A stretch of 64,000 nucleotides of DNA, from the NCBI GenBank assembly GCA_963836235.1, contig CAWIIP010000004.1, forward strand, positions 160,001-224,000, in the 5' to 3' direction. The DNA is from an uncultured Pseudomonadota bacterium. GTDB lineage: Bacteria; Oederibacteriota; Muellerivitia; Muellerivitales; Muellerivitaceae. Position numbers and translations under genes: made by a program. The number at the start of each line of letters is the position of its first letter. Position 1 is the stretch's first letter. The notes beneath the pieces are model-generated. The model worked only from the letters and a program-made list of their open reading frames with translations, searched no databases and had not been told where the DNA came from. Shown here in pieces: positions 1 through 64,000 of the stretch.

Positions 1-3000
1 GTGAAAAAAAACCCTCCTGGGATCATCTACTCTGCGACTGATTTGTCCAATTTTCTTGAATGCGAACACTTGACCGCAATGGATCGGATCAATCTAGACC
101 ATCCCATGAAAAAATCAGTGGTGGATGAGATGGGTTCCCTAATGCAAGAAAAAGGTATCGCTCACGAAAAAAACTACGTTGACCGATTGAAAAAGAAACA
201 CAAGTCTTTCGTTGATATCAATGAAATTGCCAAGAACAACGAAAGTAAAGCACCTGCCACCTTGGAAGCGATGAAAGATGGTGTAGAAATCATCTATCAA
301 GCTGCCCTCAATGAAGGTAATTTGGGAGGGTTTTCCGACTTTCTTCGCCGCGTGGATAGGCCCTCTGGTCTCGGTAAATTCTCTTATGAAGTCGTAGACG
401 CTAAGCTAGCCTACAGCGGTAAAAGCAAATTCTTGATCCAGTTGGCTTTTTACTCTGACTTGGTCACCGGTATTCAAAAACTTCAACCTCATAAGATGCA
501 TCTGGTTTTAGGCAATGGCACTGAACAGAGCTACCGCGTTTCGGATTACTTCCATTACTACCAAAAGCTCAAGGCTAGATTTTTCGATAGCGTTAGTAAT
601 CCTACCGCAAATGAAACTTATCCCAACCCCTGTGGGCATTGTGATTATTGCCAATGGAACGATCTTTGTAAGGAACGTAGGATTAAGGATGACCATTTAA
701 GTCTGGTGGCCAATATTTCCCGTCTTCAAATCAAGCGTCTCAACGGGGTTGGTATCCAAACCCTAGAACAATTGGCCAATAGTAAGGATAAACCAACCAA
801 ACTTAAGCTGAAAATCCAAGATTCCAGCTTCAAAAGGCTCAATCATCAGGCTTCCTTGCAATTTCGGGCAAGGGAAAGCGGTAAGAGAATATTCGAACTA
901 CTGGATGAGCAAGAGGATCGCGAAGAAGGTCTTCGGGGTTTTACTCGTCTACCCAAACCCCATTCGGGCGATTTGTTTTTTGATATGGAAGGCAACCCTC
1001 TGGAATTGGGCGGACTGGAATATCTTTTTGGCCTACTTTATTTAAAGGATAAAAAACCTGTTTATAAACACTTTTGGGCGCATAGCAGGGAAGAAGAAAA
1101 AGGTTCTTTTGAGGGGTTCATGGATTTTGTGACTGACCACTTGCAAAAGAATCCAGGTGCCCACATCTACCATTATGCCGGTTATGAAAAAACCGCCTTG
1201 AAGAAGTTGATGTCCCTCCACGCAACCCGCGAATCCCAGGTGGATGATCTATTAAGGCAAGGGAAATTAATCGATCTTTTCCAAGTGGTTAGAGAAGCGG
1301 TAAGGGTTTCCGAACCCCGGTATTCCATTAAAAATATTGAGCATTTCTACATGAAAGACCGCGAAGGGGATGTAACGGATGCCGGGGCCAGTATTGTTTA
1401 TTACGAAAAGTGGAAAATGTTAAAGACCCCCAAATTACTTTCCGATATCAAGGACTATAACAAGGTGGATTTGGACTCAACCCAAAAACTCAGGGATTGG
1501 CTTCTGGAAATCGGTTCGAAGTTTGTGGGGGGGGAAAATGTTACCGATGCGGAACCGGTGGATGCAAAAGAAAGGGTGAAATCCCTAAAAATCATTGAAA
1601 GAGAGGAGAAGATCGAAGGTTATCGAAAGAAACTAATGAGCGGCCTTCCGGCAAATCTTATTGATTGGAATGACGAGGACAGACTGAAAGAATTGACTTT
1701 TCACCTGATGGATTTTCACCGCCGGGAAGCCAAACCCCAATATTGGGCCATCTATGACCGTCAACAGATGACCTATGAAGAGCGATTGGACGATGATCTT
1801 TGCATTGCCGGTTGTGAAATGATCAGCCAAGACCCAGATCCCAATAGCCCTTCTTCTATTCGATATACCTTTCGTTATCCCGAACAGGAGACAAAACTTA
1901 AGGATGGTTCAAAATGTCTAAACATTAATACCTTGGAAAACTTGGGCGAGATTGAGGTGGATTACGACAAAAAAGAAGTTAGCTTTCATCTGAGTAAAAA
2001 CAGGCAAAAACCCGAAAAGGTAATTGATATTGGCCAAGGATGGCCCGTGGATACGAGTAGGCTTGAAGGCACAGTTGAACGGTATGTGGATGATTATCTT
2101 CAATCGTTAGGAGGTGGCGAGAGACGTTATAAGGCGGTTTCCTCGTTTTTAAAAAGGGAAATTCCAAAGATCAAAAGCAGCGCCCATGGCAAGCCGCTTG
2201 TGGATGAAGAACTGGATTCTAAAGCAAGACTCTCCAAGATCGTTGAAGCGGTCCTCAATATGGAAAAGAGTTGCTTGTTTATCCAGGGCCCTCCGGGTGC
2301 AGGAAAAACCTTTACTGGTTCTCGAATTATTGTTGAGCTCATTGCCCAGGGTAAAAAGGTCGGCATTACATCGAATAGCCATAAAGCTATCATTAATTTA
2401 TTAAAAGCCATTGAGGGAGCGGCGAAGGAAAGTGGGCTTAAATTTCGTGGCGTTAAAAAATCCTCTGACGACGAGGATACCCTTCATCTTGGTGAACAGA
2501 TCGAAAATGTTACCGATAACAAAAAGGCCATTGGGAAAATCACAAGTGGATATTGCTCCCTGATTGCAGGAACGGCTTGGTTATTCGCGGACGCTAATAT
2601 TGATCAACAATTGGATTATCTTTTTATTGATGAAGCGGGACAGGTGTCCCTGGCCAATTTGTTGGCCGTGGGTACCAGCGCTAGTAATATCGTGCTTTTA
2701 GGCGATCAAATGCAGTTGGCCCAACCCATTCAAGGAGTTCACCCAGGCCAATCGGGCTTGTCCGCGTTAGATTATCTTTTAGAGGGTAATGCAACAGTGG
2801 CGCCTGAAAAGGGCATTTTCTTGGCAACAACCTTTCGCCTCCATCCGGATATTTGCGAGTTTATCTCAGAAGCGGTTTATGAGGGCCGACTTAAACCTGA
2901 AAAACGGACAACAAAACGAGTGATTGTGCTTGATGGTAAAACCGATCCAGCCCTTGCCCCTTCCGGCATAAGATATGTTCCTGTTGACCACGATGGTTGT

Positions 3001-3426
3001 TCGCAATTCAGCGATGAAGAAATTAAGCGTGTTTCCGAAATATTTAACAGCTTAATGAAGGTGTCTTATATCGACGAAAAAGGCGAAAAAAAGCCAATGG
3101 GCTATGAAAACATTCTGATCGTCTCACCCTATAACATGCAGGTGAACAAATTAACCGATGCTTTGCCAAAAAGCGCCAGGGTTGGAACGGTGGATAAATT
3201 TCAGGGGCAGGAAGCAGAGGCGGTGATCATTTCAATGGCCACCTCCAGCGCGGACTTTCTCCCGAGAAACATTGAGTTTTTATTCAGTAAAAACCGTCTC
3301 AATGTGGCCGTTTCGCGGGCAAAGTGTTTGGCTATATTGGTGGCCAATCCTGCTTTATTAACCATTCCCTGCAAAACTCCTGAGCAAATGGCCTTGGTGA
3401 ATACCCTTTGTTGGGTGGCCCAATAA
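1..3426 (+). CDS. TM0106-family RecB-like nuclease fused to RNase H-like domain and SF1 (DNA2/NAM7-type) helicase
   Basis: N-terminal SATDLSNFLEC and D-x-K nuclease region (SDFL..VVDAKLA), CxxCxWxxxC cluster, FFDMEG, Walker A QGPPGAGKT, FIDEAGQ, GDQMQL, TVDKFQGQE, NRLNVAVSRA. Starts with GTG at the window edge, so the true start is not certain. Confidence 0.85.
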   Translation: MKKNPPGIIYSATDLSNFLECEHLTAMDRINLDHPMKKSVVDEMGSLMQEKGIAHEKNYVDRLKKKHKSFVDINEIAKNNESKAPATLEAMKDGVEIIYQAALNEGNLGGFSDFLRRVDRPSGLGKFSYEVVDAKLAYSGKSKFLIQLAFYSDLVTGIQKLQPHKMHLVLGNGTEQSYRVSDYFHYYQKLKARFFDSVSNPTANETYPNPCGHCDYCQWNDLCKERRIKDDHLSLVANISRLQIKRLNGVGIQTLEQLANSKDKPTKLKLKIQDSSFKRLNHQASLQFRARESGKRIFELLDEQEDREEGLRGFTRLPKPHSGDLFFDMEGNPLELGGLEYLFGLLYLKDKKPVYKHFWAHSREEEKGSFEGFMDFVTDHLQKNPGAHIYHYAGYEKTALKKLMSLHATRESQVDDLLRQGKLIDLFQVVREAVRVSEPRYSIKNIEHFYMKDREGDVTDAGASIVYYEKWKMLKTPKLLSDIKDYNKVDLDSTQKLRDWLLEIGSKFVGGENVTDAEPVDAKERVKSLKIIEREEKIEGYRKKLMSGLPANLIDWNDEDRLKELTFHLMDFHRREAKPQYWAIYDRQQMTYEERLDDDLCIAGCEMISQDPDPNSPSSIRYTFRYPEQETKLKDGSKCLNINTLENLGEIEVDYDKKEVSFHLSKNRQKPEKVIDIGQGWPVDTSRLEGTVERYVDDYLQSLGGGERRYKAVSSFLKREIPKIKSSAHGKPLVDEELDSKARLSKIVEAVLNMEKSCLFIQGPPGAGKTFTGSRIIVELIAQGKKVGITSNSHKAIINLLKAIEGAAKESGLKFRGVKKSSDDEDTLHLGEQIENVTDNKKAIGKITSGYCSLIAGTAWLFADANIDQQLDYLFIDEAGQVSLANLLAVGTSASNIVLLGDQMQLAQPIQGVHPGQSGLSALDYLLEGNATVAPEKGIFLATTFRLHPDICEFISEAVYEGRLKPEKRTTKRVIVLDGKTDPALAPSGIRYVPVDHDGCSQFSDEEIKRVSEIFNSLMKVSYIDEKGEKKPMGYENILIVSPYNMQVNKLTDALPKSARVGTVDKFQGQEAEAVIISMATSSADFLPRNIEFLFSKNRLNVAVSRAKCLAILVANPALLTIPCKTPEQMALVNTLCWVAQ

Positions 3427-3676
3427 GTAACTCTGAAGCATCCCCGCCGAAACCTATTCCCTCAATTCGTTAAAAATTCATTTAAAGAAGCCCTTTTCTG
3501 CCATGTCCGTGCCGGAGTTTAAGGTATGGATGTTGAAAGACATTGGAATTGGGTGTGGAAAAATGAGTTCTCAAATTGACGAGAAAAATATCCCGAGTAA
3601 GGACCGAAAGTTTCAACTTCGAAATGATTGGTCCGATTGTTTGCGGGTTCCTTTTGCAATTTCTTAAGAGGCTAAA

Positions 3677-4804
3677 ATGATCGACCATGTTGAGGAATAT
3701 TCAGTTGATTTGAACCAGAAACCATTTCGGGTTCTATGTATTGACGGTGGTGGTATGCGTGGTTTGTATTCTCTTTGCGTGCTGGAAGGGTTGGCGAAGC
3801 GGCTAACTCAACCTTTAAATGGCGATGAACTTGACCTGGGTAAGGCGTTTGATTTGGTTGTGGGTACGAGTACCGGAGCTATACAAGCTTGTGGTTTAGC
3901 CGCTGGAATTTCCACTACGAAGATGCAAGAACTTTATGTCAAACATGGACGCTCAATTTTCCCTGACCCCATGCCATCCAAAAAAGGCGGAATATGGTTT
4001 TGGCTTTGGGTTATTAGGCATATTTCAAAACCTTCTGCAAACGCCTCAAGACTTCGAGATGCTCTTTTTGAGGCATTTGGTAAGGAAACATTGGAACAGG
4101 TCTACGGTCGTCGAAAAATAGCTCTTTGCGTTCCAGCTATTCGTGGTTCCAACTTTAAATCACTCGTATTTAAAACACCCCACGGTAATTTTTTCCGAGA
4201 TAAAGAACATAGTTTGGTAAATGTTTGTTTGGCAAGTTCGGCAGCACCTTCTTTTTTCCCACTTCATAAAATTATGGAAAGTCCAAAAGGTGACAAAGAT
4301 GATGTTTTCATTGATGGGGGCCTATGGGCCAATACGCCAGTTTTGGTGGGTTTGGCAGAGGCGGTTCAATTGTCAGGAAATGGTCAAGCCATTGAAATTC
4401 TAAGCATAGGAAATTGCGCTCAACCTTCCGGTGATCCATCTGCCCTTGATGATTGTAATTGGGGTCTTAAAAAGTGGCGGGTGGGAATCGAAATGCTAAA
4501 TGCTTCAATATCAGCCCAAGCAATGGGCCATAAATATATTGCCGAAGTGATTTCAAACGCTTTTTGCAACCTTGGAAAGCGAGTTATGGTTTATCGACTT
4601 CCAGAGACAGCAAAGTCTCCTGATCAGTTCAGCGCTATCGGTCTTGATAAGGCCGATGAAAGAGCAATTCGAACTCTCCGGGCTATGGCTGAATCTGATG
4701 TTGATGAAGCAAATAGTAAGATGGTTCGGTCGCAAGACCCCTTTGTGATTCCATTTAGGGAAATTCTTTCAACGGTTCCTCTAAAAAATGTTAAGGAGGC
4801 TTAA
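3677..4804 (+). CDS. capV: Patatin-like phospholipase, CBASS CapV-type effector
   Basis: DGGGMRG oxyanion loop, GTSTG nucleophile motif, DGGLWAN catalytic Asp; directly upstream of a CD-NTase. Confidence 0.88.
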   Translation: MIDHVEEYSVDLNQKPFRVLCIDGGGMRGLYSLCVLEGLAKRLTQPLNGDELDLGKAFDLVVGTSTGAIQACGLAAGISTTKMQELYVKHGRSIFPDPMPSKKGGIWFWLWVIRHISKPSANASRLRDALFEAFGKETLEQVYGRRKIALCVPAIRGSNFKSLVFKTPHGNFFRDKEHSLVNVCLASSAAPSFFPLHKIMESPKGDKDDVFIDGGLWANTPVLVGLAEAVQLSGNGQAIEILSIGNCAQPSGDPSALDDCNWGLKKWRVGIEMLNASISAQAMGHKYIAEVISNAFCNLGKRVMVYRLPETAKSPDQFSAIGLDKADERAIRTLRAMAESDVDEANSKMVRSQDPFVIPFREILSTVPLKNVKEA

Positions 4805-5944
4805 ATGCCTAATTTATCGAACGGGTTTGAAGCATTTTTAAATAAATTGGAACTTCCCCTTGCGGTCGTTCAAAAAATTGAACAGGCCCAAGCAATCATA
4901 GAGGCGGAGTTAAAAAGCGGATTGGAATTATTCTCCGCCAGCAAGCAAGGGGGCGGGGTAAAGATCACCCCGAAATTTATTCCCCAGGGTTCCAAAGTAT
5001 ACCGAACCTTAAATTATCCCTGTCACACTCCACCTCAGCAGGTAGATTTTGATTATGGTGTCTATTTGCCGGTATCGTACCATGCGAATAATGGAGAACC
5101 CTCCATCGCAGCCCTGGAATATTTTGCTCAGGTAGACACGATTTTGGATCGTGTAGCTCGTTCTAGGGGGTGGGTGATTGATCGGTCCAAGAAAACCTGC
5201 ACTCGTCTTATTATTGACAACTTGATTCATATTGATATCCCCCTTTATTCGATACCTGATGTGGAATTTCAACGAATCACAAAGGCAATGGAAAGCGAAA
5301 GGTTAGTGAAGAATTCTCGCGGGGAAACCTTTCAATTTGATAACGAAATTGAATTTTGGGATAACTTCGCTATTGATAAGGTCCTTTTGTGCAGGCGAGA
5401 GGGACGTTGGATTCCGTCCGATCCAAGAAAAATTGCAAAAGCCTTTAGGGAAGCCATTTCAAAACATGGGGAACAACTCCGGAGGGTTTGGCGTTATCTC
5501 AAAGCTTGGCGGGATAATCTATGGCCCAATGGGAATGGGCCATCGTCTATTTACTTGATGTTTGGTGCCCTTAAAACCTACAAAGCCGCAATGTGGCGTG
5601 ATGACATCGGGCTACATTCTGCCCTTCAAGCCTTTTTAACAGCATCCAGTACTAAAGTATTGACCAATGAGGGAGAAGATCTTGCGAAGAACCAAAAACC
5701 GGAAGAACTAGTTGCTCTTGAACGGGCGGCCAACAGTTTTTCTTCCGAATTGGCTCAGGCAATTAATTTGTCCGAAGAAGATGGACGGGCGGAAAGGATT
5801 GTTGTTCAACACCTCGGGAACCGATTTCCGATTCCTGATAAACCAAAAAATCCTGGGAATATGCCTGAACAGGAAAAGATAGACCTTATTCAACGACACC
5901 ATGCCCAGCAACCGGTGGGACGGCCCCATTTCAAGAATGCCTAA
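4805..5944 (+). CDS. cGAS/DncV-like nucleotidyltransferase (CD-NTase)
   Basis: PQGSxxYRTLN motif, D-x-D (QVDFDYGVY), third Asp in HIDIPLY, SDP and RYLKAWRD motifs; abuts the patatin stop codon (TAAATG). Confidence 0.9.
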   Translation: MPNLSNGFEAFLNKLELPLAVVQKIEQAQAIIEAELKSGLELFSASKQGGGVKITPKFIPQGSKVYRTLNYPCHTPPQQVDFDYGVYLPVSYHANNGEPSIAALEYFAQVDTILDRVARSRGWVIDRSKKTCTRLIIDNLIHIDIPLYSIPDVEFQRITKAMESERLVKNSRGETFQFDNEIEFWDNFAIDKVLLCRREGRWIPSDPRKIAKAFREAISKHGEQLRRVWRYLKAWRDNLWPNGNGPSSIYLMFGALKTYKAAMWRDDIGLHSALQAFLTASSTKVLTNEGEDLAKNQKPEELVALERAANSFSSELAQAINLSEEDGRAERIVVQHLGNRFPIPDKPKNPGNMPEQEKIDLIQRHHAQQPVGRPHFKNA

Positions 5945-6677
5945 GGGGATTCTGTGGTATGAAAAACATTCGGCTCTTTTGCGAACGGTGGAAAAGGCCC
6001 TAGCCCTAAGAGCTCCAGGAATTAAATTGGAGGCCCTTAATGGAAGCGTGGCCGGGAAGGGACCTTTTCCGGTCGTTTGCCTTGAAGAAGAAGTGGGAGA
6101 ACCTTTTCAAATAGGGATTATTTTTCCCGTAGATTATCCGAATAATTTTCCAAAGATCATAAATCTTGATTCGAGGATACCACTTGGGCCAAATGCTGAA
6201 TGGCATATCGAGTCAGAAAATGTTGCTTGCCTAGGTTTGGTCGAACAAATTTGGCTTGATGTTGGTGACCCAAGAAATATTGAATTATTTCTTTCCAAAA
6301 CGGTTAACGATTACTTTATTCAGCAATCTTATAAGATTATCAAGAAAGTTTACCTTAGCGAGTGGAAGCATGAAACCCCGGGAAGACTAGATTTTTATTA
6401 CGAAACGTTTCCGCAGGCAGGTAATGACCCATTTAAAATCTATGCTGTTCTTGGAATTGTAACAGCCAAAGAAATCAAGGGTCACCATTCTTGTCCATTT
6501 TGTTATGGTAAGAAAATCCGAGATTGCCACATTGACATGCTTAAAATTTTTAAAAGTAAAATCCGAAATGATTATTTACTCGCCGCTTATGCTGAAATTG
6601 GAAAACATCTTAAAAATAAAACGAAGGTTCAACAGATTCCATTAGTAACCAAAAATTTGGGTGGTGTCTCAGTTTGA
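5937..6677 (+). CDS. Stand-alone E2 (ubiquitin-conjugating fold) protein with C-terminal SEC-C-like metal-binding motif; CBASS ancillary
   Basis: IIFPVDYPNNFPKI...WHIESENVACLG (E2-type H..C), GHHSCPFCYGKKIRDCH; ATG 5937 overlaps the CD-NTase stop (ATGCCTAA). Confidence 0.8.
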   Translation: MPKGILWYEKHSALLRTVEKALALRAPGIKLEALNGSVAGKGPFPVVCLEEEVGEPFQIGIIFPVDYPNNFPKIINLDSRIPLGPNAEWHIESENVACLGLVEQIWLDVGDPRNIELFLSKTVNDYFIQQSYKIIKKVYLSEWKHETPGRLDFYYETFPQAGNDPFKIYAVLGIVTAKEIKGHHSCPFCYGKKIRDCHIDMLKIFKSKIRNDYLLAAYAEIGKHLKNKTKVQQIPLVTKNLGGVSV

Positions 6678-6722
6678 AATCCACCCCTGCCTTTCGAATC
6701 GGCTTTTAACTGGAGTTTGGAT

Positions 6723-7514
6723 ATGAAATATGCGTTAGTTAATGGAGAACGCCGTGAGGCCGCGTCTGCTCTTTCAGGGAAGTGCCCGGACTGCGATGGT
6801 CTGATGGTGTCGAAGTGCGGAGAAGTCAAGATTCGGCACTGGGCTCACCATGGAAAGCGCAACTGTGACCTCTGGTGGGAGAACGAAACCGAGTGGCACC
6901 GCGCGTGGAAGGACAAATTCCCTAGTGATTGGCAGGAGGTTGTCCACCGAGCAGAAAACGGAGAGAAGCACATTGCCGATGTGAAAACGGACCAAGGTTG
7001 GGTACTCGAGTTCCAACATTCCTTTCTCAAACCAGGAGAACGGCGGGCTCGTGATAACTTTTATCCAAAGTTGGTTTGGATCGTCGATGGAACAAGGCGT
7101 AAAAGAGACATACCGCAATTCAACAATGCCTTGAAAGAAGCCGTACAGCTTAAAGAAAATATACCCGTATGGAGGTTGCGAGGTTTCTTAGACGAGTGTG
7201 CCCTGTTCCGAGAATGGTCCAGCACCCCCATACCTATCTTCTTTGATTTCCACGAACCGCAAATCCTTTGGTATCTGTTTCCCAAGACTCCCGATGGAAA
7301 TTTGTATGTCTCCAGGTTCAACCGCAGTTATTTCCTTGAGCTCTTTCTGGGCGGAGCCCAGAAGGCTCCCGAGATAGAGTCTTGGTTTAAAGAAATCGTC
7401 AAAATTGCTTCGGATTTCTCCCAACTTCAAACCCGGTCGCAAAGACAGCCCTCCCCACTCCCAAGCTTCCAGAGATATTTATTCCGTAACAATAGCTCCC
7501 GGAGACGTTTTTAG
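6723..7514 (+). CDS. CoiA-like PD-(D/E)xK nuclease with N-terminal Zn finger (copy 1)
   Basis: CPDC..KCG..HWAH..C, ETEWHRAWK, HIADV...LEFQHS. Confidence 0.8.
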   Translation: MKYALVNGERREAASALSGKCPDCDGLMVSKCGEVKIRHWAHHGKRNCDLWWENETEWHRAWKDKFPSDWQEVVHRAENGEKHIADVKTDQGWVLEFQHSFLKPGERRARDNFYPKLVWIVDGTRRKRDIPQFNNALKEAVQLKENIPVWRLRGFLDECALFREWSSTPIPIFFDFHEPQILWYLFPKTPDGNLYVSRFNRSYFLELFLGGAQKAPEIESWFKEIVKIASDFSQLQTRSQRQPSPLPSFQRYLFRNNSSRRRF

Positions 7515-7808
7515 AGGGGATGCCAAATTAACCTATGGACGTGAGACCCGACTATTTCATGAAGAAAAATACGGTGCCAACTAGACTTAAAGGCAAGGAA
7601 CGGCTTCTTGATCCAAAAGCGCGGCCTTGATATGAAAAAACGTATTGTGCCATTTATTTTACTATCCTAACCAAAATCCATAAATTTCCATACGGGCCTG
7701 TCAAGAAGATGGCGAGGAAAAGAAATTCGATGTTTTATTTTTTACTTCTTGAACTCAACCCTTTTTGAGGCCTATGATTTTCATATAGGGTCAGAAAGCT
7801 AGGGGGGA

Positions 7809-8288
7809 GTGAAACCTATGAAACTTTTAACCGAAATCTTTTCTCACCTGTTTATCTACGGCCTAATTACCACCGCAGGAATCTTTGTCCTTTTCATGAT
7901 TATGGGTGCCTTTGGATATGTCGGCCAAATCCTTTCCGCAATTTTCTATCCCCTTTACGCCATCACTTTGAAACCGATTATTTGGGGGACTAAAACCCTC
8001 TTCCGAACCCGTTGCCCCGAGTGCAAGGGGTTCTTCAATAAGAAAAACGTGAATTATGAAATCACCGACGAGCATGAAGTCCACAGAACTTTAAACCGGG
8101 TAGATCAAGGCATCCTCTATTCAAACAATCTATTCGCTCTTAACCAAGGTTTTGAAATAATCCGCCAAGAGCAAACGACCTTTGTGGAACGGACTATTAC
8201 GAAAACTTGGGGGTGCAAAGACCCGACTTGCGGCCATCAGTGGCAAACAGAGGAATTCCAAGAATACGAAGGGGTATTGGAAAAGTGA
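7809..8288 (+). CDS. Hypothetical membrane protein with Zn-ribbon-like C-terminal domain
   Basis: Hydrophobic N-terminus, CPEC ... CKDPTC; GGGGAG RBS-like sequence upstream. Confidence 0.6.
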   Translation: MKPMKLLTEIFSHLFIYGLITTAGIFVLFMIMGAFGYVGQILSAIFYPLYAITLKPIIWGTKTLFRTRCPECKGFFNKKNVNYEITDEHEVHRTLNRVDQGILYSNNLFALNQGFEIIRQEQTTFVERTITKTWGCKDPTCGHQWQTEEFQEYEGVLEK

Positions 8289-8516
8289 CTTGTTTGGCCT
8301 TTTGGAACCTGATTTATTCCTTGGATTTACCTTATTTTTCCTTCCTAAAACTTAGCAAATTAGCGTTATTCGTTGTTGAAAACCCTTCAAAACCTCAATC
8401 TAGGCTTTGAAATCAAAGAATATTAACAATAAATCTTATTAAAATAAAGAAATCTTGAAACCGTCAAGAAAAAATAAAAAAATTGTGGTAAACTTCTTTC
8501 ATCAAGGAGGTTTGCC

Positions 8517-11126
8517 ATGAGTATATCCGACGTGTTGTTACCCCGCCCAGAGGTTCTACGCAAAGAAGGCATCGAAGGAATAATCGATGTCCAAAACCTC
8601 TACGACCCCAACAAGAAGGCATTGGAGACGAGGCCTGAAGCTTTCTTTGACCTTACCTATCCCACGGGTGATGTCCGGATCGTTCTTGAAAAACTCCACG
8701 AAAGATTCAATGAGGGCGGTAAGACGCCTGGGTTGTTCCTGTTGGAAGGATTCAAGGGAAGCGGTAAGTCCCACATGGAGTTGCTGGCCTACCATCTTTT
8801 CCAAAGCAAAGAAGCCTCCCGCGTTTGGTTGGAACAGCATGGGTTGACCTGTAATCTCCCGGATAATGCCGTTGTCGTCATCCACAAGTTCACTGATTTC
8901 CCAATCGATTCCATTTGGGCTTTGGTATTCGAAAAGCTGGGGGCGAAAGCCGCCAAGTTGCCAAGCCTTAACGATTTCAAAAAAGCCCTAGGTGATAAGA
9001 AGCTCATTCTCATTTTGGACGAACTAGAAATGGGGATCCAAAACATTCAGGACTCCGCCCTTCGTTCGCAGAACATTACCTTCCTTCAGATGTTAAGTGA
9101 GGAAGCGGCTCGTTCGGAGTCGGCCTCTGTAACGATATTCGCTTCCGTGTATGATTCGAATCAAGAGCCTGGTTCCACGCTCAAGCGGGTACAGCGGATT
9201 GAAGTGAAGTTTTCTGAACCCTCCGACCGTCAGAAAGTCCTTTTCCACCGCCTCTTCAAGAAGGGGCCAGAGACGGAGACCTCTAAGATCATGGAGATTG
9301 TTAAGAGTTATGTGAACTATTGGAAGCGTTTGGGGTTGAATGTCAACGAACGTTATTTCGATGAACTGAAAAAGGCTTATCCCTTCACCCCGGAATTGTT
9401 AAAGATGTTGCTCTCGAATGTACCCAGACGGAGTTTCCAAGGGAATCGGGGACCATTGGGCCTGTTGGGATATTTAGTCCAACTCCAATACAAGAAAGCC
9501 GACCTTTTAACGGCGGCCCACTTGGACATACGGGATGCGGCCATCCGAAACCGGTTGATGGATTTAGACCCGAGCCAAAATCTCCTTCAGTGCGCCCAGA
9601 ATGATTTAAAAGATTTGAATGCGCAGAAGTTCGCTTCGGAAATTGTGTCAGCTGTTTTAACTGCCACCTTAACCAGCACGGGGAACCTTCGGGGTATTTC
9701 CGGGGAAGAATTGGCAAAGCAAGTCCTAAAGCCGGGGGATGATGTCAACGAATACAACGCGACATTACAAGCCTTCGTGAAGTATGGCACATTCTTCCAA
9801 AACGCGGAGGAGCATTACTTTTTTGATGTCCAGGAAAAGCCGAATGCTAAAGTTGAATATCATTCTCTGAGAGTTGACCCGAACGAAGCGAGGGACATTG
9901 CTTTCTATCGCTGGAAAACAAATGTCTTTGGTGATGCCCAAGCGGTTGTTCTAAAGGATGTCCAGCAAGCCAGAGCAGAGATCGCCCAACGGGATAAGAA
10001 TGCACCCCGGTTTGTTTTGGCTCCTAAACGACTCTCCAAAGATGAGCGGGTTCAGTTGTATCACGGGATGGAGAACCGCAATCTGATTCTTTTGGTGGAA
10101 CCAAAATCCGACAACTTCAATGCCCTTGAGAATAAAGATATTCAAAAATGGGCACAAAGAGCTAAGGCGGCTGGGGATTTAAAAGAAAACGCTGCCGATG
10201 CTGAAAGAAAAAGGGAATATGACAGAATTGAACGCGAAGATATGGGATACATTGAAAATGAATTTAAGAAAGCGGGTTGGGTTTACGTATCAATGCGGTT
10301 GGCTCCTGGCGCTGAAGAACTAGAGTTTGAGTTGGAGCCTTCTCCGGGTGGGCATGTAGATCAAATCAAAAAACTCATTAAGGAAACGGTGTATCCGCGC
10401 CAGATATTTGAAGAGCATCTGGCGAAGTTGTTGAAGGATGAACGTTTGCGCGGGATTGCATTTGGAAAGACTGTTCGTGATCTCAGGGCGGAGTATCGCA
10501 AGAACTTGGGTTTTCCTGTTCTCATGGCTGAAACCACTCTTATTGATTCCCTTCGTAATTTGACGACTCAAGGAAAGATCGGTTTGCGAAACGCCAGAGT
10601 TGGGCACTGTAGGAGGGCACCAACTTACAACGCGATGGAATGGGATGAGGTTCATATAACTGAACCATTTGAAGACGAGTCGAGTTCCCCACGGCCTGGA
10701 CTGCCTGTGTCGGAGCCCCTGCCGCCAATTATCGCCCCGGGTGTTGTTGGAGAACCTCTATCTCCGTCATCGAGACGGCAGTTAATCACCCTTCAAACAA
10801 CTAATTGTTCTTCAACGGGGGAACTGCGCCAGGTTATCGCCCAAAAACTCTCGGAGTCACCTGAGGCCAAAATCCGCCGGTGTCGTTTTGTGGTTTTTGT
10901 CCAGGCGCCCATGTTGGATTTGGGAACACTCCCTTCCGCTTTGCGAGGTAATTTAAACGGGGTAGCCGAGTTCAATTTGGAATTGGATATTGTTAAGGAA
11001 GGTGACTTTACCAAAGCCCAAATAGAATCAATGGCTGAACAGCTTCCGGGTTTACCTGGGGCCATCTATCGGGCGGATATGGCGGGTGATGTTGAATCGG
11101 TGGAGGTTTCCAATGCCAGGGTTTGA
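8517..11126 (+). CDS. DUF499-type / BrxC-like AAA+ ATPase
   Basis: FFDLTYPT, Walker A GFKGSGKSH, Walker B LILILDEL, YPFTPEL; AGGAGG RBS. Confidence 0.8.
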   Translation: MSISDVLLPRPEVLRKEGIEGIIDVQNLYDPNKKALETRPEAFFDLTYPTGDVRIVLEKLHERFNEGGKTPGLFLLEGFKGSGKSHMELLAYHLFQSKEASRVWLEQHGLTCNLPDNAVVVIHKFTDFPIDSIWALVFEKLGAKAAKLPSLNDFKKALGDKKLILILDELEMGIQNIQDSALRSQNITFLQMLSEEAARSESASVTIFASVYDSNQEPGSTLKRVQRIEVKFSEPSDRQKVLFHRLFKKGPETETSKIMEIVKSYVNYWKRLGLNVNERYFDELKKAYPFTPELLKMLLSNVPRRSFQGNRGPLGLLGYLVQLQYKKADLLTAAHLDIRDAAIRNRLMDLDPSQNLLQCAQNDLKDLNAQKFASEIVSAVLTATLTSTGNLRGISGEELAKQVLKPGDDVNEYNATLQAFVKYGTFFQNAEEHYFFDVQEKPNAKVEYHSLRVDPNEARDIAFYRWKTNVFGDAQAVVLKDVQQARAEIAQRDKNAPRFVLAPKRLSKDERVQLYHGMENRNLILLVEPKSDNFNALENKDIQKWAQRAKAAGDLKENAADAERKREYDRIEREDMGYIENEFKKAGWVYVSMRLAPGAEELEFELEPSPGGHVDQIKKLIKETVYPRQIFEEHLAKLLKDERLRGIAFGKTVRDLRAEYRKNLGFPVLMAETTLIDSLRNLTTQGKIGLRNARVGHCRRAPTYNAMEWDEVHITEPFEDESSSPRPGLPVSEPLPPIIAPGVVGEPLSPSSRRQLITLQTTNCSSTGELRQVIAQKLSESPEAKIRRCRFVVFVQAPMLDLGTLPSALRGNLNGVAEFNLELDIVKEGDFTKAQIESMAEQLPGLPGAIYRADMAGDVESVEVSNARV

Positions 11127-12081
11127 GAAGGTAATGGGCGTTTTAACGCGGCCTGGACGGCGGCTGGGGCCATTAGTGAATTGGCTTCAGGCGGATGTTT
11201 GGTCGGCGGAGCGTTTTCAAAACCTTCAGACCGAGAAGTATCTTTCCGATGGGGAAAAGATGGTCAAGCAGGCTGAGGAGGTTGCCTTGAGTGCCGCCTA
11301 TGGAATTTATGATGAGTTCACCGCAGAGTCCCAGAGTCGGAAATCCCTGTTGGACGAATACTCCAAAGACGTTCCGACGACGGTCGTGGTTCTGGATGGG
11401 GTATCCATCCGGGAGATTCCGCTTCTGTTGAAGCATGCCCAGGAGACGGGTTTCAAAGTGCTTGAATCATCTTACAGCTTGGCGGCGGTTCCCAGCGAAA
11501 CCCAGAGCTTTGTTGAGCAACGTGTTATTGGAAAGCGGTTGGCCCCGTCACAACTTCCTGGTCGCCGTGAATTGACGGCGTTGAATGTTTCAGCTTATTA
11601 CTACGATACCCCGATAAGGAGTTTTGAATTACCTGATGACGGAAGATCATTTCTTTTATGGTCGGCTTTCCCCGATGGAACCTACACCGATTTCGAGGCC
11701 CGAAACGCGGCCCACTTTGAGGCGATTGTCCGACAGTTCGACGTGGTTTGGAAGAACGTGATTCTGGCGATCCCGGCGGGACACCGGATCATCATCACCA
11801 GCGACCACGGATATGTTTATTTTGGGGTTGGGTTGGAATCGGATAGGAACGGGGAAGAGGCTCTCCGGTGGTTGGATCAGGATAGAGCCAAGTTCTGGGA
11901 GGAAGGCGCCGCTGGTTCGCCCGATTGCCCGGAGTTGCAGGTTGTTCCTGGAAAGCGGTTGGCGATGTTGCGTGGCCGTATTAAGAATCGCCCGCAGGGC
12001 AAAAGTGCGAATAAGGTATTCCGCCATGGCGGCATGTCCTTTATGGAGATGCTGACACCGTGGCTGGTGATTCAAAAGTAA
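11113..12081 (+). CDS. PglZ-like alkaline-phosphatase-superfamily protein (compact)
   Basis: VVVLDGVS, PSET, IIITSDHGY, HGGMSFMEMLTPW; GGAGG RBS before ATG 11113, overlapping the ATPase end. Confidence 0.8.
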   Translation: MPGFEKVMGVLTRPGRRLGPLVNWLQADVWSAERFQNLQTEKYLSDGEKMVKQAEEVALSAAYGIYDEFTAESQSRKSLLDEYSKDVPTTVVVLDGVSIREIPLLLKHAQETGFKVLESSYSLAAVPSETQSFVEQRVIGKRLAPSQLPGRRELTALNVSAYYYDTPIRSFELPDDGRSFLLWSAFPDGTYTDFEARNAAHFEAIVRQFDVVWKNVILAIPAGHRIIITSDHGYVYFGVGLESDRNGEEALRWLDQDRAKFWEEGAAGSPDCPELQVVPGKRLAMLRGRIKNRPQGKSANKVFRHGGMSFMEMLTPWLVIQK

Positions 12082-12092
12082 GGAGGCTGGTA

Positions 12093-12365
12093 ATGAGAAA
12101 CAAATCACAGTTTAGTGACCATCCCAAGGAGAAAGTGGGAACCATCCTGGACAAGGAAGTGGTTCAGCTCCTTCGTGATAAGGCGGCCCAGGAGGGCCGT
12201 GCTATCAGCGAGATCATTCAGGATGCGGTGTTGCGGTACGAGGGTTCCGATTCTTCCTCCTCGGAGATGAGGTTGGCGGCCGTCGGAAGGTTCTGTTCAA
12301 AGCCCTTCAACCTTTCGGCCAAAGACATTGATGAAATTCTAAAAGAGGATTATTACGACCAATGA
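12093..12365 (+). CDS. Ribbon-helix-helix (CopG-like) antitoxin
   Basis: KVGTILDKEVVQLLRDKAAQEGRAISEIIQDAV pattern; AGGAGG RBS; ATGA overlap with the PIN gene. Confidence 0.75.
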   Translation: MRNKSQFSDHPKEKVGTILDKEVVQLLRDKAAQEGRAISEIIQDAVLRYEGSDSSSSEMRLAAVGRFCSKPFNLSAKDIDEILKEDYYDQ

Positions 12366-12865
12366 ACCTTAAACAAATTCCCTTTGATCAATCGGTTCTC
12401 TTGGATGCGAATGTTCTTCTTTATGCCAACCAGCGCGCCTCGTTGCAGTGTGTGGGTTTGATGGAACGTTGTGCCCGAAGGGAAGTAACGGGCATTATTC
12501 CCGCGCATATCCTCGCGGAAGTCATGCACGGGCTTATGGTGGCCGAGGCTAAGGATGCCGGTTGGGTTCAAGGTTCGCAACCTGCGCGACAGTTGGCCGC
12601 TAAGCCAGAAATGGTGAAAAGACTTAACCGGTACGAGGGCTATATGCGTGATCTGCTTTCCATTGGAATAAAGCTGGAACCGATCCAGCGGGAAGATTTC
12701 CTGACCGCAATGGGATTGCAACGGAAGTACGGTTTGATGACCAATGACGCCTTACTATTGGCCGTGGGGGAACGCCTTCGAGTAACGGCCCTGGTATCCA
12801 ATGATTCCGGCTTTAAAGAAGCGCGTGGTTTTATTCAATACAGTCCCGACGATTTGGAGGCCTGA
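12362..12865 (+). CDS. vapC: PIN-domain (VapC-like) toxin
   Basis: LLDANVLLY, LAEV, GLMTNDALLLA, SNDSGF acidic PIN residues. Confidence 0.85.
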   Translation: MNLKQIPFDQSVLLDANVLLYANQRASLQCVGLMERCARREVTGIIPAHILAEVMHGLMVAEAKDAGWVQGSQPARQLAAKPEMVKRLNRYEGYMRDLLSIGIKLEPIQREDFLTAMGLQRKYGLMTNDALLLAVGERLRVTALVSNDSGFKEARGFIQYSPDDLEA

Positions 12866-12866
12866 A

Positions 12867-15800
12867 TTGACGAGACGAGCAATAGAAGATTATTTCCCCA
12901 TTGTGGACATCAACCATTTATCGGTTCCCGAAACGGTATCCTTTAAACCGATTTATACAATGCACAAATGGTTTGCCAGGAGAACCTCTTCGGTTTTCCG
13001 AGCAATCTTGCTTGGGGCGATGAAACCAGCTGGAACTAACATCATGGATGAGTTCTATAAGAATCACTCAAATGATCCTGATACCAAGGGAAAAGTTGTT
13101 CTAGATCCATTTATGGGTGGTGGAACCACCATTGTGGAATCGCTCAGATTGGGGTGTAGGGTAGTCGGGGTAGATTTGAACCCTGTGGCATGGTTCATCG
13201 TCAGGACCGAGGCTGAAGCAGCCGATCTCAAGGAACTCCAGGCGTCTTTTGTCCGACTAACCGAACATAAGGTGGGATGGTCAGGCAAGTCTCTCAAAGA
13301 AACTTTACTCGATCTTTATAAGACCCAATGCCCCGCTTGTGGAAACGCGGATGCTGATATCATTTACACTTTCTGGGTAAAATCGGCGCCTTGTACGACG
13401 GCAATCTGTGACCATTTGACACCTCTCTTTTCTGAGTTCCTTGTCACCCAAAAGAAACCCTCCATCCGTTATTTCGCAGATTGTTCCTGCCCCCAATGCA
13501 AAAAGAAGTTTGATTGGGACAGGGAGCCCGCTACGTTTGTTGGTGAGGAGAGATTGATGGTGAATTCGGGGAAGTTCTCAGCGGGGGAAGGCAGGACGAA
13601 TACGCGTTGGGCTTATTCAGAAGGTAATACTGTGAATTGCCCTTGGTGCATAGAAACAGTTCAACCTGTTTTACAGAAAACGAAGAAGGAACGGAAGAAA
13701 GTAACGCTTTCGGTATTTTATTGCCCATCCTGCGAGGAAGTGTGGCAGTTCCGCGGTGAATTGGAAGGCAAAGTTAAGTGTCCCTCCTGTAACCACGATT
13801 ACGATCCGATGGAAGGAAACTTTCCAGAGGACGGGAAGTTCATTTGTCGTGGTAAGTGCAATGGCAACTTAGATTCAGTAATCAATGCGATCCGTAAACT
13901 CAAAGAGACTGAAAGGTTTACGGCTCGGCCCTATGCCATGGAGGGTTGGTGTCCCAAATGTGGGGGTCAAAGCTCGGGAAGAAAAGTTCAAGACGACCTT
14001 TTCGGTGCAGAGGACAAAGATGAGGATGAGTACGATGCCCCGGTGGATAGCACATCCATACTCCGCAAGAACAAGGGTAAGTTTATAAAACGTATAACGG
14101 CAGCGGATTATTCCAATTACAAGGAAGCCTCGAGGGTGTGGGGGAAAGAAAAGGCAAAACTGCCACATCCTCAATCGGAAATCCCTGTTGGTGAAAAGAC
14201 AAAGTCCGGCTTGCATGCGCATCATTACTTTTATTGGAATCAAATGTTCAATGATCGTCAATTGTTGGCGTTGAGCACGTTATTGGATGCCATCAAAAAG
14301 GAGTCCAAGCAAAAATACCGAGACTTTTTACTCCTTGCTTTTTCCCACACTCTTGATGCGAATAATGAGTTTACTCGCAATAGAGCGAAGCGAAATACCC
14401 CGGGTGGCACCGCGCCTGGCGGGATATTTTCAAGGCATGACTTCCAATCCAAGTCGACTTTCTGTGAGCAAAATGTGTTCGGGACTATTTCTGGCTATAA
14501 GACTTTCTTGAATTGCTGGGATCTAGTAACGGATGGAAAAAAACACAATCTGGAACCCTATGACCGCATGATTAAAGATGGGAAGCAAATTGAATTAAGG
14601 AGTGGCGAAGGAATTGAGGCAACGAAACAAGATATGTTGCTTTCGCAATCTTCCAAAGAATTACCGGTGTCTGTTCAAGCGGACTTTGTCATTACCGATC
14701 CGCCCTATGCTGACAACGTCAATTATTCTGAGTTATCAGATTTCTTTTACGTTTGGCTGAGGTTGATACTGAAGGACGATCACAAACATTTTCAACCAGA
14801 ATATACCCCCAAGGCCGAGGAGATAATTGAAAATCCAACGCGTGGTAAGACCACAGAGGATTTCCAAAAGGGACTTCAGGGAGTTTTTGAAGAATGTAAG
14901 CGGCACTCAAAGGAAGACGCTTTGCTGGTGTTTACCTTTCATCATTCAGAGGGGGCCGCTTGGGAAGCTTTATTAAACGCTGTTTGTGAGGCGGGTTTTT
15001 GTGTCGAAGCAGTTTATCCGGTTCAAAGTGAAGCCGAATCCTCAATGCACTTACAGGGTAACGAGGCAATATCCTACGATTTAATTCATGTTTGTCGTAA
15101 GAGGCCTGTTGAAAGCGAAGTTGAAAGGCGGTCTTGGGCTGGTATCCGGCAGGAAATACGCCGAAAGGCCCGTGAGGAAGCGACGGTCATCCAAGGTGGA
15201 CGATACGGGAATGAACCTTTAAGTCCTGCCGACGCCAATATTCTACTCATTGGCAAATGCCTGGAACTTTACAGTCGCCATTACGGGGCTGTTGTGGATC
15301 ACGAGGATAAGCCCGTTCCGCTTCGAAAAGCATTGGAAGAAATAAAGATGATGGTGGATCAGATAGTGACAAAGGAAGATCCTCTTCCAACTGAGTTGGC
15401 CGATATCGACATCCCGTCCTACATTTACTTCACTTCACTTTGTAATCGCAGGGAAATCAGCGGTGACGACCTGAGTAAGAGTACTCGCGGTATCGTGGAA
15501 ACTTCGGTATTGCGGGATTGTGGGTTGCTGGTGAAAGGCCGCCAGAAGGGTGGTCGGACATTTGAGGTGAAGCGTCCTGGGGAACGGTTAAATGATTTGA
15601 AGTCGGCCTTTAAGAATGGGATGGATGACAAGCAGGGCGATATGTTTGGTGAAGTCGTTCAGGCGGTACTCCCGAAGGGAACCATCTTCGCTGATTGTAT
15701 CCAGCTATTGTTGGGGCTTTCAGAGAGCGGAGAGAACCTTCTTCCGTGGTTGGAGAAGTTCCGTGGTATGCGGCCCCAAGTCCGCGCCGCTATGGAGTAT

Positions 15801-15884
15801 ATGGCGAAACGTAATAAGAACTTTGCACCGTCAGCCCAAAAGGTGCTGGCGCTCATCGATGAAAAGACGTTGTTCGGATCGTGA
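12867..15884 (+). CDS. DUF1156-type N6-adenine DNA methyltransferase with multiple Zn ribbons
   Basis: MHKWFARR, motif I LDPFMGGGT, motif IV TDPPY, many CxxC pairs between them; probable TTG start at 12867 after GGAGG (ORF is open from 12801). Confidence 0.85.
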   Translation: MTRRAIEDYFPIVDINHLSVPETVSFKPIYTMHKWFARRTSSVFRAILLGAMKPAGTNIMDEFYKNHSNDPDTKGKVVLDPFMGGGTTIVESLRLGCRVVGVDLNPVAWFIVRTEAEAADLKELQASFVRLTEHKVGWSGKSLKETLLDLYKTQCPACGNADADIIYTFWVKSAPCTTAICDHLTPLFSEFLVTQKKPSIRYFADCSCPQCKKKFDWDREPATFVGEERLMVNSGKFSAGEGRTNTRWAYSEGNTVNCPWCIETVQPVLQKTKKERKKVTLSVFYCPSCEEVWQFRGELEGKVKCPSCNHDYDPMEGNFPEDGKFICRGKCNGNLDSVINAIRKLKETERFTARPYAMEGWCPKCGGQSSGRKVQDDLFGAEDKDEDEYDAPVDSTSILRKNKGKFIKRITAADYSNYKEASRVWGKEKAKLPHPQSEIPVGEKTKSGLHAHHYFYWNQMFNDRQLLALSTLLDAIKKESKQKYRDFLLLAFSHTLDANNEFTRNRAKRNTPGGTAPGGIFSRHDFQSKSTFCEQNVFGTISGYKTFLNCWDLVTDGKKHNLEPYDRMIKDGKQIELRSGEGIEATKQDMLLSQSSKELPVSVQADFVITDPPYADNVNYSELSDFFYVWLRLILKDDHKHFQPEYTPKAEEIIENPTRGKTTEDFQKGLQGVFEECKRHSKEDALLVFTFHHSEGAAWEALLNAVCEAGFCVEAVYPVQSEAESSMHLQGNEAISYDLIHVCRKRPVESEVERRSWAGIRQEIRRKAREEATVIQGGRYGNEPLSPADANILLIGKCLELYSRHYGAVVDHEDKPVPLRKALEEIKMMVDQIVTKEDPLPTELADIDIPSYIYFTSLCNRREISGDDLSKSTRGIVETSVLRDCGLLVKGRQKGGRTFEVKRPGERLNDLKSAFKNGMDDKQGDMFGEVVQAVLPKGTIFADCIQLLLGLSESGENLLPWLEKFRGMRPQVRAAMEYMAKRNKNFAPSAQKVLALIDEKTLFGS

Positions 15885-15893
15885 GGTAACGAA

Positions 15894-16334
15894 ATGCCTG
15901 GTTACATATTGGTCGAACAAAAATCACTGACGCCACCCATGCCGCCTGGAAGGGGGCTGACCGCGAATCAAACTCGTATTGGGTTCGCTGACTTCCTCCG
16001 TGAATTGGAATCGGATACATTTCCCTACGATGAGAACAGCAGTTTGCTGGTGGTGGGTTTGGAAGACATTCTCATAGGTTCCCGCCCCGACATGGAGGGT
16101 ATGGCCAAAATGATCCATGCGAAGCTTCAAAAGGCGGCTGGACCATTCAATGACCGTAACTGTGGGTTTGTTCAAATAGCATTCCGCAGACCGCTAAAGC
16201 GTGGCGACCGGTTGGTGGTGGATCACGAAGTTGGGGAACTCCCAATCTATTTGATCTTTGGATCTCCACCTGATGAAGACATTAATGGGATTAAGATTTT
16301 CAGAAGGGATTTCAATTTGAGCAGTCTGACTTGA
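15894..16334 (+). CDS. Small hypothetical protein in the methylase-helicase operon (possible BrxB-like inactive P-loop fold)
   Basis: Tightly coupled between methylase and helicase; LLVVGLEDIL resembles a degenerate Walker B strand. Confidence 0.55.
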   Translation: MPGYILVEQKSLTPPMPPGRGLTANQTRIGFADFLRELESDTFPYDENSSLLVVGLEDILIGSRPDMEGMAKMIHAKLQKAAGPFNDRNCGFVQIAFRRPLKRGDRLVVDHEVGELPIYLIFGSPPDEDINGIKIFRRDFNLSSLT

Positions 16335-16345
16335 AGGAGGGTGAA

Positions 16346-19192
16346 ATGAAAGAAACCATTACATATCAACCTAAAGAAGGTGACTTGGCTCGAATCCAGG
16401 GTCGTGAGGATTTGGGAGTTGTTGAAGTTTACCGAGTTAGCGAGGCCTTCGGTGTGTACCAGGCCGATGTGGTTTGGGAGGACGTATCCGGGCGTCACTT
16501 GCAAAGCTTTCCCATTGAACGGTTGGAACCAGCGCCCGACCTTTGGAGCCGTATGAAGAGCGGCCAAGTGAACGAACCTATCGATTTTCTCTTAAAACAA
16601 CTGGCGTTCCAGATACCGCTTCAAAATACCGGGGGTCAACTTTCAAATAGCCGTACCGATCTTTTACCCCACCAGATTCTTTTAACCCGCGATGTCGTAA
16701 CTGCTACCCGACGCCGGTTCCTTATTGCGGATGAAGTGGGTCTTGGCAAAACCATTGAGGTCGGCATGATCCTTCGCGAGTTGATCAGCCGCGGTGAGGC
16801 TCGCCGCATCCTGGTTATCACCCCTGCGGGGTTGGTCAAGAACTGGCAGAGGGAATTGAAGAACGCCTTCCGTTTGGATTTTGAAATTCTAGGTGTGGAC
16901 TTTGTGGATCAGGGCGCCGCTTCCTGGGAAACCCATCGTCAGGTAATCGCGTCCATTGATACCTTGAAAAGACCTCAGAGGATGGAGCGTTTGTTAGCCG
17001 GGCCTCGTTGGGATGTCGTGGTATTCGATGAAGCCCACCATTTGAGCCGTCTTCGCTATGGAAAAAAAATATCGCTAACCCAAAACTATCGGTTGGCAGA
17101 GGCCCTTCGAGCCCATACCAGGGACATGCTGTTCTTATCGGCGACTCCACACCAAGGAAACTCATTCCAGTTCTGGTCATTGATTCAGCTATTGGATGAC
17201 ACCCTTTTCGATTCTGAGGACGCCATGATGGATCACCGTGGCTTTTTAAGTCGGGTGATGATTCGCCGTACCAAACGGGAGGTTACCGACAAGGACGGAA
17301 ACCCTATCTTTGTCCGCCGCCAGGTTCATACCCAGGCATTTTATTTGGCCGCGCGTGAGAAAAACTTCTACGATAAATTGACTGACTATCTGAGAGAGGG
17401 ATATTCCAAGGCAGGCCTGGGGCAGGCCAAGACGACCTCGCAACAACGAGCTATTGGTTTTGTTATGACGACCTTTCAGAAGATTATGTCCTCAAGTATG
17501 AGGGCTATTCGCCAAGCCCTACGCCGGCGACTTCTAGTGTTGTTGATCCATCGATACATTGAGTTGGAAAACCGCCGTACCCATAAATCGGCCAGCGATA
17601 AATTGGCTGGTGACATCATGCGCCTAACGGATGACATGAGGGCGGTAGCCGCGACCTTATATGACATGGAGAACAACGCTGAGACCCGTGCCGAACTGGA
17701 TGCCTATGTGACCCAGATGCGGCAAAGGATCAGCAGGAATTTGGTGCCGACGGAGGATTCCACCGAATGGGCATTGGATGGGGATGAGGAAGGAGATGAA
17801 GGATTGTATGCCGAAACGGATATACCGGATGAAATCGAGAAAGTTCGCTCACTGTTGAACCTGATACCAGACGGTGTTGATAGGAAATTCGAAACCCTAA
17901 CGCGTGCCATTGATCTTATTCGGAAGGATCAACCCGAAGAGAAGTTCATTATATTCACCCAATACGTGGAGACCTTGTGGTTTTTGCAGGAGAAGCTTGA
18001 AGCGATATATGGGGAAAACAAGGTCAGCTATATCAAGGGCGGTTCCTTGGATGACAAGATCGCCGCTATGGAGCGCTTTTGGGATGAGAAGGGCGCTCAG
18101 TTTTTGATTTGCACGTCAGCAGGTGGTGAAGGGATAAACCTTCAAGTTGGGCACATCCTTTTCAATTACGACCTGCCCTGGAATCCGATGGCAGTGGAAC
18201 AAAGAATCGGACGTATTCACCGGTATGGACAGAAGGAAACAACCCAGGTTTATAACCTCGTGGCCGAGGACACGGTTGAAAAGAAGATTTACGAATTACT
18301 TGAAATGAAATTGGGTGAAATTGCCCACCAGATCGGGAAGGTGGATAGCCAAACAGGTCAACCGCAAGAGGACTTTAGAGCAGAGATTTTGGGATTTCTC
18401 GGTTCATCGCCAGACTACTTAGAACTATATAAGAAAGCCCTTTTCGATAAGGACTATCAGCGTACACCTGGTGAAATTGAGGAGGCGATGCAGAAGGCCT
18501 TACAGGCCAGCGAAGCCTTAAAGAGCCTAACGCAAGACATGAAGACCTTTAATCTTCAGGACTACTTGAACATTGAAGGCCGTTTTTCCTTGGCTGATCT
18601 TAAGGAATTCGCGGTTGCGGCCCTGCTTCGATTGGGTGGAAGCGTTCTGCCGCAGGCGGAGTACATGACAATCATTACGCCGAAGGTATTACTGAAACAT
18701 CCGAACGTCTCTTCCAAATATGAACTGGCAACTTTTGACCGAGATGCCGCGATGAGAAAGAAGTCCGCGGAGTTTCTGGGGCTGGGACATCCTTTGGTGG
18801 ACGCCCTCATCGACCATTTCCGGCAGATGTCGACAGATGGGGATGTGGCCGTATTGAGAAGGCCCCAGGGTGATCCGGGTGCCCATGCGGTAATAAGCAC
18901 CTTGTTTTCGATAGACCTGGAGGGCGGGAAGCAACACAAGGAATTGAAGCTGGTTCGCGTAACCGGTACAGGTGATTCACAGGTTCTTCCGGAGGATTGG
19001 CTGATTGTACGGTTAAGACGATTCAAGGATGCAGATGAAACGGGTGGGTCGACGGTCACGGATATTGATTGGCGGCGAGTTCGGGAGTCCTATGAGGGCG
19101 CCATCGGCGCAATCTTGAGCCAGATGAAAGGTAATTTGGAGAGCCCGGTCGGTGCCCGAGTCAGGTTGTTGGGTATTGCGCAGGTGGCTTAA
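16346..19192 (+). CDS. SNF2/RapA-like SF2 helicase
   Basis: LLPHQ, LIADEVGLGKT, FDEAHH, LSATPHQG, GGEGINLQ, EQRIGRIHRYGQ; no C-terminal nuclease motif recognised. Confidence 0.9.
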   Translation: MKETITYQPKEGDLARIQGREDLGVVEVYRVSEAFGVYQADVVWEDVSGRHLQSFPIERLEPAPDLWSRMKSGQVNEPIDFLLKQLAFQIPLQNTGGQLSNSRTDLLPHQILLTRDVVTATRRRFLIADEVGLGKTIEVGMILRELISRGEARRILVITPAGLVKNWQRELKNAFRLDFEILGVDFVDQGAASWETHRQVIASIDTLKRPQRMERLLAGPRWDVVVFDEAHHLSRLRYGKKISLTQNYRLAEALRAHTRDMLFLSATPHQGNSFQFWSLIQLLDDTLFDSEDAMMDHRGFLSRVMIRRTKREVTDKDGNPIFVRRQVHTQAFYLAAREKNFYDKLTDYLREGYSKAGLGQAKTTSQQRAIGFVMTTFQKIMSSSMRAIRQALRRRLLVLLIHRYIELENRRTHKSASDKLAGDIMRLTDDMRAVAATLYDMENNAETRAELDAYVTQMRQRISRNLVPTEDSTEWALDGDEEGDEGLYAETDIPDEIEKVRSLLNLIPDGVDRKFETLTRAIDLIRKDQPEEKFIIFTQYVETLWFLQEKLEAIYGENKVSYIKGGSLDDKIAAMERFWDEKGAQFLICTSAGGEGINLQVGHILFNYDLPWNPMAVEQRIGRIHRYGQKETTQVYNLVAEDTVEKKIYELLEMKLGEIAHQIGKVDSQTGQPQEDFRAEILGFLGSSPDYLELYKKALFDKDYQRTPGEIEEAMQKALQASEALKSLTQDMKTFNLQDYLNIEGRFSLADLKEFAVAALLRLGGSVLPQAEYMTIITPKVLLKHPNVSSKYELATFDRDAAMRKKSAEFLGLGHPLVDALIDHFRQMSTDGDVAVLRRPQGDPGAHAVISTLFSIDLEGGKQHKELKLVRVTGTGDSQVLPEDWLIVRLRRFKDADETGGSTVTDIDWRRVRESYEGAIGAILSQMKGNLESPVGARVRLLGIAQVA

Positions 19193-19261
19193 TTTTTGGG
19201 AATGTCACTTAGGTCTTCGTGAGTTTTCTTTTGAGCTTTTCGGAAATGAGTAAAGGTTATC

Positions 19262-20239
19262 ATGCCAGAATCCAATCAATCTGAATCTAATATTGAAAAA
19301 GCATTCAAGTCCCTACTCCGAGGTGGTACGAATGATTTTGATGCTCATTTAATTACCGTTGCACCTTCAGTGAATTTGGTGGGAACAAAGGCAATCCTCC
19401 ATTGTCACCACATCCAATTAGATGGAAATGGGATTCCAAAGGTTAGGGAACTGCTGGACTCACTAGTAAATCGAGTGGCGGATTACGCTATTCCAAGAAT
19501 TGAAATAAATCGTGCACATGCTAAGGATTTGGCTAATAGCTCTAACGCGGCTAGTTCAGAACTCCATAGGCGAGCTGCTCGACTTTTTGTCGAATCGGAT
19601 TGCTCTGGGGAGGTAGGGGAAGTGCTCCTCTATTGCCTTATTCAGTCAAAATTAAGAATTCCTCAAATACTATGTAAAATGTCCCTCAAAACAAATGCAA
19701 ATCTTCATTTTAATGGAATCGATGGTATTCATGCGACGATTGAACCTGAAACGGGTCAACTTGCGTTTTATTGGGCGGAATCTAAATTGCACAAAGACAT
19801 TGGTGGAGCAGTCTCTGATTGTTTAGATTCAATTCTGCCATTTCTTTATGAACCGCCCAGTACCAATGGTCGCCCGCGACGTGAACGGGATCTAGAACTA
19901 GTGCGAGCGGATTTATCAAAGTTGGACAATAGCGTTCTCGAAGACGCTTTATTAAACTATTTGGACCCTAATCACACAGATTATAATAAAGTTAATTTCC
20001 GAGGGGCTTGTCTTGTTGGGTTTGATTGTAAGAACTACCCAGAAAAGCCAAACGAGCTTACAACCGATAAAGTTGCTCAAGCTGTTAAAACCGAACTAGA
20101 AACTCAATGGAAAAAGAGGGTCGGAGATAAGATTACCGACCGGTCGCCACTCGAAACTTTTCACCTTGAAGTTTTCTTGGTTCCGATGCCTGATATCGAG
20201 GCTTTTCGCACCGGTTTTGTCCAGGCGCTAAAATCATGA
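19262..20239 (+). CDS. hamA: Hachiman HamA (DUF1837) nuclease
   Basis: GEVGEVLLY, KMSLKT, GIDGIH, AESKL; ATGA overlap with a downstream DEAD-type helicase. Confidence 0.82.
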   Translation: MPESNQSESNIEKAFKSLLRGGTNDFDAHLITVAPSVNLVGTKAILHCHHIQLDGNGIPKVRELLDSLVNRVADYAIPRIEINRAHAKDLANSSNAASSELHRRAARLFVESDCSGEVGEVLLYCLIQSKLRIPQILCKMSLKTNANLHFNGIDGIHATIEPETGQLAFYWAESKLHKDIGGAVSDCLDSILPFLYEPPSTNGRPRRERDLELVRADLSKLDNSVLEDALLNYLDPNHTDYNKVNFRGACLVGFDCKNYPEKPNELTTDKVAQAVKTELETQWKKRVGDKITDRSPLETFHLEVFLVPMPDIEAFRTGFVQALKS

Positions 20240-22794
20240 CATTCCAAGAACGGTTACTTGCTTTACCTGCTCTTAGGGATAGGCTTAAAAAGTTAACTGT
20301 GGAATCAGTCGCTTCATCATTCGACCAGTTGGCACTTCAGGAAGCTAATGCGGATGCAGATTGGCCCTATTTATTGAAATGCGCCAGTGTTTTGGCGTAT
20401 TCGCATCTCGGGAAGTGTCAAGCCGCTGCCCTTCGAATCGCTCATGCTTGTCTTTCCACCAGGACTACAACGCCAGATCAGCGGGCAGGGGCGGGAGTCG
20501 TACTAGATACACTTACGAATTACCCGGCGCTTGGACTGGCAATTAAAAAGAATCTTTTGGATTCTGAGTTTAAGAAAAAACTTCCGGCGTCTCTTAAATT
20601 TGATGCAATTTCCAGATCAATCGAAAGTTCGATTTCTTACAATGATGCGATAAAGTTGACGAGATTTCAAAAAAACTTATTTGTCGCTCTTGAAGATCGG
20701 AAATATGTGAGCGTGTCGGCTCCAACGTCTGCCGGAAAAAGCTTTGTATTGACTCAATTCGTAGCTCAATTCATTTCTAAAAACGCACACGCAAATGTCA
20801 TTTACATTGTGCCAACTCGCGCATTGATTCAGCAGTGTGAGGACGACTTTCATATCGCAACTTCTGAATTGTCCCCGAAACCAATTATTACAAGCATCCC
20901 GCAACTGCCGGAGGGTTGGCAAGAGAACAAGTGCCTCTTCATCTTGACTCAGGAACGGTTTCATTGGATTTTAAATAATGCGCCGACATCATTTAACATG
21001 GACCTATTGGTAGTTGATGAAGCTCAAAAAGTTGGTGACACCACGCGCGGAATCCTTCTTCAACAAGTAATTGAAGAAGCAATGGTTAGATCGCCAGAAG
21101 TTCAAGTCCTTTTCTCAAGCCCTATGTCGGGAAATCCGAACATTCTTCTCAAGAATTTTTCTATTGAAGAAGCTGGATTCGTAATTGATTCGGATGGCGT
21201 TACCGTCAATCAAAACCTGATTTGGGTTTCGCAGAATCCCGGACAACCCTTAAATTGGAAGGCTTCGCTATGTATTGAGGATGATAATGTTGCTCTTGGA
21301 GAATTTGTTCTCCCGTCGAGAGCGAGTGTATCAAAAAGATTGCCGTTCGTCGCTTTTGCGTTGGCAGGGCCATCGCATGGCAATTTGATTTATATGAATG
21401 GGCAGGCTTCTGCTGAAAAGGCGGCCCAACAAATCTGGGGCCTAATGGGTCCCGCCCAGGAGACCGACGATCCTGAAATATTAGAACTTATAAAATTGGT
21501 AAAAAAAGTTGTACACAAGGATTATTCACTAGCCAACGTACTTACTCGTCGAGTCGCATTTCATTATGGGAATATGCCACATGTAATTCGCGCTGAATTA
21601 GAACGTCTTTTTAAGGAGGAAAAAATTCACTACCTTCTTTGTACCTCAACTTTGCTAGAAGGAGTGAACTTACCCGCCAAATCAATATTTTTGCGTAATC
21701 CATCACGGGGTCGAAATATTCCACTAACGGCGCTAGATTTCTGGAATTTGGCGGGTCGCGCCGGGCGCCTCGGGAAAGAGTTTCAAGGAAATGTTATTTG
21801 CGTTGATCCGGTGGACCCGAACGTGTGGGGTGACAGGCCCCCCCGTCACCGGGAGCGTTACAACATACAGTTTTCGTTCGATAAGGTAATGGCCAAACCT
21901 GAAGTTTTGATTAGTTACTTTGGGGAGGGAACGCCAAGGGAAACATCGCGGAACAACCCTGAAGTGGAACAAGCGGCTGTCTATCTTGTTAGAAGATACC
22001 TATCAGGCCATACATTGCTTACTGATGACCTTACAAAGCGCTTTCCCCGTGAAACCCTTGTCGGGTTCGAAGCCAATTGCCGGGCATTGATTGATGCTGT
22101 AGAAATTCCTGAAAGTATTATTCGCCGTAATCCTGGAATAAGCCCATTGGCCCAACAATCCTTACTTGTCTATTTTCGGGGCTTTGAACGAAATTCGAGA
22201 GAACTAATTCCGGCTCTGCCGGAAAGTCCCGATGCTGCTAAAGATTCATATCAACTTATCATTAAACGTATAAACAAATATCTTTCTGGGGGCCACAGCA
22301 CGCCTCGGGATTTCTATCTTGCGATTCTCGTAGTTAACTGGATGCGGGGACATTCACTTGCAAGGATGATTGCAGCAAATTTTGCTTATTGGGAATCCAA
22401 AGGTGGAAATTTAGCTACTGTGATTCGGGATACCATGCGTGACATTGAAGAGTTTGCCCGATTCCAATTCGTAAAATATTCTTCGTGTTATGTGGATGTA
22501 TTGAGGCTTCACTTTAGCCAATCGGGGATGGAAAATTTAATTAGTGAAATTCCAGATTTAAATATTTGGCTTGAGTTTGGCGCTTCCCAACAAACCCAGA
22601 TATCCTTAATTAGTGTTGGTATATCGCGTACTGCGGCAATCGAAATCGCGGAATTTATTGCGCAAGACAATTTGACCCAGGCTCAATGTATCGATTGGCT
22701 TAAATCGTCTAATATTGGTGGCATGGATTTATCACCGATCCTAATGCGCGAGATCGAAAGAATGAAAGCAGAACTTATAGATAGGGAGAAGTAA
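20236..22794 (+). CDS. hamB: Hachiman HamB SF2 (Ski2-like) helicase
   Basis: APTSAGKS, VDEAQK, AFHYG, TSTLLEGVNLPA, NLAGRAGR. Confidence 0.85.
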   Translation: MTFQERLLALPALRDRLKKLTVESVASSFDQLALQEANADADWPYLLKCASVLAYSHLGKCQAAALRIAHACLSTRTTTPDQRAGAGVVLDTLTNYPALGLAIKKNLLDSEFKKKLPASLKFDAISRSIESSISYNDAIKLTRFQKNLFVALEDRKYVSVSAPTSAGKSFVLTQFVAQFISKNAHANVIYIVPTRALIQQCEDDFHIATSELSPKPIITSIPQLPEGWQENKCLFILTQERFHWILNNAPTSFNMDLLVVDEAQKVGDTTRGILLQQVIEEAMVRSPEVQVLFSSPMSGNPNILLKNFSIEEAGFVIDSDGVTVNQNLIWVSQNPGQPLNWKASLCIEDDNVALGEFVLPSRASVSKRLPFVAFALAGPSHGNLIYMNGQASAEKAAQQIWGLMGPAQETDDPEILELIKLVKKVVHKDYSLANVLTRRVAFHYGNMPHVIRAELERLFKEEKIHYLLCTSTLLEGVNLPAKSIFLRNPSRGRNIPLTALDFWNLAGRAGRLGKEFQGNVICVDPVDPNVWGDRPPRHRERYNIQFSFDKVMAKPEVLISYFGEGTPRETSRNNPEVEQAAVYLVRRYLSGHTLLTDDLTKRFPRETLVGFEANCRALIDAVEIPESIIRRNPGISPLAQQSLLVYFRGFERNSRELIPALPESPDAAKDSYQLIIKRINKYLSGGHSTPRDFYLAILVVNWMRGHSLARMIAANFAYWESKGGNLATVIRDTMRDIEEFARFQFVKYSSCYVDVLRLHFSQSGMENLISEIPDLNIWLEFGASQQTQISLISVGISRTAAIEIAEFIAQDNLTQAQCIDWLKSSNIGGMDLSPILMREIERMKAELIDREK

Positions 22795-22862
22795 AAATTT
22801 AATTCCGGCAGAATTTTCCGAATCCAAATGAATTGGATGATTTTTAGTCTAAAAACTTGGCC

Positions 22863-23156
22863 CTAATTAAGTGACTGATCGGTGGTTGATCTTTTCCTCT
22901 TCGGAAGGCCTCGCAATGGCCGTTTAGTTTTAGGAACCTTGAAAAACTCCACGATGGGACAACCTAGTGCTTTTGACAATTTTCGTAATGTTTTAAGACT
23001 CAGTCCTCCAATCGTTTCCCATCTTTGGATTTCCTTCGTGTCCGCTTCAGCCTTTACCGCAAGTTGTTCTTGGGTTATCCCTTTTTCACGGCGGATTTCC
23101 CCAATCCGGTGATAGATATTCCTGAAAAATTTCTCATCGGTTTCCCATTCAAGCAT
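22863..23156 (-). CDS. XRE-family HTH repressor, divergent from the transfer operon
   Basis: IGEIRREKGITQEQLAVKAEADTKEIQRWE; likely ATG at 23156 (ORF open to 23192). Confidence 0.85.
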   Translation of the reverse strand: MLEWETDEKFFRNIYHRIGEIRREKGITQEQLAVKAEADTKEIQRWETIGGLSLKTLRKLSKALGCPIVEFFKVPKTKRPLRGLPKRKRSTTDQSLN

Positions 23157-23185
23157 TTCTGCATCGTCCTTAATACACTTCCCGG

Positions 23186-23213
23186 ATAACACCTAGAAAA
23201 GTCTAGGTGTTAT
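23186..23213. promoter_or_regulatory. Perfect 12-bp inverted repeat (candidate repressor operator; could also act as a + strand terminator)
   Basis: ATAACACCTAGA-aaag-TCTAGGTGTTAT between the divergent XRE gene and the transfer operon, followed by a T run. Confidence 0.6.
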
Positions 23214-23293
23214 TTTTTTTCTGAATTTTCCAGAATAATCGCCTAGTCAATTCAAAAAAACGGGTTTTAAGGTGCAAATCGGAGGGCGATTTT

Positions 23294-24382
23294 ATGAAAA
23301 AGAACATCACTATCATTTTGGGAGTATTGCTGGTCGTAACTTTTTCTGTATTTTTTTCAATTGGGTGTAAAAACAGCGGCCCTTCTACCCCCTACGATAT
23401 TGGCTTTACCCCCACCCCTGTCCGTATCTATGGACCAATTAATGCTTTTGTCGAGGATAAGGGGATTGCTGTTCCCAACCTGTTGGTTCAAGCGATTCCA
23501 CCTTCCGGGGTGACAGTCTTTAGCCAATCGACTACGGCAAGCGGGATCGCAACTTTTAACCCGCCTTATCTTGAATTGGGGAATTGGACTTTTGTGGTTC
23601 CAGCCCAAACTCCGTTCCCATATGCCCCAAGCACCATCACAATGCCGGTTTCGGTTGTAAATGAAACGGCCAACTTCAACACGGCGGGGGCTACGATTTA
23701 TTTGACCCCGACTGTGCCGGAGTCCTTCACCTCCACCAACCCAGGGTCTCCTTATACCTACAACATGATTTACAGTCAGCCAGGAAATTTGTTCGTTCCC
23801 GGAAAAATTGCCTTTTCAGGGTTTCCAACAAATTGGAACGCGACTTATGGACCGGCGACGATTGGATTTGGGAATGCCGACACCGGCTCCGTTACCGTTG
23901 TTGGTGTCAATTGTGTCGACAGGCAACCGAGTTTCGCTGTGACCGCCCTCGATCTTGAACCAACACCTTATCCGCGCGCCAACAGTTCACCACAGACCAT
24001 CTCCAAAGGTTTCGCTTCGACGGTCACCGTTACTTGGAACACGACTGGGTTGAATTCCGATTTCTGCAACAACGGAACTGCAATTGGAATCGTATATGGA
24101 ACCCTTACTGTTTCAACTTCCAATGCTTGTTCTTACGATGCCGTTGTTTCAGTTTCAATGAACGCGGGGAATTGTTGTTACAGCCAATTCCAGACACCCA
24201 ATGGAAACGTCTCCGCCGCGAATTGTGGTGGGGGTGGAGTTAATTTTGGGCCGGGGTCCTATAACTGCACTGTCCTGAGTGGTGCCACTTGGGGAGCCCT
24301 TAATTGTTCCTTCAACGGTGTCTCACATACCGTGAACGTTCCGACATCGGGTTCGGTCCAGCTTTTAAGCACAAGTTACTAA
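23294..24382 (+). CDS. Lipoprotein, beta-rich (Ig-like) with Cys-rich C-terminus; putative surface adhesin
   Basis: Signal peptide with SIGC lipobox-like site; T/S/P/G-rich beta composition. Confidence 0.6.
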   Translation: MKKNITIILGVLLVVTFSVFFSIGCKNSGPSTPYDIGFTPTPVRIYGPINAFVEDKGIAVPNLLVQAIPPSGVTVFSQSTTASGIATFNPPYLELGNWTFVVPAQTPFPYAPSTITMPVSVVNETANFNTAGATIYLTPTVPESFTSTNPGSPYTYNMIYSQPGNLFVPGKIAFSGFPTNWNATYGPATIGFGNADTGSVTVVGVNCVDRQPSFAVTALDLEPTPYPRANSSPQTISKGFASTVTVTWNTTGLNSDFCNNGTAIGIVYGTLTVSTSNACSYDAVVSVSMNAGNCCYSQFQTPNGNVSAANCGGGGVNFGPGSYNCTVLSGATWGALNCSFNGVSHTVNVPTSGSVQLLSTSY

Positions 24383-24394
24383 GGGGCCGGAATT

Positions 24395-25150
24395 ATGAAA
24401 TATCTACCGGCACTTTTATTGATTTGTTTGATTTGGGGATGCGCTAAAGGCCCGGCTGGACCGACAGGCCCTCAAGGTTCCCCTGGTACGGGTATTCCTT
24501 CATTCCAATTGGAATTCGAGCAAGGGGCATATCCCGATAGTGGATATGCCGGTGTTGATACCCACTGGCTGGACGGAAGCAATCCCAATACCGCGTCCGG
24601 TACTGGTGAGATTCAAGTTGCCACCGGAACAACTACCTCCAATGTGGCTTTGGGGTTAGTGAGGTTCGACCTTTCTTATGGCATTCCATCAAACGCCACT
24701 ATCACAGCCGCAAGTCTTCAACTAACAACCGAAACCAGCTCGATCCTTTCAGCCGGAACTTATGTTTTTGGAGTCCATCAAGTCATCCAGCCACCGGCGG
24801 GGCAGGTGCCTTGGAACGACTCAAGCACATGGAATGTTTTGGTGACGCCGTATGGTTGGGATGGGGGAAGCAGTTCTTCAATTACGGCGGGGGTCGATTA
24901 TAGCAATTCCCCAATGGACGCCGTGACTGTGACCGCCTCGCAGATCAACGCAAACCAAATCCTACTTGCTTGGAATATCACACCATCACTAGCCCAAGTT
25001 TGGGTGAACAAAGCCAACAACAATTACGGGGTTTTGATTTCTCCTGAACCCGAAACAAGTGGGTCGGTTTCAGGTTTTATTTCGTTTTGGGACAACATGG
25101 GGAACACCCAACAAAAGCCAAAGATGCTGGTCTCTTACACCATTCCTTGA
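24395..25150 (+). CDS. Lipoprotein with short collagen-like repeat and DNRLRE-like domain
   Basis: IWGC lipobox, GPAGPTGPQGSPG, LVRFDLS..IPSNATITAASLQL, NNYGVLI, PKMLVSY. Confidence 0.65.
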   Translation: MKYLPALLLICLIWGCAKGPAGPTGPQGSPGTGIPSFQLEFEQGAYPDSGYAGVDTHWLDGSNPNTASGTGEIQVATGTTTSNVALGLVRFDLSYGIPSNATITAASLQLTTETSSILSAGTYVFGVHQVIQPPAGQVPWNDSSTWNVLVTPYGWDGGSSSSITAGVDYSNSPMDAVTVTASQINANQILLAWNITPSLAQVWVNKANNNYGVLISPEPETSGSVSGFISFWDNMGNTQQKPKMLVSYTIP

Positions 25151-25159
25151 GGTGGATAT

Positions 25160-26377
25160 ATGAAAAAAAGAATATTTGTTATTATATTCCTGATCTTATT
25201 TCATTCCGTAATGGTTTATGCCAAGACAAAACCAAAAGCCACGCCTACCGTAAGCCCGACTTCAACCCCGGAACCTAAGCCCCGGTGGGTTCCGCCACCC
25301 TATGTGGGTAACGACTCTAAAGTCCTTAATGCGACTGTTGCGGCCCATTACGGGAGTACCGCATCCGGGAACCTTGGTTATTCCTTATTCGACCTTTCTG
25401 GAATCCGAAAACTGGACGAGAACGACGTTTCGGCCCAAGGGACTGTCCGGTTCTTAAAAGATTTTTCCAGTTCAGATGATGTTGGGGAACTCCAATTGAG
25501 GGAAGCCAATCTTTCCCTTTCCGAGCCCTGGATCGAGGTAAGGTTGGGCCGTATGGATTTGTCCGATATCGCCAGCACCACTCACTTTTTTGGCCGTTAT
25601 CCACTAATGGGTTTAAGGCGATTGGACGGAATCAAGGTTTATATCCCTTTCAAGTTTTTCTTCGGAGTTGAGGATTACAAGAGCGTTTCAAGCCCGCCGA
25701 CATCGTTAAGCTTTTTTTATTTTCCAACCCTTCTTTCGGCCCAGGACGCGGTTATTGACGGCTCCCAAGGTTATTTCATGGGACAGGCCCGCATGAAGCT
25801 TAATTTCGGGGATCTTCGGACGGTCCTTCTTTTCAACATGGGGGCCAGCTCGTCGGATGATTTTGAATATTCCTCAATGAGCGGGAATCCTGCTTATTCC
25901 ATTTGCGGGGAGGCCAACTTCAGCAGGGATTACACCCTTTATTTTGAGTACGGGGTTCAGGATTCCGCCCGGTCGGGCGATACCAGCGCATTCACATTTG
26001 GGGGAAAAGCCGAGCATTTATTTACCTTCGACTTTCTTTCCCTCGACCAAGTCATCCTAGAAGTCCAAGTTCCGATTGCCAACAATCCCAATAATCCATT
26101 TACGGGCGGGAATGGCATTGATCCGGCATCCGCAGTACTCCCTCAGACCGCTTTGTATGGGAAGGCGCGGATTCGAATCCGCTCAATTTTCATTGATTTC
26201 AACGTCACTGATTCAATGGGGGACTTCACCTTCGCTCGGTTGAATCCCAACAACATCAACACACCACTACCCATGCCGGTGGGTGGGGGGAATGAGACGG
26301 ACGGCCTAGAAATCCCGCTTCTTTCATCTGGTTACAACAACTACGCCTTCAGCGTGGATACGGGGGTCCAATTTTGA
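25160..26377 (+). CDS. Secreted protein, probable outer-membrane beta-barrel
   Basis: Signal peptide, PT-rich linker, amphipathic beta strands (LREANL..IEVRLGR), C-terminal FSVDTGVQF. Confidence 0.55.
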   Translation: MKKRIFVIIFLILFHSVMVYAKTKPKATPTVSPTSTPEPKPRWVPPPYVGNDSKVLNATVAAHYGSTASGNLGYSLFDLSGIRKLDENDVSAQGTVRFLKDFSSSDDVGELQLREANLSLSEPWIEVRLGRMDLSDIASTTHFFGRYPLMGLRRLDGIKVYIPFKFFFGVEDYKSVSSPPTSLSFFYFPTLLSAQDAVIDGSQGYFMGQARMKLNFGDLRTVLLFNMGASSSDDFEYSSMSGNPAYSICGEANFSRDYTLYFEYGVQDSARSGDTSAFTFGGKAEHLFTFDFLSLDQVILEVQVPIANNPNNPFTGGNGIDPASAVLPQTALYGKARIRIRSIFIDFNVTDSMGDFTFARLNPNNINTPLPMPVGGGNETDGLEIPLLSSGYNNYAFSVDTGVQF

Positions 26378-26880
26378 ACGAGGTATTTCTTTTCATCATT
26401 TTTTGCTTGGTTTCGAGGGCATTGGCCCAGGATAACAATCCTTTCATTGGCGTCCGGGACAGGGACCAATGGGCTATAGAACAGGTTATGGAGCATAAAG
26501 CCCCCGAGGATTCTTGGGATAGAAGTTCAAGTGAGGGAGGCACCCATAAGGGGAAAAAAGCCGGACCAGTTACTCTCCCTACCGCAACTCCTTTTCAAAC
26601 TAAATTATACAACTTCCAAACGGAAACAGACGAGGCCAAGGTCGCCGCATCCATTACGGACAATGGTTCCAATTTCACGATTGATATTTCCTGTGACCAA
26701 ACAATCCAGGGTTGGCTTTTGAAACTCCAATCAACCAAACAGGTTTTGCTAAAAGGGGGGACGCCCACGGATAACCCTTACAAATGCCGAATCACAGTGG
26801 ACAGGCCCTATATCCCGGATTTTGGATTAACCGTTTATGTCACCCAGGATAGCGACCCGGCGTTTATCCAACTCTTTTAG
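26374..26880 (+). CDS. Secreted hypothetical protein
   Basis: Signal peptide ending ALA-Q; overlaps the upstream stop. Confidence 0.55.
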   Translation: MNEVFLFIIFCLVSRALAQDNNPFIGVRDRDQWAIEQVMEHKAPEDSWDRSSSEGGTHKGKKAGPVTLPTATPFQTKLYNFQTETDEAKVAASITDNGSNFTIDISCDQTIQGWLLKLQSTKQVLLKGGTPTDNPYKCRITVDRPYIPDFGLTVYVTQDSDPAFIQLF

Positions 26881-26889
26881 GCGGGAATT

Positions 26890-27336
26890 ATGAACAAAGA
26901 AAAAATAAAGCCCAAAGGTTTTGAGGAGTTTCATCCATCGTTCTTCCAATGTTTTCCTGTGCTTTTTATCCCCGCGCCGTTATTCGCCTTTCTCATTTTG
27001 GGAGTTCGCCTTTATTACATCCTTTTGCTGGTTTGGTTCCTTGAAATGTCGTTTCTTGTTTCCATCTGGGTTTTTCTTTCGACAACCATCTACTGCATCC
27101 TGCCTGACCGGGTCGAAATAAAAACCGGGGTGTTCGTAAAACGATCAAGAACCGTTCCTTTGAAACAAATCACCAACATCACCTGCAAACAGAATATCGC
27201 ACAAAGGCTTTTCAAGATTGGTGACATTTTCATCGATTCCCCCAGCGGGAAACCTTTTGAATTGGCTTTGGCTGGGGTCGAAAATCACGAAAAAGTTGCG
27301 GAGCTTCTTCTTGCCTTCAGGAAAGAGGTGGTATGA
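26890..27336 (+). CDS. Bacterial PH-domain (bPH_2-like) membrane protein
   Basis: Two TM segments, then YCILPDRVEIKTGVF...VPLKQI...QRLFKIGDIFI. Confidence 0.75.
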   Translation: MNKEKIKPKGFEEFHPSFFQCFPVLFIPAPLFAFLILGVRLYYILLLVWFLEMSFLVSIWVFLSTTIYCILPDRVEIKTGVFVKRSRTVPLKQITNITCKQNIAQRLFKIGDIFIDSPSGKPFELALAGVENHEKVAELLLAFRKEVV

Positions 27337-28166
27337 AAGCTCTCTCTTTTGTTTTCCTTATATGGTTGGTTTATCAACCAATTTTTGCCGATACACCCGC
27401 CGATGATTCTAAGACCCAGGACACTTTAAAGGGTAACGTCGTGGATTTTAGGGATTGGCTGATAAAGGAACTTTCTCAATTCCCCAAAACCCCTAACAAG
27501 AATATGGCTGTTCTTTCAAGAATGTATGCCTCGATCCCAAGGAAAGGCCGGGTCATTAGTTCCAACCAATACAACCAAGCCGCCAAGTCGGATTGGGTGA
27601 AAGGCCAGGTTCTGCAAGGACTTTCCACTTTGAGCCAACAGCTTGCGAATACCGCAGGGACGGCATTCGCACCCCAGGGCGCGGGCCAGCTTCAACAATA
27701 CTCAACTCAATTACAGCAAAGTAACGATCCCCAATTCCAACAGGTTGGGGCTCTTTACTCCCAGGAAGCTCAAGCCTTGCAAACGGGGAACACCCAGGCC
27801 GCCAACCAAGCGGCCAGCCAGGTTGCCGTCGTTCCCCAGCCTTATGTCCCGCCTGGATACCAACCCAGCCAAAACGAAACCTCGTTGGCCGCGACCCTTA
27901 ACCAGATCACAGGGCAGCTTATTAATGCGGTCCTTGGGGTGGTCATCACCCTTTATGGCGGCCCTGCGGCGACCGCTCTTTATTCACAGACCCTTGGGCC
28001 TGTCTTTACGAGCGGCCAGAACCCCGGAACCTCGATAGCTAATGCGGGAAATAGCACCCTCCAAACAGGGGGAAGCTCCGCCCTCCAACAATTAGGAAGC
28101 GTCAACGTGAAGCAACTACAAAACCAGGGGTCGTCAAACGCCGGTGTGGCTCCCCCAGCCCAATAA
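27333..28166 (+). CDS. Secreted Q/A-rich helical protein (possible VirB5-like minor pilin)
   Basis: Signal peptide, Q-rich helices; located just before the pilin-like and VirB6-like genes. Confidence 0.45.
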   Translation: MKALSFVFLIWLVYQPIFADTPADDSKTQDTLKGNVVDFRDWLIKELSQFPKTPNKNMAVLSRMYASIPRKGRVISSNQYNQAAKSDWVKGQVLQGLSTLSQQLANTAGTAFAPQGAGQLQQYSTQLQQSNDPQFQQVGALYSQEAQALQTGNTQAANQAASQVAVVPQPYVPPGYQPSQNETSLAATLNQITGQLINAVLGVVITLYGGPAATALYSQTLGPVFTSGQNPGTSIANAGNSTLQTGGSSALQQLGSVNVKQLQNQGSSNAGVAPPAQ

Positions 28167-28182
28167 TTTAAAGGAGAAAATT

Positions 28183-28545
28183 ATGAGAAAAAGAATTCAT
28201 TTAGGTTGGATGAAGACGATTGTAAACATGACATTGTTCTTCTTTTACACCTGTCAGGCTCATTCCCAGGCTTTAACCAGTATGCCGGAATTATCCCCGG
28301 TCAAAATGCTCATCCTGTTTCTCCTGGACGCCTACGGCCTTTGGAAAATTTTACAGTGCGTCAAGAACGTCCTGGATCATTTGGCTGATTCCAGCAAGGG
28401 GGACCCCAGTGCAAAAGAGAGGGTTTGGGGTAGCGTCCTCGCCATCGTGGGAATCCTCATGGTGGGGGTGGTTTTGAACGTCGTAATCCTCAAGGCGGGC
28501 GAATTCGGAGCGAGGCCAGTTAGTTCCGTTTTGTCCGGCAATTGA
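28183..28545 (+). CDS. VirB2/TrbC-like pilin
   Basis: Long leader plus two hydrophobic helices separated by a GDPSAK loop; AGGAG RBS; precedes VirB6/B3/B4-like genes. Confidence 0.55.
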   Translation: MRKRIHLGWMKTIVNMTLFFFYTCQAHSQALTSMPELSPVKMLILFLLDAYGLWKILQCVKNVLDHLADSSKGDPSAKERVWGSVLAIVGILMVGVVLNVVILKAGEFGARPVSSVLSGN

Positions 28546-30465
28546 ATGGGAAAGCACTTTCTTCTTCTCACTTTTATTTGCTTCTTGGGAGCTTCAAGAG
28601 TTTTTGCTCTTTCGGTTTTGTCCACCGACAGCGGCCCAACCTCGCAAACAATCGAGCAAGGCGTCGCCGCGGGGATCTTCGATTCGATGACGAAGCACGC
28701 GGGGGATTGGGTCGCCCAGGGGATGGATAAAATCGGTAATTGGGCTTTGCAGACCTTATTCGGAATTTACGATAAATATATCGGCACTTTCCTTATCTAT
28801 ATCCCGAATTTGGCTTCTCCTAATACCTACACCGCGTTGGTTAATAACCTGGGAGCAGTCAATACTGGGGCCAATGCCGTCCAAGTGGTTTTGAATATTC
28901 TAGAAATAACCAGTGGAACAGGAATATTCATCCTCATTGTGGGGTTCGTGGTCGACACGGGTCAGAGGTCATCGGGCCTATGGAACAGATTCGTAGACCC
29001 GAATCTTGTTATCGGATTTGTGGCGGCATTCCTATGTCTCTTCGGTTGGCCGACGATTCTTTCCTACATGACGACCGGGGTTACGGCTATGGGTTATTAC
29101 CTCTACAACCAGAACACATTGAGAACATCGGGGGTTTTGGAAGGCTTCCAGAATATTGACATCAACGCGGATGGGGGAACCAATGCTTTCCAGATGTCCC
29201 AATATGACTTCAGGGGAAATTTCATCACGGTACAAGGAATCACCTGGAACCTGATTTACCTGGTTTCGTTGGGGTTGGTAGTGCTTGGCTTTTACGAATG
29301 TTATTCGGCGTTTTCTGCCGGAGAGTCCCAAAAGGGGAACCATCGGTTTTTCCAGGCAATGGCCGGGATCATTTTAATTCTTGGAATGCCGACCCTCGTT
29401 CACGTCCTAATCACCAAAGGGGCCGATACAATCGGAAACCAGCCAGTAATACCGGGGCAAACACTCCCCACCTATTCGATCAAGGGATTAATCCAAGACA
29501 ACGGCGTCCAATACCCCCAGCAATCGGGGCAGGCTTCTCCCAACATTGGGACAGCAACTAACACCGCGTCGGCCCCGCCTACAAGCCGGTTGGCTGAGTT
29601 TTCAGCCGGGTTGCTCAAATGCGGGGTTGCCATCTGGGGGCTGATCATTTGTTTTGCCGTCATTTTTGCGAAGTTCTTCCAGGTATTGAACCTATGGGTT
29701 CTGTTCGTCCTTGGTCCCATCTTCATCGGCTGTCTCGGTCACCCTGCGACCGCACCCATCTTTTGGGGAGCGGCCCGTTACTTCATAAAACTCCTTCTTT
29801 ATTCCGTAATTTGGGCCATTACTCTTGTCGGCCTTTACCTGATTCCAAACATCAATTGGGGAGTGGAAACAATTGGGGTGAATAGCCTTCTTACCGCAGT
29901 GGCGGTACTGGCCGGCCTTCAACTCATCGCAAACGTCCAGGAATTCGCTTCCCTATTCACGACTTTTTCCGGGGCCAATCTCAAGGGGGAGGGCTACAAG
30001 GAATTCACCCGTGACACCAAGGGGGTCGTTGGCGGAGCAAACCAAGCACGGCTTGGGACTTTTGGGATGATGAATAAGATGACAGGAGAAACCGGTCAAG
30101 CGGTGGGGGCCGCAACAGGAGCGGCGGTAGCTTCCATAATTCCAGGAGTCGGGACAGCAAGCGGGGCTTTGGCGGGACAAAAGGCGATGAAGGGATTAAA
30201 CACTGTCGCAAAACTCGGAGGGATGGGCGGGAAACCCAAGTTTTCAGACCCGAACAACCCCATTTCCAGTTTCTTGAAAAAGTTTTCCGGAGATTCCATT
30301 TCAGGAAGTCTGAAAAAGGATTCCAAAAACTTTAATAATTTCACTCCCGAAGAAAAAGAAAAACACAAATTAGTAAGTGATTACGCGAAAAAACTTCAAA
30401 AGGGGAAAGAGGGTTATAAGCCAAGGTCGGGAAACCAGGGTTCTCAGGGAAAGGGGACCGTTTAA
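28546..30465 (+). CDS. VirB6/TrbL-like polytopic T4SS membrane protein
   Basis: Many TM helices, LFVLGPIFIGCL motif, G/A-rich C-terminal tail. Confidence 0.7.
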   Translation: MGKHFLLLTFICFLGASRVFALSVLSTDSGPTSQTIEQGVAAGIFDSMTKHAGDWVAQGMDKIGNWALQTLFGIYDKYIGTFLIYIPNLASPNTYTALVNNLGAVNTGANAVQVVLNILEITSGTGIFILIVGFVVDTGQRSSGLWNRFVDPNLVIGFVAAFLCLFGWPTILSYMTTGVTAMGYYLYNQNTLRTSGVLEGFQNIDINADGGTNAFQMSQYDFRGNFITVQGITWNLIYLVSLGLVVLGFYECYSAFSAGESQKGNHRFFQAMAGIILILGMPTLVHVLITKGADTIGNQPVIPGQTLPTYSIKGLIQDNGVQYPQQSGQASPNIGTATNTASAPPTSRLAEFSAGLLKCGVAIWGLIICFAVIFAKFFQVLNLWVLFVLGPIFIGCLGHPATAPIFWGAARYFIKLLLYSVIWAITLVGLYLIPNINWGVETIGVNSLLTAVAVLAGLQLIANVQEFASLFTTFSGANLKGEGYKEFTRDTKGVVGGANQARLGTFGMMNKMTGETGQAVGAATGAAVASIIPGVGTASGALAGQKAMKGLNTVAKLGGMGGKPKFSDPNNPISSFLKKFSGDSISGSLKKDSKNFNNFTPEEKEKHKLVSDYAKKLQKGKEGYKPRSGNQGSQGKGTV

Positions 30466-30756
30466 ATGGCAATACCCCTTGAGAAGGAATCCAAAATGTG
30501 GGGGCTCTTTTATTCCTCCGATTTTAATAAGTTGATGTTTGTTTTTATCGGGGATGCGTTTGCCTTCGTCGCTTTCATGGTCTTCTGGGGCCTGGAGGGT
30601 TCTTTAATTCTTTTTTTTGGAATCCTGAGCCTCACCACTATTTATTTCGTGATGAAAAGCTTTTGGCCTGAAAAACACCTGGAAAATATGATTCGGTACA
30701 ACAACGAACCGAAACAATATTTCCCAGGCGGGGAACAAAGCGAGTTTGAACCATGA
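30466..30756 (+). CDS. VirB3/PrgI-like small membrane protein
   Basis: Two TM helices, immediately upstream of and overlapping the VirB4-like gene. Confidence 0.6.
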   Translation: MAIPLEKESKMWGLFYSSDFNKLMFVFIGDAFAFVAFMVFWGLEGSLILFFGILSLTTIYFVMKSFWPEKHLENMIRYNNEPKQYFPGGEQSEFEP

Positions 30757-33326
30757 AAGGATTTTTCGAAACTAAATCAAAGCATAACCCGGTCGCTGGA
30801 CTTTTAAGGATAAGGGCGGTAGGGCCGGGATATCTTGTATTGAGGAATCCCGACCAATATGTCTGTATTTTCAGGTTAGCCGGTGGATTGAACCCATGGA
30901 TGGAAGACACTGAGGTATTGGGAGAAAAGGTCAGGAAATTAGATTCGGTTTTGGCGGATTTGAGGAGCGGGGAAGAAGTCCAATTCCTTACCAAAAGAGT
31001 TCTGGCCGACGTTGAGGAAGTTATCGAACGTTTCGATGGAAGAATCCATGAAAACGCCCCAGAAGTTTTCAGGAACCAATACCCGGAATTTTTGAGAAAT
31101 TGGCTTAGGCGGTTCTATTCGGAAGAAAAGATTTGTCATTTCAGGTCATACATTCTCTTTACCGTTTCGCCCCCAAGTACTTCCAAAAAAGCCAAAGAAA
31201 AGGATTTTTTGCCCATAGAAGAAATCCTGCGGCGAGGAAAATCATGGGTTTCTCAACTCAATATTGTTGGTTTTGAGCCCCAAGAGCCTACCGAAGAGGA
31301 AATATACACCCTCTTATATGAAGAGTTATCCCTAGAAAGATTCCAAGGGAATCCAGACCGGTTCAAAAAATCCTCAGGTTATTCAGGGGGTGATTATGGG
31401 ATTCAAACTCTTAGGGAAATGCTTACCGCGACACCTTGGGATTTTAAAGAACCGACCTATTTCAAGGTGGGGGAAACTTTTGGAAAAACCCTTTATGTGA
31501 CGGAATTCCCATCATTCAACGAGGAAAATCTTTTCTTTCAGGAACTATACGAGCGAACCGACAATTTCAAAATTTCACTCTTTGTTAAAGGGGTTGACCT
31601 ATACCGTGCCCAATCCATCGTGGAAAAACAGATCCAAAGTGACCAAGGAGCCTTGTGGAAAAGAAAAAACGTGATGAATTTCGATGCACAAGCGGCGCTT
31701 GATTACCGCCAAAGCGTCCTTTCCCTGGTTTCAGAAAGAAAAACTTCACTCGCCAAATTTTCCCTCTATATAACACTGTTTTCCAAAAGCCAAAAGGAAC
31801 TCATTTCAGGTTATGAGAGCCTTTCGCGGATGTTCAAGAATGTCCACCCCTTATCTGGATATGCGGAGCAAAAAAGGCTTTTCCTTTCAAACATCCCTCA
31901 AGCGACAGACTTGGCAGGGCATGAGCACCTCCAAGCCACGGCAGTTATGGCAAATGCCGTTCCCTGTTTGTATGACCCCATTGCCGAAACTGAAGGGGTT
32001 CCATTAGGAAAAACTCTTTCGGGGGAAATGGTTCAATTGGATTTGTGGGGAAGGGAAACCGAAAATTGGAACGTCCTTGTGGTTGGTTCCTCGGGTACCG
32101 GCAAGTCCTTCACCATTAACCAACTAATCATCAAGAACCTCGCCTTGAACCCTTACGTGATGATTATCGATAAATCCCAATCCTATAAAACACTCTGCCG
32201 GTTAGCGGGTGGCCGTTACCTCAATTATGACTTGGAGAGTAAAAACCACCTAAATATCTTCGATTATCCCTTGGATGAAATAAAGGAGAAGGAGGGGGAG
32301 ATCGACTCGGAACATATTTCCAGCATCATCATGTACTTGGGAGTAGTCCTCGCCAATATCAAGGAAAACCGAATTGAGGAAACGGAGGAATTGGACAAAG
32401 CGCTGCTTCAGGATGCAGTCAAACAAACCTACCGGAATGCCATCGGTGAGAAAAGGGTGCCTCTTTTAAGCGACCTCAAGGAAACCCTTCTGAAGACAGC
32501 AGACGACAAGAAGATTCCGGGTGAGTTCCAATACCTTTGCCGAAAACAGGCAGAAGTTTTGAAGCTCTTTACCGGGAAGGGAATGTACGCCAACCTGACG
32601 GACCGGGAATCCACCGTAAAAGCGGATAACTCCTTTATTGTTTTTGATACTTCCGGTATCAGCGACAACGACAAGAAGGCGGTGGGGTTGGCCGTCTTCG
32701 TGATATCAAACTACTGCCTTCTAAAAGCCAAGCAGAACAAGGAATTAAACCGGCTTTCCCAACTGGCAATGGATGAGTGCTGGTACTTGGCGCAATACCC
32801 GGCTGGATTGGCTTTCCTTCTTCGTATCGCTAAGACCGCCCGGCATTTGAGGCTCCAGCCCATTTTCGCCACCCAGGAGATTGGGGAGTTTTTTGGAGTG
32901 AAGGGCGTTGAAGCGATTTTAAAGAACACTTCCACCAAAATCCTTTTGAAGTTGGTTGGCGACGACATCGACCACGCCAAGGGCCTTTTACAACTCAACC
33001 CAAACCAAGTGGAAAAAGTCATGAACCTGCATTTGGTGAAGGGCGTCTATTCCCAAGCAATGATTCACCAAACCCTAAGACAGGGAATCGTGAACATTTA
33101 CCCAGATGAGTTGGCTTACCACATTGCAACGACCTATGGCCCAGAAGCGGCCATTCGTGACCTATATCTGGAAACCTATGCTCCCAATGAGGACCCGGTG
33201 GCGACCTTGGGTGCTATCGCCAAATGGATAGAGGACAAGGAAAACAATACGGTATTAAAACCCGCTTCAAAGGAAAAAGAAGGGAAACCCATTTCAATTA
33301 AACGAGACGAGGTTTTGATGAAATGA
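30753..33326 (+). CDS. virB4: VirB4-family conjugative ATPase
   Basis: VVGSSGTGKSF, IIDKSQSY, LNIFD, PLLSDL, MDECW, KTARH, ATQ. Confidence 0.88.
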   Translation: MKGFFETKSKHNPVAGLLRIRAVGPGYLVLRNPDQYVCIFRLAGGLNPWMEDTEVLGEKVRKLDSVLADLRSGEEVQFLTKRVLADVEEVIERFDGRIHENAPEVFRNQYPEFLRNWLRRFYSEEKICHFRSYILFTVSPPSTSKKAKEKDFLPIEEILRRGKSWVSQLNIVGFEPQEPTEEEIYTLLYEELSLERFQGNPDRFKKSSGYSGGDYGIQTLREMLTATPWDFKEPTYFKVGETFGKTLYVTEFPSFNEENLFFQELYERTDNFKISLFVKGVDLYRAQSIVEKQIQSDQGALWKRKNVMNFDAQAALDYRQSVLSLVSERKTSLAKFSLYITLFSKSQKELISGYESLSRMFKNVHPLSGYAEQKRLFLSNIPQATDLAGHEHLQATAVMANAVPCLYDPIAETEGVPLGKTLSGEMVQLDLWGRETENWNVLVVGSSGTGKSFTINQLIIKNLALNPYVMIIDKSQSYKTLCRLAGGRYLNYDLESKNHLNIFDYPLDEIKEKEGEIDSEHISSIIMYLGVVLANIKENRIEETEELDKALLQDAVKQTYRNAIGEKRVPLLSDLKETLLKTADDKKIPGEFQYLCRKQAEVLKLFTGKGMYANLTDRESTVKADNSFIVFDTSGISDNDKKAVGLAVFVISNYCLLKAKQNKELNRLSQLAMDECWYLAQYPAGLAFLLRIAKTARHLRLQPIFATQEIGEFFGVKGVEAILKNTSTKILLKLVGDDIDHAKGLLQLNPNQVEKVMNLHLVKGVYSQAMIHQTLRQGIVNIYPDELAYHIATTYGPEAAIRDLYLETYAPNEDPVATLGAIAKWIEDKENNTVLKPASKEKEGKPISIKRDEVLMK

Positions 33327-33919
33327 CAGAACCCAAAAAAGATGAAGGCCATTCCATTGTCGATGTCATCGAAGAGGAACCTAAAAAGAAGGGATACACC
33401 GGGAAGATTATTATCGGGCTCGTTGTTGTTCTAATCGGTTTGGGTTCCACCCTTTATTGGGGAAAAAGAGGACAGGTGGTGGAATCCAAAAATGATGTTT
33501 CTGGTATTACAGCCCAAAAGGGTAATCAGGACTCCCAATACCAGGATGTAACAGATTTCGCGGAAAAGTTCACAATCATGGCCTTCAATTTCAGTTACAG
33601 CGATATGAACAATCAAGTGGGTAAAGTGGCGGACCTCATGAGCGACAACATGATGTCCTATTACCAGGAGGCTTTCCTTGATCCCAAGTGGGTCGCCTTT
33701 CTTTCGGACAACAAGGCCTATGTTTCCTATCAGCAGATAGACCGGTCGAGCGTGGAAAACACAGATGGGACCCATTATTGGGTGAGGGTCATTGGAAAGA
33801 ACCTTTATATCTCGGATGCCAGGGGATTGGGCTCTCAGATCGAATTGCCTTTTCACATTGTCGTGGTGGTCAAGCGGGAGAACGGAAAACTTATAGTGAC
33901 TGATTTCCAGAGGTTATGA
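33323..33919 (+). CDS. VirB8/TcpC-like bitopic T4SS protein
   Basis: Single TM helix followed by an NTF2-like pattern (FAEKFTIMAFNFSY...LIVTDF). Confidence 0.55.
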   Translation: MTEPKKDEGHSIVDVIEEEPKKKGYTGKIIIGLVVVLIGLGSTLYWGKRGQVVESKNDVSGITAQKGNQDSQYQDVTDFAEKFTIMAFNFSYSDMNNQVGKVADLMSDNMMSYYQEAFLDPKWVAFLSDNKAYVSYQQIDRSSVENTDGTHYWVRVIGKNLYISDARGLGSQIELPFHIVVVVKRENGKLIVTDFQRL

Positions 33920-35394
33920 ATATGGAAGAAAACCTATTGCAAATAAACCCTGAATTAGCCAAACGGTGCCTTCAATCCGCCCACCTATATATGGAAACCA
34001 ACCGGGATAAAGAAGCGTTGAAGCTTTTCGATGAGGTTTTGGCCAAGCACCAGCCCCAAAATGTTGAGGCACACCTTGAATCCGCCAAGATATTTGTCAA
34101 ATACAAACAACCCCATTCCATCTTGAAGGTGATTAACCGTCTTCACAACTTCTCCCCCAAAACCCCGGAAAGTCTCGTCCTGCTTGCCCGTGCCCAATAC
34201 CAATTGGGCAATTTCAGCGACTGCCAAGACTCATTGAAAGAGATTTTTACTTTGAAAAGGGATTTTCCTGAGGGCGTGGCCCTAGAGGCTGAGTTGTGTA
34301 TCCGAACCGGGAAATATGAGACCGCCGTGGAAAAGTTTGAATCCTTGAGCCTCCGTTTTCCAAAAAACTACAATTATTTAACTCTTTTGGCCGCATCCCA
34401 TTACGCCAGAGGCCAATACCACCGGACCATCACTCTTTGTACGACACTCATGCAAGCCGGAGTGAATGACAACAAGGTCAACCGCCTTTATGAATTGGCA
34501 AAAAAGAAAAAGAGAATCGAAGCTTTAGGGAAGTTAAAGAAAGTAAAGCCCCTTAAATGGTTATTCGCCCAACTCTTCGATCCATTTTTGGAAAAAGAAA
34601 TGAGAGCGGAATCCGAGAACCAGACCACCCAAGAAAACCTTGTAAACGAAACTTTGGTAGACCATCGCACAGGGCTCTTAAACGATAGGGCCGCCGTCCA
34701 GCAGATCCCGGCCCTTGCCGCAAGAAGAAAGAACCACTTTTACCTTTCGATGGCGGATATCGACTTCTTCAAGTCCTTCAATGACGTCCATTACAACCAC
34801 CAAGTCGGAAACGCCGTATTGAAAGCCTTGGCAAAGGCGGGTCAGAGCATTTTCACCAAAAACAATATCTGGCGTTACGGGGGTGAAGAAATTGTCTGGG
34901 TTTTCGACGGCACTGAGGAAGAGGCGGTCGAAAAGGCCGAACTATTCAGGAAGCATTGCGAAGAGAAGGTTTCGGATGAAGCCAATGAAATCATAAAGAA
35001 AGAAGAAATAAGACATTTTACCGATGGCTTTGACCACAAAAAGGATGACCAATTCATCATCCATTACCCGGTAACTATCAGCCAAGCCCTGGTTGAGTGG
35101 GGAGAGGACGGAACCAACTTGGAGAATATTTTGACGGCGGCGGACAACGGACTTTACGCGGCAAAGGAAAACGGAAGGAACACGGTGGTTTTCAGGGGTG
35201 CAATCAGGAGCGTTGGGGTTAAGCCCGTCAAATACACCCCGGAATTGTTGGCAATCCTTCATGACTTTTCTTTTAAGAAAAGTTCAACCGATTGGTGGGC
35301 TTACCAGAAGTCGGTTAGTGAGAAGAAGAAAGAAGAGGCTCTGGAATATGCGAGGAATACCCTAATCGAAAAGGAGGTCCCCAAAAAGAAATAG
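33916..35394 (+). CDS. TPR-repeat GGDEF diguanylate cyclase
   Basis: N-terminal TPR-like helices; DHRTGLLN, MADIDFFKSFND, RYGGEEI, AADNGLYAAKENGRN. Confidence 0.85.
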   Translation: MNMEENLLQINPELAKRCLQSAHLYMETNRDKEALKLFDEVLAKHQPQNVEAHLESAKIFVKYKQPHSILKVINRLHNFSPKTPESLVLLARAQYQLGNFSDCQDSLKEIFTLKRDFPEGVALEAELCIRTGKYETAVEKFESLSLRFPKNYNYLTLLAASHYARGQYHRTITLCTTLMQAGVNDNKVNRLYELAKKKKRIEALGKLKKVKPLKWLFAQLFDPFLEKEMRAESENQTTQENLVNETLVDHRTGLLNDRAAVQQIPALAARRKNHFYLSMADIDFFKSFNDVHYNHQVGNAVLKALAKAGQSIFTKNNIWRYGGEEIVWVFDGTEEEAVEKAELFRKHCEEKVSDEANEIIKKEEIRHFTDGFDHKKDDQFIIHYPVTISQALVEWGEDGTNLENILTAADNGLYAAKENGRNTVVFRGAIRSVGVKPVKYTPELLAILHDFSFKKSSTDWWAYQKSVSEKKKEEALEYARNTLIEKEVPKKK

Positions 35395-35430
35395 TTTATT
35401 TGGAAGTTAAATCAAAAAAGGAGAAATCAA

Positions 35431-35733
35431 ATGGCTTTAAAAATCAACGTTACGAGGATGTACCCCTATGAAGGGGAGAACACCAAGGCGTTCTTTGATG
35501 TGAAGGTTGGCATTTCGGGTTACGAATTCTTTTTCAATGATTTGACCCTAGTGAAGAAAAAGGAAGGGGATGGGTTATTCATAGGCTTCCCCTCCCGTCC
35601 CGGCAAAAAGGAGGGTGATTACTTCCACTTTTGTAACGCCAACAAGAAAGCAAAAGAGGAGATTGAGAAGGCGGCTATGGCGGAATTCAAAAAGAAAGCC
35701 AAGGGCAAGGAATCCGCCCCGGCTGGGAAATAA
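35431..35733 (+). CDS. SpoVG-family nucleic-acid-binding protein
   Basis: KAFFDV...LFIGFPSR...YFHFC pattern; AGGAG RBS. Confidence 0.7.
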   Translation: MALKINVTRMYPYEGENTKAFFDVKVGISGYEFFFNDLTLVKKKEGDGLFIGFPSRPGKKEGDYFHFCNANKKAKEEIEKAAMAEFKKKAKGKESAPAGK

Positions 35734-35760
35734 CCAAAACCGTTTTTAGGGGAGGGGAGA

Positions 35761-36048
35761 ATGGATAGGAGAAAACCAGACCGCAGAAACCCAAATCAGG
35801 ATCAGCTCTTGTCTGACAAACAGGTTGCCCTGATGGCCGGGGTGCCGGTCAATACCGTGAGTTATTGGCGCTTGGCGGGTATGCTTCCGTTCGTGAAGCT
35901 CGGAAGGCATCCGAGGGTTTGGCTGTCCGTGTTCCAAAAAACATTCCACCAACCAAAATCAAATGGCCCTTGGGAACCATTGAGTGAAGGTGTTAATATA
36001 CAAACACAAAGTGCAGGTGGCATTAGGAGGAAACATGGCAAGACCTAA
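35761..36048 (+). CDS. xis: Excisionase-type HTH protein
   Basis: LLSDKQVALMAGVPVNTVSYWRLAGMLPFVKLG; directly upstream of the integrase. Confidence 0.75.
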   Translation: MDRRKPDRRNPNQDQLLSDKQVALMAGVPVNTVSYWRLAGMLPFVKLGRHPRVWLSVFQKTFHQPKSNGPWEPLSEGVNIQTQSAGGIRRKHGKT

Positions 36049-37144
36049 TGTACACGGATTACCGCAACATCTTCGAAAGGATGTGGCGGGATACTTTTTA
36101 GAGTATTACTTAAAAGAAGGAGGAATAAAAACTAGGAGAAGGGTCCGATTGGGACACATTCCTTTGGTCCAAGCCAAAAAATTACTGGCCCAAAACATGG
36201 CTGAGATTGTCGAGGGCAAGTTTTTATCAAGCGAAAAGGCGAAAGTCACATTTGCCGAATCCGCTGATTCGTTTTTGGCCTATTCCAAAGCCAGGAAAAA
36301 AAGCCACAGGAACGATCCACCGATCGTATCCCGGTTCAAGGCTTTTTTTGGAAACCGGTCTTTGGAAAGTTTGACCCCTGACCTCGTGGAGGCCTATTTG
36401 ATCCAGAGGCAACGGGATGGACAATTGAACCATAAGGGGAAGCCCATTACGGGAACCAGTTTGAACAAGGAAATTGCCTGCCTCAAGACGATAGTTCGGC
36501 GGGCGATGCTCAATGGACAGATTGATCGCAATCCGATTTTCGGGGTCCGCAAGTACAAGGAAGTACCTAGGAATAGGACCTTGAACCCGGAGGAGTTCCA
36601 GAAGCTTTTTGAGATGGCTACTCCCCGGTTGCGACCGATTATCGCGTTGGGCTACTACACCGGAATGAGGTGTGGGGAGGTCCTTGGTTTGAAGTTTACT
36701 CAACTGGACTTCAAACACAAAATCCTAGTTTTGGAAGCGTTGGACACAAAGACCATGGAGAGGAGGGAAATTCCCTTAAGTGACGCCTTGATCGGGTTGC
36801 TTAGGCAGGTTCCCCCGACCCTGGGAAGCCCCTACGTTTTCACATACAAAGGGAAACCCATGAAGAGCATCAAACGGGCTTTTAAGTGGGCTTGCCGTAA
36901 AGCGGGGATCGACAACTTTAGGTTCCACGATCTCAGACATTGTATGGTCACGAATTTCAGGAAGGCGGGGGTAAGTGACAACGTAATCATGTCGATTTCG
37001 GGCCATAAGACCCATTCGGTGTTCAGGCGGTATGACCGGGTGGATCGGGATGACCGGCATGGTGCCCTTCAAAAAGTTGAAATTTTGATAGACACGAATA
37101 AGACACTCGTAGAAAATCAGTGTCCCTCAGAGGGAGCTAAGTAG
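36035..37144 (+). CDS. int: Tyrosine recombinase/integrase
   Basis: TGMRCGE, FHDLRH, SGHKT, RRYD catalytic set; AGGAGG RBS before ATG 36035. Confidence 0.93.
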   Translation: MARPNVHGLPQHLRKDVAGYFLEYYLKEGGIKTRRRVRLGHIPLVQAKKLLAQNMAEIVEGKFLSSEKAKVTFAESADSFLAYSKARKKSHRNDPPIVSRFKAFFGNRSLESLTPDLVEAYLIQRQRDGQLNHKGKPITGTSLNKEIACLKTIVRRAMLNGQIDRNPIFGVRKYKEVPRNRTLNPEEFQKLFEMATPRLRPIIALGYYTGMRCGEVLGLKFTQLDFKHKILVLEALDTKTMERREIPLSDALIGLLRQVPPTLGSPYVFTYKGKPMKSIKRAFKWACRKAGIDNFRFHDLRHCMVTNFRKAGVSDNVIMSISGHKTHSVFRRYDRVDRDDRHGALQKVEILIDTNKTLVENQCPSEGAK

Positions 37145-37418
37145 CTCAAAAACCTTTTGAACAAAAGGGTTTTTGGTGGTTGTTGGTGAAGGGAAAAGAA
37201 CCGAGCCGTTTTCTTGTAAGCGGCAGGTCACCGGTCCGATTCCGGTCGCCAGCTCCATTTTTAAAAAAACTGTTCCCAGCAAGGTTTTAAAAGCCTTTGC
37301 TTGTAAGGGTTTCACGACCTAAACGGGCAAAGGCTCCTTTTTTTGAATTGATCGTCAATGATCATCAGCGATCCTAAAAACTCATAAAAAAGCAATTCGA
37401 TTGACACGTATATGACAG
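37091..37418. mobile_element. Attachment site with attP-like architecture
   Basis: tRNA core flanked by GACACGAATAAGACAC (37091-37106) and GACACGTATATGACAG (37403-37418), plus 10-bp-period GATC-containing repeats at 37348-37377. Confidence 0.7.
37213..37257 (+). tRNA. 3' half of tRNA-Thr(UGU) (att-site fragment, not a complete tRNA)
   Basis: CTTGTAA anticodon loop, GCGGC, AGGTC, T-stem ACCGG/CCGGT, acceptor strand CGCCAGC-T-CCA; no GCTGGCG 5' strand or D arm upstream. Confidence 0.85.
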
Positions 37419-37526
37419 GAAGATTTATCGAAATTCCTGTGGATATGAACTTGTCAACTTTTGCCGATGGGAATAAAGATAAAGGGTCTTTGGTGTCCCA
37501 TTAATCTTTGAAGAAGTCAAACCGCC

Positions 37527-39371
37527 ATGAATACCGGGAATTTATTCAAGAAGATCGAGAGCCACACCCCCCCTCTCTTAGTCGGTTTTGCCACTTATTC
37601 GGGCCTTAAATTCATCCTAGAGGCCTTTGGGGTAATAGGTGTCTCCGTCAATCCTTTCGACACAATTTCGATCCTTTCCGTGGGTTTTCTCTACATGTTT
37701 GAGAAGCATGTCCGCTTGGACCACCTCTTGGCCTTAGCCCCCGCCGTCATTGCATTAGCATTTTGCCATGACTTTTTCGGGGTGTTGTTGGGGACGGATG
37801 GGTTTACAGGGGATGTAGTAATGGGTATTTCCATCCTCATTGGTTTTTGCGTTTATTTCATCCATTTCACAACGGAAAAAATTGCGGAACAATCGGCGGA
37901 ATCCCCAAAGGAGGAGAAGGGGAAATATCCCCTTTACCTTGATTCCGAGGATAAGTATTTCATCCCAACGGAAATGCTCAAATACCACGCAGAGGTTATT
38001 GGATCTTCCGGCACCGGAAAGACCAACATCTTCAATCACCTAATCGAGCAAGGCATCAAGAATGGGATTGGAATGTTTGTATTTGACGCGAAGTCTAACT
38101 ACAACAAACACATTCCATATTTCGCATCAAAATATGGGAGGCTCCATGACCTGAAATATTTTGATTTAGCCGATGTGAAGAGGAGTCAGACCTATAACCC
38201 TGATTTCAAGGATAAGCCGGACGAGGTTTTCAACGGTCTCATGAAGTCGTTATTTTATGGCCCCGTAAAAGAGGAATATTACAGGGACCAAGCAAGCGAA
38301 GTTTTAAGCAATCTGACAAACCTTCTTTTTAAGGAATTTACCCATGTCACAAGGATGGATTATCAGAACCTGATTTCAAACGAGATCAGATCGTTCAAGA
38401 CAATCCAATGGCTTGCCACGAAATACGAAGACACGGTTTCAGGAAAATACTTTTTAGAAAAATGGATGCACATGTCCGAAAAGGACAGGGAATTAAACCT
38501 ATCCGGCCTGACCAGCAAGCTTTCCAGATTCACCAGCCGGGAATGGTCGCCATTAATCAACACCCTAAATCCAGAGATCAAAATGAGGGACGTAGTCGAA
38601 AAACAGCAGATATTCTTATTTGGCACATCTTCCTTGGTGAACCAGGAGGATTCAAAACCAGTGATTATTTCGGCTTTGGTGGACTTGGCCGGTGTAATTG
38701 GAAGACGCCTTATTGAGAAGCCCCAAAAACCCTTTTTTGTCTTTTTGGACGAGTTCTACACCGCCGCATATCCAGGATTGAATGACCTAATATCCCTTGG
38801 ACGGGAGGCCAATGTTTGCTTTTTCTTGGCCCATCACAGTTTGGGCCAGCTTGGGGCGGTCAGTCAGGAGTTTAAGGACGACATATTAACGAATACGAAC
38901 CACAAGATCGTGATGAACATCACCGAAAAAGATACGGTGGATTTCTTCGCCTCCATATTCGGAACTAAGGTAACGAAAAAGGATGTTTATTCCTTTGATA
39001 CCAGATCAGCCCAGGCGAGGGGTAGGACTGAAAAGCCGGATGAGGAATTCATCATCCATCCCAATTACCTTAGGCTTATGAGGCGCGGGGAAGCTGTCTG
39101 TCGAATCGTTTATGTTACCGGTCCCAGGATATTTAAAATGAAACTCAAAGAAGTCAAAAGCCCTCCTGCCAGCTTTGATTATGTGGGCTGTGTTCCTACT
39201 AGGAACAATCATTTGAAGCCAAATGAATACAACAAGATCGTTGTTCCCAAAGTCGAAACAACCCCGAAATCCAAACCCAAAAAAGAGGGGGATCAGGTTC
39301 CTCCCACCAAATCCGTTCCTGAACCGAAACCCAAAACAAGTGGATTGAGCCACGGAGAAAATGCTTCCTAA
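37527..39371 (+). CDS. Type IV coupling protein (VirD4/TraD-like)
   Basis: N-terminal TM helices, HAEVIGSSGTGKT, VFDAK, TYNP, FLDEF, GREA. Confidence 0.85.
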   Translation: MNTGNLFKKIESHTPPLLVGFATYSGLKFILEAFGVIGVSVNPFDTISILSVGFLYMFEKHVRLDHLLALAPAVIALAFCHDFFGVLLGTDGFTGDVVMGISILIGFCVYFIHFTTEKIAEQSAESPKEEKGKYPLYLDSEDKYFIPTEMLKYHAEVIGSSGTGKTNIFNHLIEQGIKNGIGMFVFDAKSNYNKHIPYFASKYGRLHDLKYFDLADVKRSQTYNPDFKDKPDEVFNGLMKSLFYGPVKEEYYRDQASEVLSNLTNLLFKEFTHVTRMDYQNLISNEIRSFKTIQWLATKYEDTVSGKYFLEKWMHMSEKDRELNLSGLTSKLSRFTSREWSPLINTLNPEIKMRDVVEKQQIFLFGTSSLVNQEDSKPVIISALVDLAGVIGRRLIEKPQKPFFVFLDEFYTAAYPGLNDLISLGREANVCFFLAHHSLGQLGAVSQEFKDDILTNTNHKIVMNITEKDTVDFFASIFGTKVTKKDVYSFDTRSAQARGRTEKPDEEFIIHPNYLRLMRRGEAVCRIVYVTGPRIFKMKLKEVKSPPASFDYVGCVPTRNNHLKPNEYNKIVVPKVETTPKSKPKKEGDQVPPTKSVPEPKPKTSGLSHGENAS

Positions 39372-39389
39372 GAAGGATTAGTAATACTT

Positions 39390-40202
39390 ATGAGCGATTT
39401 TCTTGAGATTAACGAAAACGAAGCCGAACATCTTGCATGGATTCACTCAAATAAATTTACGATTCCCGACGTCTTTCATCAAAAATTTTTTAAGTCAAGT
39501 TACAGGTACGCTTGTCGAGTCCTCAGAAAATATTATCTAAAAAAAGGTTTTCTGAGTATGACAAAAGCAGAAGGGACAACCTTTCAAGATTCAATATATT
39601 TTCTTACGACAAACGCCTTAAGAAGTTTGGATTCCAAAAACAAAATCTTGGTTCGAGGGACAAAATTTCCGATAAAAGTGAATCCTTATGAAAGGCAACA
39701 TGATCTGATGGTTCAGGAGATTAGGGTTGCAATAGAGGCAAGCGAGGACTTATCCGATATATTTTGGGTAACGGATTTTGAAATGCGGTCTGGAATAACC
39801 CCTTCCATTAAAGCCAGATTCGTTGAGGGAAAATTTGACAAAAACGAATGGAGGTCAAATGGTTTGAACCCCAACAGCACTGGCCGTAGAACACCTGATG
39901 GTTATTTCGAAGCGGATTTGGAGGGGCAGAGGGAGGGATTTACCCTTGAGTTTGAACATCATCCTTACGACGACAGAAAATTCAATCGAATGGCATGGTA
40001 TTTAAAACAGTATTTTCCTAATGCTACAAAACTTGTCGTTTCCGCTAGCCGGGAGAATTCAATACGGATGATAAAAGCCCTTCAAACAAAAATTAAAAGC
40101 GGGGAACAAGATAAGTGGTTTGTTACGGATTTTGAAAAAATTAAAACACTACCATTCAAGAAAATATGGCATCAACTTAACCATCCATTGGAGAAAGTGT
40201 AA
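39390..40202 (+). CDS. Replication-relaxation (Replic_Relax-like) family protein, putative relaxase
   Basis: wHTH-like N-terminus, HDLMVQEI, PDGYF, LEFE; directly after the coupling protein. Confidence 0.7.
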   Translation: MSDFLEINENEAEHLAWIHSNKFTIPDVFHQKFFKSSYRYACRVLRKYYLKKGFLSMTKAEGTTFQDSIYFLTTNALRSLDSKNKILVRGTKFPIKVNPYERQHDLMVQEIRVAIEASEDLSDIFWVTDFEMRSGITPSIKARFVEGKFDKNEWRSNGLNPNSTGRRTPDGYFEADLEGQREGFTLEFEHHPYDDRKFNRMAWYLKQYFPNATKLVVSASRENSIRMIKALQTKIKSGEQDKWFVTDFEKIKTLPFKKIWHQLNHPLEKV

Positions 40203-40206
40203 CGGT

Positions 40207-40941
40207 TTAATCTTTATCCCTTTTTATAAAAGCTATGCTTTCAAAAAGTCTAGAGGCGTAGGCGTCTGCTGGAATTTTTACCCATGCTGGATTTATTTTA
40301 AGAATCCATAAAAAAATCAAAATGAGATCAAAAATAAATAAACCGGTTGTAATTTCTTTAATTGCAATTCCCCCACGTAAGTTTAAAGTTATTTCGAATA
40401 GTTGAAAAAAAGAAAGAGAAAATAGTATAAAAAGTGCAAAAGGTTTCATGGCCCACAGGTTCCGACGAAACCCATAACTCACGTTTTCTGTAAAGAGGAT
40501 CGAGAACTTTTTGGTGTCCCTGGTTCTTTCGATGAGGAAACGACAGAAGCTTTCGTAAATTTCATCTGCAAGTTGTGGATTCTTATTTTCAAAAGCTTTT
40601 GTTAATTTTTTTCTAATTTTTAGGTTTTTAGAGAGTTCAGTTAAATATCGTTTGTGTGTTATGGGGTCTAGCCATGTGTTTCGGAATCTTAGAATGGATA
40701 TACTTGGTTTTCCGGCCCACCTCTTAAATAACCAAGCTTCTTTTCGCTTTCCAGCATCGCGACCCGCTTCCCCTAAAAAGTGAATAATTCCGAATGAGGT
40801 AAGTATGGAGATAATGGATTTACGTTCAATCCAAAGCTCTGGGAACCTAATAATTAAAAAAAGGATTATGGGAAATAAAACAATAAGGGAGGCCAAAAAC
40901 CTAGCTTTATAGGCATAAAAGGCACTTGAAACAGTTGTCAT
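40207..40941 (-). CDS. Four-TM membrane protein, putative defence effector
   Basis: 2+2 TM helices flanking a soluble region with ENVSYGFRRNL; divergent from the MBL-E2/E1-JAB operon. Confidence 0.55.
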   Translation of the reverse strand: MTTVSSAFYAYKARFLASLIVLFPIILFLIIRFPELWIERKSIISILTSFGIIHFLGEAGRDAGKRKEAWLFKRWAGKPSISILRFRNTWLDPITHKRYLTELSKNLKIRKKLTKAFENKNPQLADEIYESFCRFLIERTRDTKKFSILFTENVSYGFRRNLWAMKPFALFILFSLSFFQLFEITLNLRGGIAIKEITTGLFIFDLILIFLWILKINPAWVKIPADAYASRLFESIAFIKRDKD

Positions 40942-41017
40942 TAGAACCTATTTTCATTGGGGTAAAAAATTAAAGGCGACAAACCTATACCATAATATAA
41001 CCATTTAAGGAGTATGT

Positions 41018-42097
41018 ATGCGTAGCATCACTTTTTTCCAGGCTGGCAATGGGAATTTTTCGCTTGTCCAAGCTGATAACACAAACATTTTGATGGATAT
41101 GAAAAGCACCGAAGATAAGACCTCTTGGGAAATTGTGAAACCGTTTTTAAAGAAAGATGGAAAAAAATACATTTTGGACGTTCTTTCCGTATCGCATGGG
41201 GACCAGGACCATTGTGGTGGCTATACAGAGTTTCAAAAGTTAATGGATGAAGGAAAACTAGTAATCGGTTCTATTTGGCACCCCGACTATGACCGCACTG
41301 AAGTTTCTGAAGAAGAAGAATTGCCTGAGGATTATCTTATGCTCCATAAAGAAATACTTCGGCGTCAAAAAATCAAAAATCCTCAATTTGGGGAAATCCA
41401 AATACCTTTAACAACATTAGATGACGAAAAATCAGCTTTTAACGGTTTACAATTGCCCACTGATTTAAAACTGAAGGTTTTAAATCCTCATCATAAAGAC
41501 CAAGGTGATACTGAGTGGGACGTAAATGATTCAAGTCTAGTAATAAAATTATCCATTTCCGGCTTAAGAGTTTTATTTACTGGGGATTCGAGTTCGGAAG
41601 TTTGGCAAACAAGAATTATTCCTCTGACATTAAAGAAAAACGATAAATCAGATTGGGCAGAAGCTCAAATTTTAGTTGCATCACATCATGGTTCTGCTAC
41701 TTTTTTTGGCGTCGATAGAGAAACTGTTCTTAATGCCAAACCAACTCCTGAAAATTACAAGGCACTAGATTATATTAAACCTGAATTTTTGGTTCTTTCT
41801 GCATCGACAAAATTTCCGACGAGTGGGGATGAATCTGGAGATCTACCCCCTCACTATGCGGCTTGGAAGTGGTATCACAAATGGTTTAGAGAAAATAAGA
41901 ATGTTAAGGAAAGCGATAACCATCCCGATTTGTTCAAATATACGGCTAATGGGCACGTTCGTTTGCAATTGGGCGACGATAAAGAATGGAGATTTAAAGA
42001 AAATTGGACGCCTGATGATGATCCTGATAAAGGTAGCGATGTCCATTTTACAAATAAAGGCGGGGGAACTAAGCGCCAAGAATCAGGGTATGCGTGA
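41018..42097 (+). CDS. ComEC/Rec2-like metallo-beta-lactamase-fold hydrolase
   Basis: SHGDQDHCGG, NDSSLV, LFTGD, ASHHGS. Confidence 0.85.
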   Translation: MRSITFFQAGNGNFSLVQADNTNILMDMKSTEDKTSWEIVKPFLKKDGKKYILDVLSVSHGDQDHCGGYTEFQKLMDEGKLVIGSIWHPDYDRTEVSEEEELPEDYLMLHKEILRRQKIKNPQFGEIQIPLTTLDDEKSAFNGLQLPTDLKLKVLNPHHKDQGDTEWDVNDSSLVIKLSISGLRVLFTGDSSSEVWQTRIIPLTLKKNDKSDWAEAQILVASHHGSATFFGVDRETVLNAKPTPENYKALDYIKPEFLVLSASTKFPTSGDESGDLPPHYAAWKWYHKWFRENKNVKESDNHPDLFKYTANGHVRLQLGDDKEWRFKENWTPDDDPDKGSDVHFTNKGGGTKRQESGYA

Positions 42098-42105
42098 ATT
42101 GAATA

Positions 42106-43914
42106 ATGACTTCTTTCCCTCCCGGCCTTTCAGAGGCAATTCAAAAAGGTTTATTAAAAGCTGCTTCAACACAATGTTGTGAATTTATTTCTGAAATTCG
42201 GCCTTCGACTAATGAGGGCTATTTTGAAATAGAAGCCATAATTGGTCCTGCGGATGTACCTCTAGGTTCTAGCCCACCAAAATATAAGGTCCGTTTTTTA
42301 ATACCAAAATCCTTCCCATATGACGTAATAGAGACCGTTCCCTTAGACCCAGCGTTAAAGTGGAACCAGCACCAATTTGCTGATGGAGATTATTCAAGGG
42401 CGAATATTATTTGTCCCCCGTCATTAAATAATATACCTGCTGAAGCATTATTCTTCCCTTATATCGAACATGCCTATAGATGGATTACTGATTGTTTATC
42501 GGGGACGCTCATAAAACCATTGGAAGATTATGAATTTCCGCATTTGGGGGAGGAGCCTAGAGGCAACTTCAATTTTTATATTGATATAGACAATTTTCCC
42601 CATTCATGGATTTCAAAAAATAAATTTGGTATGGCCTGGACCACTGAAATAAACGGAAGTAAATCAGGAAAGCTTTATCGTGTAAGGGAACTTGAGGCAA
42701 TAAACCCGCTTGAAGGCCCCAAAAACATAGAATCCAGCATACGAGACAATTGTTTTGTTAACGGGGAAACAAAGGGTTGGATTCCATGGATTTTCGGTGG
42801 CAATCCAGTCTTTAAAGTTCCACATCAACGTTTTCAAAAGCTTTCGGAATTTAGCTTAGAGTTTAGAGATGAATTTTTAAATGCTTGTAAAAATGTAATG
42901 GAAAAACAGTTTACTTTGCCGTATTTACTTTTAGCGTTTGAGATCCCACTTAAATGGTCGGGTACACCAAACAGAATATATTGGACTGCAATGAGTTTGA
43001 AGAAATTTAATGGTTCTTCATTTAAGTGTCCTCCGGGTTTTCGTCCGAAGACCTCTGATTTCAAAACGTGGCCTAATGTTACTCAATTTTTTAGAGAAAA
43101 CAATCCATTGTTACTAAACCATTGCGAAGATATTTCTCCTAACACAATGACATTGAGGAGCGGAGAAGAAAACGTGGATATGAAGTCGAAAAAAATTGTT
43201 ATTGTGGGTGTTGGTTCGCTTGGTTCAATGTTAACAAAATCGATCTCGAAATTAAGCCCGGCTAAAATCAAATTGATTGACAGTGGAAGGATTGAACCGG
43301 GTAATTTAATTCGGCACGAGGCATTAACTTCTCAAGTCGAGGAATTTAAAGCTGATGCAATGAGAATGTTAATAAAACCAATGTTTAAATCCTCTGAGGT
43401 GGTTTCCCTCGCGATTGATATTGTTTCTGGTTTGCCAAAATTTATTGAAGCTATTGCTGATACTGACTTAATACTTGATTGTACTGGAGACGCTGGTTCA
43501 AATTATATGTTGCTAAGTAATTCAAAATTTTTGACTCACAAAGTAGCAATCGCATTTATTAAACCCGGACCTGCTTTTGGGGTTTTAATTTTGAAAAACC
43601 CCGGCCTTAATATTTCTCCCCGCGCCTGTATTGATAAACTTAAAGAAGGAATTCCGGCAGATGTTTGGGAAAGATATAACAGTTCAGATTCTACGGAAAG
43701 CCAAGAAGTAAGAACTGCACCTGGTTGCTATTCAACTACCTTTTCCGCCCCTTATTATAGAATTAGATTGTTGGCCGATATGTTTCTTGCATCTATTCTT
43801 GGATGGTTGAATGGGGGAGCTTCCTCTAGTTTTATTTTATTGTTTGACCAAGTTGTTTCCGAAAGTGGATTAGGCGTAGATATTAAACGCTATGAAGTAA
43901 AAATTAATGATTGA
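42106..43914 (+). CDS. E2-E1 (ThiF) fusion, Cap2-like conjugation enzyme
   Basis: N-terminal E2-like FLIPKSFPY...HQ...IICPP; C-terminal GVGSLGS, D-SGRIEPGNLIRH, LDCTGD, PGCYSTTF. Confidence 0.82.
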   Translation: MTSFPPGLSEAIQKGLLKAASTQCCEFISEIRPSTNEGYFEIEAIIGPADVPLGSSPPKYKVRFLIPKSFPYDVIETVPLDPALKWNQHQFADGDYSRANIICPPSLNNIPAEALFFPYIEHAYRWITDCLSGTLIKPLEDYEFPHLGEEPRGNFNFYIDIDNFPHSWISKNKFGMAWTTEINGSKSGKLYRVRELEAINPLEGPKNIESSIRDNCFVNGETKGWIPWIFGGNPVFKVPHQRFQKLSEFSLEFRDEFLNACKNVMEKQFTLPYLLLAFEIPLKWSGTPNRIYWTAMSLKKFNGSSFKCPPGFRPKTSDFKTWPNVTQFFRENNPLLLNHCEDISPNTMTLRSGEENVDMKSKKIVIVGVGSLGSMLTKSISKLSPAKIKLIDSGRIEPGNLIRHEALTSQVEEFKADAMRMLIKPMFKSSEVVSLAIDIVSGLPKFIEAIADTDLILDCTGDAGSNYMLLSNSKFLTHKVAIAFIKPGPAFGVLILKNPGLNISPRACIDKLKEGIPADVWERYNSSDSTESQEVRTAPGCYSTTFSAPYYRIRLLADMFLASILGWLNGGASSSFILLFDQVVSESGLGVDIKRYEVKIND

Positions 43915-44503
43915 AAAACCAAGTAGCAATTACAGTTTTAATTTTAAAACAGGCAGTCTCGAAGTGCATTTATCAAATTCTTTAATAGGTCAGCTAAGTC
44001 GTTTATCGAAATCCGCTTTGCCTAATGAAACTGGCGGAACTCTTCTGGGCTATTACAATGATTCAATGAAGATTGCAAATATTACTGAAATTTTGAAATC
44101 TGCCGGAAAACCCAAATCAACTCCAACTTCTTTTATTAGGCCAAGTGATACCAAGGAAACTGAGTCAAATAGAAGAATTTTGGCTTCACGTGGGCGTCTT
44201 TTTTATTTAGGCGAATGGCATTCACATCCAAAAGGGCCACCTTATCCAAGCCCTAATGATTTAATGTCTTGCTTTGAATTAGTTAAATATTCCAGAGTCC
44301 CGACCGAAACACCAATAATGCTTATAATTGGAAATGATCTGTCTGCTAATGTAAACAATATGGCTTGCTGTCTATTGGTGGCGAAAAAAGGCGCATGCGA
44401 AATTCAAAGAGCAGAAAGAATAAACGAACCGATACCACTTAAGAACCAAAGAAAACTTCGATTATTTACCAACGTAAAACTGCGAAAAAAATTGCATCTT
44501 TAA
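43907..44503 (+). CDS. JAB/Mov34 isopeptidase, Cap3-like
   Basis: PNETGG, YLGEWHSHP, PSPND. Confidence 0.88.
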   Translation: MIEKPSSNYSFNFKTGSLEVHLSNSLIGQLSRLSKSALPNETGGTLLGYYNDSMKIANITEILKSAGKPKSTPTSFIRPSDTKETESNRRILASRGRLFYLGEWHSHPKGPPYPSPNDLMSCFELVKYSRVPTETPIMLIIGNDLSANVNNMACCLLVAKKGACEIQRAERINEPIPLKNQRKLRLFTNVKLRKKLHL

Positions 44504-44548
44504 TCGAATAAGAATTAGAACCAAGTACGATTACGGGAGGTGTAAGGA

Positions 44549-45238
44549 ATGTGCGTTTGTTACCAGCTAAACCTTCCCATTAAAAACATCGCAAAGGCCT
44601 TCAAGGCAAAACCGCCCAAAGTGACCTGGAATCCCTTGGACAAAATCCGGCCTTCCAACCTGGTTCCCGTGGTTATGGTTAATCCTCCAACAGGGGAGAG
44701 GGTTATTAAGCTAATGACGTGGGGAATGCCTTTTTACGATTTTCAAAAAAAGAAATTGGTTAAGCACCACCTCTTTAACGCTAGGTCCGAAACCATCACC
44801 GAAAAGAAAACCTTCAAAAGCCACTTCCAAAAGGACCGTATCTTGGTTCCGGTTTTTCCCGCCTTTGTTGAATGGCAGGACACCGGAGAAAAGCGAAAGA
44901 AGCCTTATGTGATTGGCCTAAAATCGAATGAGCCCTTTGCTTTTGCGGGTATATGGGGGAAATGGAACATGACCATCGAGGACGACGAAACCATCGAAAA
45001 GAAGTTGAAGGCAAATCCCAAGTATGTCCCGAAAAAAGAGGAAATCGAGTATTACTCAGTTATCACGACAACCCCAAACGAAGTAGTGGCTCCTATTCAC
45101 AACCGTATGCCTTGCATTCTGGACTCCCGGAACTACGATGCTTGGTTGGACCCCAAAATTGACCCGGAGATACTCAGACCCCTTTTGAAGCCCTTCCCAG
45201 CCGAGAAGATGCAAGCTAAACCAACGGGGAAAACCTAA
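44549..45238 (+). CDS. SOS response-associated peptidase (SRAP/YedK/HMCES family)
   Basis: N-terminal Met-Cys, NARSET, FVEW, FAFAGIW, IHNRMP. Confidence 0.88.
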   Translation: MCVCYQLNLPIKNIAKAFKAKPPKVTWNPLDKIRPSNLVPVVMVNPPTGERVIKLMTWGMPFYDFQKKKLVKHHLFNARSETITEKKTFKSHFQKDRILVPVFPAFVEWQDTGEKRKKPYVIGLKSNEPFAFAGIWGKWNMTIEDDETIEKKLKANPKYVPKKEEIEYYSVITTTPNEVVAPIHNRMPCILDSRNYDAWLDPKIDPEILRPLLKPFPAEKMQAKPTGKT

Positions 45239-45275
45239 AAAAAGAATATTCGATTTATAGAGAAAGCTTTATTTT

Positions 45276-45584
45276 ATGAAGAAAAAAAGTTCCTCCCAAA
45301 AAGATCTATTCAATCAAGAACCAGAAAATCCCGATATGGTTCGTTTTATTAAACGAGATCGTAAATGGTCCCGTGAAATTCGTGAGTTGATTGCCACCAC
45401 ATCTTGTCCTCATTGTGGTTCTCGAAAAATCACTTACTTTGAATGGGGCCAAGGCGGTTTTGGACCAGAACACGATAAGCTGGTAGCGGAAGACCTTCTC
45501 ATCCAGAGGGGTTGCATCATGCAGAAGGATGAACCGGAATTTACCTGCCGCGATTGCAAAAAGAATTTCTCTAAAAATCCTTGA
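45276..45584 (+). CDS. Small Zn-ribbon protein
   Basis: CPHC ... GC ... CRDC. Confidence 0.6.
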   Translation: MKKKSSSQKDLFNQEPENPDMVRFIKRDRKWSREIRELIATTSCPHCGSRKITYFEWGQGGFGPEHDKLVAEDLLIQRGCIMQKDEPEFTCRDCKKNFSKNP

Positions 45585-45593
45585 AGTAGGCGT

Positions 45594-46419
45594 TTGAATA
45601 TGAAAATGAAATTTGCTCTCGTAAATGAAGAACGATTGGAGCCCCAGCCGGGCCTCAAAGGTAAGTGTTTCCTTTGTGAAAAACCCGTAGTTGCGAAGTG
45701 CGGAAAGATTAGGATTCCGCATTGGGCTCACCTTGGAAAGCTCGAATGTGACCCCTGGTGGAAGAACAAAACTGATTGGCATATTGATTGGCAAAATAAA
45801 TTTCCTAAGTCTTGGCAGGAATTTGTTCACCAAGCCACAAACGGTGAAAAACACTTTGCTGATGTAAAAACAGACCAAGGTTGGGTTCTTGAATTCCAAC
45901 ATTCCTTCATCAAACCGGACGAAAGAAATTCACGAAATAACTTTTACCCAAAAATAGTTTGGGTTGTAAACGGAATGAGGCGGAAGAATGACCTAAAGAA
46001 ATTTTTTGAAGTTGTAAAAAATAATGGTAAACAACTCAACCCAAAGGCACCAATATTGAAGTTAATGGGTTACTGGGATGAGTCTGCTCTTCTTCGTGAC
46101 TGGGCGGATAGTCCTGTGCCAGTATTCTTTGATTTCGGAGGAACTTCAGACCTTTGTTATTTACTTCCCAAGAGTGCCGATGGATTTCCTGATGTTGTAT
46201 GGTTCCCACGAACGTACTTCCTTGAACTATTTCTGAATGGGGCACAGAAAGTCAAAGATATGAACTTTTGGTTTTCGGATTTTATATCGGGCAATTAGGC
46301 AAAACCGCAGCCCCAAACACCAAGCCAACCTCCTCCTCAAGTACAAATTGATCCCAACAGCCTTCAAGCTTACGTTCAACGTAAAATAGCCAGGGAGAAT
46401 TGATTTCGGAGACGATTTT
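45594..46419 (+). pseudogene. CoiA-like nuclease copy 2, C-terminal tail interrupted by in-frame TAG and TGA
   Basis: Close paralog of 6723-7514 (ADVKTDQGWVLEFQHSF identical); ORF stops at TAG 46296-46298 but the frame continues AKPQPQ...REN*FRRRF*, ending like copy 1 (RRRF). The nuclease core is intact, so it may still be functional. Confidence 0.65.
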
Positions 46420-46751
46420 AAGGGGCTTAACGCGAAAATATGCTGACCGCAGCGACAGTCTGGGTAGGTAAGTATCCCTTGGCTAAGGACGAGGAACAGT
46501 ACAAAGACCAATCAGCAGAGTTAGTATTTATTACTGGTCGCAGTGTATGGCCGTACCGAATCAGTGAAGTGGTAGAAGCTTTTTGGGATCAAACTTATGA
46601 AGGAGCTGTTAGCACCATCCCTGTTCCACTGATAGTTTGAAGCTGTTTCTGCACTTCGAAGCCCGAAATTGTAAGCAATAAACCCCGAACGATGGCTCTG
46701 GTGAGATAATAGAGTGCTTTTATACTAGGGAGATATATTCGGCGGTAAGTC

Positions 46752-48227
46752 TTGAAAATCCTCATCGACACCAACATCGTTATTCCTCTTGAACCGGCAT
46801 CCACAGGCGACTTAGAGCCGGGTACCATCCTTGCCGCTGAATTTCATCGTTTGGCCGCCAAAGCGGGTCACCAGCTATTCATCCATCCCTTAATCCGACT
46901 GGATATTGATCGTGACCGCGATAGTGCTCGGGCTGACCTGCGTCGACAGTTAATTGGGAAATATAGCCAGTTAAATAACCCCCCAACCATTATTCAAAGA
47001 CCGATTCCGCCATTAGAGGCACCTGCCCAAGATAGTAATGATTGGGTTGATGTAAACCTATTGGTGGCATTGGACTCTAATGCCGTGGATATATTGGTGA
47101 CCGATGATGAAGATATCCATCGGAAGGCCTTGAAGGTTGGTTTGCAATCCAAGGTTGCGCGACTGCCAGATATGGTGGCGTCGCTAAAAGACCTGTTTGA
47201 TAAGGTTCATGAGCCGCCACCGGCAGTTGACTTCACTGAAGCTTATACTTTGAACGAGAGCGACCCGATATTTAATAGCGTGAGAGAGAGCTATGGAGCT
47301 GAGTTTGATCCTTGGTTACAGAAATGCAAGGCCCAACATCGGCACTGTTTTGTCATTCAGGATAAGTCGGCGGGAAAGTATGTCGGTGTGGCTATTCTGA
47401 ATAGAGAAGATGGCGCTTATGGTCTTGTGGGGAAGACCTTAAAACTCTGTACTTTTAAAATAGCGGACGAATATGGTGGGTACCGATACGGGGAATTGTT
47501 GTTGAAAGCTGTTTTTGATTATGCGGTAAACAACCAATACGATGGCGTATTTGTAACGGCTTATCCTGACAAAGATCGTTTGATTCGAACGTTTCAAGAT
47601 TTTGGGTTTCAAATTGTTGAGCAAGGTGCCCAAGTGGTTCTTGTGAAGCGATTCACTTATACACGGGCTGAATACGATTTGGTTGAACCGCTAGTTTTCC
47701 ATACTCTTTATGGGCCGATGGCGACTAAATTTGAGGGAAACAACACTCACATTGTCCCAATTCAGCCGGAATTTCATAAGCTCTTGTTCCCGGAATATGA
47801 ACCACAACCCGAACTGTTCCCAGGCCAGCATCCCTGTGGGAACAGTATCAAGAAGGCTTACCTGTGTCATTCGGCTACCCGTCAATTAAAACCAGGGGAT
47901 AATCTTTTGTTCTATCGGTCCGAGGATGATAAAGCGATAACAGCGGTGGGAATCGTTGAGGAGTTCATTGTTTCTTCTTCTGCGGATGAGATTGCCCAAT
48001 ATGTAAGCACAAGAACGGTCTATTCTTATGATGACATTAAAGCTATGTGCGAAACGGAAACATTGGCGATTAAATTCCGACTTGTTAAAATCGTTAAGCC
48101 GGTTATCCCGCTTAAGGACTTAAAGAAAAATAAGGTGGTAAAAGAACATCCGCAGGCTATTCACAAGATTAAAACAGGGAGTGCTGAATGGGTAAGAGAA
48201 GCGACGAGCCTTCAACCGAAGTATTGA
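46752..48227 (+). CDS. PIN - GNAT acetyltransferase - PUA/EVE-like fusion protein
   Basis: KILIDTNI...ND..D...VTDD (PIN), LKLCTFKI..GYRYGELLL (GNAT), GNSIKKAYLC..PGDNLLFYRS..AITAVG (PUA-like). Confidence 0.78.
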   Translation: MKILIDTNIVIPLEPASTGDLEPGTILAAEFHRLAAKAGHQLFIHPLIRLDIDRDRDSARADLRRQLIGKYSQLNNPPTIIQRPIPPLEAPAQDSNDWVDVNLLVALDSNAVDILVTDDEDIHRKALKVGLQSKVARLPDMVASLKDLFDKVHEPPPAVDFTEAYTLNESDPIFNSVRESYGAEFDPWLQKCKAQHRHCFVIQDKSAGKYVGVAILNREDGAYGLVGKTLKLCTFKIADEYGGYRYGELLLKAVFDYAVNNQYDGVFVTAYPDKDRLIRTFQDFGFQIVEQGAQVVLVKRFTYTRAEYDLVEPLVFHTLYGPMATKFEGNNTHIVPIQPEFHKLLFPEYEPQPELFPGQHPCGNSIKKAYLCHSATRQLKPGDNLLFYRSEDDKAITAVGIVEEFIVSSSADEIAQYVSTRTVYSYDDIKAMCETETLAIKFRLVKIVKPVIPLKDLKKNKVVKEHPQAIHKIKTGSAEWVREATSLQPKY

Positions 48228-48691
48228 TTTCGATTTACCAGAAATATGCGGAAGCCATATTGAAAGGTGAGAAAATCATTGAATTTCGCAAAGCGCAATT
48301 CCCAAAAAACGTATCCCGTGTCTATCTATATTCCACGAGCCCCGTTCAAAAGGTCATCGGTCATTTTGATGTAAAAGACGTTCTTCGAGCTAGTCCTCGG
48401 AGTTTGTGGAACGAATACGGGAAACATGGCTCGATCGGTTATGCTGATTATGTTAATTACTATGGAGACGCGGAAGAGGCTTGTGGAATACTTGTTAAGA
48501 GTGTCGTTCGATATTTGCGACCGGTGGATTTAAAGGAAATTGATCCCTCAATGTCGGTACCACAAAGTTATCGTTACCTTACTGAGGATCTTATTGAAAA
48601 GCTGGAAAGTAAATCTTTAAAAAATCGATCAAGCTATTTTTCACGAATAGTTTCCTCTGCATTTGGATTGGGAAAGATGTTTGCGAGGTAA
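48188..48691 (+). CDS. ASCH-domain protein
   Basis: ISIYQKYAEAILKGEKIIEFRK, YSTSPVQKVIG, PQSYRY. Confidence 0.85.
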   Translation: MGKRSDEPSTEVLISIYQKYAEAILKGEKIIEFRKAQFPKNVSRVYLYSTSPVQKVIGHFDVKDVLRASPRSLWNEYGKHGSIGYADYVNYYGDAEEACGILVKSVVRYLRPVDLKEIDPSMSVPQSYRYLTEDLIEKLESKSLKNRSSYFSRIVSSAFGLGKMFAR

Positions 48692-48953
48692 CTTGGTAAG
48701 ATTTTATAGAACACCATTCCTTCTCCTATATTCGACATTGTGCGATCAAGCTTATAAGTGGGGCATTTCTACTTGGGCTAAGGTTATTTTTTAAGTGGCT
48801 TTTTCTAACTATTCTAGAATCTCTGATTTCATTGTTTTGGATGGGCCAGTTATTGAAAAAGTGATGCGATTATTGATTTAGCAAAAATGGCAAAGGGACA
48901 ATAAACAAAAATCCAATCCAACAATTGAAGCTTTTTAAAAAGAAAGGAATTTC

Positions 48954-49799
48954 ATGGAAGCCAATGACGATATGTTTACAACTATTCTTGGTTTAATTAT
49001 TAGTCTGATAATTTCATGGAGCATTGGGCTTTTCCTTCCGATTCTGATTCGCTACGTTTTTTATAAACGGGCCCTTTCAAAAAAAGAGGCTGGTTGGTTT
49101 GCCTTTGCGAATTCTTTTTTAAATTTTATCCTCTCAGTGACAATGGCAATCGCATTCCCCGATTATTGGAAACTTTCCAACGAAAAAAACTTGTTATTGC
49201 CTTACGTTATCTTATTTTTTGGTGCCCGGTGGGTAATGACCAGGCCAACAGCTCCCCCGAAAATTAAAAAGGCTGAAGAAAAAAAGGTGCCGGTGGAGCA
49301 TTTAAGTTTGGGACGGAAGACTTTTCGATTTTTTTGGAAAACCGTTTTTTGTTTGGCTGGAACCTGGTTGGGGGTTCTATGGATAATCACTATTTACGCG
49401 ATGCTGAAGAAAGACATTGAAAACGAATTATTTACTTCCGGCTTTGTAATGTTTGTTTCCCGGTCTAGCTCCTTGGCGCTAATAACCTTTGAGTTGATAA
49501 TCTCCCTCTATCTGTTTTCGTATATTATTCAAAAAACTCTGTTGGTGAAAATTATTAGATTTATTGAATGGATAATTTTTATAATCTTTTTGATTATGGG
49601 AACGGTAGGGATTGCAAATTACTTATTTATGTTTTTGAAGGGGGAAGGGTTTTACCCGGGAACTATTATTTTCAATCTGTTTTTTGTTGGTATTTGTTTA
49701 TTGGTTTTGTGGCATCTGTTTAAGATTCCGGCTTCGACGAGAATTTATCAAAATTTGAAAATTAGTTGGACCAACAATAAAGCTTTAAAAATGCCATGA
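48954..49799 (+). CDS. Polytopic membrane protein of unknown function
   Basis: About seven hydrophobic segments. Confidence 0.6.
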   Translation: MEANDDMFTTILGLIISLIISWSIGLFLPILIRYVFYKRALSKKEAGWFAFANSFLNFILSVTMAIAFPDYWKLSNEKNLLLPYVILFFGARWVMTRPTAPPKIKKAEEKKVPVEHLSLGRKTFRFFWKTVFCLAGTWLGVLWIITIYAMLKKDIENELFTSGFVMFVSRSSSLALITFELIISLYLFSYIIQKTLLVKIIRFIEWIIFIIFLIMGTVGIANYLFMFLKGEGFYPGTIIFNLFFVGICLLVLWHLFKIPASTRIYQNLKISWTNNKALKMP

Positions 49800-49860
49800 G
49801 ATGGGAGAATTCATTTGTCAGAACTTAGAAGAACACATTTCATTTATAAAAAAGGCACCC

Positions 49861-49908
49861 TTGACGAACCCACCCCATCCGTATACTCTTAAATTAGTCA
49901 TTAAGAGT
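49861..49908 (+). promoter_or_regulatory. Sigma70-like promoter overlapped by an 8-bp inverted repeat
   Basis: TTGACG at 49861, TATACT/TACTCT at 49882-49889; ACTCTTAA-N8-TTAAGAGT at 49885-49908. Confidence 0.55.
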
Positions 49909-49910
49909 TG

Positions 49911-50034
49911 GGCTGGCGCCCATACCAACCTGCCTACCCCGGCAAGGTGGTTCGCTTTCAAAAGCGGATGAGGCCCCCGAAGGGCAACTTTAGCGGGACT
50001 GCCAGCCTTCCTGAATTTTCAGGTGGGCTTTTTT
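49911..50034 (+). ncRNA. Candidate structured leader RNA with intrinsic terminator
   Basis: Closing stem GGCTGGC/GCCAGCC enclosing three hairpins, overlapping a terminator hairpin with a T tract. Confidence 0.5.
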
Positions 50035-50151
50035 ATTGCCCGGAATTGGAGGAAATGCAAAACCAAAAAATTTTGTAAGGCTGGATTTAACCAACTTGTC
50101 CCGGCCAGGCTCCCGGAAAGGAACCAAAAGGGACTAAAAAGGAGATTTAAA

Positions 50152-51315
50152 ATGAGTAACACCATTCCGTTTGAGAATTTTGAGGATATCCACCAAGACA
50201 TCCCGAGGCAATTTAGTTTTTTAAGGCAAAAACTCGTCACCCTCGCCTTCATCCCAAGGCGATTAGCAATTCCAGAACGACCTGAACTAAACGATTTTCC
50301 ACTCAACATCATCTTTTCCAACCGGGTTGATATCCCCAAGGGAGGGGACATCCGCCTAGCTCTTTATGAGCCGGATTTTTCGACCTTCGAGTCAAAAGAG
50401 GGCAAAAAGGAGTTGATCTACCGCAATACGCATGGCGGGGACAGCCAAGTAAAAGTTATCAAAGAAGCCAAGGGCTATTACACGGGAGTCAGAACCATCA
50501 AAGGGGTGGATAAAAATTTCGTCAATGGGGAAACCTGGAAATTCTTTTTTCTCTATTTGAGTTTATACGGGATATTTGGGGATGAAGCTTATATCAACTT
50601 GCCCGCCTCGGTCATAACCGAAGCTTTCCCCCCGAAGGCGATTCCAGAAAAGGACAAGGAGATATTGACCGCTCCCGAACCGATCAAACCATATCTGACG
50701 GTCGCCCAGAACAATGTCAATGCCGACAGCAAGGCGGTTGAAGAAATCCGTTTAAAAGCCAAAACAGAACCCGATAAATATCTTTCCCAACTCGCTAAAA
50801 ACCTGAGCGACCTCGGGCTCAGTTTAAGTGGAGCAGGCCAAAAGGATGACGCGGTTAAGGTCACCCGCGAAGCGCTTGAAATCGCTCGTTCATTGAACGA
50901 AGGGGAAAACCAAGAAAACCCTATCTTGCTAGGCGTAATCCTCAACAACTTTGGCAATAGGCTTTACGAACAAGGAAAAATACAAGAAGCCATCGAAACG
51001 GTCAATGAAGCCGAAGTCATTTTTCGCAAGTTGGCCAAAGATTACGGGGGAACTCCCAGGGGCGACCACGCCAGAAGCCTCATTGATAGTGCTCAATATT
51101 TAAGTAAATTGAATAAAAACGATGAAGCACTTAAGCTGGCCCAAGAAGCCGTTGAGCTAAGCCGAAAACTTGTAAACGAGAACGCTGTAAGGTACCGTTC
51201 GTTTCTTGCAAGGGGTTTATTCACTCTTTCAAATTCTTATAGAGGATTAGGACTTTTCGACGAATCATATAAGGCAGGGAAAGAGGCTGAAATGGTATCC
51301 GATGGGATGGTATAG
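50152..51315 (+). CDS. TPR-repeat protein with unknown N-terminal domain
   Basis: LAKNLSDLG..EALEIAR and ILNNFGNRL..EA TPR-type repeats; AGGAG RBS before ATG 50152. Confidence 0.7.
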   Translation: MSNTIPFENFEDIHQDIPRQFSFLRQKLVTLAFIPRRLAIPERPELNDFPLNIIFSNRVDIPKGGDIRLALYEPDFSTFESKEGKKELIYRNTHGGDSQVKVIKEAKGYYTGVRTIKGVDKNFVNGETWKFFFLYLSLYGIFGDEAYINLPASVITEAFPPKAIPEKDKEILTAPEPIKPYLTVAQNNVNADSKAVEEIRLKAKTEPDKYLSQLAKNLSDLGLSLSGAGQKDDAVKVTREALEIARSLNEGENQENPILLGVILNNFGNRLYEQGKIQEAIETVNEAEVIFRKLAKDYGGTPRGDHARSLIDSAQYLSKLNKNDEALKLAQEAVELSRKLVNENAVRYRSFLARGLFTLSNSYRGLGLFDESYKAGKEAEMVSDGMV

Positions 51316-51345
51316 AAATTCTTTAAGTTAAAAAGAGGTGGTCAA

Positions 51346-51816
51346 ATGCCAAAACAAATCCTCTATATCGACATGGACAACGTTCTGGTCGATTTCAAAT
51401 CAGGCATTAATCGCCTGACAAAGGCCGAGAGGAAGCTTTTCAAAGACCGTCTCGACGAGGTTCCCGGCATCTTCCACCGCATGGAACCAATGAAGGACGC
51501 GGTCAAATCTTTTCAAACCCTTGCCAAACACTTCGACGTTTACATCCTCTCCACCGCACCTTGGGAGAACCACACCGCCTGGAGCGATAAGCTGCTTTGG
51601 GTCAAATTGCACTTGGGGGAAACCGCCTACAAGCGAGTGATTTTGACCCACCACAAAAACCTGAATATGGGGGATTATTTGATCGACGACCGCACCAAAA
51701 ACGGCGTCGATAAATTCACTGGGGAACACATTCATTTTGGTAAGGGCGAATTCAAAACCTGGAAAGCTGTGGTAAAGCACCTTTCTTCTAAAAAGACGTC
51801 GGTTTCCAAAAAATGA
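51346..51816 (+). CDS. 5'(3')-deoxyribonucleotidase (NT5C, HAD family)
   Basis: YIDMDNVLVDF, ILSTAPW, GDYLIDDR. Confidence 0.88.
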   Translation: MPKQILYIDMDNVLVDFKSGINRLTKAERKLFKDRLDEVPGIFHRMEPMKDAVKSFQTLAKHFDVYILSTAPWENHTAWSDKLLWVKLHLGETAYKRVILTHHKNLNMGDYLIDDRTKNGVDKFTGEHIHFGKGEFKTWKAVVKHLSSKKTSVSKK

Positions 51817-52055
51817 AAAATTTTGCATTTTGGCGCGGGGCTATTTTCGACGCCAAAACCCTTTTGAGTTTAAAAGCCGTGGGGGAGGACATCGCCCAAT
51901 TTCAGAAACAAACCGACCTTTTGGGCGACGGGGAAAAGAAATTAACTGAGGTCCAAGTGGAAACCCTTCGCTTGGAATACTCCCTTAAAATGAAAAAATT
52001 GACCGCAGAAACCCTGTTTATAAAACAGCCTGGAAAGCCCAAGTTTAAAAAATAA
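51813..52055 (+). CDS. Small hypothetical protein
   Basis: ATGA overlap with the NT5C gene. Confidence 0.45.
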   Translation: MKNFAFWRGAIFDAKTLLSLKAVGEDIAQFQKQTDLLGDGEKKLTEVQVETLRLEYSLKMKKLTAETLFIKQPGKPKFKK

Positions 52056-52186
52056 AACTGAAAATTGAACATCGTTCAGCCCCATAAATCTAGTATTTAG
52101 GGCCTGGTTAATTTATTGAATGGCATTTGGTATTGCGCAATAATTTACAAGATATAATTTGAAATTTTTAATTCGACAGGCATCAG

Positions 52187-53998
52187 ATGCTCTTCCCTTT
52201 GGAAATATCAGCCCTAACCTTTCTTAGTGGTTTGTTATTTTGGCGGCTTTACATTTATTACAGCACTCCTATTTTAGGTGATGGGAGCTTTTTCCAGGAC
52301 TCCAAGGACTTTATGAAAGAAGAATTTCATAGGGTCTTCAAAATCGAGATTAACAGCGTGGGTTTGGATAACCCGCCACCGTTAAAGAAAAAGGATGGGT
52401 TAGTTATTCCTTCAGCGGTAGGTGAAGCTGGTATCTATGCGGCATCAATTATCCATAATTTATTAAGTGTAGATCGAGCGGTTTTGGATACTGCTACTCA
52501 ACTATCCCATCAAACAATTAAAAATGTTTCAGATCTTCATACAGCAATAGGTGATTACAGCCATACCTTGGATGGAGGAGCCACCCAATCCGTGGTCAAA
52601 TTCTTCGAAGGCCACTTAGGGGAGCAATTGGTAGCCAATCATGTGGAACATCTCGGAGCCCAAGTGAATTTCCCCGAGATGTCAAACCAGGTTGGTTATG
52701 ACTTTCATCTAAATGGAATACCCGTGAATGTGAAAACTATTGCGGACGCTAATAACCTCGCCGAACATTTTGCTAAATATCCAGACATACCGGCTGTCGT
52801 TCCTTCCGACGCGATGCACATACCGCATGACGCGATTTATTTGAACCATGCTGATTCGATCGATCATTTCGTCAATGCTTATCACCAAGGGCTTAACCAT
52901 ATTGTTCTAGTTGATTCTGGTTTATCGAATGTAGATGCTGTTCACCACGCAGGGAGCGCTTTGGATGCTGCTTCAGGAAATTTTGACATCCATTGGCCGT
53001 GGGTAACAACAGTCCTATCGACAGTTAGGGAAATAGAGCTCTTGGATAAAAACTATACGACTTTTAAAAACTCTATTAAAAACATTGCATTGGATGCATC
53101 TGGCACTGGTATTGGAGCTGCGGCTGGTGCCAAACTTGGTGGTTTATTTGGTATGGCTATTTTTGGGCCGATAGGAGCCGCTGTGTTTGTGGTTTTGGGT
53201 GCTATTGCCGGAGGAGTCGGTGGTAGGACTGGAACGAATGCTATTAAATACAAAGAGTTCAATGACTTAAATGATCGATTTGAAGCCTTAAGAATGAGTG
53301 CACCAGGAAAGATGGAACACATCAAATCTACAACGGAAAATAAGATCGATTCCCATGTGTTAGAAAAGCAAAACGAACTTAAAAATTATTCCCTTGAGTT
53401 GGAAACAAAAATCAATGAGGAAAGGGAAGCTGTTAAAAAGAATGTGATTGATAAGTCGTCGCTTGAAGTTGAACATTTACATAAATTGAAACAAAAGTTC
53501 ATAGAGGAGGTTAATTTAGAGATTACCGATCTTTCAGCTAAAATGAATGAGATCCCATTACTCCACAGAATCTTTCCGAATAAAAACACAACTCTTTTGG
53601 TAAAGACTCGAAGATTCTTGATTTGGAAAGTAAACGGAATTAATAAAAGATTTAATCGGGTTATTCAAAGTATTAAACCCAGTGGTCTTACGGTTGGTGA
53701 GGCTGTCTCGCTTTTTTCGATACTTGCTGAGTTCAAATCCGCAAGCTCAGATGTCCATGGATATGTTGCCGAATTACAGAAAGACAGAGATAAAGCATTA
53801 GCGGCATATTCGAAACTTACTCAACGTTGTATTGATAACCTGGCAATCAAACGAAAACACATTATTGATGGGTTAGCGGTTTTTACAAAAAGGGAAATGG
53901 ATGAAGCCAATTCTAGAGTTTTAAGAGTTATTGAAGACTTGAAGTCTGTCCAGGACAGTCTTGTTAGGGAGGGGAAAAGACAAGGTCTTATTCAATAA
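52187..53998 (+). CDS. Hypothetical protein with nuclease-like middle region, glycine-zipper TM hairpin and coiled-coil tail
   Basis: GHLGEQLV...GYDF..NVKT; GTGIGAAAGAKLGGLFG...GAIAGGVGG; helical C-terminus. Confidence 0.55.
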   Translation: MLFPLEISALTFLSGLLFWRLYIYYSTPILGDGSFFQDSKDFMKEEFHRVFKIEINSVGLDNPPPLKKKDGLVIPSAVGEAGIYAASIIHNLLSVDRAVLDTATQLSHQTIKNVSDLHTAIGDYSHTLDGGATQSVVKFFEGHLGEQLVANHVEHLGAQVNFPEMSNQVGYDFHLNGIPVNVKTIADANNLAEHFAKYPDIPAVVPSDAMHIPHDAIYLNHADSIDHFVNAYHQGLNHIVLVDSGLSNVDAVHHAGSALDAASGNFDIHWPWVTTVLSTVREIELLDKNYTTFKNSIKNIALDASGTGIGAAAGAKLGGLFGMAIFGPIGAAVFVVLGAIAGGVGGRTGTNAIKYKEFNDLNDRFEALRMSAPGKMEHIKSTTENKIDSHVLEKQNELKNYSLELETKINEEREAVKKNVIDKSSLEVEHLHKLKQKFIEEVNLEITDLSAKMNEIPLLHRIFPNKNTTLLVKTRRFLIWKVNGINKRFNRVIQSIKPSGLTVGEAVSLFSILAEFKSASSDVHGYVAELQKDRDKALAAYSKLTQRCIDNLAIKRKHIIDGLAVFTKREMDEANSRVLRVIEDLKSVQDSLVREGKRQGLIQ

Positions 53999-54108
53999 TC
54001 AGTCGAATCTCTTATGCACCACACGCCCTTGAAAACCAAAATTCAAAAAATAAATTCTTTAAATTTACTGAAAATCCCCAGTTTTTAATTTTACCAAATC
54101 CTAAAAAC

Positions 54109-54158
54109 TTGACCCCCTTCCAATATAGGCGTTATATCTACAGTATACCCATGTATAC
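54109..54158 (+). promoter_or_regulatory. Promoter and palindromic operator upstream of umuD
   Basis: TTGACC at 54109, TTATAT/TATATC around 54132-54138, GTATAC-ccat-GTATAC at 54143-54158. Confidence 0.5.
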
Positions 54159-54181
54159 CAACGACCTTATTTGGAGGATTT

Positions 54182-54652
54182 ATGACCACCCATGCCCACT
54201 ATGTCGGCTCCGTCGAAGAATACGAAAACCTCATCCTGACCCTCGTTCTGCCCCCGGTCCAGTGCGGGGCTCCCGGCCCACCGGAGTCCTACAAGGAGAA
54301 GCGCATCCAATTAAGCGACTTGGTGGATCACCCCTACGCCTCTTACCTCTGGATTGCCTCCGGGGATTCCATGATCGGGGCTGGCATCCATTCGGGGGAT
54401 TTCCTTTTGGTCGATAAGGCACTCATCCCCATCCCCAACGATATCGTCATCGCCGCCCTCAATGGGGAGGCAACCGTCAAGCGGCTCAGTATCCAGGACA
54501 AGAAAGTTCTCCTCATTCCCGAAAACCCGGAATTCAAACCCATCCCGATTGACCCCGAAGAAGGGGTCCATATGCTCGGTGTCATTACCTATACCATCCA
54601 TCCCTTGAGAGGTTCCAATGGAGTACGTCGTCGCATTGGTCGATTGCAATAA
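54182..54652 (+). CDS. umuD: UmuD-like S24 autopeptidase
   Basis: VQCG cleavage site, SGDSMIGAGI, TVKRL. Confidence 0.9.
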   Translation: MTTHAHYVGSVEEYENLILTLVLPPVQCGAPGPPESYKEKRIQLSDLVDHPYASYLWIASGDSMIGAGIHSGDFLLVDKALIPIPNDIVIAALNGEATVKRLSIQDKKVLLIPENPEFKPIPIDPEEGVHMLGVITYTIHPLRGSNGVRRRIGRLQ

Positions 54653-55889
54653 TTTCTTTGTCTCCTGTGAGCGTGCCTTTAACCCCCGACTTTTCAAGAG
54701 GCCGGTCGTTGTGCTTTCCAACAACGACGGCCTGGTCATAGCCCGCTCAAACGAAGCTAAGGCCTTGGGTTTCAAGATGGGTGACGCTGTGTTCTTGAAA
54801 CGGGATCTGATTAAAGAACACAACGTCATAGTCATGTCCTCGAACTACGCCCTGTATTTCGACATGCGCGACCGGGTGAGGGAAGTGTTTTCTCTCTTTA
54901 CCCACAGGCTAGATAAATACTCCATCGATGAATGTTTCCTCGACCTGTCCGGCATGCCCCATGAGGAATTAGAGGGGTATGGACGGCAGATCAAGGAGAT
55001 GGTGGAAAGATGCACAGAGATACCGGTGTCGGTGGGTATCGCCGGAACCAAAAGTTTGGCAAAACTCGCAAACAAGATCGCCAAGAAATCCGATAAGGCG
55101 AAGGGAGTTGTGAACCTTTTTAAATCCCCTCACTTGGAAAGAGCCTTGGCCCAAACCGATGTGGGTGACCTATGGGGTGTGGGACCGGCTTACGAAAGGA
55201 TGCTCAAAGAGAACGGCATTAACAACGCCCTGGAATTCAGGAACGCCCCGGAACATTGGGTGAGGGCCAGGATGACAGTCATGGGGGCCAGGATTCAAAC
55301 CGAACTGAAAGGGACCGAGTGCTTTCCCTTGGAACTGCTACCACCGCCCAAAAAGATGATTGGTACGGCCCAAGGTTTTGGAGCCCTTATCGAATCCCTG
55401 GAAGAAATGAGGGAGGCCGCGGCGACCAGGGCATCCGAGGAGGCGGTGAAGCTCAGGGTCGAGAAGCAATGCGTGAAGGAACTGACCGTCTGGATTCAGA
55501 CCAACACCTTCAGCCCTGAACCCCAATATGGGGAAGCCCGGACGGTGGTATTCCCGGTGGCCACCAACGACACCTCGACTCTGATCCGGTATGTGGTGGC
55601 CGTGGTGGAGGCCCTTTACAAGAGGGGCTACCGGTACAAGAGGATAGGATTGAACGCCGACAAGTTGGAACCGGAGGACGCCGTTCAACAACATTTGTTC
55701 CTCAGGCCTGAGGATGCCCGGAGGCCTGTCCTGATGAGGGTCATTGACCAATTGAATGAGGTCAAAGGGGCCGGCACGATCAGAATGGCGGCGGTGGGGA
55801 TTAACCAAAGGTGGCTGACCAAGTTCGAACACCAGTCACCGCACTACACGACAAGACTCAGGGACTTGCCCATCGCAAGAGTCTGTTGA
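54618..55889 (+). CDS. umuC: UmuC-like Y-family DNA polymerase
   Basis: LVDCNNFFVSCER, VVLSNNDG, YSIDECF, C-terminal SPHYTT. Confidence 0.93.
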   Translation: MEYVVALVDCNNFFVSCERAFNPRLFKRPVVVLSNNDGLVIARSNEAKALGFKMGDAVFLKRDLIKEHNVIVMSSNYALYFDMRDRVREVFSLFTHRLDKYSIDECFLDLSGMPHEELEGYGRQIKEMVERCTEIPVSVGIAGTKSLAKLANKIAKKSDKAKGVVNLFKSPHLERALAQTDVGDLWGVGPAYERMLKENGINNALEFRNAPEHWVRARMTVMGARIQTELKGTECFPLELLPPPKKMIGTAQGFGALIESLEEMREAAATRASEEAVKLRVEKQCVKELTVWIQTNTFSPEPQYGEARTVVFPVATNDTSTLIRYVVAVVEALYKRGYRYKRIGLNADKLEPEDAVQQHLFLRPEDARRPVLMRVIDQLNEVKGAGTIRMAAVGINQRWLTKFEHQSPHYTTRLRDLPIARVC

Positions 55890-56004
55890 AGGCCGGAAAA
55901 AACGTCCGACAAAACCCTCAAACCCACCCCGAAAAAGGCCAAGATGCAGAGACAAACACCGTCACAGGTAGTACCGCGCCATGGAACCATCAAAAGTAAA
56001 GTTA

Positions 56005-56129
56005 TGGGCTGTTTTACTGGTCAATCTTCGTGCTCCGATGGCGACCCCCCCTATCTACGCATCAAGAGAAGATGCTAGAAGCGATAGGGGGGGTCGCCCT
56101 CTCCGCACGAAGACCAGTAAAACAGCCCA
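56005..56129. repeat. Long imperfect inverted repeat
   Basis: TGGGCTGTTTTACTGG..TCTTCGTGC..GGCGACCCCCCCTATC pairs with GATAGGGGGGGTCGCC..GCACGAAGA CCAGTAAAACAGCCCA. Confidence 0.85.
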
Positions 56130-56242
56130 AGTTTTTAAAACAGAAAAGGAACAGAGTTAAGAAACAGAGAAAGTCAAAGTCAAAAGCAAACACTGTAAAC
56201 CGAAGTGGTAGGACGGGAGTGAAGTGGTAGGGGTATGCGATG

Positions 56243-56403
56243 TGGTAGGTGGTAAGGCAGCCATAGGAGCCAGAGGTTGTAGGTGGTGGATGTTGGGGGT
56301 AATAGAATTCAGGATGGTAGGTGGTAAAACAGACATAGGGGCCGGGAGTTTTAGGTGATGGATTTTAGGGGATTTAGAATCCGGGGTGGTAGCCGGTAAG
56401 GCA
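56243..56403. repeat. Degenerate 72-bp tandem direct repeat (about 2.2 units)
   Basis: Units starting TGGTAG at 56243, 56315 and 56387. Confidence 0.75.
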
Positions 56404-56435
56404 AAGCACAGACAAGGCAAAATCTTAGAGGCATT

Positions 56436-56472
56436 AAAACTAGGCTTCCTGGTTCCCAGGAAGCCTAGTTTT
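56436..56472. repeat. Perfect 17-bp hairpin (possible bidirectional terminator)
   Basis: AAAACTAGGCTTCCTGG-ttc-CCAGGAAGCCTAGTTTT. Confidence 0.8.
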
Positions 56473-57579
56473 TTAGGGCATGGGGAAGACGGGTTTTTTA
56501 AGGCCATACTTCCAGAGGATGGAAGCCGCTTTGAAGTTTGGGGGAGTGACGGCTTGGAAGCCCTGGATGGAATAGACATCCTCAGGAACAACGACACCCT
56601 GAAAAACAGACGTCCAACAGAAACTTAAAGTCTTGATGATTGGGGGGAACGGAGCAGGGAAAAGCGCCCTGCTCCTGGGCCTTCCCCCTGGATTGAAATA
56701 TCCCGCAAAGATCGCGGAATGATTTCAATCCACCCCTTTCCTCAGGGGCTTCCGCCCCCGAACCCCTGACCAAAGGAACATCCCTTTGGAATCCCTTAAA
56801 ACCGTCCGTGAGGGATTGGAGTGGTCGCGTTGAAGTTTCCCTTTCCTTTCCCTTTGGGGACCCCGCCAAGCCGAAATCCCCCTCCCCGTCTTGCTAGCCA
56901 GCCAAATTTTTTTAGCCCTTCGGGGAATGGAATTTTGGAGGCTACAAGCCGGGGAGGGGTCTTGTCGGATTGGCCCTCCCACAAAGGCGGCTCCCCGCCT
57001 GGGCGACAACAAACGCCGCCCTGGCAGGAAGCCGATAAAGGAAAGGGGAGTTTGAGTCCTCAGTGCCGTTTCAAAAATGGAAAATTTCGGCGTGACATAA
57101 CAACACCGCCTCGGTTTCCCATTTTTGAAAGGCTGAAAGCCGTGCCCCTGAAAGGCAGGGGCACCGGCCCTTCGGGTATCGGGGATTCATTAAAACCTTC
57201 CTAGTGGATCTTGGTAGTTATTCCTTCCTGAAGTTCAGTAGCAAACCCAATCAAGCAGACATAGAGGTCCGGTAGTCCAGGACTTAGGACGATGGACAGT
57301 TTCGGGATTTCGTCCCGAGGCCCAATGACGGTTTTTCTTCGTTCACGGCCACCCTTGCGAAGTTCGCAACTTTTGCGCCAGCCGAAAAGCACGGCTGTCA
57401 CAAAAGCGAGGGATGGCCTTTCTTTTTTTGTTCTCCCTTCGTCTCAGAACGTTCCCAAGCACGAAATCCCAAAACTCCTTCTTTGCCTTCCCCTCCCCCC
57501 TCTGTTTTTGAGGGGGGAGGCGGAAGGCGGTTTCAAAAAGGCGAAGAGCCTTCAAAAAAAATAAAGGGGGTGATGGGAC

Positions 57580-57708
57580 ATGACGGAAGAAATCAAGGAG
57601 AAGCGGGAAGAGAAACCGGAAGGAATCCAAGGCGAGGGCTGGAAGGTCAGCGACGAGGAAATCGACCGGGTCATCAAAAAGCTGGAAGAAGGTTGGCTTG
57701 GATTTTAA
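57580..57708 (+). CDS. 42-aa acidic hypothetical protein (below the ORF-track cutoff)
   Basis: MTEEIKEKREEKPEGIQGEGWKVSDEEIDRVIKKLEEGWLGF; G-rich RBS upstream; first ORF of the ardC cluster. Confidence 0.5.
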   Translation: MTEEIKEKREEKPEGIQGEGWKVSDEEIDRVIKKLEEGWLGF

Positions 57709-57717
57709 GGGGGAGTT

Positions 57718-57951
57718 ATGGCGCATCCATCGTTTCAGGTCGGGAAGTTCAAAGTTTTAGGCCGGTATGAAATTCACTTTGGGAAAGACGGTGAAGGGTT
57801 CTTCTTTTACGAAATCGAAGACCTGGAAACCTTTGCCATGGTGGACGTCAAGGACGGCCTGACCGAGGGCGAGTTTTTGGAGGCGGTCGGATGCGCCATG
57901 AACCCTATGGAGTTCTTTGTTTTTCAAAAACTAATTCACTCAAACACATAA
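57718..57951 (+). CDS. Small acidic hypothetical protein
   Basis: GGGGAG RBS; co-oriented with ardC. Confidence 0.6.
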   Translation: MAHPSFQVGKFKVLGRYEIHFGKDGEGFFFYEIEDLETFAMVDVKDGLTEGEFLEAVGCAMNPMEFFVFQKLIHSNT

Positions 57952-57963
57952 GGAGGCAGAGCC

Positions 57964-58845
57964 ATGAAAAGAAATATCGCAGAGGAAATCACCAACCGGA
58001 TTTTAGAGGACTTGGAAAAAGGCGTCACGCCTTGGGAGAAGCCCTGGAAGGCAGGGCGGGGGCTACCCCTGCCCCTCAACGCCAGCACCGGGAAGCACTA
58101 CCGGGGAATCAATGTCTTTGTCCTTTGGGATCAAGCCATAGCGAAGGGCTATTCCACCCCCTCTTGGGTGACTTTCAACCAAGCCAACGGACTTAAAGGC
58201 CACGTCAAGAAAGGCGAGAAGGGAACCGACGTTGTTTTTTACAAGCCGATTTCCAAAACCAAGAGCTTAAACCTTGAGGACGAGGTTTTGGTGGACCAGC
58301 AGACCTTTTGGGTTCTTCGAACCTACACGGTTTTTAACCTGGACCAAGTGGACGGACTTGACCACCTAAAACTGAAACCCGAACCGATGGAACCCTTTGT
58401 GGCCATCGAGGAAGCGGACGGGCTTTTGATTGATTCGGGAGCCGAGATTATCCACGCCCCTATTGACCAAGCCTTCTATGACCGCAAGAAGGATTTCATC
58501 ACTCTTCCCTTGAGGGAGAGCTTCGTGAGCCGGGAGAGTTTTTACGGGGTCGCCCTCCACGAGGTCACCCACTGGACCGGACATTCGACACGGTTGAACC
58601 GGGAATTCGGGAAGCGGTACGGGGACCAAGCCTACGCCTTTGAGGAACTGGTGGCCGAAATGGGAGCGGCTTTCCTTTGCGCTACTTGCGGCATTCCTTA
58701 CGCTACCCGGCATTCCAACTACATCGGGGACTGGATTCAGGTTTTGAAGGACCACAAGCGGGCCATCTTCACGGCGGCGGCCAAGGCCCAAGCCGCCATG
58801 GATTTTGTTTTGAAAAGAACGGGTGAGGAGGCGGCGGTGGCTTAA
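57964..58845 (+). CDS. ardC: ArdC antirestriction / ssDNA-binding protein
   Basis: PWEKPW, YRGINVFVLW, WVTFNQ, VFNLDQ, HEVTHWTGH, YAFEELVAE. Confidence 0.93.
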   Translation: MKRNIAEEITNRILEDLEKGVTPWEKPWKAGRGLPLPLNASTGKHYRGINVFVLWDQAIAKGYSTPSWVTFNQANGLKGHVKKGEKGTDVVFYKPISKTKSLNLEDEVLVDQQTFWVLRTYTVFNLDQVDGLDHLKLKPEPMEPFVAIEEADGLLIDSGAEIIHAPIDQAFYDRKKDFITLPLRESFVSRESFYGVALHEVTHWTGHSTRLNREFGKRYGDQAYAFEELVAEMGAAFLCATCGIPYATRHSNYIGDWIQVLKDHKRAIFTAAAKAQAAMDFVLKRTGEEAAVA

Positions 58846-58846
58846 A

Positions 58847-58919
58847 GGCCGAAATACCGGCTTCCTCGAAAAGGTGAGGCGACCGGTATCAACGGGTTAT
58901 GCCCGTTCTGACGAAGGCC
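58847..58919 (+). ncRNA. Type II hammerhead ribozyme
   Basis: GGCC-GAAA-TACCGG[loop]CCGGTA-TC-AACGGG[loop]CCCGTT-CTGACGA-A-GGCC: complete core with three stems and an AUC cleavage triplet. Confidence 0.85.
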
Positions 58920-58943
58920 AGATTTTTTTAAGGAGGAAATAGC

Positions 58944-59171
58944 ATGACCAAAGAAATCGCAAAGGAACTTTGGCCGGAAGTTTATGAAGCCGTCCGCGAG
59001 GAAGCGAGATCAGCGGCGGTTTGCATGAAAGCGGCCATGTTCGTGGTGTGGGACCCCACGGACTCAAACCAGAAGGTCCATTGGGCAAGCCCGGTTTGTT
59101 TCAACGAGTTATTCCCTAAAGCCGCCGAGGTCATCGAGGTTGTCGGACCTTATGCCCGGCGGGTGCTGTAA
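58944..59171 (+). CDS. Small hypothetical protein downstream of the ribozyme
   Basis: AGGAGG RBS at 58931-58936. Confidence 0.65.
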   Translation: MTKEIAKELWPEVYEAVREEARSAAVCMKAAMFVVWDPTDSNQKVHWASPVCFNELFPKAAEVIEVVGPYARRVL

Positions 59172-59225
59172 GGCAAACCACAAAACGGGGCGTCCATAAG
59201 GTGGATGCCCCGAAAGGAGATTTCC

Positions 59226-59555
59226 GTGTTTAAGCCAATCGAAGAACTATTGGATAAGCCCGAGGCTTTGGCTGACATGCCAGCCTTGTACGCCACCGAG
59301 GGGCAAGAACTGGATGACCACCGCTTGCTCCTCCGGTTTTATCATCCCCTGTGCCAGTGGTCGTGGTACGCCGTGGAGTATAACTCCGAAGAGCGGGTTT
59401 TCTTTGGATGGACTGACGGGCAATTCCAGGAGTGGGGTTATTTCAGCCTGCTGGAAATGGCTTTTGTGGAAGTGAAGGGAGTCCCTGTTTTTTGGGACGT
59501 AGATTTCAAACCGGTTCGTTTTGGTGACTTAAAGGCCAGCTTGAGGAATGCTTAA
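59226..59555 (+). CDS. DUF2958-like protein
   Basis: PALYATE, RFYHP..WSWYAVE, FFG..EWGYFSLLEM; GTG start after AGGAG, preceded by hairpin CGGGGCGTCCA/TGGATGCCCCG. Confidence 0.75.
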   Translation: MFKPIEELLDKPEALADMPALYATEGQELDDHRLLLRFYHPLCQWSWYAVEYNSEERVFFGWTDGQFQEWGYFSLLEMAFVEVKGVPVFWDVDFKPVRFGDLKASLRNA

Positions 59556-59808
59556 GGGTAACCAACGGCCACCTTCGCCGGTGTGTCTTCGTGACCGAAG
59601 GTGGCGGGCTTTGGAACAGGATGGAAAGGTAGGTAGTGGTTTTTAAGGTCTGGCTCCGAGGGCTCGCCCTCAATTCGTGAAAGAATTATTCGTTATTCCT
59701 CCGAAGCCGGAAGGCTTCTTTTCGTCAATCAGGCCCTTGCCGTTATAATGCCTTTCAAGCCGATTCTGAAAGAGGGTAAAATTGATGAAATTGTGAGGGG
59801 GAATTTCT

Positions 59809-62436
59809 GTGCCTAAATATTTACGGCTCTACAACCAATTTGTTAATTTCGTAAAAATGGTGGAGAAAGAATTAACTACCGATTACGAACGTAAACTCAT
59901 CAATCTAATTTTGGAGGATTTTGACGCGATAAAGGACAAGAAAGCCACCAAGGGTTTGCGGGGGAAACACCTTTACGAGTTGATTAAGAAAAAAGGAAAA
60001 AGTGTTTCGCCTACGATCACGGTTTCTTCGACTAACACTCAGTCAGGTGGGTTTTCTTTCGTCGGTCTTGATTCCATTGTGGTAGAACATTTTCGGGGGT
60101 TCTCCGAAAAAGAGACATTCAAATTCGACCGTCCATTCACGTTTGTCTTCGGCCCAAATGGAAGCGGTAAATCCAGCCTCTGTGAAGCGCTCGAATTCTC
60201 CATGCTTGGATACATCCAGGAAGCAATAGCCAAAGATATCGACGTCCAAGAGTACACGACCAACTGTTTCGATGAAAAGCAAAGTGATCCCGTCCTTAAG
60301 GCAAAGGATGCATCGGGGAATATCATCGACATTTCCCAGAACCAAGACTTGCAATTCTGTTTCATAGAAAAAAGCCGGATCGAAAGCTTTGCAAGGATTT
60401 CAGCAAACACCCCGAAAAAGATGGAGGAGCAACTCGCAACATTGTTTGGCCTGGATGAGTTCAACGAATTTGTCGGAGATTTTAACAAGAAGGTTGACGA
60501 TTATTTTGAAATGGATTCTCTTAAGGCAAGGGAATATGAGGCCAAAAGCGCCGGGATGCCGGGCATTAGGGAGAACCTGGAAGGGGAAAAAAAGAAGAAG
60601 GGGGAAGCAGAAGCCAAGATTGCTGAAATTGTAAAAAACTCCGGGATTCCCTCGGTGGGGGATTTCGAATTTGCGTTTGTAAGCCCGAAAACAGGAACTA
60701 AGACCAAACTGGAAGAAATGAGCGAAAAACTTTCAGCGCCGACGTCCCAATCTCTCGTTTTTCCAACGGTTATCAAAATAGTGGAGGATATCAAGGCGGC
60801 GAAAACCGCTTTGGTTCCGCTAACCGCAATTCGGAGCCAGTTGACCTCCCGCAAAAAAGAATTCCAATTCCGCGATCTTTTCGAAGCTGCGTCCGTAGTT
60901 GAAACTTTATGGACAGAATCCTGTCCCCTGTGCGAAACGCCAATGGATGAAGTCCACAAACATCCATACGACAACGCCCGTGCCAAACTGAAGGAACTGG
61001 AGACACTTGCCGCTTTTGAAAATCAGGAAGAAAAAGATTATGAGATATTTTTGGAAAAGATAGACGCCATGGATAAATCCACCGAATCTTTCAACGCTGT
61101 CCTGGTCTCCAATGGGAAAGATTCCTTTCAGTTCGACGCCATCCCTTGGCCCGGGAAGAACAGGGCGGACAGGGATCTTGCCATTGCACACCACGAAACG
61201 GTTGAAATATTTACAAACCAAAGAATGAAAGAATTGGTCGAGGCGGAGGCTTCATTAACAGCAATTAATTCCAAGATTCAAGACGAAATGAAAGCAAAAG
61301 CCGTTCTTCGGGCTGAATACGAACGGCTAAAAATTGAAAAAGACAGTTATATACAAGAAAAAGCTAATGTGAAAAATTGCGATGACCGAATCCAACAAGC
61401 GGAAAAAACGATTGCAACTTTTGAAGCCGAAACAGCCACTCTGAAAGCAGAGGTCCAGTCAGAAAAGGAACGTATTGACCAAAATAAACTATGGCTTTCG
61501 GCTTACGATAGCTTTAAGGAAAAGCTCGACGTCTATAAAGATCAACTACCCCTCAGGTACGTACAAAAACTCAGCGAGCTTACGTGTTCGATCTACAACC
61601 AATTAAATCAGCATGACCGGGAATATGAAAAGGCGTTATCAATTGATCTTCCTAAAACCACTGCCGATTCCATCAAGATAGAATTCGCCAAAAATCCCGG
61701 TTCTAAATTTGATGCCTTGCTTGTATTAAGCGAAGGGCATCTGCGGTGCTTAGGGCTCTCGATACTCATGGCGAAGAACATTGATGACAATTGCCCGGTG
61801 ATAATTTTTGACGATGTGGTTAATGCAATCGACGACGAACATAGGAGCGGAGTGGCCGACCTCCTCTTTGAATTTGATCGGTTGCGGGGTAAACAGATAA
61901 TACTAACGACCCACGCTGAACATTTCATATCCGACCTTCAATTGAAAGTGCCGGCCCAGAACAAGAAGGATTTGATTCATGTCTATAATTTTCAATCAGA
62001 TGAAAAAAGGCGGAAAATAAATATTGATTCCAAATCCCGGAATCATCTTGAACGCGCCGATGAACATTATTCCGACGGACGAATGGACGATACGCTTCAT
62101 AGCTGTAGGTTGGCACTTGATAACATTGCCGAGGCTTTATGGAAAAGACTATGGAAAAAGGGTTATGCCGCAACAATTAGGGTTCCTCTAAGAGAACTCC
62201 ATGCCAAGCCGGATACAAAAAATGCCATCGAAGCATTGAAATCCTTCATCAAGACTAAGAATGTTACTGAATTTATAGGGACTGATGAGCATTTTGAGTA
62301 TTTGTTACAGGAGGATGTCTGGAGCCAATTTAATATTGCTTCTCATGAAATGGGAGGTAAACCGACTTTCAACAACGCCATCATTAAGGAAATTGTGGGT
62401 AGGTGTTATAAGATCGATGCGATTGTAAAAAGCTAA
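59809..62436 (+). CDS. Rad50/SMC-like ABC ATPase with zinc hook and HEPN-like C-terminus (RloC-like)
   Basis: GPNGSGKS, coiled coil with CPLC, LSEGH, IFDDVVNAID, TTH; C-terminal CRLAL...NIASH. Confidence 0.7.
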   Translation: MPKYLRLYNQFVNFVKMVEKELTTDYERKLINLILEDFDAIKDKKATKGLRGKHLYELIKKKGKSVSPTITVSSTNTQSGGFSFVGLDSIVVEHFRGFSEKETFKFDRPFTFVFGPNGSGKSSLCEALEFSMLGYIQEAIAKDIDVQEYTTNCFDEKQSDPVLKAKDASGNIIDISQNQDLQFCFIEKSRIESFARISANTPKKMEEQLATLFGLDEFNEFVGDFNKKVDDYFEMDSLKAREYEAKSAGMPGIRENLEGEKKKKGEAEAKIAEIVKNSGIPSVGDFEFAFVSPKTGTKTKLEEMSEKLSAPTSQSLVFPTVIKIVEDIKAAKTALVPLTAIRSQLTSRKKEFQFRDLFEAASVVETLWTESCPLCETPMDEVHKHPYDNARAKLKELETLAAFENQEEKDYEIFLEKIDAMDKSTESFNAVLVSNGKDSFQFDAIPWPGKNRADRDLAIAHHETVEIFTNQRMKELVEAEASLTAINSKIQDEMKAKAVLRAEYERLKIEKDSYIQEKANVKNCDDRIQQAEKTIATFEAETATLKAEVQSEKERIDQNKLWLSAYDSFKEKLDVYKDQLPLRYVQKLSELTCSIYNQLNQHDREYEKALSIDLPKTTADSIKIEFAKNPGSKFDALLVLSEGHLRCLGLSILMAKNIDDNCPVIIFDDVVNAIDDEHRSGVADLLFEFDRLRGKQIILTTHAEHFISDLQLKVPAQNKKDLIHVYNFQSDEKRRKINIDSKSRNHLERADEHYSDGRMDDTLHSCRLALDNIAEALWKRLWKKGYAATIRVPLRELHAKPDTKNAIEALKSFIKTKNVTEFIGTDEHFEYLLQEDVWSQFNIASHEMGGKPTFNNAIIKEIVGRCYKIDAIVKS

Positions 62437-62440
62437 TGAC

Positions 62441-62469
62441 TTGACAACGTGTCGCTAGTAAACGACAAT
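62441..62469 (+). promoter_or_regulatory. TA promoter with operator palindrome
   Basis: TTGACA-17 bp-GACAAT overlapping TGTCG-N8-CGACA. Confidence 0.6.
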
Positions 62470-62475
62470 TGATTC

Positions 62476-62826
62476 ATGGAAGCTAGGCCCCGGACCGTTA
62501 TCAACTACGCAAAACTCGACGGGGTCGAACCGGTCGATGTTTGGTTCCGTAACTTGAAAGACTTGGTAGGGAAGAAGGCTGTTTCGGACAGGATTCGAAG
62601 GGTCCGGCTGGGCACTTTGGGCCACGTTGATAATATCGGGCAAGGTGTTTGGGGGTTGAAGATTGACGTGGGGCCGGGTTACAGGGTCTATTTCGGCCAG
62701 GACGGCCCTGTGTTAGTTATCCTTCTTTGTGGAGGGGAAAAGCACGGCCAGGACAAAGATGCGGCTACGGCCAGGGAACATTGGGCAGATTATAAGAGTC
62801 GAAAGCAGAAGGAGCATGGAAAATGA
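62476..62826 (+). CDS. RelE/HigB-type addiction-module toxin
   Basis: RIRRVRLGTLG...KIDVGPGYRVYF...ILLCGGEK. Confidence 0.85.
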   Translation: MEARPRTVINYAKLDGVEPVDVWFRNLKDLVGKKAVSDRIRRVRLGTLGHVDNIGQGVWGLKIDVGPGYRVYFGQDGPVLVILLCGGEKHGQDKDAATAREHWADYKSRKQKEHGK

Positions 62827-63179
62827 AAAATAAAAAAGCCAATTCCCCGATGGGCGGTGAATTTAAAGACACTGTTGTCCGTGAGCTACAAGAGGATTCC
62901 GCATTCCGCGAAGAATATCTTAAAGACCTTTTGATAGAACAAGACCTACCTATGTTAGCTCTCGGTTTACGTGACCTTGTGGAAGCTCTAGGAGGGATCG
63001 GGAAGCTGGCAAAGGAAACCGGCCTCAACCGGCAGAACCTTTACAGAGCCCTTTCCGGGAAAGTACGCCCGGATTTTCCGACCCTTTTAAAAATTATTAA
63101 CTTCTCTGGATTCGACCTTTCCATCCAGAAGAAGTCAAAAGGGAAGCCGTCGGGCCACACCTTGGCTTTGGCGAATTAA
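62823..63179 (+). CDS. HTH addiction-module antidote
   Basis: GGIGKLAKETGLNRQNLYRALSG..PDFPTL; ATGA overlap with the toxin. Confidence 0.85.
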   Translation: MKNKKANSPMGGEFKDTVVRELQEDSAFREEYLKDLLIEQDLPMLALGLRDLVEALGGIGKLAKETGLNRQNLYRALSGKVRPDFPTLLKIINFSGFDLSIQKKSKGKPSGHTLALAN

Positions 63180-63184
63180 CTTCA

Positions 63185-64000
63185 ATGGAAGAAACGTGTT
63201 TATTTTGTGGCCAAAAAGTTTTAGTGGAAACTATCCATAACGGGCCATCTAAAAATAATCCAATTTGCCACAAGTTTAATTGTCAAACTTGTGGCCTCCA
63301 CATCCTGTCCAACGCAGTGCACGCCAAAAAGAAATCCGGTCAATTATTGGGTACTCCTCAAGAATTGGTGAATTGCGGTTCTAAATCTTTGGAGGTGAAA
63401 AAGGAATATCCAAAAAAGATTTCGTATTGGGTATTAGACGAAAATTCTCCCCAAGTAGAAGAGTTGAAAAATCATCCTGAAGTAGTTGTGTGTGTTTTTG
63501 AAGAAATAAAGCATTCAACTGTAGAACATGCAAATAAACCTTATGTTTTATTGGAACAGATTTCCAAAAGGGCTTCAAAAGATGGGGCTTATAAATATTC
63601 CCCCGTACTTAAGGAGGATGTTTGTTTTTCAAAAATTCCTGATTTGGAAGAATTGAAAACGTTAATAACCTTTTTGGTTGAAAAGGGATTGGTTCAACAA
63701 AAAGGAACTTTTAGTGATGAAGATTTGGCTAGAAAAGATATTTCTCCTCATAATGTCCGTTTAACTGTTGAGGGGTGGGATTTCATTTGGCGGAAGAACT
63801 CATTTCCAAATACAAATAAAGTATTTATTGGAATTCAGTTCAATTGGGAAGATGAATCGTTGCGTGAAGAAGTTCTTAAATCTATTAAAAACGCCTGCAA
63901 AAAAAACAACTATGATGCAGATATTGTTACTCAGGATCACACAGGGAATGTAACGGATCAAATAATATCAGAGATTAAAAAATCAAGATTCATGGTTGCT
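63185..64000 (+). CDS. Truncated ORF: Zn ribbon + wHTH-like + nucleoside-deoxyribosyltransferase/TIR-like domain
   Basis: Translated by hand: MEETCLFCG...CQTCG...RLTVEGW...KVFIGIQF...IISEIKKSRFMVA, open to the window end (absent from the ORF track). Confidence 0.65.
   Translation, partial: MEETCLFCGQKVLVETIHNGPSKNNPICHKFNCQTCGLHILSNAVHAKKKSGQLLGTPQELVNCGSKSLEVKKEYPKKISYWVLDENSPQVEELKNHPEVVVCVFEEIKHSTVEHANKPYVLLEQISKRASKDGAYKYSPVLKEDVCFSKIPDLEELKTLITFLVEKGLVQQKGTFSDEDLARKDISPHNVRLTVEGWDFIWRKNSFPNTNKVFIGIQFNWEDESLREEVLKSIKNACKKNNYDADIVTQDHTGNVTDQIISEIKKSRFMVA

Follow-up and report, generated by a model that had tools for sequence, protein, structure and literature searches.

A divergent, split-gene 6A-MBL variant with a linked multi-pass membrane protein on a mobilizable island

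In CBASS, Cap2 acts on the C-terminus of its operon partner. The closest described counterpart of the locus analyzed here is 6A-MBL, which corresponds to operon type 6a of Iyer, Burroughs and Aravind (2006; PMC1779556) and is called the 'type II MBL pathway' in Ye et al. (2024; PMC11601596). The idea that the MBL hydrolase of such operons is itself conjugated is not new, as it has a precedent in the treatment of the pathway in Ye et al. (2024). Passages that cite 6A-MBL in PMC13276650 and 10.1101/2025.09.30.679545 describe it as a phage-tested defense on the basis of copies other than the one considered here, and the latter counts it among known jumbo-phage defenses. Two NCBIfam models represent the system: NF058524 ('6A-MBL_enzyme', cut-off 220 bits) and NF058523 ('6A-MBL_cap2_3', cut-off 320 bits), the second of which describes a single polypeptide that combines the E2, E1 and JAB modules.

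The locus lies within the window, the whole 64,000-nucleotide stretch of DNA that was analyzed, and comprises the following features.

35984..40202, plus strand: mobile-element backbone that carries the cassette (Pfam, NCBIfam)
35984-37144, plus strand: tyrosine integrase (Pfam)
37527-39371, plus strand: TraG/VirD4-like coupling protein (Pfam)
39390-40202, plus strand: MobC-like protein, weak match (NCBIfam MobC_subf, 1.8e-4)
40207..40941, minus strand: TM4, 244-aa multi-pass membrane protein (open reading frame, hydropathy, AlphaFold2 model, homologs that adjoin MBL genes)
40942..41017, no strand: 76-bp divergent intergenic region between TM4 and MBL (sequence reading)
41018..42097, plus strand: MBL, 359-aa ComEC-type MBL-fold metallo-hydrolase (Pfam, PADLOC, NCBIfam, invariant columns, PDB profile, Foldseek)
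42032..42094, plus strand: C-terminal tail of MBL, residues 339-359, disordered and ending Gly-Tyr-Ala (pLDDT, homolog motif)
42106..43914, plus strand: Cap2-like E2-E1 fusion, 602 aa (Pfam, PADLOC, NCBIfam, PDB profile match, residue alignment)
43907..44503, plus strand: Cap3-like JAB/JAMM peptidase, 198 aa (Pfam, PADLOC, NCBIfam, motif)

The four cassette reading frames were confirmed with unchanged coordinates. The first-pass annotation had placed MBL, E2-E1 and JAB in one AT-rich operon that lacks both a CD-NTase and a ubiquitin-fold gene, and this description held in all parts. Reading frames, domain matches, spacing and GC content agreed: MBL is followed by E2-E1 after 8 bp, E2-E1 and JAB overlap by 8 bp, and the four cassette genes have a GC content of 0.35-0.39, lower than that of the window as a whole (0.454) and of the flanking integrase, TraG-like and SRAP genes (0.45-0.48). 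The tight packing of MBL, E2-E1 and JAB leaves no space for a ubiquitin-like gene between them, and none was found with Pfam among the 12 neighboring ORFs. Similarly, no match to a CD-NTase (cGAS/DncV-like cyclase) was obtained with Pfam on 12 ORFs (35984-48691) or with PADLOC on 10 ORFs. In the region between TM4 and MBL, the sequence AAGGAG is located 7 bp ahead of the MBL ATG and a single weak promoter-like site was noted at 40926-40954 (plus strand); such sites are rarer in the region than in shuffled sequence (9 found versus 15 expected).

The E2-E1 protein matched Pfam ThiF (8.3e-13) and the PADLOC E1-E2 model (2.7e-34), and a profile of its relatives recovered Cap2 (7TO3, 7.1e-38) from the PDB. 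The alignment includes an E2 cysteine, C103 (NIICPP), that is invariant, a nucleotide loop GVGSLGS at residues 368-374, and an E1 cysteine, C541 (PGCY), that is retained in 6/6 full-length relatives; C103 and C541 are the putative catalytic cysteines of this Cap2-like fusion. The JAB protein matched Pfam Prok-JAB (1.9e-16) and PADLOC JAB (2.1e-32), and matched the NCBIfam Cap3 model at 7.8e-8, under the cut-off of that model. The H-x-H-x7-S-x2-D motif is intact (HSHPKGPPYPSPND, residues 105-118) as is Glu41 (ETGG).

The MBL protein gave a weak match to Pfam Lactamase_B (21.2 bits, under the 22.7 cut-off) and matched PADLOC MBL models at 1e-15. The predicted structure (pLDDT 88.4) retains the metal-site residues H60-x-D62-x-D64-H65, H88, D190 and H223-H224, which are invariant columns in the alignment. 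The closest solved relatives by both sequence and fold are ComEC MBL domains (profile against the PDB, 3e-7; Foldseek match to 9ic4, E 1.3e-14, TM-score on target 0.77), with which the protein shares the H-x-D-x-D-H type of metal motif. Unlike the C-terminal nuclease domain of ComEC/Rec2, MBL is a stand-alone, soluble protein in which no hydrophobic stretch was detected, is unfused to a competence channel, and possesses ~100 additional C-terminal residues that include a conserved PPHYAAWKWY segment and a conjugation-type tail. By sequence and model, MBL is probably a phosphodiesterase or nuclease of ComEC type. Kinship with the ComEC nuclease is no less in keeping with a role as terminal effector than with one as signal generator, which counts against the reading favored below.

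Sequence comparison places the cassette in a kind that is already known, 6A-MBL. The best NCBIfam match for each of the three enzymes is to a 6A-MBL model: MBL to 6A-MBL_enzyme (1.4e-31, 109.9 bits, in two stretches), E2-E1 to 6A-MBL_cap2_3 (7.7e-31, 107.3 bits, model positions 213-531) and JAB to the same model (1.3e-26, 93.4 bits, model positions 538-664). As in canonical 6A-MBL, a ComEC-like MBL gene stands directly 5′ of the E2, E1 and JAB modules, co-directional with the ligase and with no intervening ORF, a ubiquitin-like gene is lacking, the flexible MBL C-terminus has Gly/Ala at or near its end within an aromatic-Gly/Ala motif, and the genes are carried on a mobile element. However, the window MBL is ~24% identical to canonical 6A MBLs and falls outside the NF058524 equivalog cut-off (109.9 versus 220 bits) although homologous to its members; an MBL gene from a genome of the same family (L141) passes at 302.4 bits. 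Moreover, JAB is a gene of its own, whereas it is the third module of a single polypeptide in the canonical form: all modules are present, but in two overlapping genes that score 107.3 and 93.4 bits, both below 320. Since the best matches are to 6A-MBL models but lie under the cut-offs, and JAB is unfused, the window copy is classed as a divergent split-gene variant. The MBL subfamily also differs in that it includes proteins paired with a gene for E2 alone or lacking a ligase altogether.

The MBL protein ends ...KGGGTKRQESGYA. The first-pass annotation had noted a flexible tail, and the last 21 residues are predicted to be disordered, with pLDDT <50 for residues 339-350 and 352-359. Conservation of this tail had been set beforehand as a refuting test of the conjugation proposal. 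The motif [FYWH][GA] occurs within the last eight residues in 71/74 close MBL homologs, compared to 15.8% of internal 8-mers in the same proteins, and forms the exact C-terminal end in 41 of the 74. Canonical 6A MBLs end ...FGHA, ...FGAE, ...YGSKPI, ...FGR, ...PRAG and ...HGAS. By analogy with CBASS, the tail is proposed as the site of adenylation and conjugation.

The reading favored here, to which a probability of roughly 55% is assigned, is that the locus is a divergent split-gene anti-phage member of the 6A-MBL type in which MBL is conjugated through its tail and TM4 is a fourth component that provides a membrane output. The window shares with type II CBASS a Cap2-like E2-E1 fusion, a Cap3-like JAB with a JAMM motif, and a partner enzyme whose C-terminal Gly/Ala tail is disordered. 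It differs in that the CD-NTase is replaced by the MBL hydrolase and in that a nucleotide signal is neither known nor predicted for the system. The ComEC-type MBL would thus occupy the position of the CBASS cyclase. By the same analogy, E2-E1 would adenylate the flexible tail ending Tyr-Ala, the tail would be passed from C541 to C103, and ligation to a target would raise or position MBL activity, with the linkage reversed by JAB. JAB probably also trims the tails of relatives that have one to four residues beyond Gly/Ala, although the E2-only relatives possess extended tails without a peptidase gene, and trimming leaves these unexplained. Apparently, the ubiquitin-like ligase conjugates MBL in place of ubiquitin.

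The ligase and peptidase might instead act on another substrate, such as a protein of the host or the phage or a small protein that escaped recognition, with the MBL tail retained for autoinhibition or for binding the membrane protein. Two relatives without a ligase (L005, L009) and the E2-only relatives keep the aromatic-Gly/Ala motif followed by one to four residues, so that the motif is not tied to E1. This alternative is nonetheless improbable: in addition to the packing of the cassette and the lack of a ubiquitin-like gene among its 12 neighboring ORFs, MBL is the invariant neighbor of the ligase in split and fused forms alike, and a homologous Cap2 targets the C-terminus of its operon partner in the account of Ye et al. 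(2024; PMC11601596). Furthermore, an exactly terminal Ala/Gly tracks E2-E1, being present at 4/6 E2-E1 loci with a complete MBL end (the window included) versus 0/19 E2-only loci, all 19 of which have one to four residues past the motif.

The TM4 protein yielded no family match in Pfam, PADLOC or NCBIfam. A hydropathy scan identified hydrophobic stretches at residues 9-39, 164-182 and 191-221, and the AlphaFold2 model is all-helical (pLDDT 94.5). Given three stretches, two of which are long enough for two helices each, and an all-helical model, about four transmembrane helices is a reasonable estimate. A structure search found no match to the fold in the PDB, and no ligand-binding domain was recognizable. 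No mechanism is evident through which a hydrolase of the MBL type could switch on a membrane protein, an observation that does not favor TM4 as an output.

The gene neighborhoods of relatives were compared at 49 loci, many of which are near-duplicates or short contigs, so that the counts overstate independence. The TM4 family adjoins MBL at 16/49 of these. Its place is taken by the PDC-M48A family (a 168-aa membrane protein, 6.5e-55) at 8/49 and by a patatin at 8/49, and another multi-pass ORF is present at 3/49. At the 14 loci with no visible partner gene, 13 lack a flank due to a contig end and one (L086) has both flanks. Where the gene upstream of MBL is visible at E2-E1 loci (n = 7), it encodes TM4 in five cases, another membrane protein in one and neither in one. 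Four canonical fused operons that were chosen through MBL alone encode a patatin (L141, L142) or TM4 (L143, L144), and with the L143 and L144 proteins the window TM4 shares 34% (2e-46) and 28% (3e-23) identity, respectively. Members of the family also occur within or next to canonical fused 6A-MBL operons of Emticicia, Nostoc, Rhodococcus and Acinetobacter plasmids. The pairing resembles PADLOC PDC-M48, a defense candidate in which a small multi-pass membrane protein (M48A) adjoins an MBL-fold protein (M48B), and an M48A member stands in the place of TM4 at the eight loci above. However, PDC-M48 is without ligase genes, and the window falls outside it, as TM4 has no M48A match and MBL matches M48B weakly (7.6e-5, 20 bits).

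It is barely credible that TM4 is a mere neighbor in the window. The gene is on the opposite strand from the other three and hence is not co-transcribed with them, and 6A-MBL is given as a two-gene system by NCBIfam and in the operon description of Iyer et al. (2006). Nevertheless, the linkage of TM4 and MBL persists across phyla and three ligase architectures, an MBL gene lies within about 2.2 kb in 13/13 checked plasmid records with TM4 (of 51 found), the divergent layout recurs in Acinetobacter sp. M131 and Rhodococcus, and the TM4 gene has the low GC content (0.351) of the cassette. Both comparative predictions of the first-pass annotation, namely tail conservation and linkage of the membrane protein across homologs, are supported by these sequence comparisons, and its suggestion that the divergent gene is a fourth component is borne out insofar as the TM4 family is a regular MBL partner by linkage.

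The range of ligases among MBL relatives, from E2-E1 through E2-only genes (PADLOC E2, 1.9e-23 and 3e-38) to none, mirrors the CBASS types. Relatives share further parts with type II CBASS, including CapP regulators (2.9e-56), and have patatins or small membrane proteins where the effector would stand, although the patatins and TM4 gave no matches to PADLOC CBASS effector models. As TM4 shares a slot with a patatin lipase or PDC-M48A in other members, it is taken to be a true fourth component that would act at the membrane as the output and with which MBL would communicate.

The roles may be reversed, with MBL as a terminal ComEC-like nuclease directed against incoming or replicating phage DNA, TM4 as a sensor or anchor that keeps the nuclease at the inner membrane, the site of phage DNA entry, and E2-E1 and JAB tuning MBL through its tail. 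In defense pairs such as Kiwa, the sensor resides in the membrane and the effector is soluble, and three ligase-free MBL and TM4 pairs (L146, L148, L149) are of similar form. The ComEC nuclease kinship of MBL agrees with this assignment, the PADLOC models nearest to MBL represent accessory MBL proteins from the Lamassu, DRT and Avs1 systems, and a weak match to Csx27, a Cas13b-associated membrane protein, was obtained for some members of the TM4 family (4.9e-8). However, a lipase, which is a classic effector but an odd sensor or anchor, replaces TM4 at 8/49 loci and in 2/4 canonical operons, and Cap2 and Cap3 of CBASS modify the sensor enzyme, not the effector. Role reversal is possible but rather unlikely.

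The cassette is an AT-rich patch of cargo in an integrative mobilizable island of the integrase/TraG/MobC type. The MobC-like and TraG-like genes lie on one side of it and an SRAP gene on the other, and the integrase shares 55% identity with the integrase that adjoins a canonical 6A-MBL system of a same-family genome. Canonical 6A MBL genes occur on 282 plasmid records, 139 of which are typed conjugative, the Emticicia system adjoins ArdA and SRAP genes, and ComEC, which MBL resembles, is a DNA-uptake protein. These features would fit a cassette that serves the mobile element, whether in entry exclusion, in competition between plasmids or in the processing of DNA during transfer. That explanation is very improbable, as mobile elements carry defense cargo as a rule, the PDC-M11 defense candidate (PADLOC) comes next after the cassette, related loci lie among restriction, AAA_21/RloB and SIR2 genes that are typical defense-island company, and 6A-MBL is cited as a phage-tested defense (PMC13276650; 10.1101/2025.09.30.679545). 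Whereas the two-gene description of the operon in Iyer et al. (2006; PMC1779556) includes no membrane partner, the neighboring membrane protein is revealed here as a regular partner of the MBL hydrolase in a named family of anti-phage systems.

The cassette comprises a minus-strand gene for TM4, a multi-pass membrane protein, and three plus-strand genes for an MBL hydrolase, an E2-E1 fusion and a JAB protein. The coordinates that the first-pass annotation assigned to the four genes each coincided exactly with an open reading frame.

Genes of the cassette in the window
40207-40941, minus strand: TM4 membrane protein, 244 aa (open reading frame)
41018-42097, plus strand: MBL, 359 aa, ending in ...KGGGTKRQESGYA (open reading frame; weak Lactamase_B match, 21.2 bits)
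42106-43914, plus strand: E2-E1, 602 aa (ThiF, 8.3e-13; PADLOC E1-E2, 2.7e-34)
43907-44503, plus strand: JAB, 198 aa (Prok-JAB, 1.9e-16; PADLOC JAB, 2.1e-32)

The plus-strand genes are packed in an operon-like manner, with an 8-bp gap between MBL and E2-E1 and an 8-bp overlap between E2-E1 and JAB, and 76 bp separate the starts of the TM4 and MBL genes. The spacing is too tight to accommodate a ubiquitin-like gene. At 0.35-0.39, the GC content of the four genes is lower than that of the window (0.454) and of the integrase, TraG-like and SRAP genes that flank the cassette (0.45-0.48), which bears out the description of the cassette as AT-rich, and no CD-NTase was detected among 12 open reading frames scanned between 35984 and 48691, as had been noted from the sequence. 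Promoter and terminator scans performed no better than on shuffled sequence.

The best matches of the window MBL (109.9 bits), E2-E1 (107.3 bits) and JAB (93.4 bits) are the curated NCBIfam models for the anti-phage 6A-MBL system, designated 'anti-phage 6A-MBL system MBL-fold protein' (cut-off 220 bits) and the corresponding 'cap2_3 protein' (cut-off 320 bits). A passage of Iyer, Burroughs and Aravind (2006; PMC1779556) describes the underlying operon type 6a as a specialised MBL beside a triple-module E2-E1-JAB protein, 'usually with two genes'. The name '6A-MBL' is used for a defence system in a passage of PMC13276650 and appears among jumbo-phage defences in one of 10.1101/2025.09.30.679545, and van den Berg et al. 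(2024) is cited in the text of Ye et al. (PMC11601596). All three window enzymes, however, score below the 220- and 320-bit cut-offs, and the MBL is only ~24% identical to canonical MBLs. As a result of these scores and this identity, the cassette is filed as a divergent split-gene variant of 6A-MBL outside the curated membership. G003, a genome from the window's own family, carries a canonical copy: its MBL passes the cut-off (302 bits), its triple fusion of 738 aa reaches 282 bits, and the integrase beside the copy is 55% identical to that of the window. The initial interpretation, in which the MBL takes the place of the CD-NTase and is conjugated through its own C-terminal tail, is supported by the comparative evidence as a predicted role, yet is already in the literature.

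The genes at 35761-40202, upstream of the cassette, encode a small HTH protein, a tyrosine integrase, a TraG/VirD4-like coupling protein and a weakly matching MobC-like protein, which suggest an integrative mobilisable element. Window positions 30000-64000 contain no tRNA genes, so that an attachment site could not be located. At 44549-45238, 45 bp after the JAB gene, is a gene of normal GC content (0.465) for an SRAP protein (SOS-response-associated peptidase). The canonical 6A-MBL and TM4 operon of an Emticicia plasmid is likewise followed by SRAP (L143, 10430-11158), together with ArdA, and SRAP is probably part of the mobile-element backbone and outside the system. Further downstream, at 45276-46298 between the cassette and the PADLOC candidate PDC-M11A/B, are genes for a 102-aa zinc-ribbon protein and then for a 234-aa protein whose N-terminal domain is CoiA-like (4.3e-6). 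PDC-M11A/B consists of a PIN-GNAT-EVE protein and an overlapping ASCH protein at 46752-48691 (2.9e-169 and 1.1e-40), just past which a second AT-rich patch (GC ~0.37-0.39) at 48954-49799 encodes a 281-aa multi-pass membrane protein.

The conjugation enzymes retain the residues anticipated for activity. The profile of E2-E1 relatives matches Cap2 (7TO3) at 7.1e-38, the putative E2 cysteine C103 (NIICPP) is invariant in the alignment of relatives, the nucleotide loop GVGSLGS is present, and C541 of the 'PGCY' motif, the candidate E1 cysteine, is kept in all six full-length relatives. In JAB, Glu41 is present and the H-x-H-x7-S-x2-D motif is intact. Complex prediction for MBL with E2-E1, both entered as alignments, gave a score of 0.00 and a mark of 0.32, an outcome that weighs neither towards nor away from binding. 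A whole-phylum search with the PADLOC model PDLC00827 was rejected as a tally: it recovered mostly housekeeping ThiF/MoeB proteins and gave matches in 10 of 14 control genomes too, the one useful match being the canonical system in G003.

The last 21 residues of the MBL are disordered in the AlphaFold2 model, in agreement with the flexible tail originally proposed. Conservation of the tail had been named beforehand as a check. At E <= 1e-3 the search recovered 86 proteins, 74 of them close homologues (44-100% identical, the window's own included), and an [FYWH][GA] motif occurs within the last eight residues in 71 of these 74 compared to 457 of 2888 internal 8-mers of MBL homologues (15.8%). 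The motif forms the exact C-terminal end in 41 of the 74. The tail is thus conserved, and exposure of the motif tracks the ligase partner. Four of the six MBLs with a complete end in E2-E1 loci, the window included, end on the motif and two run one or two residues further, whereas the MBL continues for one to four residues past the aromatic-Gly/Ala motif in 19 of 19 loci with a stand-alone E2 and no peptidase gene (L007, L008, L011, L075, L078, L087, L095, L102 and 11 others). MBLs of canonical fused operons end in ...FGHA, ...FGAE, ...YGSKPI, ...FGR, ...PRAG and ...HGAS, which fit trimming by the fused JAB. The extended tails of the peptidase-less E2-only systems are not accounted for by trimming. 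In these loci the E2 proteins, too, have a similar C-terminal end, W-Y-G-[DE]-E-Y-x-H.

Linkage of the membrane gene in homologues, a further check named in advance, was assessed in 49 loci (12 close genome loci and 37 close metagenome loci) in which open reading frames were clustered by BLASTP and then with HMMs. The census was confined to close loci, the distant MBL loci L013-L066 and L104-L127 (mostly partial matches with 22-35% identity to the window MBL) being left out.

Neighbours of the MBL gene in 49 loci (several loci are near-duplicates, so that counts are not independent)
TM4 family: 16 of 49
168-aa membrane protein, PADLOC PDC-M48A (6.5e-55): 8 of 49
Patatin-like lipase (Pfam, 1e-18 to 1e-20): 8 of 49
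Another multi-TM open reading frame: 3 of 49
None seen: 14 of 49 (13 in which a contig end cuts off a flank; L086 with both flanks)

TM4 is therefore a recurrent neighbour of the MBL in the census, and also in canonical operons and on plasmids. The upstream gene is visible in seven of nine E2-E1 loci, and encodes TM4 in five, another TM protein in one and neither in one. TM4 is co-directional and directly upstream in most E2-E1 loci that possess it; the divergent arrangement of the window is shared by L067, Rhodococcus and Acinetobacter sp. M131. All four canonical fused operons that were chosen through the MBL alone include a third gene, which is a patatin in G003 and in Rhizobium (split into two open reading frames in the latter) and TM4 in Emticicia (2e-46 to the window TM4) and Rhodococcus (3e-23). 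TM4 homologues are found on 51 plasmid records, with an MBL gene within ~2.2 kb in 13 of 13 that were checkable, three of which (Microvirga, Bacillus cereus and Clostridium perfringens) are MBL and TM4 pairs without a ligase. Full-text search of the literature, which did not extend to van den Berg 2024 or Burroughs 2015, recovered no description of MBL systems with a membrane or patatin component. In addition to the tailed MBL, L079 and L091 (minus strand), L144 (Rhodococcus, 3093-4136) and L147 (309-1379) encode a further MBL paralogue, shorter at 302-356 aa, adjacent to patatin or TM4. Just upstream of the MBL in nine of the 49 loci (L009, L010, L072, L075, L077, L078, L081, L084 and L092) lies an AAA_21 ATPase paired with RloB or, where the contig ends, only RloB, and in L008 the pair is downstream; these genes either form a second defence pair that accompanies the MBL system or reflect a shared island. 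Five loci (L003, L076, L079, L090 and L091) have, divergent from the MBL, a gene for a protein of 203-209 aa whose N-terminal region is HTH-like; the protein gives weak PADLOC CARF3/AbiEi-type matches (~1e-4) and may be a regulator.

The TM4 family comprises 97 members in a profile search, the sole source name for which is 'hypothetical protein'. No Pfam family is recorded for the 97 in the search listing, no shared Pfam family emerged from a scan of 48 members, and the window TM4 has no match in PADLOC or NCBIfam. A subgroup (L001, L069 and L070) weakly matches Csx27 and PDC-M48A. Modeling yielded a confident, all-helical structure (pLDDT 94.5), for which the best Foldseek matches in the PDB were TolQ/ExbB/MotA (best E 0.21, TM-scores ~0.25), too poor to be convincing or to assign a fold, and the ESM Atlas provided unnamed clusters only. 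Similarity to GPCR helices (VIA-align wide Z 7.8, rmsd 6.3 over 146 residues) was discarded as chance level for helical bundles. The family conserves a Gly-Lys pair following TM2, a W-G-G-x-P-T motif and, ahead of the final helices, Y-G-F-R-R-N-L-W.

Four layouts are apparent in the MBL family: E2-E1 with JAB; the fused triple module; a stand-alone E2; and no ligase, as in L005 and L009 with patatin and L146, L148 and L149 with TM4. Stand-alone E2 proteins are of two kinds (PADLOC E2, 1.9e-23 and 3e-38). A 140-aa protein is called E2 because PADLOC E2 models match it; by profile-profile comparison its similarity to the E2-E1 family is weak (E 0.017, probability 2.7%), with two cysteines aligned. 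A CapP-type regulator is upstream in some copies (2.9e-56 in G003; Peptidase_M78 in L001), and the third slot is occupied by small membrane proteins or patatin lipase. CBASS types I and II have the same layout with a cyclase where these systems have the MBL, and the proposal that the MBL stands in the place of the CD-NTase is supported by this correspondence. The analogy with Cap2/Cap3 and the exchange of patatin for the membrane protein argue for the MBL as an upstream enzyme under regulation, with the membrane protein as output, a reading to which we assign a probability of ~0.55.

The nature of the MBL points partly in another direction. The profile of 65 MBL relatives matches ComEC MBL domains in the PDB at 3e-7, and the AlphaFold2 model (pLDDT 88.4, pTM 0.88) has as its best structural match the ComEC MBL domain 9ic4 (E 1.3e-14, TM-score on target 0.77), followed by the phosphorylcholine esterase Pce. 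Metal site residues D64, H65, H88, D190, H223 and H224 are invariant across the family, and H60 and D62 nearly so. The protein is read as a predicted active phosphodiesterase or nuclease. It was found in three of 31 genomes searched, that of the window included, the other two matches being weak (~1e-6). Defence systems that pair a membrane sensor with a soluble effector are known, and together with the likeness to the ComEC nuclease this precedent would accommodate reversed roles, the membrane protein acting as sensor and the MBL as effector, an assignment that is possible if unlikely. With the MBL instead placed upstream, a more far-reaching scheme would treat MBL systems as a full CBASS parallel on different chemistry, in which a ComEC-like MBL is both infection sensor and signal generator, and its product or the ligated MBL switches on interchangeable membrane attackers (TM4, PDC-M48A and patatin) in effector-only, E2-only and E2-E1 with JAB forms. 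The two-gene description of 6A-MBL would then be incomplete, and the TM4 family would add a new class to the known defence effectors; taken as a whole, this scheme is rather improbable.

The 6A-MBL type is named and phage-tested, and no demonstration of the MBL cleavage target, the ligation target or the killing agent was found in the literature, van den Berg 2024 lying outside that search. Novelty may lie in the regular presence of a third component and in the CBASS-like range of architectures, although both may already be described in the primary 6A-MBL paper. The comparisons provide three handles on mechanism: a conserved unannotated membrane partner that swaps with lipases indicates the membrane as the site of action; exact exposure of the conserved aromatic-Gly/Ala tail goes with the presence of E1; and natural minimal versions (MBL with TM4, or MBL with E2 and a TM protein) would be easier than the fused form to reconstitute. 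If the MBL does replace the cyclase as a signal-making sensor, these systems would constitute a second, non-nucleotidyltransferase route into CBASS-like immunity.
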